NCBI RefSeq assembly: GCF_988242995.1 | Contig: NZ_OZ547043.1 | Length of the DNA: 64,000 nt | Reading direction: 5' to 3' (one strand) | Made by a program: the position numbers and the translations under genes | In this document: in pieces, positions 1 through 64,000 of the stretch | Layout: each line of letters begins with the position of its first letter | Position numbering within the stretch: the stretch's first letter is position 1 | Notes under the pieces: model-generated | The model's input: the letters and a program-made list of their open reading frames with translations, nothing else | What the model was told of the DNA's origin: nothing | The model's database searches: none

Positions 1-38
1 GTGAACAAAGATGGACATCTGTAAACGGTCTGGAAGTA

Positions 39-272
39 ATGAGTATGTTTGATGAGTATTGTCATCACATCTACCTTGATGATATCAATAAAAAAATACA
101 AGCTGAATTACCTGAAGATAAAACATTAGGTTTCAAACGTCAATTGCAATTTTTCATTTTAGGGGATGAGAAGATTAGAATATGGGTGCCACAGGGGGAA
201 TTATATTTCGCATTAATGAATGTATTGCAGATGTTCCCCCTGAAAAAAATGGTTGATGACTGGACAAGGTAA
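39..272 (+). CDS. hypothetical small protein (77 aa), AT-rich
   Basis: ORF track; preceded by GGAAG ~6 nt upstream; upstream reading frame stops at 22-24; low GC relative to core genes; no recognisable family. Confidence 0.3.
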   Translation: MSMFDEYCHHIYLDDINKKIQAELPEDKTLGFKRQLQFFILGDEKIRIWVPQGELYFALMNVLQMFPLKKMVDDWTR

Positions 273-391
273 TTTCAAATCACAGTAATGTCCATCGATT
301 ATACATGGTACGTAAACAGACTCGCACCGTTTTTGCAGAAGGTTAATGTGTCGTCTATCGAGAGCAGTCTCATATATGAAGGGGTATTAAC

Positions 392-769
392 ATGGATGAA
401 TGTTTTATAAATATCACTCCGACTTCATTGTCTTTTAAAAATGCCGAACTATCAGATTTAAGCTATAAAAATGCCAGGCTTGAACTTACCCTCATATGTC
501 CGGCGATCAAGTCAGAAGTTAAGTTATCATTTGACTGGATACATTCATTTCGTGTTACTGACGAAGGTGATTTGTTAGGAATGTCAGGAATTCACGGTAT
601 TAACCAAACGGGGATCTATAGAGTAGTGAATTCCGCCTACTTTGCATGGTTTACTATGCAAAGTTGTGAAATTTATAAAAATAATGTGATCGAGCATTAT
701 GTCATTGCCACGTCAAATGATGTTATTGATGTTTTATCAACAGTTTCTCCGCAAATACAGTATGACTAA
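392..769 (+). CDS. hypothetical protein (125 aa), AT-rich
   Basis: ORF track; strong SD-like GAAGGGG 8 nt upstream of ATG; low GC; no recognisable family. Confidence 0.4.
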   Translation: MDECFINITPTSLSFKNAELSDLSYKNARLELTLICPAIKSEVKLSFDWIHSFRVTDEGDLLGMSGIHGINQTGIYRVVNSAYFAWFTMQSCEIYKNNVIEHYVIATSNDVIDVLSTVSPQIQYD

Positions 770-884
770 AACCAGTGTCTGGTTCGCGATGGCGAGGTAG
801 AAAAAGCATCATCTTCCTTTCAGAGTGCTCCGCTTCTCATTATTATCTCACGCAGTATTCTTAAGGGAACGATAAGGAGGAACC

Positions 885-1685
885 ATGAACATTACCCCGT
901 TTCCGACGCTTTCGCCGGCAACCATAGATGCCATAAATGTTATCGGACAGTGGCTGGCGCAGGATGATTTCTCCGGTGAGGTGCCGTATCAGGCCGATTG
1001 CGTGATCCTTGCAGGCAATGCGGTTATGCCGACTATCGACGCGGCATGTAAGATTGCTCGCGATCAGCAAATTCCTTTACTGATCAGTGGTGGTATCGGT
1101 CACTCGACAACTTTTTTGTATAGCGCCATCGCACAGCATCCGCACTACAACACTATTCGCACCACTGGCAGAGCAGAAGCGACCATCCTGGCGGATATCG
1201 CTCATCAGTTCTGGCATATTCCGCATGAAAAAATCTGGATTGAAGACCAGTCAACAAACTGCGGTGAAAACGCACGCTTTAGCATCGCGCTATTGAATCA
1301 GGCCGTAGAACGAGTTCATACGGCTATCGTTGTTCAGGACCCCACCATGCAGCGGCGCACGATGGCGACGTTCCGCCGTATGACCGGGGACAATCCAGAT
1401 GCACCTCGCTGGTTAAGTTATCCCGGATTCGTTCCTCAGCTAGGAAACAACGCAGACAGTGTAATCTTTGTTAATCCGTTGCAAGGATTATGGCCGGTTG
1501 AGCGTTATCTATCACTACTCACTGGCGAGCTGCCGCGTTTACACGATGATAGCGATGGCTATGGTCCCCGCGGGCGAGATTTTATTGTTCACGTTGATTT
1601 TCCGGCAGAAGTCATCCATGCATGGCAAACGCTGAAACACGATGCGGTGCTCATCGAGGCGATGGAAAGTCGCTCGTTACGTTAA
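885..1685 (+). CDS. ydcF: DUF218-family protein YdcF
   Basis: 266 aa ORF, N-terminus [29 protein letters not shown] recognised as YdcF; GGAGG RBS upstream. Confidence 0.9.
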
Positions 1686-1881
1686 AAATTGCCCGTTTGT
1701 GAACCACTTGTTTGCAAACGGGCATAACTCCTGCCTTTTATTTCTGCCTCTTATTCCTTTTACACTTGTTTTTATGAAGCCCTTCACAGAATTGTCCTTT
1801 CATGATGCCGTCTCTATGATGATTGATGTTAATTAACAATGCATTTACCAAAAACAAACATATAAATCACAGGAGTCGCTC

Positions 1882-3321
1882 ATGTCAGTACCCGTTCAAC
1901 ATCCTATGTATATTGATGGACAGTTTGTTACCTGGCGTGGAGACGCATGGATTGATGTGGTAAACCCTGCTACAGAGGCTGTCATTTCCCGCATTCCCGA
2001 TGGTCAGGCCGAGGATGCCCGTAAGGCAATCGATGCAGCAGAACGTGCACAACCAGAATGGGAAGCGTTGCCTGCTATTGAACGCGCCAGTTGGTTGCGC
2101 AAAATCTCCGCCGGGATCCGCAAACGCGCCAGTGAAATCAGTACGCTGATTGTTGAAGAAGGGGGTAAGATCCAGCAGCTAGCTGAAGTCGAAGTGGCTT
2201 TTACTGCCGACTATATCGATTACATGGCGGAGTGGGCACGGCGTTACGAGGGCGAGATTATTCAAAGCGATCGTCCAGGAGAAAATATTCTTCTGTTTAA
2301 ACGTGCGCTTGGTGTGACTACCGGCATTCTGCCGTGGAACTTCCCGTTCTTCCTCATTGCCCGCAAAATGGCTCCCGCTCTTTTGACCGGTAATACCATC
2401 GTCATTAAACCCAGTGAATTTACGCCAAACAATGCGATTGCATTCGCCAAAATCGTCGATGAAATAGGCCTTCCGCGCGGCGTGTTTAACCTTGTTCTGG
2501 GGCGTGGTGAAACCGTTGGGCAAGAACTGGCGGGTAACCCAAAGGTCGCAATGGTCAGTATGACAGGCAGCGTCTCTGCAGGTGAAAAGATTATGGCGAC
2601 TGCGGCGAAAAACATCACCAAAGTGTGCCTGGAACTGGGGGGTAAAGCACCGGCTATCGTAATGGACGATGCCGATCTTGAACTGGCAGTCAAAGCCATC
2701 GTTGATTCACGCGTCATTAATAGTGGGCAAGTGTGTAACTGTGCAGAACGTGTTTATGTACAGAAAGGCATTTATGATCAGTTTGTCAATCGGCTGGGTG
2801 AAGCGATGCAGGCGGTGCAATTTGGTAACCCCGCTGAACGCAACGACATTGCGATGGGGCCGTTGATTAACGCCGCGGCGCTGGAAAGGGTCGAGCAAAA
2901 AGTGGCGCGCGCAGTAGAAGAAGGGGTGAGAGTGGCGTTGGGTGGCAAAGCGGTAGAGGGGAAAGGATATTATTATCCGCCGACATTGCTGCTGGATGTT
3001 CGCCAGGAAATGTCGATTATGCACGAGGAAACCTTTGGCCCGGTGCTGCCAGTGGTCGCATTTGACACGCTGGAAGAGGCTATCGCAATGGCTAATGACA
3101 GTGATTACGGCCTGACCTCATCAATCTATACCCAAAATCTGAACGTCGCGATGAAAGCCATTAAAGGGCTGAAGTTTGGTGAAACTTACATCAACCGTGA
3201 AAACTTCGAAGCTATGCAAGGATTCCACGCCGGATGGCGTAAATCCGGTATTGGCGGCGCAGATGGCAAACATGGCTTGCATGAATACCTGCAGACCCAG
3301 GTGGTTTATTTACAGTCGTAA
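1882..3321 (+). CDS. aldA: lactaldehyde dehydrogenase (NAD-dependent aldehyde dehydrogenase A)
   Basis: 479 aa; aldehyde dehydrogenase motifs (ELGGKAP, catalytic Cys region GQVCNCAERVYV); recognised as AldA. Confidence 0.95.
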   Translation: MSVPVQHPMYIDGQFVTWRGDAWIDVVNPATEAVISRIPDGQAEDARKAIDAAERAQPEWEALPAIERASWLRKISAGIRKRASEISTLIVEEGGKIQQLAEVEVAFTADYIDYMAEWARRYEGEIIQSDRPGENILLFKRALGVTTGILPWNFPFFLIARKMAPALLTGNTIVIKPSEFTPNNAIAFAKIVDEIGLPRGVFNLVLGRGETVGQELAGNPKVAMVSMTGSVSAGEKIMATAAKNITKVCLELGGKAPAIVMDDADLELAVKAIVDSRVINSGQVCNCAERVYVQKGIYDQFVNRLGEAMQAVQFGNPAERNDIAMGPLINAAALERVEQKVARAVEEGVRVALGGKAVEGKGYYYPPTLLLDVRQEMSIMHEETFGPVLPVVAFDTLEEAIAMANDSDYGLTSSIYTQNLNVAMKAIKGLKFGETYINRENFEAMQGFHAGWRKSGIGGADGKHGLHEYLQTQVVYLQS

Positions 3322-3330
3322 TGAGTGAAA

Positions 3331-3356
3331 GAGGCGGAGGCTTTTCTCTCCGCCTT
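3331..3356. terminator. bidirectional rho-independent terminator between convergent aldA and gapC
   Basis: inverted repeat AGGCGGAG...CTCCGCCT with flanking T/A runs. Confidence 0.6.
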
Positions 3357-3362
3357 TGCGCG

Positions 3363-4364
3363 TCAGAGTTTAGCGAATTTTTCGAGGGTGCGAATAAGCT
3401 GCGTGACGAAGCCATATTCGTTATCATACCAGGCGACCGTTTTCACCAGCTGTAAATCGCCCACGGCGGTAATTTCGGTTTGCGTGGCATCAAACACCGA
3501 CCCGAAATGGCTGCCAATGATATCAGAAGAGACTATTTCTTCATCGGTATAACCAAATGACTCGTTATTGTTTGTCGCCTTTTTAAGCGCGTTGTTCACC
3601 TCTTCGGCAGTCACTTTTTTTTCGAGAATAGACACCAGTTCAGTCACCGAACCTGTTTTCACGGGTACGCGTTGCGCATGACCTTTCAGTTTGCCGCTCA
3701 GTTCCGGGATCACCAGACCAATGGCTTTTGCCGCACCTGTAGTGTGGGGAATGATATTTTCTGCCGCTGCACGTGAAGCGCGTAGATCTTTACCTCGCGG
3801 ACCATCCACCAGTGACTGAGTGCCGGTATAGGCATGAATGGTCGTCATCGTGCCGACTTCTATTCCGAAACTGTCGTGCAAGGCTTTGGCCATCGGTGCA
3901 AGACAGTTAGTGGTGCATGACGCCACGGAAACAATGGTGTCGTTGCCATCCAGAGTGTCGTCATTGACGTTATAAACGATAGTTTTCATTTCACCGGCAG
4001 GGGCGGAAATCAACACCTTCTTCGCACCAGCATCAAGATGCGCCTGCGATTTCTCGGCGGAGGTATAAAAGCCAGTACATTCGACAATAATTTCTGCCCC
4101 TTTCGCTTTCCACGGAATATTTTTAGCCTCTTTTTCGGCGTAAACCGCGATACTTTTCCCATCAACGATAAGTGAATCTTCCGTAAAATCAACGCTCCAG
4201 GGGAACGGTCCGTAGTTTGAATCATGTTTCAGCAGGTAGGCGAGAATTTTTGGGGAAGTGAGATCATTAATAGCGACAATGTCTATGTTGCTTTTGACTT
4301 CAAGTAATCGACGCAACACCAGTCGACCGATACGACCAAAACCGTTAATACCAACTTTACTCAT
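3363..4364 (-). CDS. gapC: glyceraldehyde-3-phosphate dehydrogenase GapC (intact reading frame)
   Basis: 333 aa uninterrupted ORF; N-terminal NAD-binding motif INGFGRIGR; active-site region SCTTNCLAP. Confidence 0.9.
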
Positions 4365-4552
4365 GGTCTTCTCCTGTCAGGAACGTTCGGATGAAAATTG
4401 ATCCTTTCCAGGCTTAGACCAGGATGGCGGGATGGGCAATCTACATTCTTGCCGTGAAACGTAACGTACTGAAAACGGGTGAACAATATTTAATGAAATT
4501 TTAAGAAAAGCCCGTTATGTTAACGGAAAATTATGTTAAAGCAGGAAATGTT

Positions 4553-5083
4553 ATGGGAAATAAATACTCAAGGTTACAAATCAGCATTCACTGGCTGGTC
4601 TTTATGCTGGTTATCGCAGCGTATTGCGCAATGGAGTTTCGGGGTTTCTTCCCACGTAGCGATCGGCCACTCATCAACATGATTCATGTTTCCTGTGGCA
4701 TATCAATTCTCGTGCTGATGGTCGTTCGTCTTTTGTTAAGGCTGAAATACCCAACCCCGCCGATTATACCTAAGCCAAAACCGATGATGACGGGACTGGC
4801 GCATTTGGGCCATTTGGTGATTTATCTCCTGTTTATTGCGCTGCCAGTGATTGGTTTGGTGATGATGTATAACCGGGGCAACCCGTGGTTTGCGTTTGGT
4901 TTGACGATGCCTTATGCATCAGAGGCCAATTTCGAACGGGTTGATAGCTTAAAGTCGTGGCATGAAATGCTGGCGAATCTGGGATATTTTGTCATCGGGT
5001 TGCACGCTGCGGCTGCACTGGCACACCACTATTTCTGGAAGGACAACACACTTCTACGCATGATGCCGCGTAAACGTTCCTGA
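4553..5083 (+). CDS. cybB: cytochrome b561
   Basis: ORF 4517..5083; likely native start at internal ATG (MGNKYSRLQISIHWLVF...) giving ~176 aa multi-TM protein. Confidence 0.85.
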   Translation: MGNKYSRLQISIHWLVFMLVIAAYCAMEFRGFFPRSDRPLINMIHVSCGISILVLMVVRLLLRLKYPTPPIIPKPKPMMTGLAHLGHLVIYLLFIALPVIGLVMMYNRGNPWFAFGLTMPYASEANFERVDSLKSWHEMLANLGYFVIGLHAAAALAHHYFWKDNTLLRMMPRKRS

Positions 5084-5093
5084 AGGATATTTA

Positions 5094-5157
5094 AAGAAAA
5101 CGCCTGTACTAAAACCGACCCGTGGTACAGGCGAAGAATACGGGTCTACATCGGAAG
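5094..5157 (-). ncRNA. rydC: RydC small regulatory RNA
   Basis: reverse complement reads CTTCCGATGTAGACCCGTATTCTTCGCCTGTACCACGGGTCGGTTTTAGTACAGGCGTTTTCTT, recognised as RydC; lies between cybB and ydcA. Confidence 0.75.
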
Positions 5158-5327
5158 CGCCTATTATATTTATTTGTATGACAAATAAAACCATAATCCT
5201 TATCCATACGTCCATCTGGCTTATCTTTAATCAATTCACCCGATCTTTGATCTCATCAACGGTATCAAAATAAACCAGCGTATAACGTTCAAATCGAACA
5301 TAAGATTCGATAAACCATGGAGGTTAT

Positions 5328-5501
5328 ATGAAAAAACTGGCACTCATCTTGGTTATAGGAGCGCTTGTTTCCTTTTTTGCCGATGCCGGGCGCAAACCCT
5401 GTTCTGGTTCGAAAGGGGGGATCTCACACTGTACGGCAGGCGGCAAATTTGTCTGTAATGATGGTTCTATTAGTGCATCGAAAAAAACATGCACTAACTG
5501 A
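5328..5501 (+). CDS. ydcA: small secreted/lipoprotein-like protein YdcA (57 aa)
   Basis: ATG at 5328 with GGAGG RBS; MKKLALILVIGALVSFFADAGRKPCSGSKGG...; below ORF-track size cutoff. Confidence 0.8.
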   Translation: MKKLALILVIGALVSFFADAGRKPCSGSKGGISHCTAGGKFVCNDGSISASKKTCTN

Positions 5502-5572
5502 AGTGTAAAAGGGGTGCCATGAGAAAATGAATCTGCTAGTCAGATGCGCGGGGAAAATCCCCGCGCTTGCCC

Positions 5573-5764
<192 letters not shown>

Positions 5765-5780
<16 letters not shown>

Positions 5781-5830
5781 TCGTTGGCCTCGGTTGATAG
5801 AAATATCGGTCGGGGCCTTCGTCTTTCTGA
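5765..5830 (+). ncRNA. sokB: putative SokB antisense RNA region (boundaries approximate)
   Basis: expected antisense to the mokB start/leader by analogy to hok/sok loci; not delimited from sequence alone. Confidence 0.25.
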
Positions 5831-6054
5831 TTCCCGGTTAGCCTGAAAACAGAAAGTCTCAGGCACCCGTGAGCATCCTATGTGGTTTCCTTAGGGACGA
5901 AAATAATCACCTGACGAAATTGCGTGCTGTTTTCCAGAATTTTTCGTCATTCGGGTTAGCCAGTTTAGCCATTCGTTACTCTCTTCATTCCAATAGCATT
6001 AATTTTCTCTGCAATAATTGTTGTAAAAATGTGACGCAAAGAGGTTTTTGGTCA

Positions 6055-6081
6055 TAAGTAATTATCGTCAAGTGCCGATGA
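6055..6081 (+). promoter_or_regulatory. sigma28 (FliA)-type promoter upstream of trg
   Basis: TAAGTAAT-N11-GCCGATGA matches the TAAAGTTT-N11-GCCGATAA class 3 flagellar/chemotaxis promoter consensus, ~40 nt upstream of trg ATG. Confidence 0.5.
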
Positions 6082-6120
6082 CTTTCTATCAGGAGTAAAC
6101 CTGGACGAGAGACAACGGTA

Positions 6121-7761
6121 ATGAATACAACTCCCTCACAGCGATTAGGTTTTTTGCATCACATCAGGCTGGTTCCGTTATTTGCCTGCATTCTTGGCGG
6201 TATCTTAGTTCTATTCGCATTAAGTTCAGCTCTGGCTGGCTATTTCCTCTGGCAGGCCGATCGCGATCAGCGTGATGTTACTGCGGAGATTGAGATTCGG
6301 ACCGGGTTAGCGAACAGTTCAGATTTTTTGCGTTCAGCCCGGATCAATATGATTCAGGCTGGTGCTGCGAGTCGTATTGCTGAAATGGAAGCAATGAAGC
6401 GAAATATTGCGCAAGCCGAATCGGAGATTAAACAGTCGCAGCAAGGTTATCGTGCTTATCAGAATCGGTCGGTGAAAACACCTGCTGATGAAGCCCTCGA
6501 CACTGAATTAAATCAACGCTTCCAGGCTTATATCACGGGTATGCAACCGATGTTGAAATATGCCAAAAATGGCATGTTTGAAGCGATTATCAATCATGAA
6601 AGTGAGCAGATCCGACCGCTGGATAATGCTTATACCGATATTTTGAGCAAAGCCGTTAAGATACGTAGCGCCAGAGCCAACCAACTGGCGGAACTGGCCC
6701 ATCAGCGCACCCGTCTGGGTGGGATGTTCATGATTGGCGCGTTTGTGCTTGCCCTGGTCATGACGCTGATAACATTTATGGTGCTACGTCGGATCGTCAT
6801 TCGTCCACTGCAACATGCCGCACAACGGATTGAAAAAATCGCCAGTGGCGATCTGACGATGAATGATGAACCGGCGGGTCGTAATGAAATCGGTCGCTTA
6901 AGTCGTCATTTACAGCAAATGCAGCATTCACTGGGGATGACAGTAGGGACTGTTCGACAGGGTGCGGAAGAGATTTATCGTGGCACCAGCGAAATTTCAG
7001 CTGGCAATGCGGACCTGTCATCTCGCACCGAAGAACAAGCGGCGGCTATCGAACAAACTGCCGCCAGCATGGAGCAACTTACTGCGACGGTGAAACAGAA
7101 TGCGGATAACGCGCATCATGCCAGCAAACTGGCGCAAGAGGCTTCTATTAAAGCCAGCGATGGCGGGCAGACGGTTTCCGGTGTAGTAAAAACGATGGGC
7201 GCTATCTCCACGAGTTCGAAGAAAATTTCTGAGATCACCGCCGTCATCAACAGTATTGCTTTCCAGACGAATATTCTGGCACTGAATGCTGCCGTTGAAG
7301 CCGCGCGAGCGGGTGAGCAAGGGCGTGGATTTGCCGTTGTCGCCAGCGAAGTACGGACACTCGCAAGCCGCAGCGCTCAGGCGGCGAAAGAGATTGAAGG
7401 CTTGATCAGTGAATCAGTCAGGTTAATTGACCTGGGGTCGGATGAGGTGGCAACGGCAGGGAAAACCATGAGCACTATTGTTGATGCCGTCGCGAGTGTC
7501 ACACATATCATGCAGGAAATCGCCGCCGCCTCGGATGAACAAAGTAGAGGCATAACTCAGGTTAGCCAGGCGATTTCTGAAATGGATAAGGTGACGCAAC
7601 AGAATGCTTCTCTGGTAGAAGAGGCCTCAGCGGCGGCGGTGTCCCTTGAAGAACAGGCGGCACGATTAACTGAGGCGGTGGACGTATTCCGTCTGAACAA
7701 ACATTCTGTGTTGGCAGAACCTCGCGGAGCGGGTGAACAAGTTAGTTTCGCTACGGTGTGA
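6121..7761 (+). CDS. trg: methyl-accepting chemotaxis protein III (ribose/galactose sensor)
   Basis: 546 aa; two TM segments, HAMP, conserved MCP signalling domain with methylation-site heptads; recognised as Trg. Confidence 0.95.
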
Positions 7762-7773
7762 AAATGTTCAAGG

Positions 7774-7793
7774 AAGGGATCGACAGATCCCTT
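7774..7793. terminator. bidirectional terminator between trg and ydcI
   Basis: hairpin AAGGGATC-GACA-GATCCCTT. Confidence 0.5.
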
Positions 7794-7799
7794 CACCTT

Positions 7800-8723
7800 T
7801 CAGAACGGCATTGATTTTCGAATAGCGTTAATCATCAACTGGCAACCAGAAGAGAACGTTGCATCTACGCGGGTCAGTATTCCAATCGGTTCGCCTGCAC
7901 CATGTCCCGGAACAGGCAGGGCCACCAGTGTGGCATGACGCAGGTCGTCTTTTACAGCGCCAGAAGGGACAAACCACACGTAATCGTATTCAACCGTAAG
8001 TTGACGAGATAGCGAAGCAGACAGCGTTTCGATACAACCCGAAGGAATTTTACATCCCTGGCTCTGCACTAATGCATCTGAATGCTGGCGTGGCGCAGTG
8101 CCTTCTGGTGATACAACGACCGGCCATTCCAGCACCCGGCTTAGCGTTACGTTCTCCTGAAGTAGCGGATGATTAGGGCGGACAACCAGCTTCAGCGATT
8201 CAAGAAACAGCAGTTCGTAATTAAGTCCGGTCATCAGTTCAGGATCTGACATCCGACCAATGCCGATATCGATTTCCCCGGTTTTTAAACCCGCAAGAAT
8301 CATAGGGTTACTCATTGTCGCAACTTGCAAGGTCGTCTCTTTTTGTTGCTGATGAAACTGACCTATAACCGAAGGTAATATCCCCAGTGCCGCAGTAGGT
8401 AGTGCACCAACCCTGACGACATCATTATTAAGACCTTCTTTACGATGAAGCGACTGTCCGGCAGTGTTGATGGCGTCAAGAACTCTGACTGCATGCGTTA
8501 AAAATTGTTCGCCGGGTAAGGTAAGTTGCGCCCCCTGACGACCACGCTCAAACAAGCGAGCGCCCGTCAGCTGCTCCAGTTCATTCAATGTCTTAGAGAG
8601 CGCAGGTTGACTCAAATTAAGGGTTTCAGCCGCGCGCCCCAAAGTTCCTTGTTGTGCGACAGCTACGAATGTATGAAGGTGGCGCAGACGGATGCGCTGA
8701 CTAAACAGACTATTTTTTTCCAT
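7800..8723 (-). CDS. ydcI: LysR-family transcriptional regulator YdcI
   Basis: ORF track gives 357 aa; native start taken at internal Met (MEKNSLFSQRIRLRHLHTFVAVAQQGTLGRAAE..., 307 aa) with LysR HTH at N-terminus. Confidence 0.85.
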   Translation of the reverse strand: MEKNSLFSQRIRLRHLHTFVAVAQQGTLGRAAETLNLSQPALSKTLNELEQLTGARLFERGRQGAQLTLPGEQFLTHAVRVLDAINTAGQSLHRKEGLNNDVVRVGALPTAALGILPSVIGQFHQQQKETTLQVATMSNPMILAGLKTGEIDIGIGRMSDPELMTGLNYELLFLESLKLVVRPNHPLLQENVTLSRVLEWPVVVSPEGTAPRQHSDALVQSQGCKIPSGCIETLSASLSRQLTVEYDYVWFVPSGAVKDDLRHATLVALPVPGHGAGEPIGILTRVDATFSSGCQLMINAIRKSMPF

Positions 8724-8939
8724 AAGCGATGTTAAAAACGAAGCGGTGTCGCTGACAAGTGAAGTTGTTTGATTATGATAACTTGATTGCAAAATATTAT
8801 TAACAATTAAAGCAATTATGTTACAGCAAAATGGATAATATTGATGTTTTCGCGGCGAGATCACAGTTTGCAAATTCTTCCCGCCAGAGTGAATGCGGTT
8901 ACCTACACTCCAGATTACTGACCACTGGAGGCAGACATT

Positions 8940-10283
8940 ATGGCGAACAGCATCACGGCGGATGAGATTCGGGAACAGTTTTCGCAGGCAATGTCAGCCA
9001 TGTACCAGCAAGAAGTTCCGCAGTACGGCACGCTGCTGGAACTGGTAGCTGATGTGAATCTGACTGTGCTGGAAAACAATCCTCAACTGCACGAAAAAAT
9101 GGTAAATGCAGACGAGCTGGCGCGACTGAATGTTGAACGTCATGGGGCAATTCGCGTTGGGACTGCACAAGAGCTTGCTACTCTTCGGCGGATGTTTGCC
9201 ATTATGGGGATGTACCCGGTGAGCTATTACGATCTCTCGCAGGCGGGAGTGCCGGTACATTCCACAGCATTTCGGCCCATTGATGATGCTTCTCTGGCGC
9301 GTAATCCCTTCCGCATTTTTACCTCATTACTCCGCCTAGAGCTTATCGAGAACGAATTTTTGCGCCAGAAAGCGGCGGAGATTCTGCGTCAGCGCGATAT
9401 CTTCACCCCACGTTGTCGACAACTGTTAGAGGAATATGAGCAGCGGGGCGGTTTTAACGAAACACAGGCACAGGAGTTTGTGCAGGAAGCCTTGGAAACG
9501 TTTCGCTGGCACCAGTCAGCAACGGTGGATGAAGTAACCTATCGCGCCTTGCATAACGAACATCGGCTGATTGCTGATGTGGTCTGTTTTCCTGGATGCC
9601 ATATCAACCACCTGACGCCACGCACGCTGGATATTGACCGGGTGCAGTCGATGATGCCTGAATGCGGGATTGAACCCAAAATTCTGATCGAAGGGCCGCC
9701 GCGCCGCGAGGTACCCATTTTACTACGCCAGACCAGCTTTAAAGCACTGGAAGAGACGGTGTTGTTTGCAGGGCAGAAACAGGGCACGCATACCGCGCGC
9801 TTTGGTGAAATAGAGCAGCGTGGTGTGGCATTAACGCCGAAAGGGCGACAACTGTATGATGATCTTCTGCGTAACGCTGGAACCGGGCAGGATAATCTCA
9901 CTCACCAAATGCATTTACAGGAAACCTTCCGCACTTTTCCTGACAGTGAGTTTTTAATGCGTCAGCAAGGGTTGGCATGGTTCCGATACCGTCTGACGCC
10001 TTCAGGTGAGGCGCATCGTCAGGCGATTCATCCCGGAGACGATCCACAGCCCTTAATTGAACGTGGTTGGATAGTGGCGCAACCCATTACCTATGAAGAT
10101 TTCTTGCCTGTTAGCGCGGCGGGGATCTTCCAGTCAAATCTGGGTAATGAAACGCAGGCACGCAGTCACGGTAATGCCAGTCGCGAAGCATTTGAGCAGG
10201 CGTTGGGCTGCCCGGTTTTGGATGAGTTCCAGCTTTATCAGGAAGCGGAAGAACGCAGTAAACGTCGCTGTGGTTTGCTTTAA
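8940..10283 (+). CDS. ydcJ: DUF1338-family protein YdcJ (putative metal-dependent dioxygenase-like enzyme)
   Basis: 447 aa, recognised as YdcJ; divergent from ydcI. Confidence 0.85.
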   Translation: MANSITADEIREQFSQAMSAMYQQEVPQYGTLLELVADVNLTVLENNPQLHEKMVNADELARLNVERHGAIRVGTAQELATLRRMFAIMGMYPVSYYDLSQAGVPVHSTAFRPIDDASLARNPFRIFTSLLRLELIENEFLRQKAAEILRQRDIFTPRCRQLLEEYEQRGGFNETQAQEFVQEALETFRWHQSATVDEVTYRALHNEHRLIADVVCFPGCHINHLTPRTLDIDRVQSMMPECGIEPKILIEGPPRREVPILLRQTSFKALEETVLFAGQKQGTHTARFGEIEQRGVALTPKGRQLYDDLLRNAGTGQDNLTHQMHLQETFRTFPDSEFLMRQQGLAWFRYRLTPSGEAHRQAIHPGDDPQPLIERGWIVAQPITYEDFLPVSAAGIFQSNLGNETQARSHGNASREAFEQALGCPVLDEFQLYQEAEERSKRRCGLL

Positions 10284-10507
10284 ATTCTGACCATCCGCCT
10301 TTGCAAAAATTTGCCTGATTTTACAAACGAATCAGGCTCATCCCATCGACATAAAAAAATTGCCGATTTATGCATATTCTCTCAGTTCAACAATTGGATT
10401 ATTAATAAATATTGTCTAGAGTGAGCGGTCATAAATAAGCACTTTCTTGCCGCTGAAAACGACCAGCGCGGGACCATTCACAACACCAGAAGGACTCACT
10501 TTCAGGT

Positions 10508-12163
10508 ATGGATCGTAGACGATTTATTAAAGGTTCAATGGCTATGGCCGCCGTGTGCGGTACCAGCGGCATTGCTTCTCTTTTTTCTCAGGCGGCATTC
10601 GCGGCAGATTCTGATATTGCCGACGGGCAAACCCAACGTTTTGACTTCTCCATTCTACAGTCAATGGCGCACGACTTAGCGCAAACAGCGTGGCGTGGTG
10701 CGCCGCGTCCGTTACCTGACACTCTGGCGACAATGACGCCGCAGGCTTATAACAGTATTCAATACGACGCCGAAAAATCGCTCTGGCATAACGTTGAGAA
10801 CCGTCAACTGGACGCTCAGTTCTTCCATATGGGAATGGGATTCCGTCGCCGCGTTCGTATGTTTTCTGTTGATCCCGCAACACATCTGGCGCGTGAAATT
10901 CACTTTCGCCCGGAGTTGTTCAAATACAACGATGCGGGTGTTGATACCAAACAATTAGAAGGGCAAAGCGATCTCGGTTTTGCCGGTTTTCGCGTGTTTA
11001 AAGCCCCCGAACTAGCGCGCCGTGATGTAGTATCATTCCTCGGTGCGAGTTATTTCCGCGCCGTTGACGACACATATCAATACGGTCTATCGGCTCGCGG
11101 CCTGGCGATCGACACTTACACCGACAGTAAAGAAGAGTTCCCCGACTTTACCGCCTTCTGGTTTGATACGGTAAAACCGGGGGCAACCACCTTTACCGTT
11201 TATGCGTTGCTCGATAGCGCCAGCATTACTGGTGCCTATAAGTTCACTATCCATTGTGAGAAAAGTCAGGTGATTATGGATGTGGAAAATCACCTGTATG
11301 CGCGCAAAGACATTAAACAGCTGGGCATTGCGCCGATGACCAGCATGTTCAGCTGCGGTACTAATGAACGTCGGATGTGCGACACCATTCATCCGCAAAT
11401 CCATGACTCTGATCGTTTGTCCATGTGGCGGGGCAACGGCGAGTGGATTTGTCGTCCGCTGAATAATCCGCAAAAATTGCAGTTCAATGCTTACACCGAC
11501 AACAACCCGAAAGGGTTTGGTTTATTGCAACTGGATCGTGATTTCTCCCATTATCAGGACATTATGGGCTGGTATAACAAACGCCCAAGTCTGTGGGTGG
11601 AGCCGCGTAACAAGTGGGGTAAGGGCACCATCGGCCTGATGGAAATCCCAACTACGGGTGAAACGCTGGATAACATTGTCTGCTTCTGGCAGCCAGAAAA
11701 AGCTGTAAAAGCGGGTGATGAGTTTGCATTCCAGTATCGTCTGTACTGGAGTGCGCAACCGCCTGTTCATTGCCCATTAGCGCGCGTTATGGCGACGCGT
11801 ACCGGCATGGGCGGTTTCCCGGAAGGTTGGGCGCCAGGTGAACACTATCCCGAAAAATGGGCGCGTCGTTTTGCCGTCGATTTCGTTGGTGGTGATCTGA
11901 AAGCTGCCGCGCCAAAAGGCATTGAGCCGGTGATTACGCTTTCCAGTGGGGAAGCGAAGCAAATCGAAATTCTCTATATTGAACCCATTGATGGTTATCG
12001 TATTCAGTTTGACTGGTATCCGACTTCGGACTCCACTGATCCGGTCGATATGCGGATGTATCTGCGTTGTCAGGGCGACGCTATCAGTGAAACATGGCTG
12101 TATCAGTATTTCCCGCCAGCGCCGGATAAACGTCAGTATGTTGACGACCGCGTGATGAGTTAA
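10508..12163 (+). CDS. opgD: glucans biosynthesis protein D (periplasmic, Tat-secreted)
   Basis: 551 aa; twin-arginine signal [32 protein letters not shown]; recognised as OpgD/MdoD. Confidence 0.95.
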
Positions 12164-12209
12164 TCGTTTTTTCTTCGGCACCTTCTTCGGGAGGTGCCGT
12201 CTGGTTGTG

Positions 12210-12925
12210 CACAGAAAACCCCCAGCTAGGCTGGGGGTTCCGGAAAGCTTTCAGCTTTGAGCCAGTTATTAAAACCCCTTTTGATTTGTTAAAACACCTT
12301 GCGGTCTGGCAACTGCAAGTGTCAAACAAGAAATCAAAAGGGGGTCCCAATGGGGGACGAAAAGAGCTTAGCGCACACCCGCTGGAACTGTAAATATCAC
12401 ATAGTTTTTGCGCCGAAATACCGAAGACTGGCGTTTTACGGAGAGAAGCGTAGGGCGATAGGCAGTATTTTGAGAAAGCTGTGTGAGTGGAAAAGCGTAC
12501 GGATTCTGGAAGCAGAGTGCTGCGCAGATCATATCCATATGCTTGTGGAAATCCCACCCAAAATGAGCGTATCCGGCTTTATGGGATATCTGAAAGGGAA
12601 AAGCAGTCTGATGCTTTACGAGCAGTTTGGGGATTTGAAATTCAAATACAGAAACAGGGAGTTCTGGTGCCGAGGGTACTATGTCGATACGGTGGGTAAG
12701 AACACGGCGAAGATACAGGACTACATAAAGCACCAGCTTGAAGAGGATAAAATGGGGGAGCAGTTATCGATTCCATATCCGGGCGGCCCGTTTACGGGCC
12801 GTAAGTAACGAAGTTGAATGCAAATGTCAGATCGTATGCGCCTGTTAGGGCGCGGCTGGTAACAGAGCCTTACAGGCGCATTTGAAAAACCTCCGGCTAT
12901 GCCGGAGGATATTTATTAACAACTG
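12210..12925 (+). mobile_element. IS200-family (IS200/IS605) insertion sequence, ~0.7 kb (ends approximate)
   Basis: contains Y1 HUH transposase gene; subterminal hairpins (CCCCCAGCTAGGCTGGGGG near left end; GCGCCTGTTAGGGCGCG and CCGGCTATGCCGG near right end) typical of IS200 ends. Confidence 0.65.
12350..12808 (+). CDS. tnpA: IS200-family transposase TnpA (Y1 HUH)
   Basis: 152 aa from MGDEKSLAHTRWNCKYHIVFAPKYRR...; HUH motif (HIHM) and catalytic Tyr region; the 169-aa track ORF has an N-terminal extension. Confidence 0.85.
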   Translation: MGDEKSLAHTRWNCKYHIVFAPKYRRLAFYGEKRRAIGSILRKLCEWKSVRILEAECCADHIHMLVEIPPKMSVSGFMGYLKGKSSLMLYEQFGDLKFKYRNREFWCRGYYVDTVGKNTAKIQDYIKHQLEEDKMGEQLSIPYPGGPFTGRK

Positions 12926-12946
12926 CATGGAGTGACTGGAGATAAG

Positions 12947-13486
12947 ATGACTGAAACGATAAAAGTAAGCGAATCACTTGAATTACATGCTGTTGCAGAA
13001 AATCACGTCACACCTCTTTATCAGTTAATCTGTAAAAATAAAACCTGGTTACAGCAGTCGCTAAACTGGCCGCAGTTTGTTCAAAGTGAAGAGGACACGC
13101 GAAAAACGGTGCAGGGCAATGTAATGTTGCATCAACGCGGATATGCCAAAATGTTCATGATTTTCAAAGAAGATGAACTTATCGGCGTTATCTCGTTTAA
13201 TCGTATTGAACCACTGAATAAAACCGCTGAAATCGGCTACTGGCTGGACGAATCTCATCAGGGGCAGGGGATCATTTCTCAGGCGCTGCAGGCATTGATT
13301 CATCATTACGCCCAGTCTGGTGAACTTAGACGCTTCGTGATCAAATGTCGGGTGGACAATGCGCAAAGCAACCAGGTCGCTTTGCGCAATGGTTTTATCC
13401 TTGAAGGTTGCCTGAAACAGGCTGAGTTCCTGAATGATGCCTATGATGATGTGAACTTATACGCGCGTATTATCGATTCACAATAA
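12947..13486 (+). CDS. rimL: ribosomal-protein-L7/L12 serine N-acetyltransferase (GNAT)
   Basis: 179 aa from [20 protein letters not shown]...; GNAT fold; recognised as RimL. Confidence 0.9.
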
Positions 13487-14458
13487 CCCTGCCAGTGGCG
13501 TTCGCGTAATGCGCTCTTCGCCGTTAATGACTTTTGGACCACGGACATGAACCGTGTCGCCATCAAAGGCTTCAACGACGGCGTGGTCGGTTAACTCCAC
13601 ATGGTTTTCAATTATCACCGCACCTGTAATACGGCTCTCACCTTGTATGACAACGTGCTCGTCGAGCAGAATCGGTCCGCCACATACCACGGCATTTCCG
13701 CCAATCAAAACATGATGTTTTAACACACAATTACCTTCCACAATGGCATATTCCGCCACCTGCGAACTGTAATGAATCGTCGGAATGGCATCTTCTTCTA
13801 TGCCAGCTTTCACCTGCGCGTGACCGTAGACTTTAGCGCAATCGCATAGCCAGACGTTGTTCTCTTCATTACCTTCAACGCTGGCAAAATCAAAAACTTC
13901 GGCGCGATGTTCAATAAAAGCATACCGGACGACGGCATCGCCATAAATTTGTGCCTGGTGAACAATACGCGAGGCGCTAACCCTTGCGCGATCATAAATT
14001 TGTAGCAGGAGTTGATGGTCGGGCGTTAAGCCTTGTGCGGCGACGATCATAGAATGTTGATCAATTAAGGCGTGACCAAATATTCTACATTGACCACAAA
14101 CTAATGAGTCACGAATGGTGACGCTGTCACTTATATATGCACCCTGGCTGATTTCACTATTATCGATCCAGACATTATCCGTTGCGTAAACCTCTCCCCA
14201 CAGCACGCTGGTGCCGGTGATACGCGTATTCCCGGATATCACCGTTCCGCCGAACGCAATAGCATTCTGGTCGTAAATCCAGCAATTTCCTTCCTGTGCT
14301 AACACCGTTTCGCGATCGATCCAGCCGCCAGCGGTTCCTGCTATCACATCGTTAAAATCGCTAATGGCGATAATCTGCCGTAATAACACACTTTTTTTAG
14401 TGCCATCTTCCTGATAACTAAAGGCTCGCTGTTCTTCACTTAGACGATATTTGCGCAT
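13478..14458 (-). CDS. ydcK: hexapeptide-repeat (left-handed beta-helix) protein YdcK
   Basis: 326 aa; repetitive hexapeptide pattern; recognised as YdcK. Confidence 0.85.
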
Positions 14459-14581
14459 AGCGTTTTCCCACAGGTGACTTACTATAACCGTAGCAAATTC
14501 TGCGGCTCTGGCTATGCTCGAGAAAATTCCATAAAATGCATTTCAAATATACTTTATAAATTAAACAAAATGAGTAAGAAG

Positions 14582-15574
14582 ATGCAGAGCGATAAAGTGC
14601 TCAATTTGCCGGCAGGCTACTTTGGTATTGTGTTGGGGACGATAGGGATGGGATTTGCCTGGCGCTATGCCAGCCAGGTTTGGCAGGTCAGCCACTGGTT
14701 AGGGGATGGGCTGGTGATTCTGGCGATGATCATCTGGGGATTATTGACTAGCGCATTTATTACCCGACTCATACGCTTTCCGCATAGCGTGCTGGCGGAA
14801 GTTCGCCATCCAGTGCTGAGCAGTTTTGTGAGTTTGTTTCCGGCAACGACGATGCTGGTGGCGATTGGTTTTGTTCCGTGGTTTCGCCCACTGGCGGTGT
14901 GCCTGTTCAGTTTTGGTGTCGTGGTGCAACTGGCTTATGCCGCATGGCAAACTGCGGGATTATGGCGCGGATCTCACCCTGAAGAAGCTACCACGCCTGG
15001 ACTGTATCTGCCGACAGTTGCCAACAACTTTATCAGCGCAATGGCCTGTGGTGCGTTGGGCTACACCGACGCCGGTCTGGTGTTTTTAGGCGCAGGCGTT
15101 TTCTCATGGCTAAGCCTTGAACCGGTGATCTTGCAGCGTCTGCGCAGTTCGGGAGAATTACCCACGGCGCTGCGGACATCACTCGGCATTCAGCTCGCTC
15201 CTGCGCTGGTGGCCTGTAGTGCCTGGCTGAGCGTCAACGGCGGCGAGGGTGACACGCTGGCGAAAATGCTTTTCGGTTATGGACTGCTGCAACTGCTGTT
15301 TATGCTACGTCTGATGCCATGGTATCTCTCCCAGCCATTTAATGCTTCATTCTGGAGTTTCTCGTTCGGCGTATCTGCACTGGCAACCACCGGTTTGCAT
15401 CTGGGGAGTGGCAGCGATAATGGATTTTTTCATACGCTGGCGGTGCCGCTGTTTATCTTTACCAATTTTATTATTGCAATACTGCTCATCCGTACTTTTG
15501 CGCTTCTGATGCAGGGAAAATTGTTAGTCAGAACCGAGCGCGCCGTTTTAATGAAAGCAGAGGACAAAGAATGA
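14582..15574 (+). CDS. tehA: tellurite resistance / C4-dicarboxylate-transporter-family membrane protein TehA
   Basis: native start at internal Met ([15 protein letters not shown]..., 330 aa); multi-TM; overlaps tehB start. Confidence 0.9.
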
Positions 15575-16164
15575 TCATTCGTGATGAAAACTATTTTACT
15601 GATAAATATGAATTAACCCGCACACACTCTGAAGTGCTGGAAGCGGTGAAAGTGGTTAAACCGGGTAAAACGCTGGATCTGGGCTGTGGCAATGGTCGTA
15701 ACAGTCTTTACCTGGCAGCCAATGGTTATGATGTTGACGCATGGGATAAAAATGCCATGAGTATCGCCAACGTCGAGCGCATTAAGTCCATTGAAAATCT
15801 GGATAATTTACACACCCGGGTCGTTGATCTGAATAACCTCACATTTGATGGACAGTACGATTTTATTATTTCGACTGTGGTGCTGATGTTCCTTGAGGCT
15901 AAAACCATCCCAGGGCTGATTGCCAATATGCAACGTTGCACTAAACCTGGCGGTTACAACCTGATTGTGGCGGCGATGGATACCGCTGATTATCCATGTA
16001 CCGTCGGCTTCCCGTTTGCCTTCAAAGAGGGGGAATTACGTCGATATTACGAAGGCTGGGAGATGGTGAAATACAATGAAGACGTCGGCGAGCTGCACCG
16101 CACCGACGCCAACGGTAATCGTATTAAACTGCGTTTCGCCACGATGCTGGCACGTAAAAAATGA
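15571..16164 (+). CDS. tehB: tellurite methyltransferase TehB (SAM-dependent)
   Basis: 197 aa; SAM-binding motif [15 protein letters not shown]; ATGA start/stop overlap with tehA. Confidence 0.95.
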
Positions 16165-16466
16165 TCCGGTAAGAACAAAGCGCGTGAAAATTCCCCACGC
16201 TGAGATGGTTTACTGTTCTTCTTTTCGGTAAGCATATTTTTTATCGAAGGGATGTGAAATTAATCACAGTAGTCGAAGTTTTTTAGCCGCTTAACTTACT
16301 GAAATTTAACTACTGATGATTGACTTAGCCCCTTTTTCGGCATTGACTATGTCGTCTGAAAAGGGGCTAAAAAATTTATTTTCACCAACACTTTTTTTGC
16401 CACAACACGAAGCGGCGCTTTTTGCTATAACTTAGAAAGTAATATAATCATCTCAGGAAACTATTC

Positions 16467-17135
16467 ATGCGTACCACATCATTTGCGAAAGTTGCAGCTT
16501 TATGCGGCTTGTTGGCTCTGTCTGGTTGTGCCTCTAAAATCACCCAGCCAGATAAATATTCTGGTTTTTTAAACAATTACTCTGATTTAAAAGAAACAAC
16601 CTCAGCAACAGGTAAACCTGTTTTACGTTGGGTAGACCCGAGTTTTGATCAAAGCAAATATGACAGCATCGTCTGGAACCCAATCACTTATTATCCGGTA
16701 CCGAAACCTTCAACCCAGGTAGGGCAGAAAGTTCTGGATAAAATTTTGAACTATACCAACACCGAAATGAAAGAAGCGATAGCGCAGCGTAAACCACTGG
16801 TTACCAACGCTGGGCCGCGTAGTCTGATTTTCCGTGGGGCCATTACCGGTGTAGATACCAGCAAAGAAGGGCTGCAATTCTATGAAGTGGTTCCTGTTGC
16901 ATTAGTGGTTGCGGGGACGCAAATGGCTACAGGCCACCGTACCATGGATACTCGCCTCTATTTTGAAGGTGAGCTGATTGATGCAGCGACTAATAAACCG
17001 GTTATCAAAGTCGTTCGTCAGGGCGAAGGTAAAGACCTGAATAACGAAAGTACGCCAATGGCTTTCGAAAATATTAAACAAGTTATTGATGACATGGCGA
17101 CCGATGCCACCATGTTTGACGTTAACAAAAAGTAG
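16467..17135 (+). CDS. ydcL: lipoprotein YdcL (DUF3313)
   Basis: 222 aa; lipobox LALSGC after signal peptide. Confidence 0.9.
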   Translation: MRTTSFAKVAALCGLLALSGCASKITQPDKYSGFLNNYSDLKETTSATGKPVLRWVDPSFDQSKYDSIVWNPITYYPVPKPSTQVGQKVLDKILNYTNTEMKEAIAQRKPLVTNAGPRSLIFRGAITGVDTSKEGLQFYEVVPVALVVAGTQMATGHRTMDTRLYFEGELIDAATNKPVIKVVRQGEGKDLNNESTPMAFENIKQVIDDMATDATMFDVNKK

Positions 17136-17143
17136 TTCCAGAC

Positions 17144-17170
17144 GCGCCATCGTTAGATGGCGCTTTTTAT
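17144..17170. terminator. bidirectional rho-independent terminator between ydcL and ydcO
   Basis: hairpin GCGCCATC-GTTA-GATGGCGC followed by TTTTTATTA. Confidence 0.65.
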
Positions 17171-18342
17171 TATCGGTTTCTGTTAGCGATTAAATTCAAC
17201 ACCACGTAACAAACGCCTCCGGCAATTAATCCCCAAAACGCAGAACCAATCCCGACCAGCGTCAATCCACTTGCCGTTACCAGAAATGCCACCACCGCCG
17301 CGTCGCGCTCACGCTCATTATGCAGCGCCTGATACAAACTGCCGCCAATGGTACTCAACAGCGCCAGACCTGCCAGCATCTGGATCCAACTTACGGGCAG
17401 GGCAGCCATCATCCCGGTAATGGCACTACCAAACAGACCTGCGAGCAAATAGAAAATGCCTGCAACGGCAGCGGCCAGCCAACGTTGATCTTTATCCGGA
17501 TGCGCTTCCGGGCTTTGGCAAATAGCCGCGGTGATTGCCGCAATACCGACGGAATAAACGCCGAAAGGGGAAAAAACCAGTGCCAGCAATCCAGTAAATA
17601 CAATTAATGGCGAAACAGGAGCTGAATATCCGGCGGCTTTCATTGCTGCGATACCCGGTGCGTTTTGCGATGCCATCGTCACCAGAAAAAGGGGGAGTGC
17701 AACGCTCAGGCTGTGAGCAAACGAAAAATCAGGGCTAATATAAGTGGGGAGAACGGGTTTAAAGACAACATCAGTTGTGACAACGTCACCTTGCGCGATA
17801 ACGATCACGACCCCAATAATCATCGCGGCAATTACCGCATAGCGCGGCGCAACGGCCTTGGTTGCCAGCCATACCAGCAACATACCTCCACACAACGTAG
17901 ATTGACCATCCAGACTGGCAAACGCCTGTAAACCAAAGCGTAATAAAATCCCGGCAAGCATTGCCGCCGCAAGCGAGTGCGGAATAATGCGCATCAGACG
18001 AGCAAAGAGTCCCGTTATGCCGCAGAGGACTATTAACGCGTTGGTGACAATAAAAACGCCGATGGCTTCGTTAAGTGTTAGTCCCTGTAATCCGGTGACC
18101 AACAAAGCCGCGCCAGGCGTTGACCATGCGGTGAGAACAGGTACGCGATACCATAATGTCAGAGTCAGCGTACTGACGCCCATTGCCAGCCCCAGCGCCG
18201 TCATCCAGCCAGAGATTTGTGTAGTGGTGGCTCCGGCGACAATCGCTGCTTGCCAGATTATTGCCGCTGAACTGGCGTAGCCAATTAATACCGCCAGAAA
18301 CCCCGCCAGTAGCGTGGGTGGAGGAATAGAAAACAGACGCAT
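17170..18342 (-). CDS. ydcO: BenE-family membrane transporter YdcO
   Basis: native start at internal Met (MRLFSIPPPTLLAGFLAVLIGY..., 391 aa); polytopic membrane protein. Confidence 0.85.
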   Translation of the reverse strand: MRLFSIPPPTLLAGFLAVLIGYASSAAIIWQAAIVAGATTTQISGWMTALGLAMGVSTLTLTLWYRVPVLTAWSTPGAALLVTGLQGLTLNEAIGVFIVTNALIVLCGITGLFARLMRIIPHSLAAAMLAGILLRFGLQAFASLDGQSTLCGGMLLVWLATKAVAPRYAVIAAMIIGVVIVIAQGDVVTTDVVFKPVLPTYISPDFSFAHSLSVALPLFLVTMASQNAPGIAAMKAAGYSAPVSPLIVFTGLLALVFSPFGVYSVGIAAITAAICQSPEAHPDKDQRWLAAAVAGIFYLLAGLFGSAITGMMAALPVSWIQMLAGLALLSTIGGSLYQALHNERERDAAVVAFLVTASGLTLVGIGSAFWGLIAGGVCYVVLNLIANRNR

Positions 18343-18433
18343 AGTCACCTCGTGCGTTATAACGTACAGGTACCGTAGCATTTGTCCGTTATAACGCACA
18401 AGTGATAAACTTCCGTTTTGCCGGAGGAGTCGC

Positions 18434-18970
18434 ATGGAAAATCTCGCTCGCTTTTTATCCACCACACTTAAACAACTACGTCAGCATCGCGGCTGGAGTC
18501 TTTCGCGACTGGCAGAAGCGACGGGCGTTTCTAAAGCGATGTTAGGGCAGATTGAGCGTAATGAATCCAGCCCGACGGTCGCGACATTATGGAAAATTGC
18601 CACCGGGTTGAACGTGCCATTTTCAACATTTATTTCTCCGCCGCAGTCCGCTACGCCTTCAGTTTATGATCCACAACGGCAGGCGATGGTGATCACTTCG
18701 CTGTTTCCTTATGATCCACAACTCTGCTTTGAACACTTCTCGATTCAGATGGCACCTGGTGCAATAAGTGAATCGACGCCCCATGAGAAGGGAGTAATCG
18801 AACATGTTGTCGTCATTGATGGGCAACTTGATCTGTGCGTTGATGGTGAATGGCAGAGCCTTAATTGTGGAAAAGGCGCTCGATTTGCTGCAGACGTTAC
18901 GCATGTCTATCGTAATGGTGGGGAGCAAATCGTACATTTTCATTCCCTCATCCATTACCCGCGCAGTTAA
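18434..18970 (+). CDS. ydcN: XRE-family HTH plus cupin-domain transcriptional regulator YdcN
   Basis: 178 aa; N-terminal HTH (LRQHRGWSLSRLAEATGVSKAMLGQIERNESSPT), C-terminal cupin. Confidence 0.9.
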   Translation: MENLARFLSTTLKQLRQHRGWSLSRLAEATGVSKAMLGQIERNESSPTVATLWKIATGLNVPFSTFISPPQSATPSVYDPQRQAMVITSLFPYDPQLCFEHFSIQMAPGAISESTPHEKGVIEHVVVIDGQLDLCVDGEWQSLNCGKGARFAADVTHVYRNGGEQIVHFHSLIHYPRS

Positions 18971-19042
18971 GCGGGAAAACTATTTCGCAACGTCGCGCTT
19001 GTGGCTAAAATAGCCGCCATTTTTCAGCTACTGGATAAGAAA

Positions 19043-21004
19043 GTGACCGTATCTTCTCATCGTCTTGAACTGTTAAGTCCGGCACGCGATGCCGCCATTG
19101 CCCGCGAAGCTATTTTGCACGGTGCCGATGCTGTTTATATCGGCGGCCCTGGTTTTGGTGCCCGTCATAATGCCAGTAATAGCCTGAAAGATATTGCCGA
19201 ACTGGTGCCATTTGCCCATCGTTATGGTGCAAAAATTTTCGTCACGCTTAACACCATTTTGCATGATGATGAGCTGGAACCTGCGCAACGGCTGATTACC
19301 GACCTCTACCAGACCGGCGTCGACGCGCTGATTGTTCAGGATATGGGGATTCTGGAACTTGATATTCCGCCGATTGAACTGCACGCCAGTACGCAGTGCG
19401 ACATTCGTACAGTAGAAAAAGCGAAGTTCCTCTCTGATGTTGGCTTCACGCAGATTGTGCTGGCGCGAGAGCTGAATCTTGAGCAGATCCGCGCGATTCA
19501 CCAGGCCACGGACGCGACCATTGAATTCTTTATTCATGGCGCACTGTGCGTGGCCTATTCGGGTCAGTGCTACATTTCTCATGCGCAAACAGGGCGTAGC
19601 GCCAACCGTGGCGATTGCTCGCAGGCGTGCCGTTTGCCATACACATTGAAAGACGATCAGGGGCGGGTGGTTTCCTATGAAAAACATCTGCTGTCGATGA
19701 AAGATAACGATCAGACTGCCAACCTCGGCGCGCTGATTGATGCTGGCGTACGCTCCTTCAAGATTGAAGGGCGTTACAAAGATATGAGCTACGTGAAGAA
19801 TATCACCGCCCATTATCGCCAGATGCTGGATGCCATTATTGAAGAACGTGGCGATCTGACGCGTACTTCATCAGGTCGTACTGAACATTTCTTTGTTCCA
19901 TCGACGGAAAAGACTTTCCACCGTGGTAGCACAGATTATTTTGTGAATGCCCGTAAAGGCGATATTGGCGCGTTCGATTCGCCGAAATTTATCGGCCTGC
20001 CGGTGGGTGAAGTATTGAAAGTGGCGAAAGATCATCTCGATGTTGCCGTCACCGAACCACTGGCAAATGGCGATGGCCTGAACGTGATGATTAAACGTGA
20101 AGTCGTCGGCTTTCGTGCCAATACGGTCGAGAAAACCGGAGAAAATCAGTACCGCGTCTGGCCCAATGAAATGCCAGCAGAGTTGCACAAAATTCGCCCG
20201 CATCACCCACTAAATCGTAATCTTGATCATAACTGGCAGCAGGCACTGACAAAAACATCCAGCGAACGTCGGGTGGCGGTAGATATTGAACTGGGCGGCT
20301 GGCAGGAACAACTGATTCTGACCCTCACCAGTGAAGAGGGTGTCAGCATCACGCATACGCTGGACGGGCATTTCGACGAAGCCAATAACGCCGAAAAAGC
20401 AATGAACAATCTAAAGGATGGTCTGGCAAAACTGGGGCAAACCCTCTATTACGCCCGCGATGTGCAAATTAATTTGCCCGGGGCGCTGTTTGTACCAAAC
20501 AGTCTGTTAAACCAGTTCCGCCGTGAAGCCGCCGACATGCTGGATGCTGCACGTCTTGCCGGTTACCAGCGGGGCAGCCGTAAACCGGTTGCTGATCCTG
20601 CGCCGGTTTATCCGCAAACGCATCTGAGTTTCCTCGCGAACGTATACAACCAGAAAGCGCGTGAATTTTATCATCGCTACGGTGTGCAGCTGATTGACGC
20701 GGCGTATGAGGCACATGAAGAGAAGGGCGAAGTCCCGGTGATGATCACTAAGCATTGTCTGCGCTTTGCCTTCAATCTGTGCCCGAAACAGGCGAAAGGC
20801 AATATCAAAAGCTGGAAGGCGACGCCAATGCAACTGGTTAACGGCGATGAAGTATTAACGCTAAAGTTCGATTGTCGCCCATGTGAGATGCACGTCATCG
20901 GCAAAATTAAAAATCACATTCTGAAAATGCCGTTACCGGGAAGTGTTGTCGCCTCCGTAAGTCCGGATGAGCTGCTGAAAACATTGCCGAAGCGAAAAGG
21001 GTAA
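19043..21004 (+). CDS. ydcP: U32-family peptidase-like protein YdcP (RlhA-like rRNA hydroxylation factor)
   Basis: ORF track 19001..21004 (667 aa); U32 family signature around GxxxxGxRxN and Cys cluster; start may be GTG at 19043 (653 aa) or ATG at 19001. Confidence 0.85.
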   Translation: MTVSSHRLELLSPARDAAIAREAILHGADAVYIGGPGFGARHNASNSLKDIAELVPFAHRYGAKIFVTLNTILHDDELEPAQRLITDLYQTGVDALIVQDMGILELDIPPIELHASTQCDIRTVEKAKFLSDVGFTQIVLARELNLEQIRAIHQATDATIEFFIHGALCVAYSGQCYISHAQTGRSANRGDCSQACRLPYTLKDDQGRVVSYEKHLLSMKDNDQTANLGALIDAGVRSFKIEGRYKDMSYVKNITAHYRQMLDAIIEERGDLTRTSSGRTEHFFVPSTEKTFHRGSTDYFVNARKGDIGAFDSPKFIGLPVGEVLKVAKDHLDVAVTEPLANGDGLNVMIKREVVGFRANTVEKTGENQYRVWPNEMPAELHKIRPHHPLNRNLDHNWQQALTKTSSERRVAVDIELGGWQEQLILTLTSEEGVSITHTLDGHFDEANNAEKAMNNLKDGLAKLGQTLYYARDVQINLPGALFVPNSLLNQFRREAADMLDAARLAGYQRGSRKPVADPAPVYPQTHLSFLANVYNQKAREFYHRYGVQLIDAAYEAHEEKGEVPVMITKHCLRFAFNLCPKQAKGNIKSWKATPMQLVNGDEVLTLKFDCRPCEMHVIGKIKNHILKMPLPGSVVASVSPDELLKTLPKRKG

Positions 21005-21055
21005 AACGCCAGTTTTCTGGTTACTCACAACTTATTGAATCTGCATGATATTGTT

Positions 21056-21086
21056 GGCCGGGTAAGGCGTCACGCCGCATCCGGCA
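21056..21086. repeat. REP (repetitive extragenic palindromic) element
   Basis: GCCGGGTAAGGCGTCACGCCGCATCCGGC between convergent ydcP and yncJ. Confidence 0.5.
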
Positions 21087-21095
21087 ATAAATGAC

Positions 21096-21326
21096 TCAAC
21101 GTTGTCCCGCTTCTGGTTTGCGCGATTTTTGCCAGTAAAAATGCTCGCGCAAACCTTCCGCCGACTCTTCCGCCACAGCACGCAATTCATCGCTGTCCGC
21201 TTCATGACGCAGTTGATGATCCACATTCTTTACCCACATAAATTCATGTCCTTTGTGCCCTGCCATGAGTTGTCCTGAGAACAGCGCACACGTTAATAAG
21301 ACAACCGATAACGCCTTCGTAAACAT
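21096..21326 (-). CDS. yncJ: DUF2554 secreted protein YncJ
   Basis: 76 aa with signal peptide MFTKALSVVLLTCALFSGQLMA. Confidence 0.85.
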   Translation of the reverse strand: MFTKALSVVLLTCALFSGQLMAGHKGHEFMWVKNVDHQLRHEADSDELRAVAEESAEGLREHFYWQKSRKPEAGQR

Positions 21327-21547
21327 CCTGCCACCTTTTTCTTACCTTTTGCCGCTATGATGCCGATCGTTTCTTGAGGTTATTATTCAGTTTTGCAAAT
21401 TAGCGCAAAGAAATTCTGGAATCTTCCTTCCTGATTTTGCATTGCATTCTGCCGTTGCGGCGATTTAGTGCTATTTTCGAGCACATTACACACGGAGGTA
21501 AACACTAATGTTTACTTTGTTGATATACTCAGCGGCAGGGAGGCGAT

Positions 21548-21724
21548 GTGAAACAAAGCGAGTTCAGACGTTGGCTCGAATCTCAGGGCGTCGATGTAGC
21601 GAATGGCAGCAACCATTTAAAACTCAGGTTTCACGGGAGGCGCAGTGTCATGCCGCGTCACCCCTGCGATGAGATTAAAGAACCATTGCGTAAAGCAATC
21701 CTGAAACAACTCGGTTTGAGTTAA
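21548..21724 (+). CDS. hicA: HicA mRNA interferase toxin (type II TA)
   Basis: 58-codon frame from GTG: (M)KQSEFRRWLESQGVDVANGSNHLKLRFHGRRSVMPRHPCDEIKEPLRKAILKQLGLS; below ORF-track cutoff; immediately upstream of hicB. Confidence 0.85.
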   Translation: MKQSEFRRWLESQGVDVANGSNHLKLRFHGRRSVMPRHPCDEIKEPLRKAILKQLGLS

Positions 21725-21748
21725 TCGCCAATTAAAAAGGTTAATGAC

Positions 21749-22186
<438 letters not shown>

Positions 22187-22264
22187 TAACAGTTAATGAA
22201 AAGTTGTCATTTTTAACAACTGATATAGACTGCCGAATCACCTGCACATAATAACGATTCGATA

Positions 22265-23671
22265 ATGAAAAAATACCAGCAGCTTGCAGAACAATTACGC
22301 GAGCAGATTGCGTCGGGTATCTGGCAACCCGGAGATCGTTTGCCTTCGTTGCGTGACCAGGTGGCGCTTTCTGGCATGAGCTTTATGACTGTCAGCCATG
22401 CCTATCAGTTGCTCGAAAGTCAGGGATATATTATCGCGCGACCGCAGTCGGGTTATTACGTTGCGCCACAGGCAATAAAAATGCCGAAAGCGCCAGTCAT
22501 TTCAGTCACACGAGATGAAGCAGTCGATATCAACACCTATATTTTTGATATGTTGCAGGCCAGTCGTGATCCGTCGGTAGTTCCGTTTGCCTCGGCCTTT
22601 CCCGACCCGCGACTTTTCCCCCTCCAACAACTAAACCGCTCGCTGGCGCAGGTAAGCAAAACCGCCACGGCGATGAGCGTGATTGAAAACTTACCGCCAG
22701 GAAACGCAGAACTGCGTCAGGCTATTGCTCGTCGCTATGCCTTACAGGGCATCACTATTTCTCCTGATGAAATTGTCATTACCGCCGGGGCGTTAGAGGC
22801 ATTAAACCTCAGTTTACAAGCGGTAACGGAACCAGGCGATTGGGTGATAGTAGAGAATCCTTGTTTCTACGGCGCGTTGCAGGCGCTGGAGCGGTTACGG
22901 CTGAAGGCGTTATCGGTGGCGACGGATGTTAAAGAAGGGATCGATCTTCAGGCGCTGGAACTGGCGTTGCAGGAGTATCCGGTGAAAGCGTGCTGGCTGA
23001 TGACTAATAGCCAGAATCCACTCGGATTTACCTTAACGCCGCAAAAAAAAGCACAACTGGTGGCGTTGCTCAATCAGTACAACGTAACGCTGATTGAAGA
23101 TGACGTGTACAGCGAACTTTATTTTGGACGGGAAAAACCGCTGCCTGCGAAAGCGTGGGATCGCCACGATGGTGTTTTGCATTGCTCTTCGTTTTCGAAA
23201 TGTCTGGTGCCTGGTTTTCGTATTGGTTGGGTCGCCGCCGGAAAACATGCACGTAAAATTCAACGATTGCAGTTGATGAGTACGCTTTCCACCAGCTCAC
23301 CGATGCAGCTTGCGCTGGTGGATTACCTTTCCACGCGCCGATACGACGCCCATCTTCGTCGCCTGCGTCGCCAGCTTGCGGAACGTAAACAACGTGCCTG
23401 GCAGGCACTGCTGCGTTATCTGCCTGCGGAAGTGAAAATTCATCATAATGACAGCGGTTATTTTCTCTGGCTGGAACTCCCCGCGCCGTTAGATGCGGGC
23501 GAATTAAGCCTGGCGGCACTGACGCATCATATCAGTATTGCGCCGGGTAAAATGTTTTCTACCGGTGAAAACTGGTCACGTTTTTTTCGTTTTAATACCG
23601 CGTGGCAGTGGGGAGAACGTGAAGAACAGGCGGTAAAACAATTAGGCAAATTTATTCAAGAACGGCTGTAA
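22265..23671 (+). CDS. ydcR: MocR-family regulator (GntR HTH fused to PLP aminotransferase-like domain) YdcR
   Basis: 468 aa; N-terminal GntR-type HTH, C-terminal fold-type I aminotransferase domain. Confidence 0.9.
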   Translation: MKKYQQLAEQLREQIASGIWQPGDRLPSLRDQVALSGMSFMTVSHAYQLLESQGYIIARPQSGYYVAPQAIKMPKAPVISVTRDEAVDINTYIFDMLQASRDPSVVPFASAFPDPRLFPLQQLNRSLAQVSKTATAMSVIENLPPGNAELRQAIARRYALQGITISPDEIVITAGALEALNLSLQAVTEPGDWVIVENPCFYGALQALERLRLKALSVATDVKEGIDLQALELALQEYPVKACWLMTNSQNPLGFTLTPQKKAQLVALLNQYNVTLIEDDVYSELYFGREKPLPAKAWDRHDGVLHCSSFSKCLVPGFRIGWVAAGKHARKIQRLQLMSTLSTSSPMQLALVDYLSTRRYDAHLRRLRRQLAERKQRAWQALLRYLPAEVKIHHNDSGYFLWLELPAPLDAGELSLAALTHHISIAPGKMFSTGENWSRFFRFNTAWQWGEREEQAVKQLGKFIQERL

Positions 23672-23915
23672 TAGCGTTTAATTAAATTCCTCTCAGGTTG
23701 GGTAATATGAATTTCGAATAGCAGTCATATTTCCTAACTCCTTGTCTATACTCCAGAAGATAACCTTACAGACGGCATAATGCGCGGTAGCTCACAACCT
23801 GATTAAATTTTCTCAGGGGCGAAGGTGTGCCTGCAAGCCGCCGTCTATGGTTAAACAAGGAGATATTTTTACGGCACGGCGGCTGAACAATTAATTACGA
23901 CAGGAGTAAGACCTT

Positions 23916-25061
23916 ATGAGCAAGACATTTGCCCGCAGCAGCCTGTGTGCGCTCACCATGACAATAATCACCGCTCATGCCGCCGAACCGCCTACCAATT
24001 TAGATAAACCGGAAGGGCGACTGGATATTATCGCCTGGCCGGGATACATCGAACGCGGACAAACTGATAAACAATACGACTGGGTAACGCAATTCGAAAA
24101 AGAGACAGGCTGCGCGGTGAATGTGAAAACCGCCGCGACTTCCGATGAAATGGTCAGTCTGATGACCAAAGGGGGTTACGATCTGGTTACAGCATCCGGC
24201 GATGCCTCGCTGCGCCTGATTATGGGCAAACGCGTGCAGCCGATTAATACCGCATTGATTCCCAACTGGAAAACGCTCGATCCGCGCGTGGTTAAAGGCG
24301 ACTGGTTTAACGTTAGTGGCAAAGTTTATGGCACACCCTACCAATGGGGGCCGAACCTGTTGATGTACAACACTAAAACCTTCCCGACGCCGCCGGATAG
24401 CTGGCAAGTGGTCTTTGTTGAGCAGAATCTGCCGGACGGCAAGAGCAATAAAGGCCGCGTACAGGCCTATGATGGCCCTATCTACATTGCGGACGCTGCG
24501 TTGTTCGTTAAAGCCACTCAGCCGCAGTTGGGCATCAGCGATCCGTATCAACTCACCGAAGAACAGTACCAGGCGGTGCTGAAAGTGCTGCGCGATCAAC
24601 ACAGTTTGATCCATCGCTACTGGCATGACACGACCGTGCAAATGAGCGATTTCAAAAACGAGGGTGTGGTTGCTTCCAGTGCCTGGCCCTATCAGGCCAA
24701 CGCCCTGAAAGCCGAAGGCCAGCCTGTCGCTACCGTTTTCCCGAAAGAGGGCGTTACCGGTTGGGCTGACACCACCATGCTACATAGCGAAGCGAAACAT
24801 CCGGTTTGCGCCTACAAATGGATGAACTGGTCATTAACGCCAAAAGTGCAGGGCGATGTGGCGGCCTGGTTTGGCTCGTTACCAGTAGTGCCGGAAGGGT
24901 GTAAAGCCAGTCCGTTATTAGGCGAGAAAGGTTGTGAAACAAACGGTTTTAACTATTTCGATAAAATCGCCTTCTGGAAAACGCCTATAGCAGAAGGGGG
25001 CAAGTTTGTTCCCTACAGTCGCTGGACGCAGGATTACATTGCCATTATGGGCGGTCGCTAA
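23916..25061 (+). CDS. ydcS: ABC transporter periplasmic substrate-binding protein YdcS (polyamine-binding family)
   Basis: 381 aa with signal peptide; first gene of ydcSTUV-patD cluster. Confidence 0.9.
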   Translation: MSKTFARSSLCALTMTIITAHAAEPPTNLDKPEGRLDIIAWPGYIERGQTDKQYDWVTQFEKETGCAVNVKTAATSDEMVSLMTKGGYDLVTASGDASLRLIMGKRVQPINTALIPNWKTLDPRVVKGDWFNVSGKVYGTPYQWGPNLLMYNTKTFPTPPDSWQVVFVEQNLPDGKSNKGRVQAYDGPIYIADAALFVKATQPQLGISDPYQLTEEQYQAVLKVLRDQHSLIHRYWHDTTVQMSDFKNEGVVASSAWPYQANALKAEGQPVATVFPKEGVTGWADTTMLHSEAKHPVCAYKWMNWSLTPKVQGDVAAWFGSLPVVPEGCKASPLLGEKGCETNGFNYFDKIAFWKTPIAEGGKFVPYSRWTQDYIAIMGGR

Positions 25062-25078
25062 CTTCGCTGGGGTGTTTT

Positions 25079-26092
25079 ATGACGTACGCAGTGGAGTTTG
25101 ACAACGTCTCGCGGTTGTACGGTGACGTGCGCGCAGTAGATGGCGTCAGTATTGCGATAAAAGATGGTGAGTTCTTCTCTATGCTGGGGCCGTCCGGCTC
25201 CGGCAAAACCACCTGCCTGCGCCTGATTGCTGGCTTCGAACAGCTTTCCGGCGGGGCTATCTCTATCTTTGGTAAACCCGCCAGCAATCTGCCACCGTGG
25301 GAGCGGGACGTGAATACCGTCTTTCAGGACTACGCGCTATTTCCGCATATGTCGATTCTTGACAACGTGGCCTATGGGCTGATGGTCAAAGGCGTGAATA
25401 AAAAGCAGCGGCATGCGATGGCGCAAGAGGCGCTGGAGAAAGTGGCGTTGGGGTTTGTACAGCAACGTAAACCGTCACAACTTTCTGGTGGTCAGCGCCA
25501 ACGGGTTGCTATTGCCAGAGCACTGGTGAATGAACCGCGCGTATTGCTGTTGGATGAACCGCTCGGCGCACTGGATCTCAAATTGCGTGAGCAGATGCAA
25601 CTGGAACTAAAAAAGCTGCAACAGTCTCTCGGTATCACTTTTATCTTCGTTACCCACGATCAGGGCGAAGCGTTATCGATGTCTGATCGTGTTGCGGTTT
25701 TCAATAATGGACGCATTGAGCAGGTCGATTCCCCGCGCGATCTCTATATGCGCCCGCGCACGCCGTTTGTTGCCGGGTTCGTTGGTACATCGAATGTTTT
25801 TGATGGACTGATGGCAGAGAAACTTTGTGGCATGACGGGAAGCTTCGCCCTGCGACCGGAACATATCCGCCTCAACACCCCTGGTGAACTGCAGACCAAT
25901 GGCACGATCCAGGCGGTGCAATATCAGGGCGCGGCAACACGTTTTGAACTGAAATTGAACGGCGGTGAAAAACTGCTTGTGAGTCAGGCCAATATGACAG
26001 GCGAAGAACTGCCTGCCACGCTCACGCCCGGACAACAGGTGATGGTTTCCTGGTCGCGTGATGTGATGGTGCCGCTGGTTGAGGAGAGGTGA
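25079..26092 (+). CDS. ydcT: ABC transporter ATP-binding protein YdcT
   Basis: Walker A GPSGSGKTT, signature LSGGQRQRVAIARAL, Walker B LLLDEP. Confidence 0.9.
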   Translation: MTYAVEFDNVSRLYGDVRAVDGVSIAIKDGEFFSMLGPSGSGKTTCLRLIAGFEQLSGGAISIFGKPASNLPPWERDVNTVFQDYALFPHMSILDNVAYGLMVKGVNKKQRHAMAQEALEKVALGFVQQRKPSQLSGGQRQRVAIARALVNEPRVLLLDEPLGALDLKLREQMQLELKKLQQSLGITFIFVTHDQGEALSMSDRVAVFNNGRIEQVDSPRDLYMRPRTPFVAGFVGTSNVFDGLMAEKLCGMTGSFALRPEHIRLNTPGELQTNGTIQAVQYQGAATRFELKLNGGEKLLVSQANMTGEELPATLTPGQQVMVSWSRDVMVPLVEER

Positions 26093-27034
26093 ATGGCGAT
26101 GAATGTATTGCAATCACCTTCACGTCCAGGTCTGGGTAAGGTGTCCGGTTTCTTCTGGCGTAATCCGGGGCTGGGGCTGTTTTTACTGCTGCTTGGCCCG
26201 CTAATGTGGTTTGGCATTGTCTATTTCGGCTCGCTGCTGACACTGTTATGGCAGGGATTTTATACCTTTGACGATTTCACCATGTCGGTAACGCCGGAAC
26301 TGACGCTGGCGAATATCCGTGCGCTGTTTAATCCGGCGAATTACGACATCATTCTCCGCACGCTGACTATGGCTGTGGCAGTCACTATCGCCAGCGCCAT
26401 TCTGGCTTTTCCAATGGCGTGGTATATGGCGCGCTATACCAGCGGGAAAATGAAAGCGTTTTTTTATATTGCGGTAATGTTGCCGATGTGGGCGAGCTAC
26501 ATTGTTAAAGCCTATGCCTGGACGTTATTGCTGGCAAAAGATGGCGTGGCTCAGTGGTTTTTACAACATCTTGGGCTGGAACCACTGCTGACTGCGTTCC
26601 TTACATTACCTGCGGTGGGCGGCAATACGCTGTCAACTTCCGGGCTGGGGCGCTTTCTGGTGTTTCTCTATATCTGGCTGCCGTTCATGATCCTGCCCGT
26701 GCAGGCGGCGCTTGAGCGTTTGCCGCCGTCATTGTTGCAGGCGTCGGCTGATCTTGGCGCGCGTCCACGGCAAACCTTTCGCTATGTGGTGCTGCCGCTG
26801 GCAATCCCTGGTATTGCCGCTGGCTCTATCTTTACCTTTTCACTCACACTGGGCGATTTTATTGTTCCGCAGCTGGTTGGCCCTCCAGGATATTTTATCG
26901 GCAATATGGTTTATTCCCAGCAGGGAGCGATTGGCAATATGCCGATGGCGGCGGCATTCACCCTGGTGCCGATTGTTCTCATCGCACTGTACCTGGCGTT
27001 CGTGAAACGTCTGGGAGCGTTCGATGCACTCTGA
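26093..27034 (+). CDS. ydcU: ABC transporter permease YdcU
   Basis: 313 aa polytopic membrane protein; translationally coupled to ydcT (TGAATGG junction). Confidence 0.9.
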
Positions 27035-27818
27035 ACGCGCACCGTTTTTCCTCAAACTGGCGGCCTGGGGCGGCGTGGTTTTCCTACATTTTCCCATCCT
27101 GATTATCGCCGCCTATGCGTTTAACACTGAAGATGCGGCGTTTAGTTTTCCACCGCAGGGCCTGACGCTGCGCTGGTTTAGCGTGGCAGCACAGCGTAGT
27201 GATATTCTTGATGCCGTGACACTGTCACTTAAAGTGGCGGCGCTGGCGACATTAATGGCGCTGGTGTTAGGGACGCTGGCCGCTGCCGCGCTGTGGCGAC
27301 GAGACTTTTTCGGCAAAAACGCCATTTCGCTGTTACTGCTGCTGCCCATTGCGCTGCCGGGCATTGTCACTGGTCTGGCGTTGTTAACCGCCTTTAAAAC
27401 CATCAATCTGGAGCCGGGATTTTTCACCATCGTGGTCGGTCATGCGACTTTTTGTGTAGTTGTGGTGTTTAACAATGTCATCGCCCGTTTTCGCCGCACC
27501 TCGTGGAGTCTGGTTGAGGCGTCAATGGATCTTGGGGCCAATGGCTGGCAAACCTTCCGCTACGTAGTGTTGCCGAATCTCAGTTCGGCGTTACTGGCAG
27601 GAGGAATGCTGGCGTTTGCCTTGTCGTTCGATGAAATCATCGTGACGACCTTTACGGCAGGTCATGAACGAACGTTACCGTTGTGGTTGCTCAATCAGCT
27701 TGGGCGACCGCGTGATGTACCGGTAACCAACGTGGTGGCACTGCTGGTTATGTTGGTAACAACCTTGCCGATCCTGGGGGCCTGGTGGCTAACCCGCGAA
27801 GGCGACAATGGTCAATAA
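27024..27818 (+). CDS. ydcV: ABC transporter permease YdcV
   Basis: 264 aa polytopic membrane protein overlapping ydcU end. Confidence 0.9.
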
Positions 27819-27839
27819 CCACTGATACAGGAATATGCT

Positions 27840-29264
27840 ATGCAACATAAGTTACTGATTAACGGAGAACTGGTTAGCGGCGAAGGGGAAAAACAGCCTG
27901 TCTATAATCCGGCAACGGGGGACGTTTTACTGGAGATTGCCGAGGCATCCGCAGAGCAGGTCGATGCTGCTGTGCGCGCGGCAGATGCAGCATTTGCCGA
28001 ATGGGGGCAAACCACGCCGAAAGTGCGTGCGGAATGTCTGCTGAAACTGGCTGATGTTATCGAAGAAAATGGTCAGGTTTTTGCCGAACTGGAGTCCCGT
28101 AATTGTGGCAAACCGCTGCATAGTGCGTTCAATGATGAAATCCCGGCGATTGTCGATGTTTTTCGCTTTTTCGCTGGTGCGGCGCGCTGTCTGAATGGTC
28201 TGGCGGCAGGTGAATATCTTGAAGGTCATACTTCGATGATCCGTCGCGATCCGTTGGGGGTCGTGGCTTCGATCGCACCGTGGAATTATCCGCTGATGAT
28301 GGCCGCGTGGAAACTGGCTCCGGCGCTGGCGGCAGGGAACTGTGTAGTGCTTAAACCATCAGAAATTACCCCGCTGACCGCGTTGAAGTTGGCAGAGCTG
28401 GCGAAAGATATCTTCCCGGCAGGCGTGATTAACGTACTGTTTGGCAGAGGCAAAACGGTGGGCGATCCGCTGACCGGTCATCCCAAAGTGCGGATGGTGT
28501 CGCTGACGGGCTCTATCGCCACCGGCGAGCACATCATCAGCCATACCGCGCCGTCCATAAAGCGTACTCATATGGAACTTGGTGGCAAAGCGCCAGTGAT
28601 AGTTTTTGATGATGCGGATATTGAAGCGGTGGTCGAAGGTGTACGTACTTTTGGCTATTACAATGCCGGACAGGATTGTACAGCGGCTTGTCGGATCTAT
28701 GCGCAAAAAGGCATTTACGATACGCTGGTGGAAAAACTTGGTGCTGCAGTGGCAACGTTAAAATCGGGTGCGCCGGATGACGACTCTACGGAGCTTGGAC
28801 CTTTAAGTTCGCTGGCGCATCTCGAACGCGTCAGCAAGGCGGTAGAAGAGGCGAAAGCGACAGGGCACATCAAAGTGATCACTGGCGGTGAAAAGCGCAA
28901 GGGTAATGGCTATTACTATGCGCCGACGCTACTGGCTGGCGCATTACAGGACGATGCCATCGTGCAAAAAGAGGTATTTGGTCCAGTAGTGAGTGTTACG
29001 CTCTTCGACAATGAAGAACAGGTGGTAAACTGGGCAAATGACAGCCAGTATGGACTTGCATCCTCGGTATGGACGAAAGATGTGGGCAGGGCGCATCGCG
29101 TCAGCGCGCGGCTGCAATATGGTTGTACCTGGGTCAATACCCATTTCATGCTGGTAAGTGAAATGCCGCACGGTGGGCAGAAACTTTCTGGTTACGGCAA
29201 GGATATGTCACTTTATGGGCTGGAGGATTACACCGTCGTCCGCCACGTCATGGTTAAACATTAA
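27840..29264 (+). CDS. patD: gamma-aminobutyraldehyde dehydrogenase
   Basis: 474 aa aldehyde dehydrogenase (ELGGKAP, Cys active-site region); recognised as PatD/YdcW. Confidence 0.95.
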
Positions 29265-29303
29265 GGATAATATTGCAGATCGTAAGAGTATGAGAAGATC
29301 TTG

Positions 29304-29338
29304 CGTACTGTCAGAGCACTGATTTCTCTGACAGTACG
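29304..29338. terminator. bidirectional terminator between patD and yncL
   Basis: 13-bp inverted repeat CGTACTGTCAGAG...CTCTGACAGTACG. Confidence 0.6.
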
Positions 29339-29360
29339 TGCTGCGTGCAAAATCACTACA

Positions 29361-29456
29361 TCAAATAAACCAGCCAAATCTCATAGAGATAAGAGTAAAC
29401 AAACTAACAGCAGCAAAGACATTTATCAGTACTACAGTTCTACTGGAAACATTCAT
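29361..29456 (-). CDS. yncL: small membrane protein YncL (31 aa)
   Basis: minus-strand frame MNVSSRTVVLINVFAAVSLFTLISMRFGWFI; single TM; below ORF-track cutoff. Confidence 0.7.
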   Translation of the reverse strand: MNVSSRTVVLINVFAAVSLFTLISMRFGWFI

Positions 29457-29651
29457 TTTTGCCACCTTTTATCATTGCCCCTATGTGTATAGTACGGGTT
29501 AAGAAAATCCGCAATAATACTCATTCTGAAGATGGATAAGGGCAAGTTGCTGTTTGATGTTTTTTTCTCAAACCGGTTAAAAAACTTGATGTACGTCAAA
29601 AAAATGACGCATATTTGCGCGCGTTTTATTCATCTGGCTGGACGCCCGTAC

Positions 29652-29825
29652 ATGTCTCTCTATCAACATATGCTTGTTTTTTATGCGGTTATGGCAGCAA
29701 TCTCATTTCTTATCACCTGGTTTCTTTCTCACGATAAGAAACGCATCCGTTTCTTAAGCGCCTTTCTGGTGGGGGCAACATGGCCGATGAGTTTCCCGGT
29801 GGCGCTGTTGTTTTCACTGTTTTAA
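29652..29825 (+). CDS. ortT: orphan toxin OrtT (YdcX), GhoT-like small membrane toxin
   Basis: 57 aa from internal Met of the 97-aa track ORF: MSLYQHMLVFYAVMAAISFLITWFLSHDKKRIRFLSAFLVGATWPMSFPVALLFSLF. Confidence 0.8.
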   Translation: MSLYQHMLVFYAVMAAISFLITWFLSHDKKRIRFLSAFLVGATWPMSFPVALLFSLF

Positions 29826-29910
29826 ATCTTACTCACTGGCTTGACGGCACCACGCAGACTTATATCATTTGGATGAATCGATAAATTTCACAAGTGGCTA
29901 AGGAGAAAGT

Positions 29911-30144
29911 ATGTCGCATCTGGATGAAGTCATCGCGCGCGTGGATGCCGCGATTGAAGAGAGCGTCATTGCCCATATGAACGAATTATTAATCGCCCTG
30001 AGCGATGATGCGGAGTTAAGTCGGGAAGAACGCTATACCCAGCAGCAGCGTCTGCGCACAGCGATCGCCCATCACGGTCGCAAACATAAAGAAGATATGG
30101 AAGCGCGCCATGAACAGTTAACCAAAGGCGGCACCATCCTCTGA
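29911..30144 (+). CDS. ydcY: DUF2526 protein YdcY
   Basis: 77 aa, recognised as YdcY. Confidence 0.85.
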   Translation: MSHLDEVIARVDAAIEESVIAHMNELLIALSDDAELSREERYTQQQRLRTAIAHHGRKHKEDMEARHEQLTKGGTIL

Positions 30145-30594
30145 TTAAAATGAGCGTCTGGCCACCAGCCAGGCGCCAACCACAAGTAAAATTGCGCCAC
30201 AAATTGGGCCGATCAACGCTCGTAGTGGTACGCCATGGCTGCGGAAGATATCCAGCACCAGACCGCCAATCAGCTGGCTGGCGACCAGTACCGCAATAGT
30301 TGTCGCCGCTCCCACATTCTGATATCCGCTGATACTGGCGAAGACAAAAAACGATCCCAGCAAGCCAGGTATAAGTGTCCACCAGCGCACGCTGGACACC
30401 AGTTCACCAAACCCCTCCATACCTTGTTTAAACCACAAAATAGAAACGAACAGCACAATTCCTACCAAAGAGTTCAGCAACATGGCGATGAGAATGGTAG
30501 AGGAGCTCTGGGTGATGCGCACCATCAGCGTGTTTTGCACCACCAGACCAATTCCGGCGGCAATCAAAAAAGCAAGGGTAAGCGACTGATTCAT
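30145..30594 (-). CDS. ydcZ: DMT-superfamily-like inner membrane protein YdcZ
   Basis: 149 aa, four predicted TM segments. Confidence 0.85.
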   Translation of the reverse strand: MNQSLTLAFLIAAGIGLVVQNTLMVRITQSSSTILIAMLLNSLVGIVLFVSILWFKQGMEGFGELVSSVRWWTLIPGLLGSFFVFASISGYQNVGAATTIAVLVASQLIGGLVLDIFRSHGVPLRALIGPICGAILLVVGAWLVARRSF

Positions 30595-31109
30595 CCAATC
30601 GCGTCCGGTTCAGTGCGCTCGTCGAGTTGCAACTGCATAAATGTCAGATCCAGCCAACGACCAAATTTAGTGCCTACCTGCGGCATTTGTGCGGTGACGA
30701 CAAATCCCAGCGACTGGTGCAGATGCAGCGAGGCCTGATTTTGCGATTCGATCCCGGCGACCATGACATGCTTCCCGCAATCCCGCGCTTCATCAATCAA
30801 TCGGCTTAACAATTTACGCCCCAGACCTTTCCCCTGATGATCGGGATGGACATAAACCGAATGTTCCACGGTATGGCGAAAACCATCAAAACTACGCCAG
30901 TCGCCAAACGAGGCATATCCCGTCACTACGCCGTTTTCCTCGCTCACCAGCACTGGATAACCTGCTAAAGTCCGCGCTTCGAACCAGGCAATGCGGTTAT
31001 CTGCATCCACCGTTTGGTCATTCCAGATAGCCGCCGTATACAACACGGCGTGGTTATAAATTTCCGCAATGGCAGCACAGTCGGCTTTGCGGGCAAAACG
31101 GATGGACAT
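30591..31109 (-). CDS. mnaT: GNAT L-amino acid N-acyltransferase MnaT (YncA)
   Basis: 172 aa GNAT motifs (QGKGLGRKLL); overlaps ydcZ start. Confidence 0.9.
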   Translation of the reverse strand: MSIRFARKADCAAIAEIYNHAVLYTAAIWNDQTVDADNRIAWFEARTLAGYPVLVSEENGVVTGYASFGDWRSFDGFRHTVEHSVYVHPDHQGKGLGRKLLSRLIDEARDCGKHVMVAGIESQNQASLHLHQSLGFVVTAQMPQVGTKFGRWLDLTFMQLQLDERTEPDAIG

Positions 31110-31289
31110 GTTTGGCCTCGATTAAATAATGATGATGACGTTATCAATACTATCGAAAACAGCCCGAAGCAACGGATTCCTCGATGAAATTATTGCGTGT
31201 TGCAGAGGGGATGTGACGGCTGCAAACAAAACCATTCCTGCGAGCCTGCTACTATTGATGGATTCATGCCAAAAGCACAGGAGAGCATT

Positions 31290-32327
31290 ATGGGGCAACA
31301 AAAGCAGCGTAATCGACGTTGGGTTCTGGCCTCGCGTCCGCATGGCGCGCCGGTTCCGGAGAACTTTCGTCTTGAAGAAGATGATGTCGCCACACCGAGT
31401 GAAGGACAGGTGTTACTGCGCACAGTTTATTTGTCCCTGGACCCGTATATGCGTGGACGTATGAGCGATGAGCCATCTTATTCACCGCCTGTTGATATTG
31501 GCGGCGTGATGGTCGGCGGTACGGTGAGCCGTGTCGTGGAGTCGAATCATCCTGATTATCAGCCTGGCGACTGGGTGCTGGGCTACAGTGGATGGCAGGA
31601 CTATGACATATCCAGTGGTGATGAACTGGTGAAACTTGGCGATCATCCGCAAAATCCATCGTGGTCGCTGGGTGTGCTGGGGATGCCAGGCTTTACCGCT
31701 TATATGGGGCTGCTGGATATCGGTCAGCCCAAAGAGGGCGAAACATTGGTTGTTGCTGCGGCGACAGGTCCTGTGGGGGCGACGGTGGGTCAAATCGGCA
31801 AACTTAAAGGTTGCAGGGTGGTGGGGGTGGCCGGTGGCGCGGAAAAATGCCGCCATGCTACCGAGGTGTTAGGTTTTGATGTTTGCCTTGATCACCATGC
31901 GGATGATTTTGCCGAACAACTGACGAAAGCGTGCCCAAAAGGTATTGATATCTATTATGAAAACGTGGGCGGTAAGGTATTTGATGCGGTGCTACCGTTA
32001 CTTAATACATCTGCGCGCATTCCCGTCTGCGGCTTAGTGAGCAGCTATAACGCTACAGAGCTACCACCCGGTCCGGATCGTTTACCTCTGCTGATGGCTA
32101 CGGTGCTGAAAAAACGTATTCGCTTGCAAGGATTTATTATCGCTCAGGATTATGGTCACCGCATCCATGAGTTTCAGAAGGAGATGGGGCAATGGGTGAA
32201 AGAGGATAAAATCCACTACCGCGAAGAAATTACTGACGGTTTAGAGAATGCGCCACAGACATTTATCGGCCTGCTGAAGGGTAAAAACTTCGGCAAAGTG
32301 GTGATCCGCGTGGCGGGTGATGATTAA
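31290..32327 (+). CDS. curA: NADPH-dependent curcumin/dihydrocurcumin reductase (MDR family)
   Basis: native start at internal Met (MGQQKQRNRRWVLASRPHG..., 345 aa); NAD(P)-binding AATGPVGATVGQ. Confidence 0.9.
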   Translation: MGQQKQRNRRWVLASRPHGAPVPENFRLEEDDVATPSEGQVLLRTVYLSLDPYMRGRMSDEPSYSPPVDIGGVMVGGTVSRVVESNHPDYQPGDWVLGYSGWQDYDISSGDELVKLGDHPQNPSWSLGVLGMPGFTAYMGLLDIGQPKEGETLVVAAATGPVGATVGQIGKLKGCRVVGVAGGAEKCRHATEVLGFDVCLDHHADDFAEQLTKACPKGIDIYYENVGGKVFDAVLPLLNTSARIPVCGLVSSYNATELPPGPDRLPLLMATVLKKRIRLQGFIIAQDYGHRIHEFQKEMGQWVKEDKIHYREEITDGLENAPQTFIGLLKGKNFGKVVIRVAGDD

Positions 32328-32525
32328 AGATACGACGGCGGCGTAAAGCCGCCATAAAAATCCAGGCAAAAATCTTATTTCCAGCTTTAATTAACTTATC
32401 ACTTCTCTGTTCTGTAGCTAATAACAATAAAGGTGAGTGGATAATGATTATTCAGCTTCATACGCCAGGTAAACGACTTCTGCTATGCTGGCAGAGTTGG
32501 AACGAAAACGCCTAAAGGAAATAAC

Positions 32526-33191
32526 ATGCCTGGAACGGAAAAAATACCGCATATCAGTTTAACTATGAAGGTTGAGAACGACCTGAAACATCAGCTTAGT
32601 ATTGGCGCACTAAAACCTGGCGTACGCCTGATTACTAAAAATCTGGCGGAGCAATTAGGTATGAGTATTACACCCGTGCGTGAAGCATTATTACGTCTGG
32701 TTTCGGTGAATGCGCTTTCTGTCGCACCAGCGCAAGCATTTACAGTTCCGGAAGTGGGGAAACGTCAATTAGACGAAATCAATCGGATCCGCTACGAGCT
32801 GGAATTAATGGCAGTTACTCTGGCTGTTGAAAACCTCACCCCGCAAGACCTGGCGGAACTCGAGGAATTGCTCGAGAAATTACAGCAGGCGCAAGAAAAG
32901 GGCGACATGGAACAAATCATTAATGCGAACAGGCTATTTCGCTTAGCGATTTATCATCGTTCAAATATGCCCATCCTGTGTGAGATGATTGAGCAACTGT
33001 GGGTCAGGATGGGACCTGGTTTACATTATCTCTATGAAGCGATTAATCCAGCGGAATTACGGGAGCGTATAGAAAACTATCGTCTATTACTCGCCGCGTT
33101 AAAAGCAAAAGACAAAGAGGGATGCAGGCATTGTCTTGCTGAAATTATGCAACAAAATATTGCTATTTTATACCAGCAATACAATCGTTAA
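32526..33191 (+). CDS. mcbR: GntR/FadR-family transcriptional regulator McbR (YncC)
   Basis: 221 aa with N-terminal GntR HTH. Confidence 0.9.
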   Translation: MPGTEKIPHISLTMKVENDLKHQLSIGALKPGVRLITKNLAEQLGMSITPVREALLRLVSVNALSVAPAQAFTVPEVGKRQLDEINRIRYELELMAVTLAVENLTPQDLAELEELLEKLQQAQEKGDMEQIINANRLFRLAIYHRSNMPILCEMIEQLWVRMGPGLHYLYEAINPAELRERIENYRLLLAALKAKDKEGCRHCLAEIMQQNIAILYQQYNR

Positions 33192-33196
33192 ATTAA

Positions 33197-33218
33197 ATGC
33201 CCGGCAAATACCGGGCAT
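33197..33218. terminator. bidirectional terminator between convergent mcbR and yncD
   Basis: hairpin ATGCCCGG-CAAATA-CCGGGCAT. Confidence 0.6.
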
Positions 33219-33226
33219 CAAGGTAA

Positions 33227-35329
33227 TTACTCAAATCGCCACGCAATATTCATGCCGACACCATAATTTCGCCCGGGTGCAGGTTCGTAATATCGCCCGT
33301 TTGACTCATTGACAATGACAGAACCAACGTATTCTTTATCGAATAAATTATCGACACGACCAAATAAATCCACAGTTAAATTGTGGTAATTGTATTTATA
33401 CCCGGTGAATAAGCCGACGAGAGTATAAGACGGCGCTTTGGCCGTATTTTCATCATCTGCCATAATATCACCCATATAACGCGCTTCCGTGCCTGCATAC
33501 CAACCATCTTCCGGTACATAACCTATCGATGCAAAGCCCATATTACGGGCGATCCCTGGCATCCGATTACCGTTACAATCCTGTTCATTGCAAACATTGC
33601 TGCGATAGGTCGCATCGAGCCAGGTCCAGGACGCTTTTACACGAAAATCTCCCGCGAAACGTTGATCCCATGCCAGCTCAGCGCCTTGACGACGGGTCTT
33701 TCCGGCATTTTTGTAAGTCGTACGCCCACCGCTACTGCTATCGACAACAATTTCATCATCGGTGTCGGTCTGGAACAATGCGAGACTAAGCAGCCCATCA
33801 CCAATACGCGTTTTACTGCCGATCTCAATTGTATCGTTGGTGGATGGTTTTAAACCAAAGTTCATACCGCTTTGACCGTCAGCACGATAAGACAGCTCAT
33901 TAATCGTCGGCGTTTCAAAACCTCGCCCGGCTGCCAGATAGATATTCCAGGCATCGGTCATTGCATATTTTAACGAACCGGCAGGTAGCCATTTGTGATA
34001 ACTGGCATCACCGCTGTCATCGCCGTTACCCGGAGTAACGTAATGGTCGTTGGAATCAAACCACACGGAGCTGTAGCGCACGCCAGCATCCAGCGACAGT
34101 TTTTCGCTCAGCTGCCACTGCGTCTGTAAATAGGGATCGACGTTCCACATCAGATTGCGTTCGTCGCGGCGCAACTCACCTTTTTGCCCGTATTCCGGCA
34201 CGCCGCTATTCAGGCGGAAGTTATTGTAGCCTTTGCGATTTTCACTCATGTTTTCGTAGTTCAGGCCGGTAGTGAACGTGAGCGGAACGCCCAGCTCGCC
34301 ACGGTGTGTCCAGCGGCTGTCTATCCCCTGATAATGGCGTTGCAGAGTAATCACGCCGCCCGCATGCGACGGGTTAAGTTGTGGTGCCATCGGGATTGAC
34401 TGGTACTGGGTCGTTTCTCGCTCCCCGGCATACATCATCACACTCATATCATCTTGTGCGCTCAGGCTACGTTCATAGCGCAACCCAGCCTGAGTTTGCT
34501 TGATGGTTTTTCGCGTGTCGTACTGTTCAGCGCGTGGCGCTTGTTGCGGATTCGCCTTCCATTCTGCTTCGGTTAGCCCACCTGGGTCATCTGCTTTGAT
34601 ATCCACACTATTGAAAATCAGGCTTAATTTGCTGGCGTCATCAATGCGTACGCCCAGTTTGGCATTGGCTAAATTTTTCTGTGCGCCACTATGATCACGA
34701 TAGCCGTGGGTCGTAAAGCGCGTTGTTGAGACGGTGTAATCGACATCGCCAGGCTGAGTGCCGTCGCCCATTGCGCCTGTTGCTTTCAGCCCATAGCGCC
34801 AGCTGCCAAAACTGCCGTAGTAACTACTGGCTTCAATGGTTGGTGGCTGTTGTCCGGTCTGGGTGATGACATTCATTACACCGCCAGACGCGTTGCCATA
34901 CAGAGCAGAGAAGGGGCCGCGCAGCACTTCCACATTTTGTACACTGCTTAAATCGATGTTGGATGTTTGCCCTTGTCCGTCGGGCATGGTGGCGGGAATA
35001 CCGTCCACATACAGGCGAATACCACGAATTCCGTAAGTGGAGCGGGAGCCAAATCCGCGAATCGACAGCTGTAAATCTTGCGCATAGTTCTGCCGGTTTT
35101 GTACCTGCAAACCAGGCACGCCGGTCAGTGATTCAGACAAGTTAATGCGCGGTGTTGCCAGGCGCATCTCCTCGCCATTCACCACGCTTACTGCTGCTGG
35201 CGTATCCAGTTCTGAAACCACCTGCGGCGCGGCACTGACAATCATGGTCTGTTCATCAGCGGCAAAAACAACGGGGGAAAGGACAAGCAGTGCGGGCAAA
35301 ACGGTCTGTCGGACGGAAAAAATCTTCAT
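33227..35329 (-). CDS. yncD: TonB-dependent outer membrane receptor YncD
   Basis: native start at internal Met (MKIFSVRQTVLPALLVLSPVVFA..., 700 aa); TonB box region and C-terminal aromatic residue (…AWRFE). Confidence 0.9.
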   Translation of the reverse strand: MKIFSVRQTVLPALLVLSPVVFAADEQTMIVSAAPQVVSELDTPAAVSVVNGEEMRLATPRINLSESLTGVPGLQVQNRQNYAQDLQLSIRGFGSRSTYGIRGIRLYVDGIPATMPDGQGQTSNIDLSSVQNVEVLRGPFSALYGNASGGVMNVITQTGQQPPTIEASSYYGSFGSWRYGLKATGAMGDGTQPGDVDYTVSTTRFTTHGYRDHSGAQKNLANAKLGVRIDDASKLSLIFNSVDIKADDPGGLTEAEWKANPQQAPRAEQYDTRKTIKQTQAGLRYERSLSAQDDMSVMMYAGERETTQYQSIPMAPQLNPSHAGGVITLQRHYQGIDSRWTHRGELGVPLTFTTGLNYENMSENRKGYNNFRLNSGVPEYGQKGELRRDERNLMWNVDPYLQTQWQLSEKLSLDAGVRYSSVWFDSNDHYVTPGNGDDSGDASYHKWLPAGSLKYAMTDAWNIYLAAGRGFETPTINELSYRADGQSGMNFGLKPSTNDTIEIGSKTRIGDGLLSLALFQTDTDDEIVVDSSSGGRTTYKNAGKTRRQGAELAWDQRFAGDFRVKASWTWLDATYRSNVCNEQDCNGNRMPGIARNMGFASIGYVPEDGWYAGTEARYMGDIMADDENTAKAPSYTLVGLFTGYKYNYHNLTVDLFGRVDNLFDKEYVGSVIVNESNGRYYEPAPGRNYGVGMNIAWRFE

Positions 35330-35570
35330 GAAAAAAGCCAGGTTAAGAATGGGAAAACGCCGCCATGGTAATAAAATTGTAAATTTATGGAAAACGAAAC
35401 GGCACGATACGTTAAGTAATTGAGAAAATTGTAGTCGTAACGGCAAGAAATGCTCCACATTTGAGAAAATAATGATTACCATTCCCATTTATAACAAGGG
35501 CGTAACGATGATTACGCTTAGCGAAGCATTGTGATGCAGCAAAAATATCGGTTCATCAAAGGGAGTCGTC

Positions 35571-36632
35571 ATGCATTTACGTCATCTGTTTTCATCGCGC
35601 CTGCGTGGTTCATTACTGTTAGGTTCATTGCTTGTTGCTTCATCATTCAGTACGCAGGCCGCAGAAGAAATGCTGCGTAAAGCGGTAGGTAAAGGTGCCT
35701 ACGAAATGGCTTATAGCCAGCAAGAAAACGCGCTGTGGCTCGCCACTTCGCAAAGCCGCAAACTGGATAAAGGCGGCGTGGTTTATCGTCTTGATCCGGT
35801 TACTCTGGAAGTGACGCAGGCGATCCATAACGATCTCAAGCCGTTTGGTGCTACCATCAACAACACGACTCAGACGTTGTGGTTTGGTAACACTGTAAAC
35901 AGCGCGGTCACGGCGATAGATGCCAAAACGGGCGAAGTGAAAGGCCGTCTGGTGCTGGATGATCGTAAGCGCACGGAAGAGGTGCGCCCGCTGCAACCGC
36001 GTGAGCTGGTGGCAGACGATGCCACGAACACCGTTTACATCAGTGGTATTGGTAAAGAGAGCGTGATTTGGGTCGTTGATGGCGAGAATATCAAACTGAA
36101 AACCGCCATCCAGAACACCGGTAAAATGAGTACCGGTTTAGCGCTGGATAGCAAAGGCAAACGTCTTTACACCACTAACGCTGACGGCGAATTGATTACC
36201 ATCGACACCGCCGACAATAAAATCCTCAGCCGTAAAAAGCTGCTGGATGACGACAAAGAGCACTTCTTTATCAACATCAGCCTTGATACCGCCAGGCAGC
36301 GTGCATTCATCACCGACTCTAAAGCGGCAGAAGTGTTAGTGGTCGATACCCGTAATGGCAATATTCTGGCGAAGGTTGCGGCACCGGAATCACTGGCTGT
36401 GCTGTTTAACCCCGCGCGTAATGAAGCCTACGTAACGCATCGTCAGGCAGGTAAAGTCAGTGTGATTGACGCGAAAAGCTATAAAGTGGTGAAAACGTTC
36501 GATACGCCGACTCATCCGAACAGCCTGGCGCTGTCTGCCGATGGCAAAACGCTGTATGTCAGTGTGAAACAAAAATCCACTAAACAGCAGGAAGCTACCC
36601 AGCCGGACGATGTGATTCGTATTGCGCTGTAA
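35571..36632 (+). CDS. yncE: beta-propeller (PQQ/YVTN-like repeat) periplasmic protein YncE
   Basis: 353 aa with signal peptide; recognised as YncE. Confidence 0.9.
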   Translation: MHLRHLFSSRLRGSLLLGSLLVASSFSTQAAEEMLRKAVGKGAYEMAYSQQENALWLATSQSRKLDKGGVVYRLDPVTLEVTQAIHNDLKPFGATINNTTQTLWFGNTVNSAVTAIDAKTGEVKGRLVLDDRKRTEEVRPLQPRELVADDATNTVYISGIGKESVIWVVDGENIKLKTAIQNTGKMSTGLALDSKGKRLYTTNADGELITIDTADNKILSRKKLLDDDKEHFFINISLDTARQRAFITDSKAAEVLVVDTRNGNILAKVAAPESLAVLFNPARNEAYVTHRQAGKVSVIDAKSYKVVKTFDTPTHPNSLALSADGKTLYVSVKQKSTKQQEATQPDDVIRIAL

Positions 36633-36714
36633 TAGATATGGCGAGGGTGAAAACGGAGAGACTTGCCTGACTTTTATCACGCCGTATCCGGTACCTTCGT
36701 CAGTAATTTGAATT

Positions 36715-36735
36715 TGCCCGGCACGTAGCCGGGCA
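36715..36735. terminator. hairpin between convergent yncE and ansP
   Basis: TGCCCGGC-ACGTA-GCCGGGCA followed by ATTTTG. Confidence 0.4.
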
Positions 36736-36744
36736 ATTTTGCAA

Positions 36745-38244
36745 TTAACTCGCCGTTTCAGGCTTAAACACAATTTCCTGTTGTTCTTCATCTTTCTCGA
36801 CGACTGGCGCAGTGCTGTGAATTTCAGCAACGCGTTTGCGCACACCAAACCAGCCTATAACCAGCAGAATACCGATAATCGGCAGCGCCGCGATAGTATA
36901 AGTCCCGTTCGGGTAATCGAACGCCATCAGCACAAGGACACTCAGTAAAAACAGTAATGTCAGCCAGGAAGTGAAGGGCGCGCCAGGCAGTTTAAAACTG
37001 ACATCCGCTGCTTTGCCTTCTTTAATCGCTTTACGCAGGCGCATCTGGCACACGATGATAAACGCCCATGAAGCGATGATTCCCAGCGACGCGAAGTTCA
37101 ACACAATCTCAAATACGCGCGACGGCACCAGATAGTTGAGGAATACGCCGACGACATACACAACCAGTGTCGCCAGAATCCCGGCATACGGCACATGCTG
37201 ACGACTCATTTTCGCCATAAAACTCGGTGCGGAACCGCCCATCGCCATTGAGCGCAGAATACGTCCGGTGCAGTACAGACCTGAGTTCAGGCTGGAGAGG
37301 GCAGCGGTCAGCACCACAATGTTCATAATGCTGCCGATGTACGGCACACCCAGTTTAGAGAAAAACGTCACGAACGGACTTTGCCCCGCCTGATACGCGC
37401 TCCACGGCAATAACATAACCAGCAACACCACGGAGCCGACGTAAAACAGGCCAATACGCCAAATCACACTGTTAATCGCTTTAGGCACCATGGTCTGCGG
37501 ATCTTTACATTCTCCGGCAGCTGTACCCACCATTTCAATGGAGGCAAAAGCAAACACTACGCCCTGAATCAACACCAGCGCAGGTAGCAAACCGTGGGGG
37601 AAGAAGCCGCCGTTATCGGTAATTAAATGAAAGCCAGTGGTGTTGCCATCCAGCGGCTGACCACTACCGAGGAACACTGTACCCACGACCAAAAAGGTCA
37701 CAATGGCGAGCACTTTAATAAGCGCAAACCAGAACTCCATCTCGGCAAACCATTTCACACCAATCATATTCATGGTGCCAACGATGGTCAGCGCAGCGAG
37801 CGCAAAGACCCACTGCGGTACACCACCAAATGCGCCCCAGTAATGCATATACAGTGCAACGGCGGTAATATCGACAATCCCTGTCATCGCCCAGTTGATG
37901 AAGTACATCCAGCCAGCAACATAAGCGGCTTTCTCTCCTAAAAACTCACGGGCATAAGAGACAAAACTGCCACTGGAAGGGCGGTGTAACACCAGCTCAC
38001 CCAATGCACGCAGAATAAAAAATGAAAACAGGCCGCAGATTAAATAGACCAGTGCCAGTGCTGGCCCCGCCATTTGCAGTCGGGCTCCTGCACCTAAAAA
38101 CAAGCCGGTGCCAATCGCGCCGCCAATGGCGATCATCTGTACCTGGCGATTGCCCATCGCTTTGTGATACCCCTCTTCGTGGGCATTAAGCCAGCGGCGT
38201 TTCGCGGCGTGCTGATCTGAAGTGTCGGTGTCGTGTTTACTCAT
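36745..38244 (-). CDS. ansP: L-asparagine permease (APC family)
   Basis: native start at internal Met (MSKHDTDTSDQHAAKRRWLNAHEEGYHKAMGNRQVQMIAIGGAIGTGLF..., 499 aa). Confidence 0.9.
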   Translation of the reverse strand: MSKHDTDTSDQHAAKRRWLNAHEEGYHKAMGNRQVQMIAIGGAIGTGLFLGAGARLQMAGPALALVYLICGLFSFFILRALGELVLHRPSSGSFVSYAREFLGEKAAYVAGWMYFINWAMTGIVDITAVALYMHYWGAFGGVPQWVFALAALTIVGTMNMIGVKWFAEMEFWFALIKVLAIVTFLVVGTVFLGSGQPLDGNTTGFHLITDNGGFFPHGLLPALVLIQGVVFAFASIEMVGTAAGECKDPQTMVPKAINSVIWRIGLFYVGSVVLLVMLLPWSAYQAGQSPFVTFFSKLGVPYIGSIMNIVVLTAALSSLNSGLYCTGRILRSMAMGGSAPSFMAKMSRQHVPYAGILATLVVYVVGVFLNYLVPSRVFEIVLNFASLGIIASWAFIIVCQMRLRKAIKEGKAADVSFKLPGAPFTSWLTLLFLLSVLVLMAFDYPNGTYTIAALPIIGILLVIGWFGVRKRVAEIHSTAPVVEKDEEQQEIVFKPETAS

Positions 38245-38509
38245 TGCTCTCCCTGATTGCTTTAATGAAAAAGTCATATAAGTTGCCATGAACAATGTTT
38301 ATTCATCCTGGCGATGATAGTTATCACCATTATTCTTTATGGGTATAAAACTATCGGCGCAGCATCCTACCTGTTATCGATAAACGATGCAAAACATCCC
38401 CTTACAATCCTGATGGGGATTTATACAACTGACAAAAAAATGACCATCCTTTTGCAGGTTAACCTGTGTGCTGTCTTACACTTAATCTTTAAAGGATTGT
38501 GAGGGGCAT

Positions 38510-39109
38510 ATGATTAAGGTGTATGGCGTACCCGGATGGGGCTCTACAATCAGTGAGCTGATGCTAACACTGGCTGATATCCCTTATCAGTTCGTTGGTG
38601 TCAGTGGTTTTGACCACGAGGGAACTTCACGCGAGTTATTGAAAACCCTGAACCCGTTGTGTCAGGTTCCGACACTGGCGCTGGAAAATGACGAGATTAT
38701 GACGGAGACAGCGGCGATTGCATTGATGGTTCTCGATCGTCGCCCGGACCTTGCGCCACCGCTTGGGCGCGCCGAACGTCAGCAGTTTCAACGGCTATTG
38801 GTCTGGCTGGTTGCTAATGTCTATCCAACGTTCACTTTCGCCGATTACCCTGAGCTTTGGGCTCCTGACGCGCCTGAACAGTTAAAGAAGAATGTTATTG
38901 AATATCGTTTTATATCTGGTTGAATTCGCAGCTCACTGCTGAACCTTATGCGTTTGGCGATCAGCTACCCTTATCTCTGCGTTATGCGCATATGGGGACC
39001 GGGGCATGAATGGTTTCAAGATAATGCCGCGAATATCAGTGCGATTGCTGATGCTGTATGTCCGATACCAACGTTACAAGAAATACTAAAAAGGAATGCC
39101 ATTATTTAA
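38510..39109 (+). pseudogene. yncG: glutathione S-transferase-like gene yncG, disrupted by frameshifts
   Basis: N-terminal GST-like ORF ends prematurely at 38923 (137 aa); downstream sequence continues GST-like in two other frames (…YIWLNSQLTAEPYAFGDQL… then …YLCVMRIWGPGHEWFQDNAANISAIADAVC…), implying at least two indels. Confidence 0.7.
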
Positions 39110-39329
39110 CAATAATGCCGGAGATTAATGTTAATAAATCACTGGCGTAGTTAACTGGACATCCATTTGTTTGCTATGAATGGTAATTAAAGTTGGTACA
39201 ATTATTTATATGATTTATGTAATCTCGTTTTTTATATGAAATATCAATTTAATATAATCCGAAAATAAAACATCCTTTCGCATGTAGAGAAATATGTCGA
39301 TATGATAGCGCCGTGCAGATCATGTTATC

Positions 39330-40685
39330 AGGGCAGAGCGGTAGCGTATCAGGGAAAAAGCATGAAAGCCCGCGCCCCACAAGACTTTGGTGAATGATGA
39401 ATTTTTAAATCGCGACATTACTTTTATCGTAAAACCCATCATGTTGATCTTTTTTTTCGATCAATTTGACCATCTTATTTCAGTGTGATCTTATCCTTTC
39501 TTTTTGATGGATAGCACACCATGAACGGACTAAGCCTTTTGGATCAAATTTCAATTATTCACGATTATCGCCAGTCCTGGAAAACCAGTTACAGCCTGGC
39601 GGATATCCTTTTTCTGACGATCACCGCCATTATCGGTGGCGCTGAAGGATGGGAAGAAATTGCTGATTTTGGTGAGGAGCATCTGGAATGGTTACGCCTG
39701 TATGGTGATTTTGAAAATGGCACCCCCTCCCATCACACGATTGCCCGAGTGATGGGAATGATTTCAGCAAAACAATTACAGCCCCTTTTTATCCAGTAGA
39801 TGAAGGACTGTCACACGTTGTCTGAAGGCTCTGTTGTGGCGATTGATGGTAAGTCATTACGGGGTACTTACGATAAATCGAAACGTAATGCCGTGATCCA
39901 TAGGGTCAGTGCTTTTAGCGCAGAAAATCGTCTGGTTTTGGGGCAGGTGAAAACAGGGGCAAAATCGAATGAGATAACGGCGATCCCGGAACGGCTCCAG
40001 TTGCTGGAATTAAAAGGGTGTCTGGTCACGCTGGATGCAATGGGTTGCCAGCATATAATCGCCCGTGAAATTCTGAAAAAGAAAGCCGGTTACCTGCTGG
40101 CGCTGAAAGGAAATCAGGGAAAATTAGCGGAGGCGTTTGATAACGGGTACTCGCCGACAATGTGGCTGGGTGAGAGGTATGACAGTTACAGCACGCAGGA
40201 AAAAGGGCATGGACGGGAAGATACACGATGCTGCATTGTGAGCCATGATTTAACCGCTCTGGGTGATTTAGCTTATGAATGGTCAGAGCTGAGCACGATA
40301 GGAATAGTGCTGGCGAGCAGACAGGAAGGAGAAACAGCGGTGAAATCAGAGAAGTGTATTCTTCGCTACTACATAAGTTCGGTGACGCTTACGGCGAAAG
40401 AACTCCTGGAAGCAACACGAGCACACTGGTCGGTAGAAAATCAACTGCACTGGCGACTTGATATGGGGATGCGGGAAGATGAATGCCAGATTGTTCGTGG
40501 AGAAGCGGGAGAAAATCTGGCAGTTTGTCGACATATCGCGATGAATTTACTGACCGCAGAGAATAGCTTTAAAGCGGGTATTAAACGCAAGCAAAAGCGG
40601 GCAGGACGTAAGAATGAATACCTTTCTCTAATCCTTGCTGGCTGCGGGCCTTCATGATTTCGCCCTGCGGTTAGAGGTTAATTAT
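39330..40685 (+). mobile_element. H-repeat (ISAs1-family) element, copy 1 (ends approximate)
   Basis: ~100-bp conserved upstream block (ATGAAAGCCCGCGCCCCACAAG...CATCATGTTG) shared with the second copy at ~46100; transposase-like ORF; similar sequence just after both stop codons. Confidence 0.6.
39521..40657 (+). pseudogene. H-repeat-associated (ISAs1-family) transposase interrupted by in-frame amber codon
   Basis: 92-aa and 285-aa ORFs are in the same frame, separated only by TAG at 39797-39799; combined 378 codons, same length as the intact paralog at 46358..47494. Confidence 0.75.
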
Positions 40686-41078
40686 GCTCCTGGTATGCAT
40701 GGTAAATTGATTTTGTGTTTCTCATGGTATGCTGTTAATTATAAGAGATGATTGTTTTTAAGGTTGATTAATATGTAATTCATATTTGTCATGCGACATA
40801 AAGTAATCGATTTTTTTTGTTGTGGCTTTAATTGATGGTTCTAAGGTATGCAGTTTGAGAACGTTCAGTGAATGATGTATATACAATAATAAATAATATT
40901 TGCAATAAATTTGTGTGGGTGGTTATTTTTATATTTCATTGGTACGGGATTTTACGGTTAATTAGTGAAGAGGACTTCGCTAATTTATATAGATTATTCG
41001 GGGAAATCTTATTCACTGGTTATGAATCAGTATGGATTGCACTCAGAATAAAACCATAAATAATTTAAGGAATAAACC

Positions 41079-44000
41079 ATGAGCGGAAAACCGGCGGCGC
41101 GACAGGGCGATATGACCCGCAAGGGACTGGATATTGTGCAGGGTTCAGCGGGGGTGCTGATAGGTGCGCCGACGGGAGTGGCCTGCTCGGTGTGTCCCAA
41201 CAGCCCGGTGGAGGAGCAGAAGGGTAACCCGGTGAACCCGCTACTGGGTGCGAAGGTGCTGCCGGGCGAGACGGATCTTGCGCTGCCCGGCCCGTTGCCG
41301 TTTATTCTTTCCCGCGCCTACAGCAGCTACCGGACCAGGACACCCGCGCCGGTGGGGGTGTTTGGTCCCGGCTGGAAAGCGCCCTTCGATATCCGCTTAC
41401 AGGTTCATGAGCGGGAACTGATACTCAACGACAGTGGCGGCAGGAGCATTCACTTTGAGCCGCTGTTTCCCGGCGAGATAAGCTACAGCCGCAGCGAGTC
41501 GTTCTGGCTGGCAAGGGGCGGGGTGGCGGAGCAGCACAGTTCGCAGCCGCTAAGCGCGCTCTGGCAGGTGCTGCCGGAGAGTCTCCGCTTAAGCCCGCAT
41601 GTGTACCTGGCGACAAACAGCCTTCAGGGGCCGTGGTGGATACTCGGCTGGCCGGAGCGGGTACCGGAGGCGGACGAGGTGCTGCCGCCGGAGCCGCCCG
41701 CATACCGGGTGCTGACGGGCGTGGTGGACGGCTTCGGGCGGACGCTGGCCTTCCACCGGGCGGCAGAGGGGGAAGCGGCGGGCGCGGTGACGGGGGTGAC
41801 GGACGGCGCGGGCCGCCGTTTTCATCTGGCGCTGACCACACAGGCGCAGCGGGCGAAAGCCTTCCGTAAACAGCGCGAGTCTTCTTTATCTTCTCCGGCC
41901 AGTCCCCGTTCTGTTTCCTCTTCTCAGTTTTTCCCCGACACGCTGCCCACCGGTACAGAGTACGGTGCCGATAACGGTATCCGGCTGGAGGCGGTATGGC
42001 TGACACACGACCCGGCATACCCGGATGAACTGCCGACTGCGCCGCTGGCGCGCTACACGTACACGGCCAGCGGAGAACTGCGGGCGGTGTATGACCGCAG
42101 CGGTACGCAGGTGCGCGGGTTTACTTATGATGCGGAGCACGCCGGGCGGATGGTGGCGCACCATTATGCGGGGAGGCCGGAGAGCCGCTACCGGTATGAT
42201 GATACCGGTCGGGTGACGGAGCAGGTCAACCCGGAGGGGCTGGACTACCGCTTTGAGTACGGGCAGGACCGCGTGACCATCACGGACAGCCTGAACCGGC
42301 GGGAGGTGCTGTACACGGAGGGCGAGGGCGGCCTGAAGCGGGTGGTGAAGAAGGAGTATGGGGACGGGAGCATCACCCGCAGCGAGTATGATGAGGCGGG
42401 GAGGCTGAAGGCGCAGACGGATGCGGCGGGACGGCGGACGGAGTACCGGCTGCATATGGCGTCGGGAAAGCTGACTTCAGTGATACTGCCGGACGGCAGG
42501 ACGGTACGGTATGGTTACAACAACCAGTTGCAACTGACGTCAGTGACGTACCCGGACGGGCTGCGCCGCAGCCGGAAATATGACCGTCAGGGCAGGCTGG
42601 CGGAAGAGGTCTCGCGCAACGGTAACATTACGCGCTGGTTTTATGATTCTTCCCGCAGTGGCCTGCCCTGTGCGGTGGAAGACGGAACCGGGGTGAGGCG
42701 GAGAATAACGCGAAACCGGTACGGTCAGCTTCAGGCATTTACGGACTGTTCAGGGTACACGACGCGGTATGAATACGACCGGTACGGTCAGAGGACGGCG
42801 GTTCACCGGGAGGAAGGCATCAGCACTTACAGCAGTTATAACCCGCGTGGTCAACTGGTCAGTCAGAAGGATGCGCAGGGACGTGAAACCCGTTATGAGT
42901 ACAGCGCCGCAGGCGACCTCACCGCTATCATTGCCCCGAACGGCAGCCGGAGTGAGACACAGTATGATGCGTGGGGAAAGGCCGTCAGCACCACGCAGGG
43001 CGGACTGACGCGCAGCATGGAGTATGACGCCGCCGGGAGCATCACCGTGCTGACCAACGAGAACGGCAGCCAGTCCACGTTCCGGTATGACCCGGTGGAC
43101 AGGCTGACGGAGCAGCGCGGCTTTGACGGCAGGACACAGCGTTACCGGTACAGCGCCACAGGGCAGCTCATCCGCAGCGAGGATGAGGGGCAGGTCACGC
43201 AGTGGTACTACGATGACGCCGGGCGCATCACGCACCGGACGGTGAACGGCGACCCGGCGGAGCAGTGGCAGTATGACGACCACGGCTGGCTGACAGAAAT
43301 CAGCCACCTGAGCGAAGGCCACCGTGTGGCGGTCCACTACGGCTATGACGATAAAGGCCGCCTGACGGGCGAACGGCAGACGGTGGAGAACCAGGAGACG
43401 GGGGAGATGCTGTGGGAGCATGAGACGAGGCACGTCTACAGCGAACAGGGGCTGGCGACCCGTCAGGAGCCGGACGGTCTGCCGCCGGTGGAGTGGCTGA
43501 CGTATGGCAGCGGTTATCTTGCGGGGATGAAGCTGGGCGGAACGCCGCTGGTCGAGTACACGCGGGACCGGCTGCACCGTGAGACGGCCCGCAGCTTCGG
43601 CGGGGCGGGCAGTACAGCGGGGTACGAACAGGCCACGGCGTACACCCTCACAGGGCAGCTCCGGAGCAGGCACCTGAACCTTCCGCAGCTTGACCGTGAG
43701 TATACGTGGAACGATAACGGGCAACTGGTGCGCATCAGCGGCCCGCAGGAGAGCCGGAAGTACCGTTACAGCGACACGGGAAGACTGACGGGCGTTCACA
43801 CCACGGCGGCGAACCTGGATATCGATATCCCGTATGCGACGGACCCGGCAGGAAACCGGCTGCCGGACCCGGAACTGCACCCGGACAGCACCTTCACGGC
43901 GTGGCCGGATAACCGCATCACGGAAGATGCGCACTATGTCTACCGCTACGATGAATACGGCAGGCTGGCGGAGAAGACGGACCGTATCCCGGAAGGGGTG

Positions 44001-45290
44001 ATACGGATGCACGACGAGCGGACGCACCACTACCATTACGACAGCCAGCACCGCCTGGTGTTCTACACGCGGATACAGCACGGCGAGCCACAGGTGGAGA
44101 GCCGCTACCTCTATGACCCGCTGGGCCGCCGGACGGGGAAACGGGTGTGGCGGCGGGAGCGTGACCTGACGGGGTGGATGTCGCTGTCGCGTAAACCGGA
44201 GGAGACCTGGTACGGGTGGGACGGTGACAGGCTGACGACGGTACAGACCGGCACCACGCGTATCCAGACGGTATACCAGCCGGGGAGCTTCACGCCGCTC
44301 ATCAGAATCGAAACAGAGAATGGTGAACAGGCGAAGGCGCGGCACCGGAGTCTGGCGGAGGTGTTGCAGGAGGACACGGGGGTGACGCTACCGGCGGAGC
44401 TGTCGGTGATGCTGGGGAGGCTGGAGCGGGAACTGCGCGCGGGTGCGGTGAGTGCGGAGAGTGAGGCATGGCTTCAGCAGTGCGGGCTGACGGCGGAACA
44501 GATGAAAAACCAGATGGAGGCGGAATACATCCCGGAGAGGACACTTCATCTTTACCACTGCGACCACCGGGGGCTGCCGCAGGCGCTCATCAGCCCGGAA
44601 GGGGAAACGGCGTGGCAGGGGGAGTATGACGAGTGGGGAAACCTGCTGGGCGAAACCAGCGCGCAGCAACTGCAACAGCCGTACCGTCTGCCGGGGCAGC
44701 AGTATGATGAGGAGTCGGGGCTGTACTATAACCGCAACCGGTACTATGACCCGTTGCAGGGGCGGTATATCACCCAGGATCCCATTGGGCTAAGAGGTGC
44801 ATGGAACCTGTATCAGTATCCATTGAATCCAACTACTAAGATAGATCCGTTGGGTCTCTCCGGAGAAGATTCCATAGAGCAGTCAGGTCCATCTTGGTTG
44901 ATTGCTGACCCCATGGATAAATACAGACAACAGGCAGTGATGGGTTTAACAAAATTGTGGGATGATACCTTTAGTCAAGAGAAGACTAAATGTTTACCTA
45001 CGACACCTGAAAACATCAGGATGGTTGTGGCCAACAGTCCCTTGTTGACAGTACAACAAAAAGTCTCAGTACCCGTAGTAGCTCACTACGTACAAATGCT
45101 GGAAGATGGTAGTGGAGCACCACCGGTTGATATGGATGGGAATGTGATTGTTAATGGTAATCACAGGATGGTTGCGGGTCTGTTATGTGATAAACTTCCT
45201 CCTGAGCGGCCAGGTACGCGTCCATTATCGGCACCACTATATCCGTTTAGCCAAATTTTTCCGGAGTTAGATGATTGGGGGAATAGATGA
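41079..45290 (+). CDS. Rhs-family polymorphic toxin, full length (PAAR-like N-terminus, YD-repeat shell, DPxGL boundary, variable C-terminal toxin tip)
   Basis: 1403 aa; N-terminus [12 protein letters not shown]...GVACSVCPN; many YD repeats; conserved core end ...[33 protein letters not shown] (ends 44858); GC-rich core, AT-rich tip after 44858. Confidence 0.95.
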
Positions 45291-45772
45291 TAAGAATCGC
45301 GTTTTTAATAACCAATAAATTTCTTGATATAGATAGTACCACTCTTGCTGGATATGATTTTAGCGGGATGGATCTACATCGTGCCATCCTCAATGGTTAT
45401 TGTCTTGATGGGGCGAAATTTGAAAATTCCCATTTAAGAAATGTAATGATTCAACATACATCAACTAGAAATGCTGTCTTTCGCAATGCGGCTCTGATGA
45501 ACGCTATTCTTAATAACTCAGATTTCACTGGAAGTGACTTTAGTAATTCAAGGTCAATAGGTGCAAACTTTGAGGGTGCTATATTAACTAATTCAACCTT
45601 TTGCAATGCAGACGTTAAAGATTCAAATTTTTCTGGTGCTGACTTATGTGGCGCTAATTTATTATGTGATAGATATGGCGATATAAATATAACAGGTGCA
45701 TTATTCGATAAAAACACCTCATGGTTAGAAGGTTTTGATCCTATAGCTCATGGGGCTATATTAAAAATATGA
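45287..45772 (+). CDS. pentapeptide-repeat protein, putative cognate immunity protein of the Rhs C-terminal toxin
   Basis: 161 aa; start overlaps rhs stop (ATGA); consecutive A(D/N)(L/F)xx pentapeptides ([40 protein letters not shown]...); AT-rich like the toxin tip. Confidence 0.8.
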
Positions 45773-46064
45773 CAAGGATCATAACTCATTATTTTCTGTG
45801 TCAGTAACACTGATGTGGAAAGTAGACTTACTTGCAATAGCCACCGGGATCTGCTGTTGAAAGCCGATCCCAAACAACCCCGGTTGCTGTGGTAAAGAGT
45901 CATAGTAGCGAGCGCAGGGGGAGTGCTCAGATTATATGAGATACAGTGAAATGAATAAACCCGAACCTGTGTTGACGTGTCGTTAGTCCTAAGCGGCATC
46001 AGAACCGGAGGTTTCGTGATACCGCCGTGATAAATTTACGGGTGAATTCCGAATGCTACGTAAA

Positions 46065-47520
46065 GGGTGTCCGGCGTATAGCAGACATCAGGATAAAAGT
46101 ATGAAAGCCCACGCCCCACAAGGCTTTACCGGATGATGAGTTTTTAAACTACGACATTACTTTTACAGTAAAATCCATCATGTTGGTATTTTCTCTCGAA
46201 CAATTTGACGATCCACGGAAAGATCACGTAACGCTGCTTTTTTGTACTAGACAATTCGCATTTTATGTTTAACAATTGAGATATTCCTCATTACCTGAAG
46301 CTGTTTTTTATTGCGTATACATGATCAAATACTCCTTACATAATTAAGGAGAACAAAATGGAACTTAAAAAATTGATGGAACATATTTCTATTATCCCCG
46401 ATTACAGACAAGCCTGGAAAGTGGAACATAAATTTTCGGATATTCTACTGTTGACTATTTGTGCCGTTATTTCGGGTGCAGAAGGCTGGGAAGATATAGA
46501 GGATTTTGGGGAAACACATCTCGATTTTTTGAAGCAATATGGTGATTTTGATAATGGTATTCCTGTTCACGATACCATTGCCAGAGTTGTATCCTGTATC
46601 AGTCCTGCAAAATTTCACGAGTGCTTTATTAACTGGATGCGTGACTGCCATTCTTCAGATGATAAAGACGTCATCGCAATTGATGGAAAAACACTCCGGC
46701 ATTCTTATGACAAGAGTCGCCGCAAGGGAGCGATTCATGTCATTAGTGCGTTCTCAACAATGCACAGTCTGGTTATCGGACAGATCAGGACGGATGAGAA
46801 ATCCAATGAGATTACAGCTATTCCAGAACTTCTTAACATGCTGGATATTAAAGGAAAAATCATCACAACTGATGCGATGGGTTGCCAGAAAGATATTGCA
46901 GAGAAGATACAAAAACAGGGCGGTGATTATTTATTCGCTGTAAAAGGAAACCAGGGGCGGCTAAATAAAGCCTTCGAGGAAAAATTTCCGCTGAAAGAAT
47001 TAAATAATCCAGAGCATGACAGTTACGCAATTAGTGAAAAGAGTCACGGCAGAGAAGAAATCCGTCTTCACATTGTTTGCGATGTCCCTGATGAACTTAT
47101 TGATTTCACGTTTGAATGGAAAGGTCTGAAGAAATTATGCGTGGCAGTCTCCTTTCGGTCAATAATAGCAGAACAAAAGAAAGAGCCAGAAATGACGGTC
47201 AGATATTATATCAGTTCTGCTGATTTAACCGCAGAGAAGTTCGCCACAGCAATCCGAAACCACTGGCACGTGGAGAATAAGCTGCACTGGCGTCTGGACG
47301 TGGTAATGAATGAAGACGACTGCAAAATAAGAAGAGGAAATGCAGCAGAATTATTTTCAGGGATACGGCACATGGCTATTAATATTTTAACGAATGATAA
47401 GATATTTAAGGCAGGGTTAAGACGTAAGATGCGAAAAGCAGCCATGGACAGAAACTACCTGGCGTCAGTCCTTGCTGGGTGCGGGCTTTCGTAATCTTGC
47501 CCTGCGCCAAAGATTCCATA
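46065..47520 (+). mobile_element. H-repeat (ISAs1-family) element, copy 2 (ends approximate)
   Basis: conserved upstream block homologous to copy 1; intact transposase ORF. Confidence 0.6.
46358..47494 (+). CDS. ydcC: H-repeat-associated (ISAs1-family) transposase, intact (YdcC-like)
   Basis: 378 aa; [52 protein letters not shown]...; clearly related to but diverged from the copy at 39521..40657. Confidence 0.85.
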
Positions 47521-47539
47521 TAATAATATTAAGGTTGTT

Positions 47540-48175
47540 ATGAATAAAGGTAATAGATTACAACAGTTAGAAGATGCGTGTCGTGATATTATTAAAATTA
47601 ACATGTGGTATGAACTCCCCGATTATGTATTTTTTTCAATATCTGACACCATCGATGGGACGAGTGATGAATTTGCAATAAATGTGTATAAAAATATCGA
47701 TAAAAGTCTTCTTGAAATATTATTGCATCCATCTGTTTTACTGTCAGTTGTTGAGTCCTTACAAAGTAATACTATAGCTGAGTATATCGTGAAATTGTCT
47801 GGAATAGAGATGAATTATGACGACTTGCTAATATCGGATGTTAAGTCATGTCTTTTTATCAACTATGGATTCAATAACAGTGAATCGGTTGCGCTATTTA
47901 ATAAGATTTGCCGCGAATTAAAAGACATTGTAAAATCATCAAGAGTACATATAGATCATGAGAAAGATATTTTTGATGGCCTTAATCAAATCTTGGCTTT
48001 TTCCGATAATAATAAACGTGAGTATTTTTTATATATAAAGGCATATTGGCTCAGTTTATACTTTTGTGAAATTTCACAGAACGTGAGAGAAAGAGATAAG
48101 TTGTCATTTTATTATAATGAATTTTCTGTCCGATTTCCTAATGTTGTCCTATATCCGTCATGCTACAAATTGTAA
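47540..48175 (+). CDS. hypothetical protein (211 aa), AT-rich, no TM segments
   Basis: ORF track; AAGG 7 nt upstream of ATG; very low GC; no recognisable family. Confidence 0.5.
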   Translation: MNKGNRLQQLEDACRDIIKINMWYELPDYVFFSISDTIDGTSDEFAINVYKNIDKSLLEILLHPSVLLSVVESLQSNTIAEYIVKLSGIEMNYDDLLISDVKSCLFINYGFNNSESVALFNKICRELKDIVKSSRVHIDHEKDIFDGLNQILAFSDNNKREYFLYIKAYWLSLYFCEISQNVRERDKLSFYYNEFSVRFPNVVLYPSCYKL

Positions 48176-48566
48176 GGCTTGGCACCTGAAATTCATTGTT
48201 AATTCGAGACGCTTGATTGTCCACTATATCAAAACAGTCATACCTCGGAATTTCTCACATTAGTCCATACGGTATTCAATTTTCGCAACTGTGCCCTGAA
48301 ATAAAAAACTGCAAAACTGCTTTTTCTTGACCTGTCCCAATCACGCAAGACTACTTTTAGTAGAGACCTCCAGCCATATCGATTTTAGTGCCGCCCGCGC
48401 ATTTTATACAAAACAGGGCTTTATCAATGAAGCTATAATACGCAATTACTATGATGTTGGTGAGGATAAATTAATCTTCACTAAAAATATGCAATCGTGA
48501 GATAAAATATGCTTTTAACTCATATTGAAACATTGCTTACGCAACTTCGTTGCTGCATATGATTCT

Positions 48567-49136
48567 TTAGCCAGCGGTAATACGCTTGCCGCTGGTAACA
48601 AACGTGCCAGCACCTAAATGATGCAACGTATTGAGTTTGTCATCATCAAACTGCCAGCGGCCTTCGACAAATACTCGTGCGTCTGCCGCTGCTGATACTA
48701 CCTCGCCAAACAGTGTGTCGTATTTTTCTTGCGCAGAAGTCGCAGGTAGCAGGCGACACTCCATCCACGCCAGACATTTTTCCTCGACCAGCGGCAAACC
48801 AAGCACCGGGCCTCTCACTACCGGAATGCCGTAGCAATTAAATTTATCTTCTTCACGCCCCGACACACTTCCCACCGCCCACGTCCAGTTAGTTGCTGCA
48901 ACACCCGGGATAACGATGCCAAACTTACCATTACGTTCAATCAACTCCCTGGTCCATGTCGATTTATCTACCACAATCGCCACGCGTGGCGGTTCAAACT
49001 CCACCGGCATTGACCAGGCTGCTGCCATAATGTTACGCCGCTGGGATTGCTCATCGAAACTGGTGATCATGACAGTTGGGCCATGATTTAACAGACGGCT
49101 GGCATGGTGTAATTCGACGGGAATGAATTGGCTCAC
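48567..49136 (-). CDS. yddH: flavin reductase-like (FMN-binding split-barrel) protein YddH
   Basis: 189 aa; recognised as YddH. Confidence 0.85.
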   Translation of the reverse strand: MSQFIPVELHHASRLLNHGPTVMITSFDEQSQRRNIMAAAWSMPVEFEPPRVAIVVDKSTWTRELIERNGKFGIVIPGVAATNWTWAVGSVSGREEDKFNCYGIPVVRGPVLGLPLVEEKCLAWMECRLLPATSAQEKYDTLFGEVVSAAADARVFVEGRWQFDDDKLNTLHHLGAGTFVTSGKRITAG

Positions 49137-49310
49137 GATATCGCCTCGCTATGAAGGGTGTTTTAAAAGCGTAGCTCGTAACGCAATAAGTAACGAAATT
49201 AACGGGATTGGCGATTTGCGAACGTGATGCATGTCCGCGATCGCACAAAATAGCCGGTGCAGCGTCTATTCCAGGTTATAAGTTGAGAAAACCACTAAGG
49301 GAAACGCCTG

Positions 49311-50156
49311 ATGACGCCCATTCTGAATCACTATTTTGCCCGTATTAACTGGTTGGGAGCTGCTGCGGCCAATATTGATACGCTGCGTGCATTGCACCTG
49401 AAACACAATTGCACCATTCCATTTGAAAACCTCGACGTTTTGCTGCCAAGGGAAATACAGCTTGATGATCAATCGCTGGAAGAGAAACTGGTGACAGCCC
49501 GTCGTGGCGGTTACTGTTTTGAGCAGAATGGCGTGTTTGAGCGGGTGTTACGCGAGCTGGGGTTTAACGTTCGCAGCTTGTTAGGGCGCGTAGTGTTATC
49601 AAATCCGCCAGCATTACCGCCGCGCACCCATCGTTTGTTGTTGGTGGAACTGGAAGGGGAAAAATGGATTGCTGATGTCGGTTTCGGTGGACAGACGCTA
49701 ACCGCGCCGATTCGTTTAGTTCCCGATCTCGTGCAGATCACGCCACACGGAGAGTATCGGTTGTTACAGGAGGGTGATGATTGGGTGTTGCAGTTTAATC
49801 ATCATCAGCACTGGCAGTCGATGTACCGTTTTGATCTCTGCGAGCAGCAACAAAGCGATTATGTAATGGGCAATTTCTGGTCGGCGCACTGGCCGCAGTC
49901 GCATTTTCGCCATCATTTGCTGATGTGCCGCCATTTGCCGGACGGCGGCAAGCTGACACTGACCAATTTTCATTTTACCCATTATGAAAATGGGCACGCG
50001 GTGGAGCAGCGAAATCTACCAGATGTGGCGTCGTTATATGCCGTGATGCAGGAACAGTTTGGTCTGGGCGTGGATGATGTGAAACATGGCTTTACTGTGG
50101 ATGAGTTAGCGCTGGTGATGGCGGCGTTTGATACGCACCCGGAGGCGGGAAAATAA
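49311..50156 (+). CDS. nhoA: arylamine N-acetyltransferase / N-hydroxyarylamine O-acetyltransferase
   Basis: 281 aa; NAT catalytic Cys in RRGGYCFEQN. Confidence 0.95.
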   Translation: MTPILNHYFARINWLGAAAANIDTLRALHLKHNCTIPFENLDVLLPREIQLDDQSLEEKLVTARRGGYCFEQNGVFERVLRELGFNVRSLLGRVVLSNPPALPPRTHRLLLVELEGEKWIADVGFGGQTLTAPIRLVPDLVQITPHGEYRLLQEGDDWVLQFNHHQHWQSMYRFDLCEQQQSDYVMGNFWSAHWPQSHFRHHLLMCRHLPDGGKLTLTNFHFTHYENGHAVEQRNLPDVASLYAVMQEQFGLGVDDVKHGFTVDELALVMAAFDTHPEAGK

Positions 50157-50169
50157 TTTATGTCAGGTT

Positions 50170-50234
50170 GCCGGATGCGGCGTAAACGCCTTATCCGGCA
50201 TACATAGACCTGATAAGCGAAGCGCATCAGGCAA
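50170..50234. repeat. REP/BIME element (two inverted REP units)
   Basis: GCCGGATGCGGCGTAAACGCCTTATCCGGC followed by ...CCTGATAAGCGAAGCGCATCAGGCA between nhoA and yddE. Confidence 0.7.
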
Positions 50235-50239
50235 CGGTT

Positions 50240-51133
50240 TCAGAATTCAATTGCCCATTCGGCATGAAACAAAATCACCGCTGTGCCAGAAATGGTGACT
50301 TTCTCCGGTTGGTTATCGCGAATTGTCACCGTCACTTCAATCACGCCGTCACGCCCTAATGCGCGCCCCTGATGGCCTTTAACATGCAACACGTTGCCAT
50401 CGTGGGGCAATACGTTGTGATGTACCAACCATGCACCCATCGGGCCATTGGCATTGCCGGTCACCGGATCTTCCACAATACCAATGGCAGGCGAGAACAT
50501 ACGACCGTCGGTTTCGTTTTTGCCTGGGCGGATCTGGAACGGGAAGAAACCATTGCAGCCAATCTGTTTGCTGATAGCGGTCAGCGCAGCAAGATCAGGC
50601 GAAAGGGCGTCGATATCCACTTCTGGTTTCAGTGGGATCATCACTTTTGAGTGTCCTGTGGTTGCCACCTGAATTGGCAAGCCTGGCAGAATATCGTCTT
50701 CAGTGAGATGAAGCGCGTTGATAATTGCCGTGCGAGCTTCACCTTCCAGCGGTGGCTCAAAGCCCGGCGGACCTTGTTCCAGTGAAATACGATAATCATC
50801 ATTGTGATTTTCGATAGTCACGCGATGTTTTCCTGCCAGTGACGTTTGCCAGACCGTGCAATTTCCTAAACCTACCACCTTCGCACGTACATAGTGCGCA
50901 GCTACTGTCGCGTGACCGCAAATAGGCACTTCAACCGTTGGCGTAAAGTAGCGGATGCGCACATCGCTGTCGTCGCTGTGCAGCAGAAAAGCAGTTTCGG
51001 AATGACCTAATTCGCGGGCGATAAGCTGCATTTGCGCTTCACTGAGATTATCGGCGGGGAAAACAACACCGGCAGAATTGCCGCGAAACGGTTGTGAGGT
51101 AAAAGCATCGACGTGGTACACCTGCGGTTTCAT
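50240..51133 (-). CDS. yddE: PhzF-family isomerase-like protein YddE
   Basis: 297 aa; recognised as YddE. Confidence 0.9.
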   Translation of the reverse strand: MKPQVYHVDAFTSQPFRGNSAGVVFPADNLSEAQMQLIARELGHSETAFLLHSDDSDVRIRYFTPTVEVPICGHATVAAHYVRAKVVGLGNCTVWQTSLAGKHRVTIENHNDDYRISLEQGPPGFEPPLEGEARTAIINALHLTEDDILPGLPIQVATTGHSKVMIPLKPEVDIDALSPDLAALTAISKQIGCNGFFPFQIRPGKNETDGRMFSPAIGIVEDPVTGNANGPMGAWLVHHNVLPHDGNVLHVKGHQGRALGRDGVIEVTVTIRDNQPEKVTISGTAVILFHAEWAIEF

Positions 51134-51211
51134 TAACGTTCTCCTGTGGCTGGAGAACTATCATAGCCTGCAAGTGGCCGGAGAGCGAAGGGCTATCCGG
51201 CCAGGGTGAAA

Positions 51212-51892
51212 TTATCGCCGCGAGCGCACAATCTGATACCGACGAGTAAAGTACTCAAACGGCGCGCTCCACACATGCACCAGTCGGGTGAACGGGAAGA
51301 GCAGGAAGATGGTCATTCCCAACACCAGATGCAGGCGGAAAACGAACGCTACGCCGTTAAGCATTTCTGACGATCCACCACGGAAAGTGACAATGCTTTG
51401 CGCCCAACCCACCAGCTTCATCATTTCGCTACCATCAGGATACTGTGCTGAAAACGGTATGGTACTTAGCCCCAGCAGACACTGAATCAGCAAAATGATC
51501 ATGATGATAATATCCGGCGTAGTGGAAGTGGCACGCACGCGCTGATTTGTCAGCCTGCGCCACAGCAGTCCTGCGCCGCCAATCAGCGTCAATACACCGC
51601 AAATACCACCGAGCACCATCGCCATCTGCTGTTTTACCGCCACCGGCAGAAACCACGCGTACATCCAGTGCGGCGTTAACATGCCGAACAGGTGCCCGAA
51701 GAAAATCCCCAAAATGCCGATATGGAACAGATTCGACCATATCACCATCCCGCGTTTATCGAGCATCTGACTCGAGGAGGCGCGCCAGGTATACTGCCCG
51801 TAGTCGTAGCGCAGCCAGCTGCCGAGGAAAAACACTGTCGCACAAATGTACGGGTAGATATCATAAAAAAAGACGTTCAGATACTGAATCAT
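51212..51892 (-). CDS. narV: respiratory nitrate reductase 2 gamma subunit (cytochrome b)
   Basis: 226 aa membrane protein; last gene of narZYWV. Confidence 0.95.
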
Positions 51893-52584
51893 TTCCCACC
51901 TCCCGCACTGATGTCGACATACTGCGGCGCGACATCCTGGCTAAAGCGTCGCTGATATTGATTAAGCGGCGAGCTGTCACACGCCGTGGCGTTATCTTCA
52001 ATAAACTTCACCTGTTCCTCTTCCCACACCGCATCCAGTGCCTGGCGGGTGTCATCGCGCTCCTCACTGTTCACCTGTTTTGTGACACTGTCACTTGAAA
52101 GTGTACTTCCTGCCAGTTGCAACAGGGTGTCAAATAACGCGTACCACGATGCCTCGCGTTGTTTTAAGCGTCCGCCAAGCAGGGCGAGGATCGGCGCAAC
52201 GTTGAGCAAGCCTTCTTTCGCCTGATCGTCCGGCAGTACGCTTAAGTACTCCAGATACAGCGGTAGATAATCGGGCAGTTCTCGACAATCCAACTGCAGG
52301 CCGACCTTTTCATACTCCGCCAGCAGGTCCACCATTGCCTGGCCGCGATCGCGGGACTCGGCATGAACATGTTCGAACAGCAGCAGCGATGTGGTACGTC
52401 CACGGTCAAACACTTCGCACCATTCGGCCTGTTTATCCAGCAGCGGCGCGTTAAGCAGGTTGCGGGTAAAATCCGTAAGCATCGGTGCGTCGCGGCGGAT
52501 CAACGCCAGCGCGTCCTCCTTACATTCCCACAACAGCTCGTCCGGATACTCCATCAACAGGCCGATCACTTTGAGGATCTGCAT
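51889..52584 (-). CDS. narW: nitrate reductase 2 delta subunit (assembly chaperone)
   Basis: 231 aa; overlaps narV start. Confidence 0.95.
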
Positions 52585-54128
52585 TATTCGCCCTCCGCTT
52601 TGTCGCGCACTTCGGTGATGTTGATGGCATCGATACGGCTACTGTTGAACAGGTTGAATTTGCTGTCCGAGCCGTGGCAACCGTCGCCAAAGGTAAAACC
52701 GCAGCCATTGCGTTCTGCGAAGGCATCGCCCGCCATTTCCCGATGACTGGTTGGAATGACAAAACGGTCTTCATAGTTGGCAATGGCGAGGTAGCGATAC
52801 ATCTCTTCGACCTGGGCGACGCTCAGGCCTACTTCGTCAATGGCGCGGGTATCGGTAACGCCTTCCACGGTTTGTGAACGCATATAGTGGCGCATCGCCA
52901 TCATCCGTTTCAGCGCCCGCAGTACCGGACCGGTATCGCCGGCACTCAACATATTGGCGAGATATTGCACCGGAATACGCAGGCTTTCGATGGCGGGCAG
53001 CACGCCTTCGCTTTTCGGCAAGCCGCCCGCATCAGCGTAAGACTGAATCGGTGACAGCGGAGGAACGTACCAGACCATCGGCAGGGTGCGGTATTCAGGG
53101 TGCAGCGGTAACGCCAGTTTCCAGTCCATCGCCATTTTGTAGACTGGCGAACGCTGAGCAGCTTCAATCACGTTTTGTGGAATACCTTGTTTCAGGGCTT
53201 CTTCGATCACTGAGGGATCGAGCGGATCGAGGAACACTTCGCACTGGCGTTCATAGAGGTCAACTTCGCGCTCGGTGCTCGCCGCTTCCTCGATGCGGTC
53301 GGCGTCGTAAAGCAGCACGCCCAGATACCGGATGCGACCCACGCAGGTTTCTGAGCACACGGTGGGTTGGCCTGACTCAATTCGTGGGTAACAGAAGATA
53401 CATTTTTCTGACTTGCCGCTTTTCCAGTTGAAGTAGATTTTTTTGTACGGACAACCGCTAATGCACAAACGCCAGCCACGGCATTTATCCTGATCGATCA
53501 GCACAATGCCGTCTTCTTCGCGTTTGTAGATAGCGCCGCTTGGGCAGGTTGCCACGCAACTGGGATTGAGGCAGTGTTCGCACAGGCGCGGCAGGTACAT
53601 CATGAAGGTGTTTTCAAACTGCCCGTACATCTCCTTTTGCATGGCCTCGAAGTTGCGGTCACGGGCGCGTTTTTCGAATTCGCCGCCCAACAATTCTTCC
53701 CAGTTTGGCCCCCAGATCACTTTGTCCATCCGTTTGCCGTCAATCAGTGAACGCGGGCGAGCAGTAGGGATATGTTTGCCTTCCGGTGCGCTATGCAAAT
53801 GTTCGTAGTCGAAGGTGAAAGGTTCGTAGTAATCATCAATCTGCGGCACCACCGGGTTGGCGAAGATTTTGGTTATTACGCCCATCTTGCTGCCCAGACG
53901 CGGGCGGATCTTGCCATTCACATCACGCACCCAGCCGCCTTGCCACTCTTCCTGATCTTCCCAGTTTTTCGGATAACCAATGCCCGGTTTGGTTTCGACG
54001 TTGTTAAACCATGCGTACTCCATGCCTTCGCGTCCGGTCCAGACGTTTTTACAGGTCACCGAACAGGTATGGCAGCCGATACATTTATCGAGGTTAAGCA
54101 CCATGCCGACTTGCGAACGTATTTTCAT
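52584..54128 (-). CDS. narY: nitrate reductase 2 beta subunit (Fe-S)
   Basis: 514 aa; multiple Cys clusters (CIGCHTCSVTCK, CEHCLNPSCVATCP). Confidence 0.95.
   Translation of the reverse strand: MKIRSQVGMVLNLDKCIGCHTCSVTCKNVWTGREGMEYAWFNNVETKPGIGYPKNWEDQEEWQGGWVRDVNGKIRPRLGSKMGVITKIFANPVVPQIDDYYEPFTFDYEHLHSAPEGKHIPTARPRSLIDGKRMDKVIWGPNWEELLGGEFEKRARDRNFEAMQKEMYGQFENTFMMYLPRLCEHCLNPSCVATCPSGAIYKREEDGIVLIDQDKCRGWRLCISGCPYKKIYFNWKSGKSEKCIFCYPRIESGQPTVCSETCVGRIRYLGVLLYDADRIEEAASTEREVDLYERQCEVFLDPLDPSVIEEALKQGIPQNVIEAAQRSPVYKMAMDWKLALPLHPEYRTLPMVWYVPPLSPIQSYADAGGLPKSEGVLPAIESLRIPVQYLANMLSAGDTGPVLRALKRMMAMRHYMRSQTVEGVTDTRAIDEVGLSVAQVEEMYRYLAIANYEDRFVIPTSHREMAGDAFAERNGCGFTFGDGCHGSDSKFNLFNSSRIDAINITEVRDKAEGE

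Positions 54129-64000: not shown

Follow-up and report, generated by a model that had tools for sequence, protein, structure and literature searches.

The first 0.8 kb of the window, i.e., of the 64,000-nt stretch of DNA analyzed here, raises the question of what a group of small, AT-rich and unnamed genes does next to the core gene ydcF (DUF218; 885..1685, plus strand), which lies outside the group and gives its context. The initial annotation had read the interval as a two-gene cassette consisting of a 77-aa and a 125-aa ORF. We consider it likely, at a probability of roughly 75%, that window 1-812 forms the ydcF-proximal two thirds of a ~1.5-kb islet of orphan immunity genes directed against CDI and Rhs/T6SS toxins.

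GC content is 35-38% in window 1-800 versus 48-55% in ydcF and aldA, i.e., the compositional contrast to the core genes that had drawn attention to this stretch is real. The islet as a whole (~36% GC versus ~50% in its flanks) measures ~1.5 kb and spans the hrpA-ydcF intergenic region from the hrpA terminator to the ydcF leader. It comprises a truncated ORF-A, ORF-B (112 aa), ORF-C (149 aa) and ORF-D (125 aa). The window edge leaves out ~700 bp of it, namely ORF-B, the first half of ORF-C and the ORF-A remnant, up to the hrpA terminator. That is, the cassette is AT-rich and accessory as proposed but holds these four members rather than two, and the suggestion that it is the tail of a larger locus holds insofar as the islet continues upstream, although only by those ~700 bp and not into any large locus. 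ORF-A is reduced to a 44-codon remnant in the window's lineage and is intact, with 141 aa, in O157:H7. The best match to window 1-6000 is strain MS14384, which encodes the same three upstream proteins and is identical over this range apart from an IS150 insertion further downstream of the islet. This IS150 lies between hokB and trg in MS14384, 746 and SCU-109 (L032 8322-9691) and is absent from window ~5900-6000.

ORF-C enters the window with its C-terminal 90 codons (1..272, plus strand), where its frame is open to the window edge (base 3). In identical genomes it is a 149-aa CDS (WP_001314706) whose start codon lies 177 nt outside the window, on its 5' side. In these genomes, which match the window at 100% identity, the 77-aa ORF at 39-272 makes up residues 73-149 of this protein; it is no gene of its own but the C-terminal half of ORF-C, cut by the window edge. 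The ORF-C family alignment begins at the N-terminus of the 149-aa protein. An upstream frame that had been taken to terminate at 22-24 turns out to be an out-of-frame reading inside ORF-C, and this position is not the end of any ORF of at least 30 aa.

ORF-C and ORF-D are separated by a spacer of 119 nt (273..391, plus strand, as read from the sequence). A Shine-Dalgarno-like AAGGGG at 379-384, 7 nt before the ORF-D ATG, agrees with the ribosome-binding site that the initial annotation had called plausible. The 40-aa ORF at 288-410 in this spacer is probably not a gene; it has no annotation in any of the records examined. ORF-D itself (392..769, plus strand; 125 aa, WP_000343026) is intact. 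The right end of the variable islet (770..812, plus strand) was delimited by a four-way alignment, in which the window and O157 alleles were compared with K-12 and the SMI1 variant, as well as by a local alignment of the K-12 spacer, and sequence in common with islet-free genomes, i.e., the ydcF leader, starts at ~813. Directly 3' of the ORF-D stop codon we observe an inverted repeat, AACCAG-tgt-CTGGTT (770-784), which is followed by no T-run and is also kept in the SMI1/KNR4 variant. No promoter for the islet was found above chance. The first ydcF codons vary among genomes that are 100% identical across the islet (SPATIDA...GEVPYQ versus STATIDA...GEMPYQ, at window 885-990 versus L001 20885-20990), and these codon differences suggest a recombination breakpoint at or near the right border of the islet.

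The hrpA-ydcF site differs strongly among strains, i.e., it holds the islet, an SMI1/KNR4 cassette or neither of them. The islet is present in 582-586 of 5426 complete E. coli genomes (~11%) and falls into two allele groups of ~92% identity, one of which is the O157:H7 allele. No second copy of the islet genes was found elsewhere in complete E. coli genomes. K-12 and most other E. coli show a short, unrelated spacer at this position, such that the interval is an accessory element beside core genes, as first described, and not core sequence conserved in all E. coli. A supposed remnant of the ORF-D 3' end within the K-12 spacer was dropped, since local alignment compared to shuffles gave no support for it. 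In 186 of the 5426 genomes, the site carries an alternative cassette on the opposite strand, which in E. coli DETEC-S586 (L002 820-1610) replaces window ~1-716. Its two proteins are a 164-aa member of the SMI1/KNR4 (SUKH) family and one of 99 aa without family, and the cassette is adjoined by a 53-bp remnant of the ORF-D 3' end. Given that a SUKH-family gene occupies the site in these 186 genomes, the site collects immunity-type genes, although ORF-C and ORF-D are unrelated in sequence to the SMI1/KNR4 (SUKH) immunity proteins. Neither islet nor SMI1/KNR4 cassette is found in ~86% of the complete E. coli genomes.

In E. albertii, ORF-B, ORF-C and ORF-D are located at the same site and in the same order (62%, 61% and 74% protein identity, respectively), while the first gene is a different one and encodes DUF7021 with or without DUF2262. 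Orthologs of ORF-B, ORF-C and ORF-D with 61-74% identity are also seen in L018 (5152-6902) and L013 (4146-6378), both of which are syntenic with the E. albertii locus L027, and ORF-C is a pseudogene, broken into three frames, in both L013 and L014. Between E. coli and E. albertii, dS is 0.66-1.1 for the islet genes compared to 0.92 for ydcF and 0.56 for the 3' end of hrpA. Judged by these values, old vertical inheritance with frequent loss appears to fit better than a recent import. We also found a natural fusion of 126 aa (P0055), which joins the N-terminus of ORF-A to the C-terminus of ORF-D and thus points to a strain that has lost ORF-B and ORF-C by deletion.

The islet ORFs are real coding genes, since three same-strand ORFs of at least 110 aa were obtained in none of 1000 shuffles of the 1.5-kb islet DNA and since their dN/dS is below 1, with 0.27-0.60 when the two E. 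coli alleles are compared and 0.15-0.42 in relation to E. albertii. For the flanks, dN/dS is 0.08 (ydcF) and 0.01 (3' part of hrpA), i.e., the islet genes are under weaker constraint than the adjoining core genes. This relaxation would also agree with the main alternative account, according to which the genes descend from immunity genes and are now the decaying remains of an ancient CDI/Rhs locus, without function and kept only by drift. In line with such decay, the window's lineage has no more than a pseudogene of ORF-A, some E. albertii carry a frameshift in ORF-C, P0055 documents a deletion between ORF-A and ORF-D, and the large majority of complete E. coli genomes lack islet and SMI1/KNR4 cassette alike. 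On the other hand, ORF-B, ORF-C and ORF-D are intact in 584 genomes and in E. albertii. Neutral decay would have destroyed their reading frames over a dS of ~0.7-1.1, a distance for which dN/dS is 0.15-0.42. We thus regard decay as unlikely, albeit not negligible.

The assignment to orphan immunity genes builds on the genomic neighborhoods of homologs and on predicted folds. Scans of ORF-A to ORF-D against Pfam, NCBIfam, PADLOC and PHROGs gave nothing usable; neither ORF-C nor ORF-D matches a Pfam, NCBIfam or PADLOC model, and ORF-D does not match any curated CdiI or Imm model. The two proteins of the window are thus as unrecognizable by standard family libraries as had been stated. PDB searches with sequences and profiles of ORF-B, ORF-C and ORF-D found no relatives.

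For ORF-D, we obtained 55 homologous representatives, and all that carry an organism name belong to the Enterobacterales. In Duffyella gerundensis (L005-L007), the homolog P0024 (46% identity to ORF-D) starts 6 nt after a cdiA gene that carries Fil_haemagg_2 and PT-VENN domains, and this pair is found in a complete CDI locus as well as in an orphan module within a conjugation-gene cluster. Long orphan cdiA-CT/cdiI arrays in Cedecea and in one metagenome contig contain further homologs, as do Rhs orphan arrays, and a Cronobacter plasmid carries one that is flanked by genes for "immunity 42" and MafI. The CdiI-type placement 3' of the cdiA toxin end is seen for the homologs only; the copy in the window is an orphan.

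The toxin domain of the Duffyella CdiA comprises the last 92 residues and has no relative in Pfam or the PDB. It shares 40% identity with the terminal part of a 150-aa cassette ORF of Neisseria gonorrhoeae, which adjoins larger ORFs with a common repeated N-terminal region. This gonococcal cassette is followed after 3 nt by a 133-aa protein that shows a weak hhalign link to the ORF-D family (E 3e-4, 39% probability, 79 columns) and has the motifs FRVxDE, YxxW and IDVLS in the same order as that family. The whole arrangement, i.e., the toxin-like 150-aa and the immunity-like 133-aa ORF, is unannotated (L031 3824-4681). Its record is labelled as a plasmid, measures 2.17 Mb, is hardly annotated and is evidently a chromosome.

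ORF-D has no hydrophobic N-terminus, signal peptide or membrane segment (hydropathy maximum of 0.87, 19-residue Kyte-Doolittle). Its AF2 model is confident, and the best match of the predicted fold is PIM7, a solved immunity protein of a polymorphic toxin, with a resemblance at the level of fold only. Based on the context of its homologs, we predict ORF-D to be a CdiI-type orphan immunity protein.

For ORF-C, the indexed protein search returned nothing outside Escherichia. A full HMMER scan revealed a family of 79 cluster representatives of ~140 aa; for the genome scan we used a narrow alignment, as the wide alignments were too diverged. One hit, P0097 (1638 aa), was discarded as spurious, i.e., it is a repetitive eukaryotic-type protein that matches over 33 residues. 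In L016, a 1500-aa PAAR-Rhs gene that follows Hcp and VgrG overlaps at its 3' end with the gene of the homolog P0079 (42% identity to ORF-C; Rhs at 2560-7062, homolog at 7001-7480), and P0079 is also found in an Rhs orphan array of another enterobacterial chromosome. In Candidatus Endobugula sertula, a homolog with 41% identity lies 10 nt after a 1524-aa Rhs gene (L030; Rhs at 1276-5850, homolog at 5860-6291).

The C-terminal domains of these two Rhs proteins have no relatives in Pfam or the PDB but are 43% identical to each other over ~105 residues. Because the two domains are homologous, toxin and neighbor are conserved as a pair across distant taxa, and the pairing of this Rhs-CT with the ORF-C homolog is the strongest evidence for a putative cognate relationship. 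In Limnobaculum, an ORF-C homolog comes third among the small genes that follow cdiA, and P0080 unites a CdiI_3 immunity domain and an ORF-C-like domain in one fusion protein. Among the non-Escherichia contexts of ORF-C that were examined, four are toxin or immunity loci (L015, L016, L028, L030) and three have no toxin nearby (L017, L020, L029); L023 and L025 are too short to judge. As for ORF-D, only the homologs are placed next to a toxin, here in the RhsI-type position at the rhs 3' end, and the copy in the window is an orphan. We also observe that, in another enterobacterium, homologs of ORF-C and ORF-D share Rhs orphan arrays and lie no more than a few kb apart there (L015 5259-5645 and 7001-7480; L016 7001-7480 and 10352-10756), an arrangement that resembles the adjacent position of the two genes in E. 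coli. When E. coli genomes were searched at the DNA level with the toxin-immunity segment of L016, only the Rhs core was matched.

The AF2 model of ORF-C (pLDDT 91.3) shows a PH-like fold. This fold is generic, and no solved immunity relative of it was found. As with ORF-D, there is no hydrophobic segment, signal peptide or membrane segment. The neighborhoods of its homologs lead us to predict that ORF-C is an Rhs-type (RhsI-like) orphan immunity protein. ORF-A and ORF-B form a tight operon with ORF-C and show no toxin-linked context. No homologs of ORF-B outside Escherichia were found in the indexed protein search, and a profile comparison of ORF-B with ORF-D gave no sign of a relationship.

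Since the genes are small, AT-rich, strain-variable and tightly packed (with 14 nt shared by ORF-B and ORF-C), they could also be taken for a toxin-antitoxin module, an anti-phage defence system or the cargo of a prophage or mobile element. We consider this very improbable, given that PADLOC, Pfam and NCBIfam yield no match and PHROGs no meaningful one, that no integrase, transposase or att-like repeats were found at the islet borders, and that plasmids yielded no homologs of ORF-A, ORF-B or ORF-C. Furthermore, those homolog contexts that have recognizable neighbors are polymorphic-toxin loci and not defence islands. Chance open frames in AT-rich intergenic DNA, for which only the lack of database names speaks, can practically be dismissed in view of the shuffles, the dN/dS values, dozens of diverged homologs and the confident AF2 models.

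We return to the probable islet of orphan immunity genes, in which ORF-C and ORF-D are adjacent and which, in its whole length in identical genomes, shows no toxin gene between hrpA and ydcF. Because the islet has no toxin gene of its own, it would provide protection against the attack of others and not against self-intoxication. As small, soluble proteins without hydrophobic segments, ORF-C and ORF-D would both act in the cytoplasm. Each would bind, and thereby inhibit, the C-terminal toxin domains of one family, which are delivered there by the T6SS/Rhs or the contact-dependent inhibition system of a competitor. We infer toxin binding, protection and the identity of the neutralized toxins from the toxin-linked homologs, and at 40-46% identity to these the specificity may differ.

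Both partner toxins carry a linker directly upstream of the toxin domain, which can be summarized as NP(N/M)(V/G)…LT(D/E)(E/K)EK.ELGG.G.G.P.GWGP.DEE. The respective sequences, NPNVGKDLTDEEKNELGGAGSGSPNGWGPQDEE and TPNMGQSLTEKEKAELGGTGAGTPGGWGPEDEE, are nearly identical between the Rhs toxin (L016 6700-6800) and the CdiA toxin (L007 7400-7560), and the toxin domains that follow are unrelated. The linker is also present in the CdiA tRNase constructs 5J5V, 5J43 and 8ZYC, and was the sole match in the PDB sequence searches. It looks like a delivery module exchanged between two secretion routes, and its presence in solved CdiA tRNase constructs would fit toxins that are imported into the cytoplasm.

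A more far-reaching reading, which we put forward tentatively and at somewhat less than even odds, is that ORF-C and ORF-D represent two immunity families not catalogued so far, and that each family is paired with a likewise uncatalogued toxin domain of ~90-110 aa (in Rhs for ORF-C; in CdiA and the gonococcal cassette for ORF-D). The hrpA-ydcF site would then be an ancient slot that has been inherited vertically since before the split of E. coli and E. albertii and was repeatedly lost and re-stocked, e.g., with the SMI1/KNR4 cassette. If true, these particular toxins would have exerted a long-standing selection on Escherichia.

The assignment provides a testable function for hypothetical genes found in ~11% of sequenced E. 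coli, including O157:H7. It also proposes two unnamed immunity families, together with their partner toxin domains, that have no relative by sequence in Pfam or the PDB, and marks hrpA-ydcF as a site where Escherichia may keep or swap defences against contact-dependent killing. Orphan immunity genes and immunity islets are already an established concept, such that the gain is incremental.

With regard to known systems, the fold match of ORF-D leads to PT7/PIM7, a polymorphic toxin-immunity pair from Bacillus cereus (PDB 8OWU; bioRxiv 10.1101/2021.10.19.465003). In the PT7 DNase, H47 was mutated (H47A) as a predicted catalytic-site residue. PIM7 and ORF-D share a sequence identity of only 13%, the PDB sequence and profile search with ORF-D did not match the 8OWU chains, and the toxin that is paired with the ORF-D homologs contains, in contrast to PT7, no histidine. 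Given the missing histidine and the lack of a sequence match to 8OWU, the targets of this toxin probably differ from those of PT7.

CDI and Rhs loci are known to be followed by orphan cdiA-CT/cdiI and rhs-CT/rhsI modules (Poole et al. 2011, PMC3150448), and homologs of ORF-C and ORF-D sit in such arrays. In contrast to these modules, the genes of the window are accompanied by no toxin fragment and show no linkage to a cdiBAI or rhs locus. Among described cases, the nearest is a 14-gene islet of Salmonella Typhi with a putative role in T6SS/CDI immunity (Barretto & Fowler 2020, PMC7400221). Both islets are chromosomal, enterobacterial and lineage-variable, and both owe their proposed function, for most of their genes an orphan immunity to T6SS and CDI toxins, to the context of homologs. 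The Typhi host does not encode these toxins, and the same may hold for the hosts of the E. coli islet. They differ in that the E. coli islet has 3-4 genes within 1.5 kb, is located between hrpA and ydcF and is made up of families without Pfam models. Furthermore, the E. coli islet appears to be old and vertically inherited, i.e., it is syntenic in E. albertii and has a dS similar to that of its flanking genes.

Follow-up and report, generated by a model that had tools for sequence, protein, structure and literature searches.

An uninterrupted gapC gene, very probably encoding a functional second GAPDH, in Escherichia coli

Annotation lists gapC (b4493) of Escherichia coli K-12 MG1655 as a 1001-bp pseudogene. 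The stretch of DNA analysed here (64,000 nucleotides, hereafter the window) carries a gapC frame that runs through without interruption. This raises the question of whether the strain may retain a functional second glyceraldehyde-3-phosphate dehydrogenase (GAPDH), as suggested in an earlier note on the sequence that rightly gave gapC as a pseudogene in K-12, and whether such retention would set it apart from other E. coli.

Gene identity and genomic context

The window gene lies on the minus strand, which the earlier note had not specified, and the frame of 333 amino acids described there is confirmed by both the list of open reading frames (ORFs) and the raw sequence, with no internal stops or frameshifts. 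The start codon ATG occupies positions 4364-4362 and the stop codon TAA positions 3365-3363.

3363..4364, minus strand: gapC coding sequence (CDS), 333 aa plus TAA stop; type I NAD-dependent GAPDH according to the ORF list and HMMs

The gene is flanked by a convergent aldA (1882..3321, plus strand) and a divergent cybB (plus strand), whose ORF opens at 4517 and whose K-12-equivalent start lies near 4553. Beyond cybB follow rydC, the hokB/sokB locus and then trg, in the gene order of K-12 MG1655. The position between aldA and cybB agrees with the annotations of K-12 and of strain 746, and over its full length the gene is 96.2% identical to K-12 gapC (38 differences in 1002 nt) and 100% identical to a CDS annotated as 'gap' in strain 746. 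Of 5426 complete E. coli genomes, 5417 have a match to gapC, always at 90% identity or more. Among the 5428 matches in complete assemblies, five sit on plasmid-labelled records; these may be replicons assigned wrongly or large plasmids that have captured a chromosomal segment.

The GC content of gapC (47.7%, compared to approximately 51% in its neighbours) offers a faint hint of foreign origin. Recent lateral transfer was rejected, given the small size of this gap and the fixed locus in 5417 of 5426 genomes. Since gapC holds this locus in essentially all E. coli, any transfer must have been ancient.

Divergence from K-12 is unevenly distributed along the locus, peaking in the 3' half of gapC at 6.8% in 3500-3750, as compared to about 2% in the flanks. 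In steps of 250 bp, this half (3363-3900) differs from K-12 by 4-7%, compared to about 2% for aldA, cybB and trg. The differences are almost all synonymous, which points to old allelic divergence rather than decay. The segment may be an old recombinant or mark a deep allelic split.

Catalytic potential of the window GapC

The predicted protein matches the type I GAPDH equivalog model TIGR01534 over its full length (1-330 of 330) with 449.1 bits, above the cut-off of 367.2, and shows the expected two-domain architecture (Pfam PF00044 Gp_dh_N, 123 bits; PF02800 Gp_dh_C, 199 bits). Both motifs that the earlier note had read in the protein are present. The catalytic Cys150 lies within SCTTNC, with His177 about 27 residues downstream, and the NAD-binding GxGxxG motif reads G8-F-G-R-I-G13 and is accompanied by Asp34. 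An acidic residue of this type selects NAD over NADP in type I GAPDHs. GapC also keeps R11, I12, D34, K78, S120, T180, T182 and R232, all named NAD or phosphate contacts in a crystal structure (PMC8615399).

4326..4343, minus strand: codons 8-13, GxGxxG dinucleotide-binding motif, including NAD-contacting Arg11 and Ile12 (translation; contacts from PMC8615399)
3915..3917, minus strand: codon 150, catalytic Cys within SCTTNC; C150A abolishes activity in a 98.8%-identical enzyme
3834..3836, minus strand: codon 177, catalytic His; wild-type activity is ~8000-fold above that of H177A in the same 98.8%-identical enzyme

On every criterion that sequence can address, the gene thus qualifies as a type I GAPDH and as the E. 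coli gapC orthologue. GapA (b1779), the housekeeping glycolytic GAPDH, belongs to the same family and shares its fold and chemistry, including the conserved SCTTNC motif and catalytic His. The two proteins are, however, only 47% identical over 333 aa and are encoded at different loci, and GapA is constitutive while GapC appears to be sigma-S-linked. GapC scores 306 against the GapA-type equivalog NF011954, below the cut-off of 662. The level of identity to GapA indicates an ancient paralogue, not a recent duplicate.

A search of solved structures returned end-to-end matches of 722 bits to the window protein (PDB 7C5F, 7C5H, 7C5P, 7C7K and others). These belong to EcGAPDH1, whose crystallised sequence equals the natural gapC allele of strain 2 HS-C, and the source paper never uses the name gapC. 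EcGAPDH1 oxidises glyceraldehyde-3-phosphate (G3P) in an NAD-linked reaction with a KM of 0.73 mM (Zhang et al., Biomolecules 2021, PMC8615399). Activity is abolished by C150A and greatly reduced by C150S and by H177A, and the enzyme has been trapped as the G3P thioacyl intermediate (PMC8615399). The two proteins are products of the same gene and share Cys150, His177 and the NAD and phosphate contacts. They are identical at 329 of 333 positions (98.8%, 7C5F); the activity was measured for the EcGAPDH1 allele, from which the window allele differs by I29V, E248G, K262Q and N265T (window residue first).

Are these four substitutions likely to matter? They fall among the only nine positions that vary in nine intact alleles, and E248 of the window protein is the residue that GapA carries at the aligned position; the four sites are therefore apparently tolerant. 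Across the same nine alleles, that of the window included, dN/dS is 0.03-0.055 at dS 0.09-0.18, indicating strong purifying selection on gapC. Near-identity to EcGAPDH1, the retained residues, this selection and the conserved signals upstream of the gene together support the earlier suggestion of a functional second GAPDH, and we consider the window GapC very probably a catalytically competent NAD-dependent enzyme. It would convert glyceraldehyde-3-phosphate, NAD+ and phosphate to 1,3-bisphosphoglycerate and NADH by way of a thioacyl intermediate on Cys150, with His177 assisting.

The K-12 lesions and their distribution

Alignment to K-12 gapC, which the earlier note had proposed as a way to locate the K-12 lesion, revealed two lesions in K-12, both of which the window gene lacks, and no overlooked frameshift in the window gene. 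The first is A115T, which turns Lys39 from AAA to a TAA stop. The second is the loss of one A from a poly-A run at gene nt 743-750 (codons 248-250), after which the frame shifts by -1 beyond codon 249. At codon 39 the window gene reads AAA, and its poly-A run, eight A long (A8), is in frame; it also differs from the K-12 gene in lacking R18G.

4248..4250, minus strand: codon 39, AAA (Lys); TAA in K-12 and in 1155 of 5426 complete genomes (alignment, allele counts)
3615..3622, minus strand: A8 homopolymer (T8 on the plus strand), codons 248-250 GAA AAA AAA; site of the K-12 frameshift

The K-12 pseudogene (b4493; formerly gapC_1/gapC_2, b1417/b1416) occupies the same aldA-cybB locus as the window gene and has the same upstream region. 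It differs from the allele of strain 2 HS-C, which is natural and intact, by exactly three changes, namely C52G (R18G), A115T and the deleted A, so its lesions must be evolutionarily very recent.

We estimated how often these lesions occur using diagnostic 45- and 47-mers in which every 28-base megablast seed spans the lesion. Among 5426 complete genomes, the K-12 nonsense allele at codon 39 was present in 1155 (21%), sense AAA in at least 3767, and the K-12 frameshift allele (A6) in 1050; these are counts of alleles rather than exact intact and broken totals over all 5417 gapC genomes, and approximately 495 genomes match neither codon-39 probe, probably as a result of nearby SNPs. Low-complexity masking was expected to make the A7 and A8 alleles uncountable by megablast probes, and a 72-mer was used in distant-match mode.

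A sample of 39 full-length gapC matches, evenly spaced through the ranking, contained nine of a length other than 1002 bp. All eight 1002-bp alleles fetched from other lineages (Nissle 1917, O157:H7, 2 HS-C, O25:H4, O39:NM, 3R, 19KM1803 and EC21Z-147) are annotated by PGAP as an intact CDS, whereas both of the shorter alleles fetched are flagged 'frameshifted; internal stop', with which our own translations agree. Intact gapC is thus the majority state, with a share of roughly three-quarters to four-fifths among complete E. coli genomes, a collection that over-represents laboratory K-12 derivatives, and K-12 is the exception. The earlier wording, that this strain may retain the enzyme, therefore describes the norm.

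Of the carriers of the K-12 lesions that were sampled, about two-thirds are natural isolates, with sources including river and beach water, swine, cattle, duck, chicken and patients. The lesions are therefore marks of a natural lineage and not laboratory acquisitions. That they represent a natural polymorphism passed on by descent, present in about one in five sequenced E. coli, is better supported than a slippage switch at the poly-A run (see below), and it slightly corrects the phrasing in the literature, which speaks of laboratory domestication. Approximately 105 genomes have the codon-39 stop without the A6 47-mer, which suggests that the stop came first. Given its loss from about a fifth of complete genomes, gapC must be dispensable in at least some niches.

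That gapC is intact outside K-12 has been known since 1998, and in this respect the window finding is ordinary: in their passages citing Espinosa-Urgel & Kolter 1998, two later papers describe the gene as intact in environmental isolates (PMC2949598, PMC1796617). What is mildly new here is the exact map of the K-12 lesions against a natural allele, the allele frequencies and the A8 tract.

Expression signals and proposed role

The sequence around the gapC start is strongly conserved, with 97% conservation over the aligned region 4355-4560 in eight lineages, and a candidate terminator lies on the aldA side.

4371..4375, minus strand: Shine-Dalgarno sequence AGGAG, 6 nt upstream of the ATG, a strong ribosome-binding site; invariant in eight lineages
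4365..4552, no strand assigned: divergent gapC-cybB intergenic region, putative gapC promoter (97% conservation; K-12 sigma-S data)
3332..3355, no strand assigned: GC-rich hairpin between the convergent aldA and gapC stops, candidate shared terminator (RNA fold -15.5 kcal/mol, z = -2.2)

The hairpin was missed by the terminator scan because its T-tract (U-tract) is weak; the hits that the scan did return were regarded as chance, since they are located inside coding sequence. A consensus scan of the sequence found no convincing sigma-70 promoter for gapC. The sole minus-strand sigma-70-like site (4559-4530) lies inside cybB, and shuffled sequences give as much. A sigma-S-like -10 element, TCTAAGCCT, was spotted by eye near 4419-4411; it is a weak match and was not relied on.

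Data from K-12 point to sigma-S. The intergenic region between gapC and cybB shows a sigma-S ChIP-seq peak (PMC4447067), and glucose-limited chemostat cultures of an rpoS mutant contain 5.6-fold less gapC_1 transcript (PMC4512719). In passages that cite Espinosa-Urgel & Kolter 1998, gapC is described as preferentially expressed in fresh water (PMC2949598) and is credited with a role in aquatic survival (PMC1796617).

By analogy with K-12, a sigma-S-dependent promoter in the intergenic region would drive gapC in the window strain as well. We infer the expression, regulation and physiological role of the gene there from these K-12 data. Sigma-S-dependent transcription would make GapC a conditional second isozyme, serving in stationary phase, starvation or fresh water, and not the main glycolytic enzyme. 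The window gene is the intact chromosomal gapC of an E. coli lineage other than K-12, with strain 746 as its closest relative; in stationary phase or in the environment, gapA may not be the sole source of GAPDH in this strain. As a reference for gapC, K-12 is atypical, and metabolic models or knockout readings based on it therefore miss the sigma-S-linked second GAPDH of most natural E. coli. Beyond correct annotation, the significance of the finding is slight.

The poly-A run and alternative readings

Frameshifts have recurred at the run in codons 248-250, a mutational weak spot in an otherwise conserved enzyme gene. The run measures A8 in the window and A7 in the eight sampled intact alleles of other lineages (GGA AAA AAA), and it is shortened to A6 (-1) in K-12 and the 1050 complete genomes counted above and to A5 (-2) in ETEC1734. 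The A8 arose from a G->A substitution at codon 248 (GGA->GAA), with no change in length relative to the common in-frame allele. The window allele is rare: only seven of 5426 complete genomes reach at least 99% identity over gapC, among them strain 746 (canine, Edinburgh), which is 100% identical. All seven of these relatives have A8 in frame and an identical 72-mer around the run.

Could the frame be open while the gene is silent or being lost in this lineage, a cryptic copy that has taken no disabling hit yet? The dispensability of gapC in about 20% of genomes would fit such a history, as would the lengthening of a slippage-prone run to A8 in the window lineage and the lack of a clear sigma-70 promoter in the consensus scan. 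We nevertheless consider it very unlikely, since the low dN/dS, computed with the window allele included, argues for continuing selection. Moreover, conservation extends to the Shine-Dalgarno sequence and the region upstream, rpoS-dependent transcription of gapC persists even in K-12, where the gene is a pseudogene, and A8 is in frame in seven of the seven genomes of the lineage.

The same run might also be imagined as a slippage-prone on/off switch for GapC, with the G->A change raising the switching rate in the window lineage. We regard this idea as very improbable. Independent slips appear rare, as only four of 1050 A6 matches depart from the K-12 47-mer, and phase variation at the run was considered unlikely for that reason.

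A further alternative, which we hold to be barely plausible, is that the protein is a GAPDH-fold enzyme with another main substrate or role, such as erythrose-4-phosphate dehydrogenase (Epd/GapB; E4PD) or an arsenate-linked GAPDH. Epd shares the superfamily and domain architecture of GapC, and the matches to the E4PD and ArsJ-associated NCBIfam models are significant. They nevertheless remain well below the curated cut-offs. GapC reaches 278 bits against a TIGR01532 cut-off of 530.55, and 282 against 539 for E4PD, so that it stands at about half the cut-off of both TIGR01532 and NF010058 and is not a member of the Epd family. The ArsJ-associated GAPDH model gives 309 against 450, and no arsJ neighbour lies near gapC among the window ORFs or in the strain 746 annotation. 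In addition, EcGAPDH1, at 98.8% identity, oxidises G3P with NAD and was caught as the G3P thioacyl intermediate.

Homopolymers are the commonest site of sequencing error. It is nonetheless extremely improbable that a miscall at A8, the very run that bears the K-12 lesion, hides a real frameshift and makes the open frame an assembly artefact, given that the 72-mer is shared by seven complete genomes, each assembled independently and at least 99% identical across gapC, that strain 746 is 100% identical, and that A8 stems from GGA->GAA and not from a length change.

Other features of the window

Positions 1-6918 of the window are otherwise 100% identical to strain 746, which carries an IS150 between trg and hokB that the window lacks at the corresponding site (near 5795, between hokB/sokB and trg). 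The IS150 transposase is also listed within the 12-kb match in the next six closest complete genomes. Given this identity, the source of the window either predates the insertion or has lost it, and is not one of the complete genomes compared.

Two ORFs upstream of ydcF have no K-12 counterpart, the K-12 alignment beginning near window position 812, and no Pfam match. They are a lineage-specific insertion between hrpA and ydcF.

39-272, plus strand: 77-aa ORF upstream of ydcF; strain 746 has a 450-bp CDS there
392-769, plus strand: 125-aa ORF upstream of ydcF; matches a 378-bp 'hypothetical protein' CDS of strain 746

A group II intron match was found further along the window, between an Rhs gene and a transposase gene.

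41079-45290, plus strand: ORF for a full-length 1403-aa Rhs protein (RHS repeats, DUF6531, RHS core), 5' of the intron match
45840-45948, plus strand: group II intron D1-D4 match (Rfam), 48 bits, gathering score 36
46358-47494, plus strand: ORF for a DDE transposase of the H-repeat type, 3' of the intron match

No reverse-transcriptase ORF is evident at the intron match, which is therefore probably a piece of an intron inside an Rhs element. Three expected small RNAs were also identified at their gathering scores.

5094-5157, minus strand: RydC
5717-5868, minus strand: sok antitoxin RNA of hokB/sokB
12217-12340, plus strand: STnc490, downstream of opgD

Follow-up and report, generated by a model that had tools for sequence, protein, structure and literature searches.

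We compare the interval between opgD and rimL in a stretch of 64,000 nucleotides (NCBI RefSeq assembly GCF_988242995.1, contig NZ_OZ547043.1; the whole stretch is hereafter the window) with complete E. coli genomes, and find that one intact copy of the insertion sequence IS200 stands there and that the small gene ydcH is gone. The left junction of this copy is of the type seen where an IS200 follows the opgD terminator (site 1; configuration B), and its right junction is of the type seen where an IS200 stands at the end of the former ydcH terminator T-run (site 2; configuration A). A site-1 left junction and a site-2 right junction on one and the same IS are the footprint expected of two direct copies that have recombined. 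The arrangement in the window probably arose from configuration A, through a second insertion at site 1 and recombination between the two copies. Neither the element nor this kind of rearrangement is new, and the allele is a rare one.

An intact IS200 between opgD and rimL

The gap between the two genes measures 783 bp (12164-12946), and 91% of it is a 711-bp IS200. A preliminary description, made from the letters of the window, had placed an IS200-like element of approximately 0.7 kb, with a Y1 HUH transposase and hairpin-rich ends, across nearly the whole interval; the measured extent agrees with this, as do the Pfam, PDB and Rfam matches and the predicted folds. The features of the interval and its neighbours are collected in Table 1. 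The tnpA product matches the Pfam family Y1_Tnp (PF01797) at 7.9e-37 and over its full length (2-121 of 121), and it matches the solved Y1 transposases 2EC2, 2F4F, IS608 (2A6M/2VJV) and ISDra2 (2XM3); its HUH motif (DHIHMLV) and C-terminal tyrosine (QDYIKHQ) align with the motifs of 2EC2. Its identity to the TnpA of IS200C is 97%. Upstream of tnpA, the Rfam family STnc490 (RF01405) matches over its full length, 1-124, with 146.4 bits (E=2.1e-31), where the gathering score is 56. The function of STnc490/art200 in the IS200 5'UTR, together with a stem-loop that occludes the Shine-Dalgarno sequence, has been described (PMC4513863).

Both ends of the element fold. A hairpin with a 10-bp stem lies 10 nt inside the left end, at a position that corresponds to nucleotides 12-34 of IS200, a bidirectional terminator (PMC4513863). 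The right-end hairpin lies 9 nt inside its end and has the same architecture with paired base changes; with the terminal ATATTTATT it is terminator-like on both strands in a terminator scan. The element carries tnpA only, and 711 bp leave no space for a second gene. As to terminal inverted repeats, no inverted repeat pair of at least 60 nt was reported in the 64-kb window, and no second IS200 copy was found in it. With its open reading frame and both ends intact, the segment 12207-12917 is an ordinary intact IS200 (IS200/IS605 family, IS200 group). In sequence it is identical to the copy that strain 746 carries between ydcH and rimL, and it differs from the sampled IS200C copies at 28 of 711 positions.

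All IS200 copies at the opgD-rimL locus have the + orientation. GC skew in the window is positive in 6 of eight 8-kb bins (cumulative +0.34), and in MC1061 the locus is found at 1.42 Mb, on the + strand. Indirectly, these observations place the top strand of IS200 on the G-rich + strand and hence on the lagging-strand template, which fits the bias of IS200/IS605 elements, whose top strand favours the lagging-strand template and which target replication forks (PMC5027513).

Table 1. Features of the opgD-rimL interval, in window coordinates; a slash marks a junction.
Feature	Position	Strand	Basis
opgD (mdoD) CDS, upstream neighbour	10508..12163	+	ORF list; Pfam MdoG 1.8e-180; opgD annotation in homologous records
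opgD intrinsic-terminator-like hairpin (12176-12199) with tail TCTGGTT; site 1	12176..12206	+	DNA fold, 10-bp stem
Deletion junction, 354 bp missing relative to strain 746 (AAACACGATCC...ydcH...GCGGCTTTTTT)	12206..12207	.	Alignment; blastn against 746
IS200 element, 711 bp	12207..12917	+	Ends set by alignment with K-12 and 746
IS200 left-end subterminal hairpin (AACCCCCAGC-TAG-GCTGGGGGTT)	12217..12239	+	Fold; presumed TnpA-binding hairpin
STnc490, IS200 5'UTR / art200 region	12217..12340	+	Rfam RF01405
tnpA, intact 152-aa Y1 HUH transposase	12350..12808	+	Pfam PF01797; PDB homologues
Imperfect palindrome inside IS200 right end (ATGCGCCTGT ... ACAGGCGCAT)	12835..12881	+	DNA fold 12810-12925, z = -4.35
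IS200 right-end subterminal hairpin (CCTCCGGC-TAT-GCCGGAGG, 12890-12908) with terminal ATATTTATT	12890..12917	+	Fold; terminator scan
Native sequence of 29 bp from site 2 to the rimL start, including GGAG ribosome-binding site	12918..12946	+	K-12 alignment
rimL (L7/L12-serine acetyltransferase), downstream neighbour	12947..13486	+	Pfam GNAT families; homologous records
For comparison, right junction of an IS200 at site 1 that is followed by ydcH: GGAGGATATTTATT/AAACACGATCCCGC			

Nearest relatives and the two junctions

The complete genomes closest to the window are those of strains 746, CE2050, ECamp083, MS14384 and SCU-109, and all five have configuration A, that is, the order opgD-ydcH-IS200-rimL. 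SCU-109 has an additional IS100, which interrupts the right-end region of its IS200 (L008, 4133-6088). RefSeq labels this IS200 variant only as 'IS200/IS605 family transposase'. In these genomes the IS sits directly after the ydcH terminator T-run, with the junctions GCGGCTTTTTT/GTGCACAG on the left and ATATTTATT/AACAACTGC on the right. Alignment of the window with 746 (blastn) is identical at every base from 10703 to 19041 save for 354 bp, which 746 carries between GTCTGGTT and the left end of the IS. Because the configuration-A relatives keep ydcH and are otherwise identical here, the IS200 insertion itself removed nothing, and the ydcH deletion is a separate event, later than the insertion at site 2. 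The preliminary description had suggested insertion with deletion. Both of its components hold, since IS200 is present and ydcH is gone, but their union in a single event does not, as relatives keep ydcH beside the same IS200.

The left junction has its counterpart in configuration B, where an IS200C follows the opgD terminator and an intact ydcH comes after it. In the window this junction reads GTCTGGTT/GTGCAC (at greater length, GTCTGGTT/GTGCACAG), and it matches the configuration-B junction base for base. Insertions of IS200C at exactly site 1 with ydcH intact behind them are found in EC556, EC571, EC581, UPEC69, B20105 and several others, and FDAARGOS_448 has an IS200C at the same base. 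The occupied sequence at site 1 is that of K-12 with 711 bp added and nothing duplicated or lost, and in the comparison of occupied with empty sites the difference is exactly 711 bp, likewise without duplication or loss of the target. The opgD terminator-like hairpin and its tail are identical in sequence in the K-12 alignment. Site 1 has been used in lineages that differ in flanking SNPs and in IS200 copy number, and both junction sites are real targets that IS200 has used independently. Since TT is shared by the two endpoints, the deletion junction is ambiguous by 2 nt in position, as are the boundaries of the element.

Around this interval, the relation of the window to 746 is uneven. From 8337 to 10702 there are 31 SNPs in 2.4 kb (the end of ydcI, hglS and the start of opgD), none from 10703 to 19041, and SNPs resume at 19042 and become dense from about 21850. 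These blocks have the look of patches brought in by recombination, the background being otherwise clonal. At about 5793-5795, between trg and hokB, the window is without an IS150 of about 1.44 kb that 746 and the closest relatives carry there, and the flanks are otherwise collinear. In the genomes that share the YdcK protein allele of the window (L147-L149, L152, L153), the opgD-ydcH-rimL locus is empty; among genomes carrying this allele the site-2 insertion may, judging from these empty loci, be recent. In APEC-type genomes (64.1, E7, APEC17 and others), an IS3-family element adjoins the left end of an IS200C at the rimL-proximal site (L007, 1744-3140).

Loss of ydcH

The K-12 derivative MC1061 has the order opgD-ydcH-rimL without any IS. 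This alignment bears out the statement in the preliminary description that K-12 carries ydcH between opgD and rimL: the gene normally lies here and the element is absent from this site in K-12. That ydcH is missing from the interval was also read correctly, as neither DNA nor protein similarity to ydcH was found anywhere in the 64-kb window. The lost 354 bp comprise ydcH, its upstream region and its terminator, and the product, YdcH, is a 74-aa protein with the Pfam mark DUF465. We find the 354-bp segment in 5,412 of 5,426 complete E. coli genomes (99.7%), so that loss of ydcH is rare.

The loss of YdcH would be the direct consequence of the deletion. At this locus only 354 bp separate the window from its nearest relatives, so that the source, as a natural ydcH-null strain, could be used for a phenotype comparison. 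The practical value is small.

A second IS200-bounded deletion at the same locus

An analogous deletion has occurred at this locus elsewhere in the species. Strain 7/2 carries IS200C only between ydcL and ydcO (site 3), and B20105 carries it both after opgD and between ydcL and ydcO, with both copies in the + orientation. In FDAARGOS_448 the order is opgD-IS200C-ydcO and about 5.3 kb are gone, including ydcH, rimL, ydcK, tehAB and ydcL; the same allele is also present in KY 1497, PEC1020/1021 and Survcare321. The right junction of this deletion allele is the right junction of site 3 in B20105. Strains 7/2, B20105 and FDAARGOS_448 belong to one lineage by their common SNP pattern, and B20105 and FDAARGOS_448 are the before and after of an IS200-to-IS200 deletion that used the same site-1 copy.

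The opgD-IS200C-ydcO allele resembles the window in having its left junction after the opgD terminator, in retaining one IS200 and in having lost ydcH. It differs in the length removed (about 5.3 kb), in the IS variant (IS200C), in lineage, and in that a two-copy parent, B20105, is known.

Origin of the opgD-IS200-rimL arrangement

In the history that we favour, an IS200 would have inserted in an ancestor just after the ydcH terminator T-run, 29 bp upstream of rimL, to give configuration A. A second copy of the same IS200 variant, oriented like the first, would then have entered directly behind the opgD terminator. Homologous recombination between the 711-bp direct repeats, either intrachromosomal or by unequal sister exchange, would have eliminated one of the two copies together with the 354 bp that separated them, leaving opgD-IS200-rimL. 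The event is assigned to the 746 lineage because the IS, like the flank on either side of it, has the 746 type and not the IS200C or configuration-B type. Two parental copies of this kind would be identical and their recombination would leave no internal trace, so that the sequence cannot separate homologous recombination from a joining catalysed by the transposase. Queries spanning the junctions found neither the arrangement of the window nor the intermediate opgD-IS200-ydcH-IS200-rimL in 5,426 complete E. coli genomes. Exact-protein look-ups with RimL, HglS and YdcK in a larger assembly collection likewise gave neither; they returned only empty sites, configurations A and B, and configuration A with the added IS100, and the alleles are widespread. 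IS200 is reported to transpose very rarely (PMC4513863), and a second hop only 354 bp away is therefore an extra assumption, against which stands the use of site 1 in differing lineages.

This assumption is spared if the transposase of the resident IS200 made the deletion in one step, by cleaving single-stranded site 1 and its own left end and joining the opgD flank to the element while ydcH left as a single-stranded circle. Such a route requires no second IS copy, both endpoints are positions that TnpA would be expected to cleave, both sites are on the same strand and on the lagging-strand template, and the failure to find the two-copy intermediate in the 5,426 complete genomes would be explained. 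In the IS608 paradigm, however, guide bases beside the left-end hairpin serve to recognise both the target and the left cleavage site; two guide-dependent cleavages would be needed here, and configuration A offers only one left end. The literature searched gave no report of such adjacent deletions for the IS200/IS605 family, and the deletion in FDAARGOS_448 has a known two-copy parent, so the simpler route demonstrably exists. We regard a one-step deletion as unlikely, and are a little more doubtful still of the specific claim that TnpA itself deleted ydcH by joining the opgD-terminator target to its own left-end cleavage site. If it were true, an IS200-group element could delete the DNA from its left end to the next upstream terminator without a second copy or RecA, and, given the strong homing of the group to the 3' ends of intrinsic terminators, IS200 would be a specific remover of short terminator-to-terminator gene cassettes.

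Import rather than local rearrangement would also join the two junctions, if a configuration-A chromosome took up a fragment with configuration B and one of the crossovers fell within IS200. Natural configuration-B alleles are known, and the window is a mosaic relative to 746, with the 31 SNPs of 8337-10702 and many beyond 19042, so recombination has acted in this region. On the other side, the window shows no difference from 746 in the 1.5 kb of opgD flank (10703-12206) or anywhere in the IS, and every sampled configuration-B genome differs from it at 19-22 sites of the flank and about 28 of the IS. The sampled configuration-B genomes are accordingly rejected as donors, the opgD flank and IS being of the 746 type; the donor would have to belong to the same lineage and carry configuration B without having been sampled, for which the site-1 insertion is needed again, and we think this quite improbable. 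Slightly less probable again is an artefact of assembly, in which a true IS200-ydcH-IS200 structure had its identical 711-bp repeats collapsed and the 354-bp piece dropped. Short-read pipelines can lose a 354-bp piece bounded by a multi-copy repeat, and the arrangement is absent from the 5,426 complete genomes; yet a 64-kb sequence that crosses a multi-copy IS unbroken points to long reads or finishing, by which a tandem unit of 1.07 kb would be resolved, and the uncollapsed structure is just as absent from those genomes. Replication slippage independent of IS200, on the 2-bp TT microhomologies beside the two terminator hairpins, has in its favour that TT is shared at both endpoints and that each endpoint adjoins a stable hairpin. 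But 2 bp is minimal homology, the endpoints would have to equal by chance the exact left boundary of the IS and the exact insertion base of IS200C, and deletions with these endpoints are absent from IS200-free backgrounds among the 5,426 genomes, all of which leaves slippage very improbable. We give almost no credence to the earlier reading of a single IS200 insertion that removed ydcH at the same moment. Against K-12 alone the product does look like 354 bp replaced by 711 bp, but insertions at both sites are plain additions of 711 bp with no target DNA lost, and the nearest relatives share the right junction with ydcH intact.

The stepwise history through configuration A and a second insertion at site 1 is also a reminder for annotation that an IS with an apparent 'replacement' beside it can be the result of two insertions followed by recombination.

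IS200-group elements at the ends of intrinsic terminators

Sites 1, 2 and 3 all lie at the end of a hairpin with a T-tail on the + strand, and all pass a test for a hairpin followed by a T-run. For a wider view of target choice, one genome per species was scanned for the exact 24-nt left-end hairpin and 118 distinct left flanks were extracted (L012-L131). A GC-rich hairpin with a T-run is present in 98 of the 118 flanks (83%) compared with 26 of 3000 positions drawn at random from these loci (0.9%), and 103 of the 118 end in TT. This excess over random positions shows that the 3' end of intrinsic terminators is where elements of the IS200 group insert, and terminator-like hairpins of this kind appear, from flanking sequence, to be their target. 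A literature search for an explicit statement that IS200 targets terminators gave only a 2025-26 preprint, in which terminator-like sequences are enriched just upstream of IS200/IS605 elements; the preprint reads these upstream terminators as limiting transposase expression and not as target choice.

The exact 24-nt left-end hairpin is common to Yersinia, Vibrio, Brenneria, Edwardsiella and Pluralibacter, and it also occurs in metagenome-assembled genomes labelled Oxalobacter, Bacillota, Peptococcaceae, Mailhella, Desulfovibrio, Saccharibacteria and Elusimicrobiaceae. Among the groups that share the hairpin, the outermost 10 nt of the left end are not the same. In Yersinia pestis NCTC5923 there are head-to-tail dimers of IS1541 with left-end hairpins 710 bp apart (L077, 2660-3393; L079, 12604-13337). 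The left flank of the second copy in such dimers (flanks L076 and L123) is the right-end hairpin of the first copy with ATATTTATT, so that the right end of IS1541 itself serves as a terminator-like target.

Position of the element relative to rimL

From the right end of IS200 it is 29 bp downstream to the ATG of rimL and about 19 bp to its GGAG, not far from the estimate of roughly 25 bp to the ribosome-binding site in the preliminary description, which also raised an influence on rimL expression. Such an effect is plausible from the sequence, and it would not be specific to the window, since the identical IS200-rimL junction occurs in at least 15 genomes in which ydcH is intact. The T-run of the ydcH terminator stops at this same point in K-12, and any native rimL promoter must therefore lie further upstream. 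An element with terminator hairpins at both ends would thus cut rimL off from any upstream promoter, and would already do so in configuration A; in the window the ydcH region is missing too.

A simple scan for the sigma-70 consensus found no promoter-like site in 12100-13000 of the window or in the opgD-ydcH-rimL interval of K-12. The same scanner missed the ydcH terminator, because its stem runs into the T-run. A literature search on ydcH together with rimL gave nothing useful.

Comparison with known systems

The element in the window is closest to IS200 and IS200C of Salmonella and E. coli. It shares with them its size (711 bp against a published 707 bp), the single tnpA, the left-end terminator hairpin, the Shine-Dalgarno stem-loop, STnc490/art200 and the lack of a target duplication. 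Relative to IS200C it is a sequence variant (28 of 711 positions), with no functional difference evident. IS1541 of Yersinia pestis has an identical 24-nt left-end hairpin and the same type of left flank, a hairpin plus T-run, and it expresses the same STnc490 RNA (PMC4513863). It differs in the left-end tip (GTGCCCAGAA against GTGCACAGAA), in its much higher copy number and in its head-to-tail dimers.

IS608 and ISDra2 are the paradigm of 'peel and paste' single-strand transposition. Their Y1 HUH transposases are homologous to that of the window (E about 1e-19 and 1e-16, respectively), and likewise shared are subterminal hairpins, insertion in one orientation 3' of a short target, and the top strand on the lagging-strand template. 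The two elements have tnpB in addition to tnpA and insert at the targets TTAC and TTGAT; unlike these, the target of the window IS200 appears to be the T-tract end of a terminator hairpin.

For the rearrangement, an E. coli mutation-accumulation study describes deletions by recombination between homologous IS copies (PMC5009759); like the deletion in the window, these are IS-bounded and keep one copy. The IS200-bounded deletions at the present locus are known from genome comparison alone. Taken over all genomes, the locus forms a compact natural series that runs from the empty site, through insertions of IS200 at one or the other of two terminators, to two different deletions bounded by IS200. 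This series shows that the reputedly dormant IS200 is still reshaping intergenic regions of E. coli and that its targets are the ends of intrinsic terminators.

Elsewhere in the window there is a 127-nt direct repeat (39348-39474 and 46087-46213), with 83% identity between copies that lie 6.7 kb apart.

Follow-up and report, generated by a model that had tools for sequence, protein, structure and literature searches.

Stem-loops at the 3' ends of bacterial genes

REP/BIME palindromes stabilise mRNA between co-directional genes, for example at malE-malF. Canonical intrinsic terminators combine a G+C-rich stem-loop on the transcribed strand, closed by a loop of 3-8 nt, with a U-tract of approximately 7-8 nt that begins 0-2 nt after the stem. 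For E. coli, it has also been described that Rho-dependent transcripts end just past stable stem-loops that lack U-rich tails (Dar and Sorek, PMC6061677). These stem-loops protect against PNPase and RNase II, the sequence downstream of them is enriched in C over G, and it has been proposed that they and intrinsic terminators turn into one another as U residues are gained or lost (PMC6061677).

The hairpin considered here lies in the window, i.e. the whole 64-kb stretch of DNA that was analysed, which derives from E. coli. The genes tehA (ending at 15574), tehB (15571-16164) and ydcL (16467-17135), the last coding for a DUF3313 lipoprotein, are all located on the plus strand and match b1429-b1431 of K-12. 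The spacer between tehB, the last of the tehAB tellurite-resistance genes, and ydcL comprises 302 nt and contains no annotated feature in K-12 or in the other sampled RefSeq genomes. An initial annotation had reported a hairpin approximately 160 bp downstream of tehB and 100 bp upstream of ydcL. Both the gene context and the distances are borne out: 160 nt separate the end of the tehB stop codon (16164) from the stem, and the ydcL ATG at 16467 lies 96 nt 3' of it. The hairpin marks the 3' end of the tehAB unit and sets it apart from ydcL as the downstream unit. The corresponding K-12 coordinates are approximately 1502315-1502360. On the far side of ydcL, K-12 carries IS609 between ydcL and ydcO (K-12 locus 3662-5409 versus 17136-17170 in the window), while the window strain has no insertion there; its ydcL is directly followed by a canonical terminator (17144-17163) and then by a minus-strand ORF that starts at 17170.

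Structure of the tehB-ydcL hairpin

The hairpin is built on a perfect inverted repeat of 12 bp, TTAGCCCCTTTT (16325-16336) and AAAAGGGGCTAA (16359-16370), with 22 nt between the arms. It had initially been described as an 11-bp perfect stem at 16323-16366 with a loop of approximately 22 nt. The perfect pairing and the distance between the arms stand, but both the sequence and a repeat finder give 12 bp, the span had been set about 3 nt too far to the left (16325-16370 is the actual extent) and the loop itself folds. In the plus-strand RNA, the 5' arm of the lower stem, TTAGCCCCTTTTT (16325-16337), faces the 3' arm GAAAAGGGGCTAA (16358-16370), the 12 perfect pairs being extended by a wobble between U16337 and G16358. 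Within the presumed loop, an apical stem-loop (16338-16354) is formed by six base pairs between CGGCAT (16338-16343) and ATGTCG (16349-16354) around a 5-nt loop, TGACT, and a 3-nt bulge, TCT (16355-16357), is located between the apical and lower stems. The A/T-rich tract that had been noted after the stem is indeed present as the tail AAAATTTATTTT (16371-16382), in which an A-run is followed by a T-rich stretch.

A folding-energy calculation, which the initial annotation had proposed as a check, yields 19 pairs for the plus-strand RNA at -24.4 to -25.3 kcal/mol (z -6.3 to -7.0), and none of 200 shuffles folds as well. For the minus strand, the predicted fold is less stable (-18.2 kcal/mol, z -4.2). 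The window contains three perfect inverted repeats with a stem of 12 bp or more and a loop of 3-40 nt, versus 0.1 per dinucleotide shuffle, i.e. repeats this long occur about 30-fold above chance, and the exact arm pattern has a single occurrence in the window. The existence of the inverted repeat and of the RNA hairpin is confirmed by these analyses.

Lowering the limit to perfect repeats of at least 11 bp gives four in the window, the studied hairpin among them. The statement that it is larger than the other terminators in the window holds roughly, but two of these repeats have 13 bp. One of the two, GTGCGTTATAACG-N22-CGTTATAACGCAC at 18352-18399, matches the studied hairpin in its 22-nt spacing. 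It is situated at the start of a minus-strand ydcO-like ORF (17170-18465) and just 5' of a plus-strand ORF (18434-18970) whose product starts with a helix-turn-helix-like sequence, and may be an operator. The other (29304-29338) has a 9-nt loop and lies 40 nt past an ORF ending at 29264, and an 11-bp repeat (21115-21155) is found 110 nt past an ORF ending at 21004. A T-run follows neither of these two, which may be additional gene-end hairpins of the type that lacks a U-tract.

Conservation and compensatory evolution of the stem

Using sensitive blastn searches, the hairpin is detected in 5,406 of 5,426 complete E. coli genomes (99.6%), with a median of one copy per genome and always within the tehB-ydcL spacer in the hits examined. 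Like the REP/BIME palindromes, it is an intergenic hairpin between same-strand genes and could shield the upstream message from 3' exonucleases; it differs in being single-copy in E. coli genomes and in having no REP-like repeated consensus, and membership in this repeat family was rejected on the basis of the median of one place per genome. A permissive Rfam scan of 15900-16800 returned only sub-threshold noise.

Variants of the hairpin within E. coli are few. In K-12, a G replaces A16369, so that a U-A pair becomes U·G, in EDL933 the wobble position 16337 is altered and the tail contains one extra A, and one E. coli strain has lost the innermost A-U pair. The GCCCCTTT/AAAGGGGC core is intact in all Escherichia lineages examined except one (L009), in which GCTCC results in a G·U wobble. 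A single E. coli assembly (FCI1, NZ_CM172811.1; L004) shows a 36-bp tandem-like duplication inside the hairpin, aligned to 16333-16350, in which GCCCCTTTTTCGGCA...TTGACTATGTC is repeated; this may reflect either genuine slippage at the palindrome or an error of the assembly.

For comparison of the spacer beyond E. coli, a YdcL search was used to collect 80 Enterobacteriaceae loci. The gene tehB is located directly 5' of ydcL in Escherichia, Citrobacter, Salmonella arizonae and diarizonae, Kluyvera, Trabulsiella, Yokenella and others, and a homologous hairpin follows tehB in other Escherichia, in Citrobacter and in Salmonella. A MAFFT alignment of 27 sequences from these three genera places the hairpins in register. 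The Salmonella hairpin has the same apical CGGCA/TGTCG pairs as that of E. coli, and E. coli shares a GATGATTG motif just 5' of the hairpin with two Citrobacter species. RNAalifold identifies 11 consensus pairs in this alignment, 9 of which show compensatory change on both sides, although these represent few independent events because much of the covariation stems from the split between Escherichia and Citrobacter/Salmonella. Paired cells amount to 90.6%, versus 32-57% if the partners are slid by 1-3 columns, and none of 500 shuffles reaches the observed pairing or covariation score.

The alignment also reveals which strand is maintained. Over the full helix, 41 G·U cells are found versus 15 A·C cells, the latter being those that would read as G·U on the opposite strand. 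In 22 of the 27 sequences, the plus-strand RNA has the greater stability, with a mean difference of 4.25 kcal/mol, and the alifold consensus energy is -10.25 for the plus strand and -5.94 for the minus strand. The G·U bias and the folding energies indicate selection on an RNA in the tehB/ydcL sense rather than on a DNA palindrome. Compensatory evolution has thus preserved the hairpin in Escherichia, Citrobacter and Salmonella, with the plus strand under selection.

Across genera, the strongest local hairpin mostly ends 95-108 nt (range 75-127) before the ydcL ATG and, in most of them, just 5' of conserved blocks of the putative ydcL promoter. In the window, this promoter region would extend from 16392 to 16431 on the plus strand, immediately 3' of the hairpin, and includes the block TTTTTTTGCCACAAC (16392-16406) and an extended -10-like element, TGCTATAAC (16423-16431). 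Every genus examined carries the blocks TTTTTTGYCACAAC and then TTTTGCTATAAC approximately 100 nt upstream of ydcL. Conservation across the approximately 80 Enterobacteriaceae loci covers 16392-16435, with TTTTTTGYCACAAC (a GYCACAAC block) and the sigma-S promoter-like extended -10 TTTTGCTATAACTTA. A SELEX peak of the RpoS holoenzyme has been located in the tehB>ydcL spacer (PMC5493296).

The genera differ in what follows the hairpin. In Leclercia, Silvania, Yokenella, several Enterobacter and others, a canonical terminator with a U-run is present, with tail scores of approximately 2-5 for most, whereas the hairpins of Escherichia, Citrobacter, Salmonella and Kluyvera have no adjacent U-run. 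Since the stem is followed by A-rich sequence instead of U's in the Citrobacter and Salmonella homologues as well, the lack of a U-tract is itself conserved, and it is the sole unusual feature of the hairpin.

A proposed protective stem-loop at the tehAB 3' end

The explanation that we favour, with moderate confidence, is that the hairpin acts as a 3' end-defining, exonuclease-blocking stem-loop for the tehAB mRNA. The element would then be a sense-strand stem-loop in the tehAB 3' untranslated region that borders the ydcL promoter region. RNA polymerase would stop beyond it, through Rho or at a more distal site, and a low level of termination may depend on the hairpin itself. The 3'-to-5' exonucleases PNPase and RNase II would then trim the transcript back to the stem-loop, so that the tehAB message retains a stable 3' end. 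Should transcription continue into ydcL, the hairpin would be expected to stabilise the upstream tehAB segment of the co-transcript.

The gene-end position, the conserved absence of the U-tract and the match to the class of Dar and Sorek together argue for this protective role. As in that class, a stable sense-strand stem-loop with terminator-like energy is positioned just 3' of a gene, with neither a U-rich tail behind it nor an A-tract upstream; it differs in being longer than the typical terminator-like stem (46 nt, with 19 pairs and a bulge). The occurrence of hairpins with and without a U-tract at one site across genera also fits the proposed interconversion (PMC6061677). The base composition weighs less: the 60 nt downstream of the hairpin contain 14 C and 7 G, but this is weak evidence because the region is the homologous ydcL promoter, shared with loci that carry a canonical terminator and show the same bias.

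Counting against the model, only 96 nt lie between the hairpin and the ydcL start, which would leave little untranslated RNA for Rho loading. Published transcript-end data were also consulted: the Term-seq 3'-end tables of PMC7815308 contain no entry in the tehB-ydcL spacer, its bicyclomycin (Rho-inhibition) table lists none there either, the nearest plus-strand sites being 1499587 and 1503424, and TERMITe (PMC12207403) gave no match for a 3' end here. Expression of tehAB may be too weak, and the tables may be incomplete.

Alternative explanations

Direct termination by the hairpin is an unlikely alternative. Here, the hairpin would serve as a working Rho-independent tehAB terminator despite its odd tail, and hairpin and nearby TTTATTTT would stop the polymerase directly. 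The stem has what such a terminator requires, namely a strong GCCCC/GGGGC base on the plus strand at -24.4 kcal/mol (z -7.0), and it shares with canonical intrinsic terminators the G+C-rich transcribed-strand stem-loop at the end of a unit, the relatives having theirs at a similar distance from ydcL. In addition, the T-rich stretch begins 5 nt after the stem, and inefficient intrinsic terminators with reduced U content exist (PMC6061677). The tail, however, has no adjacent U-tract because an A-run lies between the stem and the T-rich stretch, and its score is 0.29, compared to approximately 2-5 for most canonical examples. Here, AAAA precedes TTTATTTT, and the apical region is far larger than a loop of 3-8 nt. 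With four A's before any T, the hairpin is not a canonical intrinsic terminator; a terminator consensus scan does not call it, the missing U-tract is conserved in the Citrobacter and Salmonella homologues, and the Term-seq tables (PMC7815308) list no 3' end in the spacer. The initial proposal of a terminator can therefore be kept in spirit, as a sense-strand gene-end structure at a site where many other genera carry a canonical terminator, but not in the sense of a canonical intrinsic terminator, as the U-tract is missing.

A second possibility, which we consider quite improbable, is that the hairpin is the terminator or attenuator of a short transcript born within the spacer, with a candidate CRP-dependent promoter and either an sRNA or a regulated long ydcL leader as the product. 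The candidate promoter would lie in a segment specific to Escherichia. Spacers are approximately 290-300 nt long in most Escherichia and approximately 140-180 nt in most other genera, and the extra 130 nt or so in Escherichia (16165-16297) are located between the tehB stop codon and the hairpin. The extra segment is predicted to be highly structured, and the whole spacer folds with a z of -5.5 and several additional hairpins; Escherichia sp. MOD1-EC7003 (L006) has lost the segment. It holds a perfect match to the CRP consensus, TGTGA-AATTAA-TCACA (16253-16268), 57 nt 5' of the hairpin, which is the only perfect one in the window. Its half-sites do not vary among E. coli, two cryptic-clade genomes, strain E69 and E. 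albertii, while the site is missing from the spacers of all other genera compared. Escherichia may thus have gained a structured insert of approximately 130 nt with a CRP site, between tehB and an older hairpin. One could propose that cAMP-CRP drives a transcript starting there, but we regard this scenario as very unlikely. If it were true, the CRP-driven transcript would either end at the hairpin, as a short Escherichia-specific RNA, or read through as a long regulated ydcL leader, and the hairpin would then terminate conditionally and couple ydcL to the carbon status.

No clear partner promoter was found for the CRP consensus site, and no literature mention of it either. The plus-strand scan for promoter-like sites was empty from the CRP site to the hairpin and in the spacer as a whole, and two TTGACT boxes in or before the hairpin have no usable -10 partner. 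In Citrobacter and Salmonella, where no CRP site accompanies it, the homologous hairpin lies only 20-45 nt after the tehB stop codon. On the minus strand, a promoter-like site, TTCACA-16-TATGCT (16258-16231), overlaps a CRP half-site, and approximately 25 nt further a terminator-like hairpin, GCGTGGGGAATTTTCACGC plus GCTTTGTTCT, is found at 16200-16182; the two could delimit a tiny antisense RNA beside the tehB 3' end.

The two products envisaged for such a transcript can be considered separately. An independent sRNA gene, as had been suggested initially, is argued against by the absence of a plus-strand promoter-like site in the spacer, of an Rfam match, of a listed Term-seq 3' end and of the U-tail typical of sRNA terminators, together with the short distance between tehB and the hairpin in Citrobacter and Salmonella, and was rejected. 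The gene SF1779 of Shigella flexneri is presumably the homologue of ydcL. A computational prediction of 2016 placed an sRNA, Ssr15, in the SF1779/tehB spacer of Shigella flexneri 2a 301 (PMC4782007); it covers a region, 297 nt long, that appears to be the one in which the hairpin lies. Ssr15 was, however, predicted on the strand opposite to tehB, whereas the strand bias of the hairpin favours the tehB sense, and it is not marked as validated by RT-PCR (PMC4782007). This unvalidated prediction is all that a literature search for ydcL or tehB together with CRP or sRNA returned.

An attenuator, the other product suggested initially, requires an alternative pairing. In the window strain, 16276-16292 can form a helix with 16361-16377 over 17 nt with 88% complementarity. 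It is the only alternative found and it is not conserved: most E. coli have GCAGC instead of GCCGC, and other Escherichia carry ATCGAC and similar sequences. As the hairpin also lies upstream of the putative -10 element (16423-16431) of ydcL, and no Rfam match was obtained, an attenuator or riboswitch-like leader was rejected. A 39-aa ORF that overlaps the hairpin (16316-16435) was discarded as well, since its frame is shifted by the additional A of EDL933 and, in E. albertii, by a deletion; no Shine-Dalgarno sequence is found 5' of its ATG.

Very little probability is likewise assigned to a role of the element as DNA, in which the palindrome would be a protein-binding site or bend at roughly -113 to -68 from the putative ydcL start. 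Several features would suit such a site: a perfect palindrome adjoins a conserved promoter region, CATTGACTAT in the loop does not vary within Escherichia and ATTGACT is present twice. Moreover, ydcL is down in a rob deletion and its expression responds to Rob and stress (PMC7537768). Inspection by eye of the sequence near the hairpin revealed no convincing marbox for Rob/MarA/SoxS. The comparative data point in the other direction. The arm sequences are wholly different in Escherichia and Citrobacter while pairing is kept, which is expected of an RNA structure and not of a protein recognition sequence. Likewise, a DNA site should have no strand bias, but G·U exceeds A·C on the plus strand by 41 to 15, and the hairpin that occupies this spot in many other genera is an unrelated terminator.

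Finally, a chance palindrome or a functionless relic of an old terminator, for which one could cite the lack of a U-tract, the absence of Term-seq or bicyclomycin signals at the site in the tables of PMC7815308 and the 36-bp duplication within the hairpin of one E. coli assembly, is extremely improbable for a repeat about 30-fold above chance that is kept in 99.6% of complete E. coli genomes and whose pairing is maintained through compensatory changes in three genera.

Implications for the tehAB unit

Taken together, the tehB-ydcL hairpin is a real, conserved and previously unannotated gene-end RNA hairpin of a known kind and with a probably ordinary function. The tehAB unit gains a defined and conserved 3' structure, which is of little importance beyond annotation. 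For the Enterobacteriaceae, the locus shows in a clean comparison how gene-end hairpins at a single position come with a U-tract in some genera and lack it in others, and it might serve as a small test case for the insulation of tehAB from the stress-responsive ydcL promoter.

Follow-up and report, generated by a model that had tools for sequence, protein, structure and literature searches.

In Escherichia coli K-12, the chromosomal site between yncG and yddH holds the RhsE element (rhsE-ydcD-yncI-ydcC, b1456-b1460), which is laid out as a core, a tip, a small downstream open reading frame (ORF), and H-repeat elements. In solved Rhs proteins, the Rhs-associated core domain self-cleaves after the DPxGL motif and frees the tip. 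The pentapeptide-repeat proteins McbG, AlbG, Qnr, and MfpA shield DNA gyrase; two of them, AlbG and McbG, confer self-immunity to gyrase poisons. ParB toxins that are borne on RHS proteins and share a conserved DGHHR motif have been described (Zhang et al. 2012, PMC3482391). That survey, in which the activity of Tox-ParB domains is itself a prediction, gives Imm20, Imm27, and Imm-SuFu as partners and leaves pentapeptide repeats unmentioned in its main text (PMC3482391). In the PAAR-Rhs-Tse6/Tsi6a system of Stenotrophomonas rhizophila, the immunity protein reportedly resembles a pentapeptide-repeat protein that serves as antitoxin to a type VII toxin of Mycobacterium chelonae (bioRxiv 10.64898/2026.07.13.738213).

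We analyzed the ansP-yddH interval in a 64,000-nucleotide stretch of DNA (the window) and found that it is the rhsE integration hotspot of E. coli, an already known kind of locus (Table 1). Like the K-12 RhsE element, the island lies between yncG and yddH, carries a ydcC H-repeat (96.8% nucleotide identity to that of K-12), and has the same general core-tip-small ORF-H-repeat layout. In contrast to the 5'-truncated rhsE pseudogene of K-12, the Rhs gene of the window is full length. Its core is only 80.8% identical to that of rhsE at the nucleotide level (72 to 77% to K-12 rhsA, rhsC, and rhsD), and neither the tips nor the downstream ORFs are related. K-12 also has yncH and pptA; the window instead contains an ISAs1 element that is dead and unrelated, a 211-aa ORF, and the remnant of a GNAT acetyltransferase gene. 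An initial annotation had listed a frameshifted yncG, two H-repeat elements, an Rhs core with its tip and immunity gene, an orphan ORF, and a GNAT remnant here. We found every one of them, exactly where it had been placed or within a few bases. Taken as a whole, the locus is quite probably an rhsE hotspot occupied by a complete Rhs polymorphic-toxin element with a ParB/sulfiredoxin-fold tip, a pentapeptide-repeat immunity gene, and passenger ISAs1 elements.

Table 1. Features of the ansP-yddH interval (positions are those of the window)
Feature	Position	Strand	Basis or remark
ansP (L-asparagine permease), conserved left flank	36745..38244	-	annotation in the 99%-identical NZ_CP158426 region and K-12
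yncG pseudogene (glutathione S-transferase family)	38510..39109	+	alignment to K-12 yncG
AT-rich spacer 3' of yncG, GC 0.325	39110..39349		genome matches and composition
ISAs1 (H-repeat) element #1	39350..40667	+	transposase ORF 39521-40657, in-frame TAG at 39797-39799
AT-rich leader 5' of Rhs, GC 0.30	40668..41078		composition
Rhs ORF, intact, 1403 aa	41079-45290	+	RHS core model match
Rhs core, aa 1-1260, ends in DPLGL	41079..44860	+	DUF6531, YD/RHS repeats, Rhs-associated core domain
Rhs C-terminal tip, aa 1261-1403	44861..45290	+	~30-aa linker, then ParB/sulfiredoxin-fold domain at ~44952-45287
Pentapeptide-repeat protein, 161 aa, predicted cognate immunity gene	45287..45772	+	start overlaps Rhs stop (ATGA)
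Group II intron 5' fragment	45840..46088	+	Rfam RF01999 at 45840-45948, 48 bits, E 2e-7
ISAs1 (H-repeat) element #2, ydcC type	46089..47504	+	intact 378-aa transposase, 46358-47494
AT-rich ORF, 211 aa, GC 0.308	47540..48175	+	occupies the place of K-12 pptA
GNAT acetyltransferase remnant, last 53 codons	48339..48500	+	463-bp deletion relative to intact gene in strain 6EVA
yddH (flavin reductase family), conserved right flank	48567..49136	-	annotations of compared genomes

Decay of the flanking genes, which the initial annotation had also proposed, was evident on both sides. Compared with K-12 yncG, the window copy has 7-bp and 11-bp deletions that lead to a premature stop at 38921-38923; GST_N Pfam matches cover its first 137 aa, and RefSeq annotates a 99%-identical copy as frameshifted. 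The GNAT gene, which encodes 155 aa when intact (strain 6EVA), is cut to 53 codons with a weak C-terminal match to TIGR01575 (E 2.9e-4). The 211-aa ORF had no match in Pfam, NCBIfam, or PADLOC, and its homologues (52 to 99% identity) are limited to E. coli, Shigella, E. albertii, and Pseudocitrobacter. This ORF and the GNAT remnant occur together at at least 80% coverage in 193 of 5,426 genomes. In E. coli genomes without the island, the shared sequence ends with the spacer behind yncG; approximately 390 genomes match only query positions 1 to 240, at 90 to 95% identity.

We aligned the interval across E. coli genomes and found that it is highly variable by lineage, so an invariant interval, which would have spoken against the composite island of the initial annotation, was not what we observed. 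Among the compared strains, six distinct contents lie between yncG and yddH, that of the window included. These are a truncated rhsE in K-12; a PAAR-VgrG-M35 peptidase module in UTI89 and CFSAN061770; an intact GNAT gene in 6EVA; the Rhs gene of the window with GGDEF and sulfatase genes in NRZ14408; and a VgrG fragment, a group II intron, ISEc1, and ydcC in NZ_AP027764 (strain 2017-02-2CC). The VgrG, PAAR, and chaperone genes of a type VI secretion spike, which would deliver such a tip, were all absent from the 64-kb window, and this counts against our main reading. We propose that content at this locus would turn over by lineage-to-lineage replacement through the conserved flanks, and that the interval carries a complete Rhs polymorphic-toxin element plus the scars left by former occupants.

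The sequence of the Rhs protein points to the canonical enterobacterial architecture, in which the Rhs-associated core domain closes a shell of YD repeats. We found that the RHS core equivalog NF041261 matches residues 1 to 1260 with 2510 bits (cut-off 2000), that PF05593 (YD/RHS repeats) matches 10 stretches (E 1.7e-74), and that TIGR03696 (Rhs-associated core domain) matches aa 1183-1260. The protein thus has the features of an enterobacterial RHS core: the repeats, the full-length model match, and a core domain with PxxxxDPxGL followed by a variable tip. Judging from the motif, the tip would be released by autoproteolysis after DPLGL. In a promoter consensus scan of the AT-rich leader, sites were no commoner than expected by chance.

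The GC content drops exactly at the DPLGL motif, from 0.639 in the core to 0.449 in the tip and 0.346 in the immunity gene (window, 0.491). Only in comparison with the core does the tip count as AT-rich; the immunity gene is AT-rich outright. The compositional break had been placed at 44858, and we located it two bases away, at 44860, where DPLGL ends. The separate origin proposed for the tip also held: in all sampled genomes, other Rhs cores of E. coli are homologous to the window core only as far as 44782-44855, and the tip is present in just 143 of 5,426 complete genomes. The tip and its immunity gene move as a pair. Together they form a single unit that is 99 to 100% identical across the 143 genomes, and an eroded fragment of the tip-immunity junction occurs in the rhsA-locus orphan array of other strains. 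In the published route of tip replacement, the recombining stretches lie inside the core sequence and are not insertion sequences (Jackson et al. 2009, PMC2935791). Displacement of the tip through core homology would be the other turnover route at this locus.

The new information of the locus sits in the tip, which belongs to a widespread, uncatalogued family. The tip itself had no sequence match in Pfam, NCBIfam, or PDB. The family had no significant match to a curated ParB family model: ParBc gave none, and a few members gave only faint matches to DUF1015 (E 0.059) and ddrB-ParB (E 0.14). We found 389 cluster representatives, in all of which the domain is C-terminal, and the long proteins among them are of the RHS, DUF6531, or TcdB type. 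The AF2 model of the tip (pLDDT 92.4) has a ParB/sulfiredoxin fold. An hhalign comparison of the family with human sulfiredoxin (E 0.0015) aligned GNHR with the CHR of the active-site motif, and the family motif lies against GGCHRY of the enzyme. Across 53 aligned members, the G, H, and R of G-x-H-R are invariant and the consensus is DGNHRY; the invariant residues of the window tip are Q1326, G1360, H1362, and R1363. On the strength of the model, we confidently assign the tip as a predicted ParB/sulfiredoxin-fold domain of ~100 residues that keeps the phosphate-binding G-x-H-R motif of the superfamily, which reads DGHHR in Tox-ParB and GCHR in sulfiredoxin.

Most likely, this tip represents a subgroup within the Tox-ParB toxins, a class defined by computation. 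Like Tox-ParB, it is C-terminal on RHS and other polymorphic-toxin scaffolds, has the ParB superfamily fold, and conserves a DG(H/N)HR motif (PMC3482391). The likeness is to the published description of the motif, and the two differ in that the consensus here is DGNHR and not DGHHR (exact DGHHR occurs in a minority of members), the family is without a ParB Pfam match, and its partner is a pentapeptide-repeat protein in place of the published immunity families (PMC3482391). As a predicted Rhs C-terminal toxin of unassigned activity, the tip resembles S. rhizophila Tse6, compared by description alone; that Rhs protein has a PAAR domain and lies within a vgrG cluster, whereas the window Rhs has neither nearby (bioRxiv 10.64898/2026.07.13.738213). 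We suggest that the tip would bind a nucleotide and, once in the cytoplasm of the recipient, attack a nucleic acid or a nucleotide-linked target, most likely DNA. The window tip is acidic (pI 5.2; family median, 8.2), which counts against our main reading.

The gene behind the tip is, from its sequence, the predicted cognate immunity gene. It matches PF00805 (E 1.3e-19), and its pentapeptide-repeat fold was confirmed. Homologues of 157 to 163 aa lie directly 3' of the toxin in all six relatives that we looked up, and a homologous pentapeptide-repeat gene directly follows the tip at 62 of the 80 loci that we scanned. Of these loci, 78 had room for such a gene, and the 16 among them without it count against our main reading. 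The paired loci span Pseudomonadota, Bacteroidota, Bacillota, Myxococcota, Planctomycetota, Actinomycetota, and others. Identity across homologues ranges from 33 to 66% for the immunity gene and from 35 to 66% for the toxin, and the two diverge in step. We pair toxin and immunity gene because their adjacency is conserved across phyla and delivery scaffolds. Protection would most likely come from direct binding of the toxin by the beta-helix.

Alternatively, the pentapeptide-repeat protein could shield the cellular target of the toxin and not bind the toxin, in which case the tip would be a gyrase- or topoisomerase-directed enzyme. Like McbG, AlbG, Qnr, and MfpA, the window protein is acidic and would be a self-protection factor encoded beside a toxic function, and all seven homologues examined are acidic (pI 4.7 to 5.3). 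The AF2 model of a fused toxin-linker-immunity chain (32-row paired alignment) gave confident separate domains with no confident interface between toxin and immunity protein (pTM only 0.62). However, the Qnr and MfpA equivalogs scored 30 to 37 bits against cut-offs of 240 to 460, and its length of 161 aa falls short of the solved Qnr, AlbG, and MfpA chains (180 to 216 residues). Its partner is a protein toxin domain, in contrast to the small-molecule gyrase poisons countered by the known proteins. Pentapeptide-repeat folds are also too uniform for fold rank to inform on function, and strict one-to-one adjacency with in-step divergence is the pattern of direct-binding immunity. We therefore consider target shielding unlikely.

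Some type VI secretion clusters include pentapeptide-repeat proteins (PMC3942780), and on this model the gene would be a secretion accessory factor like TagAB/TagB and not an immunity gene. We found that it trails the toxin domain regardless of the N-terminal scaffold, short orphan tips included, and that its start lies across the stop codon of the toxin, where immunity genes typically sit. Paired loci also occur in Bacteroidota, Bacillota, and Actinomycetota, the last two of which, to our knowledge, are without type VI secretion. An accessory role is scarcely credible on these grounds, and cognate immunity remains our prediction.

The initial annotation had further proposed that two directly oriented ISAs1 copies flank the toxin/immunity module and could recombine to delete or swap it. 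The orientation was right, both copies being on the + strand, but, with element #1 located 5' of the entire Rhs gene, the two copies enclose the complete element and not only the module. The terminal 127 bp and 38 bp of the copies are 83 to 84% identical, and homology to the NRZ14408 type stops inside element #2, at 46909. This break arises because the element is truncated in NRZ14408 and is followed there by the GGDEF and sulfatase genes. The copies as a whole have diverged to 49.6% protein identity and ~67% nucleotide identity in patches, with a longest exact match of 14 bases. RecA in E. coli reportedly requires roughly 25 identical bases (the minimal efficient processing segment of Shen and Huang), so the pair shares too little for homologous recombination. 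Element #1 is also a locus-restricted single copy, found at no other site and in 139 to 145 of 5,426 genomes; 139 of the 145 genomes at at least 99% identity hold the query at at least 80% coverage. The proposed deletion or replacement thus found no support, and we regard it as very unlikely.

It is similarly improbable that element #1, the Rhs gene, the immunity gene, and element #2 were inserted in one piece as a composite transposon, although a similar inverted-repeat core (CAGGG/A...ATGAAA/GGCCC) occurs at all four termini and the outer inverted repeat of element #1 is the left island edge. Insertion by the ISAs1 family duplicates 8 to 10 bp of target (ISfinder). We found no direct repeats of this length around element #1, element #2, or the pair as a unit, and the flanks differ, as would suit insertions of old date or rearrangement at a later time. 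The transposase gene of element #1 is a pseudogene, and element #2 (ydcC) occupies this position also in K-12 and in strains without the Rhs gene of the window. The module is present in 143 genomes, and the inspected copies (30 listed plus NRZ14408) all adjoin yncG. The composite transposon class fitted poorly, given the protein identity of the copies and the absence of an outer-end duplication.

We concluded that the ISAs1 elements are passengers and junction scars and not a recombination pair. Both have imperfect terminal inverted repeats of ~24 bp, at 39350/40667 in element #1 and at 46089/47504 in element #2. The transposase halves of element #1 match Pfam DDE_Tnp_1_assoc and DDE_Tnp_1 and are split by the TAG, and the left homology break of the island coincides exactly with its inverted repeat; element #1 is dead and marks the exact left edge. 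The transposase of element #2 matches NF033564 (E 4.9e-125), and the element is 96.8 to 97.5% identical to ydcC copies. The group II intron fragment ends at the left end of element #2 and is 82 to 85% similar to the NZ_AP027764 sequence that immediately precedes ltrA. Element #2 is probably a long-standing resident of the locus that truncated the intron.

The interval between ansP and yddH is the rhsE site of E. coli. An ORF listing, a composition profile, and family scans bore out the gene inventory of the initial annotation, and the features are collected in the table. We also found a group II intron fragment that the initial list lacks. It lies between the pentapeptide-repeat gene and the second of the two H-repeat (ISAs1) elements and stops precisely where the left inverted repeat of that element begins. 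NZ_AP027764 has a similar sequence next to a VgrG fragment, immediately 5' of a gene for an ltrA reverse transcriptase. The AT-rich ORF had no match in scans of Pfam, NCBIfam, and PADLOC. Its family is small and confined to E. coli, Shigella, E. albertii, and Pseudocitrobacter (52 to 99% identity); some sources name it "aminopeptidase," a name without domain support. A scan for promoter and terminator consensus sequences around the Rhs gene gave no excess of sites over shuffled sequence.

Features of the interval, with the alternative cargo module of two comparison strains
Feature	Coordinates	Strand	Remarks
ansP	36745-38244	-	conserved flank
yncG pseudogene	38510-39109		7-bp and 11-bp deletions relative to K-12, the first creating a stop at 38921-38923
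ISAs1 #1	39350-40667	+	dead transposase, TAG in frame at 39797-39799
Rhs gene	41079-45290		intact, 1403 aa
Pentapeptide-repeat gene	45287-45772		161 aa
Group II intron 5' fragment	45840-46088		Rfam RF01999, 48 bits, E 2e-7
ISAs1 #2	46089-47504	+	transposase intact, 378 aa
AT-rich ORF	47540-48175		211 aa
GNAT remnant	48339-48500		last 53 codons; strain 6EVA has the intact 155-aa gene, against which 463 bp are deleted here
yddH	48567-49136	-	conserved flank
PAAR-VgrG-M35 peptidase module, UTI89 (locus L013)	3065-7362
PAAR-VgrG-M35 peptidase module, CFSAN061770 (locus L014)	4165-8336

We compared the interval with other E. coli genomes, the check proposed in the initial annotation, and found that its content differs strongly between strains. 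K-12 carries yncG, yncH, a truncated rhsE pseudogene, ydcD, yncI, ydcC, pptA, and yddH here; only yncG, ydcC (96.8% identity), and yddH are common to the window, and all else differs. At the same yncG-yddH site, UTI89 and CFSAN061770 have a module of PAAR, VgrG, M35 peptidase, and hypothetical genes in place of Rhs. Thus, unrelated type VI secretion cargo modules are exchanged at this hotspot. Strain 6EVA has a series of hypothetical genes together with the intact GNAT gene. NRZ14408 and 138 other genomes have the same Rhs gene, followed by a truncated ISAs1 and then by GGDEF, sulfatase, and pptA genes, and NZ_AP027764 has VgrG fragments, a group II intron, ISEc1, and ydcC. The full arrangement of the window was found in none of 5426 complete genomes (best coverage, 84%). 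Its left part, up to 46909, shares 99% identity with the NRZ14408 type; the right part, which starts inside ISAs1 #2 (46909 to 52000; yddH, nhoA, yddE, and nar genes), reaches at best 94 to 98% among the same 5426 genomes. This contrast suggests a breakpoint of recombination between lineages at the island. We concluded from the absent arrangement and the unequal identities that the interval is a replacement hotspot and the window a mosaic. The yncG-yddH site is a clear example of unrelated secretion-system cargo, Rhs or PAAR-VgrG-peptidase, replacing one another between lineages. The island alone adds little: it lies at the known rhsE hotspot and belongs to a long-known kind of locus, as descriptions of Rhs loci that combine H-repeat elements with GC-rich cores and foreign tips go back to the 1990s.

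The initial annotation proposed that recombination between the two directly oriented ISAs1 copies could delete or replace the toxin/immunity module. We found that the pair is unsuited to this. Both elements have imperfect terminal inverted repeats of ~24 bp. Their proteins are 49.6% identical, and their nucleotide sequences are ~67% identical in patches and reach 83 to 84% at the ends only. The longest exact string that they share is 14 bases. This is too short for RecA-dependent exchange in E. coli, since the accepted minimum is ~25 bases. We therefore rejected the copies as a working recombination pair. A composite transposon was also rejected; comparison of the flanks revealed no target duplication around ISAs1 #1, ISAs1 #2, or the pair as a unit. 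Sequence of the ISAs1 #1 type is present in 139 to 145 genomes, in each as a single copy and at this site only. In ~390 other genomes, the match is confined to the 240 bases before the left inverted repeat of ISAs1 #1; thus, the island begins on its left side precisely at this repeat. ISAs1 #2 is a copy of ydcC, which is resident at the site in many lineages. We concluded that both elements are passengers and junction scars.

Amino acids 1 to 1260 of the Rhs protein cover the entire curated RHS core model with a score of 2510 bits, and the Rhs-associated core domain terminates in DPLGL at 44860. The GC shift placed at 44858 by the initial annotation was confirmed. At the end of DPLGL, the GC content falls from 0.639 in the core to 0.449 in the C-terminal tip; it is 0.346 in the downstream gene and 0.491 in the window. 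The separate origin proposed for the tip also held, as the homology of other Rhs cores to the window core always ended at this boundary, within 44782 to 44855 (sample across 3811 matching genomes). The closest cores bearing other tips are ~93% identical. Identity to the K-12 cores is 72% for rhsA and rhsC, 77% for rhsD, and 81% for rhsE, and the window core is a distinct lineage nearest to the D/E group. We found that the tip and the downstream gene are co-inherited, occurring together at 99 to 100% identity in 143 genomes. An eroded piece, which runs from the last part of the tip through the first two-thirds of the gene behind it, lies in the displaced-tip array downstream of rhsA; 132 further genomes have it without the full module, and carriers have it as a second copy. 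Together with the break in core homology, this shows that the tip and the downstream gene move as a unit decoupled from the core, which answers the question, raised in the initial annotation, of whether the two travel together. Such joint movement fits the C-terminal displacement model (Jackson et al. 2009, PMC2935791). In the rhsA locus of E. coli SCU-102 (L011, 7001 to 7320), the eroded fragment is 95% identical and sits among orphan immunity genes.

The last 142 Rhs residues had no sequence match in Pfam, NCBIfam, PADLOC, or the PDB, and phmmer and profile searches of PDB sequences with the tip returned nothing meaningful. A word-indexed search for homologues had yielded just 4 relatives; the family was exposed by an exhaustive profile search, which gave 389 cluster representatives at E <= 0.001. 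This toxin domain family is thus broadly distributed and outside the curated libraries. In every case the domain forms the extreme C terminus of its protein, which is 70 to 2400 residues long, and the long members that we sampled are RHS, DUF6531, or TcdB-type proteins. An alignment of 53 members gave the consensus VS-P--Y---G--PPI-VDG--IVDGNHRY-AG, with invariant Q, G, H, and R residues that are Q1326, G1360, H1362, and R1363 in the window protein. AlphaFold2 predicted a fold from this alignment with a pLDDT of 92.4, and Foldseek found no significant match to the model in the PDB. In a profile comparison with human sulfiredoxin (a sequence identical to PDB 1yzs), DGNHRY aligned with the active-site stretch GGCHRY at an E value of 0.0015 and a probability of only 17%. 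ParB-type toxin domains with a conserved DGHHR motif have been described on RHS proteins in a study that notes their activity, nuclease or phosphotransfer, as predicted only (Zhang et al. 2012, PMC3482391). The tip most likely represents a subgroup within this class.

The downstream gene encodes a pentapeptide-repeat protein (PF00805; E 1.3e-19). We found a homologous ORF of 157 to 163 aa that starts at or overlaps the toxin stop in all six relatives looked up, in one of which the gene annotation had missed it. We then scanned for the tip domain in one genome per species, which yielded 80 loci, 78 of them with enough downstream sequence. These included Neisseria, Aggregatibacter, Pseudomonas, Achromobacter, and Sinorhizobium, as well as Bacteroidota, Bacillota, Myxococcota, Planctomycetota, Actinomycetota, Verrucomicrobiota, and others. 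The immunity-family HMM matched the ORF directly after the toxin in 62 of the 80 loci (62 of the 78 assessable), and the loci without such an ORF were mostly the weakest toxin matches. In 15 of the 16 assessable loci of this kind, the fetched stretch contained no pentapeptide-repeat gene (L020, L024, L043, L045, L073, L074, L077, L080, L084-L087, L091, L092, and L094); most of these may be a sister subfamily with another immunity protein. The sixteenth locus, L040, has the gene upstream of the toxin. N-terminal scaffolds differ among the paired loci, which include Gram-positive phyla without type VI secretion. Therefore, the gene is tied to the toxin domain and not to a secretion apparatus, a hallmark of cognate immunity genes. 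This pairing is our strongest new result, and the interest of the locus rests on it rather than on the architecture of the island.

By analogy with established Rhs proteins, the tip would be encapsulated in the YD shell, released by self-cleavage after DPxGL, and delivered by the type VI spike (PMC8636562, PMC8765631). Its predicted fold and its motif suggest that the delivered tip would bind nucleotides and attack DNA or another phosphate-linked substrate. From the position of its gene, we infer that the pentapeptide-repeat protein would neutralize the tip, most likely through direct binding. An AlphaFold2 model of a toxin-linker-immunity fusion had confidently predicted domains and a pTM of 0.62, which speaks neither for nor against an interface. 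Alternatively, the pentapeptide-repeat protein may shield the target of the toxin, a role that McbG, AlbG, and Qnr play for gyrase; it scored far below the cutoffs of the Qnr and MfpA family models. The immunity homologues are acidic (pI 4.7 to 5.3), and as a test of DNA mimicry this net charge is suggestive for the immunity protein; the charge of the toxin was uninformative. We tentatively propose, as a possible but rather unlikely reading, that the protein is either a DNA-shaped inhibitor dedicated to a ParB/sulfiredoxin-fold toxin or a protector of a DNA-bound target such as gyrase; either way, this would be a widespread and so far uncatalogued pairing.

Most pentapeptide-repeat proteins have no known function. 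If the inhibitor or target-protector reading is true, it would give one family a concrete function and provide a genetic handle on ParB-type toxin activity. The curated libraries searched do not cover the pair. In searches of the literature on ParB-type toxins with pentapeptide-repeat immunity, we found no direct description and one possibly related 2026 preprint, on a Stenotrophomonas Rhs whose immunity protein is reported to resemble a pentapeptide-repeat antitoxin (bioRxiv 10.64898/2026.07.13.738213).

In the Bacillota homologues of Cytobacillus horneckiae (L035) and Paenibacillus barcinonensis (L047), a K-LDLQLFA motif precedes the toxin domain. The motif resembles the cleavage motif of Prp, the protease that matures ribosomal protein L27 and certain phage proteins. 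This resemblance hints that the same toxin domain may be released by a different mechanism in Bacillota.

Follow-up and report, generated by a model that had tools for sequence, protein, structure and literature searches.

The segment between positions 38510 and 39109 of the window, i.e. the whole stretch of 64,000 nucleotides analyzed here, carries on its plus strand the orthologue of E. coli yncG in its usual position between ansP and an Rhs island. We conclude with high confidence that this copy of the GST-like gene is a non-functional pseudogene that was inactivated in two steps. In the older step, which is shared with other genomes, an allele whose 3′ third belongs to an ISAs1/Rhs haplotype lost 11 bp, which shifted the reading frame, removed the N-capping box of helix α6 and left a product of 168 aa. 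In the recent, lineage-specific step, a further 7 bp were deleted between ATCG repeats 63 bp upstream of the 11-bp site, most likely by replication slippage. The frame was thereby shifted earlier and runs into the stop codon TGA at 38921 after 137 aa, such that at most a 137-aa fragment can still be made.

The yncG locus and its two deletions

The gene order pqqU-yncE-ansP-yncG-island found in the window is the same as that around yncG in complete E. coli genomes. Nucleotide homology spans the full length of the gene, with a mean column identity of 96% over the 680 columns of the orthologue alignment. Since the flanking genes pqqU, yncE and ansP are the same and the nucleotide homology is full-length, the identification of yncG is secure. 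Judged against intact orthologues, the gene extends from the ATG at 38510 to the TAA at 39107-39109. Of 5426 complete E. coli genomes, 4616 gave a yncG match in a megablast search with positions 38400-39250 as query. The gene yncH is absent from the window; in K-12-type genomes, homology to the window stops at the yncG stop codon, where yncH comes next. In the literature, yncG has been named as the gene that borders an Rhs locus on its left (PMC2935791). A first reading made from the sequence only, hereafter the sequence-only reading, had described gene decay where the Rhs island begins, at its edge, and this description is supported by the layout of the locus: yncG lies between ansP and an ISAs1 pseudogene followed by an Rhs core gene (Table 1), the same layout is present in E. 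coli NRZ14408, where RefSeq marks yncG as 'frameshifted', and the 3′ third of the gene belongs to the variable-island haplotype.

Table 1. Coordinates of yncG segments and neighboring features in the window
Feature	Position	Strand	Remarks
ansP	36745-38295	-	divergently oriented, upstream of yncG; yncE and pqqU further upstream
yncG 5′ remnant ORF, 137 aa	38510-38923	+	from ORF list and translation; carries the GST N-terminal (thioredoxin-like) domain
yncG middle segment	38904-38966	+	codons 134-155 of intact yncG (...SFYIWLNSQLTAEPYAFGDQL); readable only in the -1 frame
yncG 3′ segment, last 47 codons and TAA	38967-39109	+	same frame as the N-terminus
ISAs1-family (H-repeat) transposase pseudogene	39521-40657	+	start of the Rhs island; downstream of yncG
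Rhs core gene, 1403 aa	41079-45290	+	part of the island unit 41079-45772 whose edge crosses yncG
Pentapeptide-repeat ORF, 161 aa	45287-45772	+	4-nt overlap with the Rhs stop; immunity-gene position

Lesions were called by comparison with the intact 618-nt yncG genes of strain C, O145:H28 RM13514 and TUM1886, to which NRZ14408 was added as the closest relative. The sequence-only reading had stated that yncG is broken by at least two frameshifts and had proposed an alignment with an intact yncG as a check. This alignment reveals exactly two, namely a 7-bp and an 11-bp deletion, which account for the entire difference in length from the intact genes. At the first site, ATCGAAA is missing between 38903 and 38904, amid 4-bp ATCG direct repeats: where the intact genes read GAAT-ATCG(A/T/C)AA-ATCG-TTT, the plus strand of the window reads GAAT-ATCG-TTT (GAATATCG for the site 38900-38907), one ATCG repeat having been lost together with the spacer. 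Direct repeats of this kind are the usual signature of replication slippage, which is most likely how the 7-bp deletion arose. At the second site, AACGCTGGTGG is missing between 38966 and 38967; the microhomology here amounts to just 1 bp, and no clear repeat signature was found at this deletion. Putting the 18 nt back in silico results in one clean ORF of 205 aa, and the gene therefore contains no further disabling lesions.

The two deletions divide the gene into segments that are read in two frames. The 5′ remnant ORF comprises 131 native codons, 6 out-of-frame codons (RFISG) and then the TGA at 38921-38923, which is met in the shifted frame between both deletions. The N-terminal GST-like frame thus encodes 137 aa and ends at 38923, the end point that the sequence-only reading had noted, and translation of the -1 frame agrees with its statement that GST-like sequence continues there (the stretch ...YIWLNSQLTAEPYAFGDQL... 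reads on in the -1/+2 frame). Its assignment of the C-terminal part to a third frame has to be corrected, the stretches ...CVMRIWGPGHEWFQDNAANISAIADAVC... and PYLCVMRIWGPGHEWFQDNAANISAIADAVCPIPTLQEILKRNAII being translated in the original N-terminal frame. The tail is back in this frame because the deletions add up to 18 nt (7 + 11), and its regained phase is irrelevant because of the intervening TGA. Hence, yncG in the window combines frame-breaking lesions relative to intact orthologues with a premature stop, as is characteristic of a frameshifted pseudogene, and does not contain a single ORF of about 205 aa with a complete C-terminal α-helical domain, the sequence for α6 to α8 lying beyond the stop.

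The intergenic region between ansP and yncG (38296-38509) shows about 11 differences from NRZ14408, all of which are common to CP057479.1. Among these is G38494, which stands upstream of the purine-rich GAGGGG (38501-38506) just 5′ of the yncG start. No promoter-like site on the yncG side of this intergenic region passed a simple scan.

Predicted consequences for the YncG protein

The N-terminal domain of YncG scores above the Pfam cut-offs for GST_N_2 (32.8 bits, cut-off 25), GST_N_3 (30 bits, cut-off 22) and GST_N (22.5 bits, cut-off 20.9), and among solved structures the best relatives of the intact protein are two beta-class GSTs, 1pmt (E = 3e-13) and 1a0f (E = 3e-11). The residues L155-T156-L157-V158-D159-C160 of YncG align with F151-T152-V153-A154-D155-A156 of the Proteus mirabilis GST 1pmt, a motif that comprises the hydrophobic staple and the N-capping box (S/T-x-x-D) at the start of helix α6. 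Both elements are critical for GST folding and stability, including those of the P. mirabilis enzyme (PMC3319563). The 11-bp deletion deletes T156, L157 and V158 and breaks D159, so that the window allele does not possess an N-capping box. Because of this loss, the older 168-aa allele was almost certainly dead already. In contrast to the beta-class enzymes (P. mirabilis GSTB1-1, 1pmt; E. coli GST, 1a0f), the gene in the window therefore has this motif deleted and everything from α6 onward untranslated, its product stopping at about the end of α5. The resulting 137-aa fragment, consisting of the thioredoxin-like domain and helices α4 and α5 without α6 to α8, would not be expected to fold into a working GST, and the truncation together with the lost N-capping box suggests that YncG function has been lost.

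The 5′ part of the window-type allele carries three non-synonymous changes (D30G, I53V and R116L) and two synonymous ones; for intact alleles, the differences likewise number about 4 non-synonymous against 3 synonymous. The gene may be under relaxed selection, the counts being too small to demonstrate this.

It could be argued that selection maintains the 137-aa ORF because its N-terminal (thioredoxin-like) GST domain functions as a protein in its own right, a proposal that we consider very unlikely. The start codon and the upstream purine-rich GAGGGG are intact, the N-terminal domain still exceeds the Pfam cut-offs and truncated YncG forms are common in E. coli. However, the truncation points vary by lineage (137, 138 and 168 aa, and others), as random decay predicts, and D30G, I53V and R116L change residues within the domain of the window-type allele. 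Moreover, GST folding relies on C-terminal core motifs (PMC3319563) and RefSeq treats such loci as pseudogenes. An equally slim chance attaches to the wider proposal that the 137-, 138- and 168-aa fragments of different lineages represent a repeatedly selected stand-alone thioredoxin-like protein and not debris. If this were true, E. coli would be making a shorter redox protein out of a GST-like gene beside a toxin island.

Order, origin and reality of the deletions at the island edge

The distribution of each deletion was determined with queries spanning its junction. The 11-bp junction, searched for with a 53-nt query able to seed only across the junction, was found in 143 of the 5426 complete E. 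coli genomes, and in all three of these that were opened RefSeq annotates a pseudogene ("frameshifted"). The 7-bp junction (50-nt query) was found in 0 of the 5426 genomes, and an exact scan of the GTDB species-representative genomes likewise gave no match to it. The predicted intermediate, which combines the 5′ substitutions of the window with only the 11-bp deletion and encodes 168 aa, is on record exactly. This allele without the 7-bp deletion occurs in the complete chromosome CP057479.1 and in four other contigs, and CP057479.1 and its relatives are identical to the window from 38111 to 39580 except for the 7 bp. Since the 11-bp deletion is shared and is also found in an allele that has kept the 7 bp, it is the earlier of the two events and the 7-bp deletion the later one. 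The 7-bp deletion is the most recent, lineage-specific lesion and the 11-bp deletion the older, shared one. The window sequence is E. coli-like, its best identity to any complete E. coli genome being 98.9-99.1% over 5-20 kb.

The comparison of the window with NRZ14408 reveals 93 differences in 33191-38875 (1.6%) and only 6 in 38904-46380 (0.08%). The 3′ 284 nt (38967-39250) reach an identity of at least 99% in 143 genomes, exactly the number that carries the 11-bp junction, the next class showing 90-95%, and the yncG 3′ segment is 87.6% identical to that of K-12 over 137 aligned bases. The drop in divergence, the 3′ allele of the 143 genomes and the end of K-12 homology at the stop codon therefore indicate that the Rhs-island haplotype reaches into the last third of yncG. 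The divergent 3′ allele is always linked to the 11-bp deletion; no intact copy of it was found in the 5426 complete genomes, and the guessed intact 205-aa protein of the window-type allele is not on record. Recombination breakpoints cluster at the island edge, and the crossovers fall in the conserved 5′ part of yncG.

Ancestry around yncG is mosaic in both comparisons. The divergence from NRZ14408 falls within yncG, with the switch at 38876-38903, and CP057479.1 differs from the window by about 2% upstream of 38110, its stretch of identity (apart from the 7 bp) beginning at 38111.

The proximity of the 7-bp site to this switch bears on its origin. The 7-bp deletion might be the imprecise ATCG-microhomology junction of the very recombination that brought in the Rhs-island haplotype. 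In its favor, the switch from 1.6% to 0.08% divergence from NRZ14408 is located no more than 28 nt away from the deletion. In CP057479.1 and its relatives, however, the same 5′ allele is joined to the same 3′ haplotype and the 7 bp are still present. The recombination junction thus predates the deletion, as is evident from an intermediate allele that was first predicted and then found, and we rejected this origin as very unlikely.

We also considered programmed frameshifting or recoding, in which ribosomes would shift twice to produce a near full-length YncG. In its favor, the tail is in the original frame, the sizes of both shifts together being divisible by three. On the other hand, a second random indel regains phase by chance one third of the time, and the deletions relative to the intact orthologues, which are single-frame, account entirely for the frame changes. 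Moreover, an allele with just one of the deletions exists, and the in-phase product would still be without the N-capping box. No Rfam element was found in 36000-42000, and the locus does not show the combination of a conserved frame change with a slippery site and a stimulatory element that would be typical of programmed frameshifting. We hence regard recoding as scarcely credible.

Both deletions are reproduced independently of the assembly analyzed here and are not assembly errors. Exactly this 137-aa product is on record for 73 contigs (113 index blocks). Three independent matches, one NCBI assembly (GCA_013851005.1) and two Logan assemblies of separate runs (ERR15423959 and SRR13674913), show 0 mismatches to the window over 6.4, 4.6 and 4.1 kb, respectively. 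No homopolymer is present at either deletion. The homopolymer errors that the sequence-only reading had wished to exclude by resequencing are thus excluded by the multi-base nature of the deletions, by these three assemblies and by the presence of the 11-bp deletion in 143 complete genomes. As both deletions recur in independent assemblies, the frame will not be recovered by resequencing. That this assembly has introduced the indels into a gene that is in fact intact, for which nothing speaks beyond the general possibility raised by that reading, is practically out of the question in view of deletions of 7 and 11 bp in non-homopolymer sequence, mismatch-free matches over 4.1-6.4 kb from different runs, 73 contigs with the 137-aa product and 143 complete genomes with the 11-bp deletion.

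Several further features of the island and its IS elements were apparent. The ISAs1 transposase at 39521-40657 is split by an in-frame amber TAG (39797-39799) at a position that is W in the other copy, and the same 'internal stop' is annotated by RefSeq in NRZ14408 and Z142-4. The second ISAs1-family transposase (46358-47494) is intact with 378 aa. Since the nucleotide identity between the two copies is only about 55% and the protein identity 49%, they are different family members and not recent duplicates. The C-terminal 196 aa of the Rhs protein, a presumed toxin tip, have no Pfam match (region 44700-45772), and the adjoining pentapeptide-repeat ORF is, judged from its position, a putative Rhs immunity gene. 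On its right side (46909-48567), the island is without pptA, an alkyl/aryl-sulfatase gene and a GGDEF gene, all of which are present in NRZ14408; in their place is a 211-aa ORF (47540-48175) that has no Pfam match. The IS200-like element at 12205-12902 is 95.8% identical to IS200C of NRZ14408, which occupies a different locus there. Short-read contigs with the window yncG allele are about 26.7 kb long, with ends at 12890 and 39579, because of the IS200-like and ISAs1 copies.

Relation to known alleles and repeated loss of yncG

When compared to E. coli yncG (b1454), whose GST-like product is of uncertain activity, the gene in the window is found at the same locus, which follows ansP and forms the left edge of an rhsE-type island, and has the same start and stop positions. 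In contrast to b1454, it is without 18 nt in two blocks, has a stop after 137 aa and possesses a divergent 3′ end. Its 5′ 394 nt are 97.5-98.5% identical to four close yncG alleles and 95.7% identical to the AR_0017 allele. The 11-bp deletion and a 100% identical 3′ end are shared with NRZ14408 and 142 other complete genomes, and the NRZ14408-type yncG is also followed by the same ISAs1 pseudogene and Rhs core gene. Unlike this type, the window adds the 7-bp deletion and five 5′ substitutions (D30G, I53V, R116L and two synonymous ones).

yncG has also been inactivated independently in other lineages and has been lost repeatedly across E. coli. In Z142-4, the 11-bp allele has acquired an additional nonsense codon, and the AR_0017-type allele contains different frameshifts in 13 genomes. 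A 138-aa YncG variant that ends after codon 138 is present on 124 contigs, including Shigella boydii, and several further truncated forms are on record. In the megablast search with query 38400-39250, no yncG match was obtained in 810 of the 5426 complete E. coli genomes.

The loss described here is routine gene decay at a variable island edge and already known in kind, RefSeq recognizing such pseudogenes. For annotation, it means that the locus is a yncG pseudogene with two deletions and not a short 'GST N-terminal domain protein'. Both junction sequences could serve as lineage markers. The locus further provides a clean worked example of stepwise decay, in which an old 11-bp deletion was followed by a 7-bp deletion that probably arose by slippage, and shows a core gene with a 3′ end that moves together with the adjoining Rhs island. 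Over-expression of K-12 yncG raises the H2O2 MIC five-fold, and no GST activity of YncG was detected in a cell-free test (PMC8228696). That a gene which raises H2O2 tolerance when over-expressed is yet so often lost suggests that yncG is dispensable in many E. coli lineages.

Follow-up and report, generated by a model that had tools for sequence, protein, structure and literature searches.

An amber codon in an ISAs1-family transposase gene beside an Escherichia coli Rhs element: a probable fixed nonsense pseudogene

The split reading frame at 39521–40657 of the window (the whole stretch of 64,000 nucleotides analyzed here) is, in our opinion, best explained as a fixed nonsense pseudogene. It would be the transposase gene of a single-copy, immobile insertion sequence (IS) of the ISAs1 family, an Rhs-associated H-repeat, inactivated by a change of TGG to TAG; we put the probability of this explanation at about 90%. 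Translation from ATG 39521 would then stop after 92 residues, giving the N-terminal DDE_Tnp_1_assoc domain alone, and the DDE catalytic domain (codons 94–378) would not be made within a full-length enzyme. With the catalytic domain left unattached, the element would be unable to supply its own full-length transposase. The N-terminal domain is presumed, from general transposase design, to recognize the ends of the element. Transposase activity has thus most likely been lost, and the two fragments probably serve no selected function.

The gene is already known, as RefSeq carries it as an internal-stop pseudogene in the relatives inspected, and H-repeat pseudogenes at Rhs loci have long been known as well. 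One more inactivated IS gene at an Rhs locus matters very little. Carried by 140 of 5426 complete genomes, the TAG allele is a stable marker of one E. coli lineage, and it is an example of how mutation of a Trp-Met dipeptide to TAG-ATG can give the look of two coupled genes. Were the fragments functional, they would have a bearing on the regulation of ISAs1 elements.

The interrupted gene and its element

The sequence-only reading of this DNA described two same-frame ORFs, of 92 and 285 amino acids, parted only by the TAG at 39797–39799, which is directly followed by ATG; the sequence and the ORF list bear this out. The two ORFs (39521..39799 and 39800..40657) occupy one frame of the plus strand, and their junction reads ...TTT ATC CAG TAG ATG AAG GAC..., with the ATG at 39800. 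The combined length (92 + 1 + 285 = 378 codons) had also been said to equal that of an intact paralog downstream, and it does: the paralog, which is of the ydcC type, has a 378-aa ORF at 46358..47494. When Trp is put at the stop, the resulting 378-aa product aligns with this paralog without a gap (50% identity, E = 9e-140).

Domain models agree with the earlier identification of the gene as an H-repeat transposase. The 5′ part of the gene (39521..39796, + strand; codons 1–92) holds a complete N-terminal DDE_Tnp_1_assoc domain (PF13808, residues 8–92, E = 2.8e-28). The 3′ part (39800..40657, + strand; codons 94–378), which starts at the ancestral Met94, holds the DDE catalytic domain (DDE_Tnp_1, PF01609, E = 1.7e-22). 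In the ydcC-type paralog, PF13808 and PF01609 are found in a single chain. On the NCBIfam model of the ISAs1 family transposase, NF033564, the first ORF covers profile positions 1–63 and the second ORF positions 66–314, with scores of 71.1 bits (cut-off 70) and 292.9 bits, respectively. Because the two ORFs match successive parts of one model and the alignment to the paralog is gapless, they evidently represent one gene cut by one codon, not two ORFs adjoining by chance. The TAG is positioned exactly in the linker that joins the two Pfam domains, and both resulting ORFs hold complete domains. The residues of the DDE triad (D109, D172, and E306) are intact and lie in invariant alignment columns.

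Comparison with relatives, ydcC, and more distant homologs identifies the codon that the amber codon (39797..39799, + strand) replaced. The closest full-length proteins in a collection of 5.8 billion clusters are 83, 83, 79, 79, 78, 76, and 76% identical, and all of them are 378 aa long. The DNA of the three closest intact relatives (contigs L003, L004, and L005) and that of ydcC reads TGG ATG at the amber site. The corresponding protein column has Trp in 108 of 109 full-length homologs and Cys in the remaining one, with no stop in any, and the next column has Met in 108 of 110 family members. Since close intact relatives have TGG and nearly the whole family has Trp, the alignments show that the ancestral codon was TGG (Trp93) and that it was changed by a single G>A transition (TGG>TAG, W93*). 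Because the Trp-Met dipeptide is near-universal in the family, ATG 39800 is the ancestral Met94 and not an evolved restart codon.

The gene belongs to a complete ISAs1-family insertion sequence of the H-repeat type, here termed IS-A (39350..40667, + strand, 1318 bp), the limits of which are the limits of homology to the same three relatives. Homology to their contigs begins at CAGGG(A/C)AAAAGCATGAAAGCCC and ends at ...TTCATGATTTCGCCCTG (...CCCTG); moreover, the repeat-collapsed contig L004 is exactly 1318 nt long, the same as IS-A. The terminal 24 nt of IS-A are inverted repeats that match at 20 of 24 positions. The left repeat, CAGGGAAAAAGCATGAAAGCCCGC (39350..39373, + strand), is defined by its match to the right end and is kept in the relatives. 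The right repeat (40644..40667, + strand; reverse complement CAGGGCGAAATCATGAAGGCCCGC), placed by alignment to the relatives, holds the TGA stop of the transposase gene. The left flank is matched by thousands of element-free E. coli genomes, and in several of them the match stops at window position 39349. The top pair of an inverted-repeat scan of 39300–40900, 39502–39524 with 40722–40744, was rejected as the ends of the element, the true ends being those given by alignment to the relatives. The flanks of IS-A, ...GGTAGCGTAT and CGGTTAGAGG..., contain no direct repeat that would represent a target-site duplication. Recombination at the Rhs boundary at a later time could account for the missing duplication, and assignment to the family by transposase and ends is unaffected.

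The criteria applied for family membership were a match to the ISAs1 equivalog model and to DDE_Tnp_1, and a length of ~1.2–1.5 kb with short imperfect terminal inverted repeats. By its transposase model, domain pair, size, and inverted repeats, IS-A classifies as an ISAs1-family/H-repeat element. An active element of this kind has an uninterrupted transposase ORF; that of IS-A is interrupted by the amber at codon 93, and this, together with the missing target-site duplication, sets IS-A apart from active elements. A scan for sigma-70-like promoters found none inside the element upstream of 39521, and its total number of matches equaled the shuffle expectation.

IS-A is like known ISAs1-family insertion sequences, among them the H-repeats of E. 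coli (H-rpt; K-12 ydcC, ybfD, and yhhI) and IS1358 of V. cholerae: it is ~1.3 kb long, has one 378-codon ORF with DDE_Tnp_1_assoc and DDE_Tnp_1 domains that matches NF033564, is bounded by CAGGG... inverted repeats, and lies beside an Rhs core gene. Unlike these elements, it has an amber-cut ORF and no visible target-site duplication. It also differs from the known H-repeats in being a distinct subtype, the best intact relatives of which (76–83% identical) come from metagenome assemblies. K-12 has no ortholog of IS-A, the protein identity being 57% to yncI and 50% to ydcC. K-12 does offer a parallel in yncI and ybfL, which are likewise H-repeat transposase genes inactivated in place beside an Rhs element. 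The first of these, yncI, is at the same locus (RhsE/ydcC), where the MG1655 annotation has it as a pseudogene. However, it is of another H-repeat subtype, lies between ydcD and ydcC, and is more damaged (tblastn finds it in two pieces), whereas the IS-A gene has one lesion.

Distribution of the amber allele

A 1337-nt query around the gene finds the element in 145 of the 5426 complete E. coli genomes, in all cases at ≥99% identity. Nearly all of these carriers have one copy, and no copy is on a plasmid. An 81-nt probe centered on the TAG, sized so that one mismatch drops a match below the 99% band, matched 140 complete E. coli genomes; all 140 sequences are identical and have the TAG. Among 241 million metagenome records, a 33-mer in which the codon at the amber site was wild-carded (NNN) matched nine contigs. 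All nine carry TAG, in elements that are 99.85–100% identical, and all those long enough to show flanks have the same flanks as the window. The wild-carded 33-mer has no match among 100,044 species-representative genomes. No intact allele of the element more than 83% identical to it was found in the 5.8 billion protein clusters, the 241 million metagenome records, or the 100,044 species-representative genomes. Differences among the known copies amount to no more than 2 nt in 1318, i.e., there is essentially no variation within the allele.

The sequence-only reading had allowed for a base-call error at 39797–39799 and had proposed a comparison of this codon across strains. The comparison returns TAG throughout and no sense allele of the element. 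The idea that the TAG is a sequencing or assembly artefact, the true codon being a sense codon, has nothing that we could count in its favor; it is ruled out by the identical TAG in all 140 independently assembled complete genomes and all nine metagenome contigs, and we assign it a practically negligible probability. Between 39421 and 40757, the window differs from 100+ genomes solely at position 40672 (T in the window vs G in the others), which is 5 bp beyond the right end of the IS and outside the gene. None of the complete genomes in the collection matches this interval of the window exactly.

The carrier lineage amounts to ~2.6% of complete E. coli genomes; one of its records bears the label ST38. 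For the gene in the four relatives that were looked at, the PGAP annotation is "ISAs1 family transposase", marked as a pseudogene with the remark "internal stop". Judging by the copies compared, the TAG mutation is older than the common ancestor of every known copy and appears to have arisen once; it would then have passed down one E. coli lineage along with the Rhs element next to it. The element occupies one chromosomal site only and is single-copy, with no sign of transposition. Such an occurrence at one fixed site is consistent with an inactive element.

Fate of the gene and of its two parts

Apart from the TAG, the gene has no frameshift, and its dN/dS against relatives is 0.03–0.05, although dS against the nearest relatives is saturated (>1.2 or undefined), which makes the ratio uninformative for dating the inactivation. 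The low dN/dS, the lack of frameshifts, and the intact DDE residues indicate that the gene was under purifying selection for most of its history. As the gene is otherwise in good shape, the lesion must be young when set against the divergence of the gene from its nearest relatives. A recent nonsense inactivation, one of the possibilities raised at the outset, is thus upheld as far as the inactivation is concerned, given the TGG in close relatives; the word "recent" stands only in relation to the time since the nearest intact relatives, 76% identical at the nucleotide level, branched off.

In a relative-rate comparison, the window copy shows no more than a slight non-synonymous excess (124.7 differences to the outgroup, vs 116.6 and 106.7). 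The window copy has eight substitutions at columns that are ≥90% conserved, including L158R, D190G, V195L, and E234D, vs a median of three, and ranks 3–4 of 110 in this respect. This excess is modest and no more than a hint of relaxed constraint, as three intact homologs score as high or higher. In some strains the decay of the element goes on. All that is left of it in XJ6.1 (L009 2355–3834) is the last 434 nt, which lie with an adjoining intact ISAs1 transposase gene between two Rhs core genes. Strain U1 (L010 3501–5442) has an IS1 inserted ~50 nt into the ORF; the remainder is deleted, and the Rhs region is replaced.

The sequence-only reading had also considered that the gene might be expressed by readthrough or reinitiation. 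As a mechanism in use, neither finds support: the ATG is Met94 and has no Shine-Dalgarno sequence, and no diverged relative has the stop. In the case of programmed or selected readthrough, the UAG would be translated with a fixed low frequency, Gln from a near-cognate tRNA-Gln being the residue probably inserted. Much 92-aa N-terminal protein and little full-length transposase would result, by analogy with the OrfA/OrfAB ratio of IS1 and IS3. The position of the stop in the inter-domain linker suits this idea, as does the otherwise intact downstream ORF with its conserved DDE residues. Moreover, in Salmonella pseudogenes readthrough affects UAG more often than the other stops; it occurs at low levels and mostly as Gln, with C enriched at positions −1 and +4 (PMC9122581). 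A role in readthrough has also been proposed for in-frame stops that orthologs share (PMC7918605). The stop in IS-A, however, is limited to one allele, with copies ≥99.85% identical, and is present in none of the 109 diverged family members, 108 of which have Trp. Its context is CAG-UAG-A, with G at −1 and A at +4 instead of the enriched C, and Gln would stand in for a Trp that hardly varies in the family. As a single-copy element that occurs at no other place in any genome, IS-A gives no sign of transposition, and the strains XJ6.1 and U1 have destroyed it further. Selected readthrough is, for these reasons, very improbable.

The nonsense "pseudo-pseudogenes" of Salmonella do resemble the IS-A gene in that a G>A transition put an in-frame UAG into an enterobacterial gene that is intact in other respects (PMC9122581). 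Unlike them, the IS-A gene is known from sequence alone, and its stop is flanked by G at −1 and A at +4 and not by the favored C; the Salmonella study left out multi-copy genes (PMC9122581). Since low-level UAG readthrough is seen in enterobacteria (PMC9122581), zero full-length protein cannot be claimed for IS-A, and some basal readthrough at codon 93 is plausible by analogy. The window contains no amber-suppressor tRNA. A likeness to the OrfA/OrfAB arrangement of IS1 and IS3 also exists, as a small ORF with the N-terminal domain lies upstream, a catalytic ORF lies downstream, and the full-length enzyme needs recoding. However, IS1 and IS3 rely on programmed −1 frameshifting, which is family-wide and involves slippery sequences and stimulatory structures, whereas IS-A has an in-frame nonsense codon confined to one allele and unconserved.

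Termination followed by reinitiation at ATG 39800, or initiation at TTG 39818, would yield two separate polypeptides, the N-terminal and the DDE domain, acting separately or together; for example, the 92-aa protein might regulate other H-repeat copies. The direct adjacency of stop and start (TAGATG) has the geometry of translational coupling, but it follows automatically from mutation of a Trp-Met dipeptide, ATG 39800 being the Met94 found in 108 of 110 homologs. The sequence before 39800 offers no Shine-Dalgarno pairing (0 kcal/mol, vs −9.2 for ydcC). An SD-like AAGGA (−5.4 kcal/mol) does precede TTG 39818, and gene callers predict products of 279 and 273 aa (P0008, P0009) from the TAG allele; the AAGGA probably explains the 279-aa product, with which the 273-aa product shares its N-terminus. 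Both pieces of the gene are complete Pfam domains; however, the two-ORF arrangement is found in no relative, and, going by general transposase design, recognition of the element ends would not be expected of the catalytic domain on its own. The further degradation in U1 and XJ6.1 also argues against a maintained function. Taken together, these points make reinitiation or internal initiation very improbable.

A selected role could also be imagined in which the lineage kept the stand-alone 92-aa N-terminal protein, presumed to bind element ends, as a trans-acting regulator or inhibitor of other H-repeats, while traces of the catalytic domain arose via rare UAG readthrough or restart at 39800 or 39818. 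If true, this would be an in-frame-stop counterpart of the IS1/IS3 OrfA/OrfAB system; we consider it highly unlikely. A selected function for the fragments of any kind has, in our estimate, only a slight chance of being correct. It stays alive because the stop falls in the inter-domain linker, leaving two complete domains, and because the copies have no variation since the mutation by which selection could be gauged. The nonsense pseudogene thus remains our preferred explanation.

The Rhs neighborhood

IS-A sits at the left edge of an Rhs element: on one side of it lies the yncG region and on the other a full-length Rhs core gene. The Rhs core gene is followed by a pentapeptide-repeat ORF, a ydcC-type H-repeat, yddH, nhoA, and narVWYZ; this is the ansP-yncG-rhsE-ydcC neighborhood of K-12. 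The Rhs core protein (1403 aa; gene 41079–45290, + strand) has RHS_repeat, DUF6531, and RHS domains and a C-terminal tip with no Pfam match, whereas K-12 has only a truncated rhsE pseudogene at this site. The pentapeptide-repeat ORF (161 aa; 45287–45772, + strand) overlaps the Rhs gene by 4 nt and is in the position of an immunity gene.

The intact paralogous H-repeat (46214..47504, + strand, 1291 bp; ORF 46358–47494, 378 aa) corresponds to K-12 ydcC. Immediately before it lies a remnant, 125 nt of the left end of another copy of the IS-A type (46089..46213, + strand; 82% identical), found by blastn of IS-A against the window. The remnant comprises the left inverted repeat and the 5′ untranslated region and ends exactly where the ydcC-type H-repeat begins (46214), which indicates that one H-repeat was nested in, or recombined with, another. 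Between the pentapeptide-repeat ORF and this remnant, at 45840–45948 (+ strand), there is a 5′ fragment of a group II intron (domains D1–D4), matched by the Rfam family group-II-D1D4-2 (48 bits, gathering score 36, E = 1.2e-6). There are reports of such fragments in the H-repeat/Rhs DNA of E. coli. Directly after the ydcC-type H-repeat lies a 211-aa ORF (47540–48175, + strand) with no Pfam match, which may be an orphan Rhs-tip or immunity-type gene; K-12 has only pptA there.

On the other side of IS-A, yncG, a glutathione S-transferase homolog (38510–39109, + strand), is split into ORFs of 137 and 53 aa. It is intact in K-12 (618 nt) and annotated by PGAP as "frameshifted; internal stop" in relatives, and it is thus a second pseudogene directly beside the dead transposase gene. 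When the window is compared with L001 (CFSAN061763, ST38-like), 65 differences are found at 36429–39000 (~2.5%), vs four at 39000–43757 (~0.08%). This drop in the density of differences near 39000 places a recombination breakpoint close to the 3′ end of yncG. Strains with different ansP-yncG backbones have the block of H-repeat and Rhs, with its TAG, almost unchanged in common.

In a B2 strain, E. coli O2:H6 PG20180057 (L007 5071–5230), a 155-nt left end of a ydcC-type H-repeat (window 46214–46368) lies 5 bp from the backbone position at which IS-A starts (39349/39350). It is followed by type VI secretion genes (PAAR, VgrG, and DUF2169) in place of the H-repeat and Rhs. Because this remnant is at the same boundary, two H-repeat subtypes mark one island boundary in different lineages.

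Elsewhere in the window, the only call made by ARAGORN was a permuted "tmRNA*" of 710 nt (2047–2756, − strand; tag peptide AGSYPLLQQSAY). It is probably a false positive, as Rfam finds no tmRNA in the window. Rfam matches at the gathering level include the RydC sRNA (5094–5157, − strand), a sok antitoxin RNA of a hok/sok-type locus (5717–5868, − strand), and the Hfq-binding RNA STnc490 (12217–12340, + strand). These three are ordinary E. coli features and confirm the chromosomal neighborhood.
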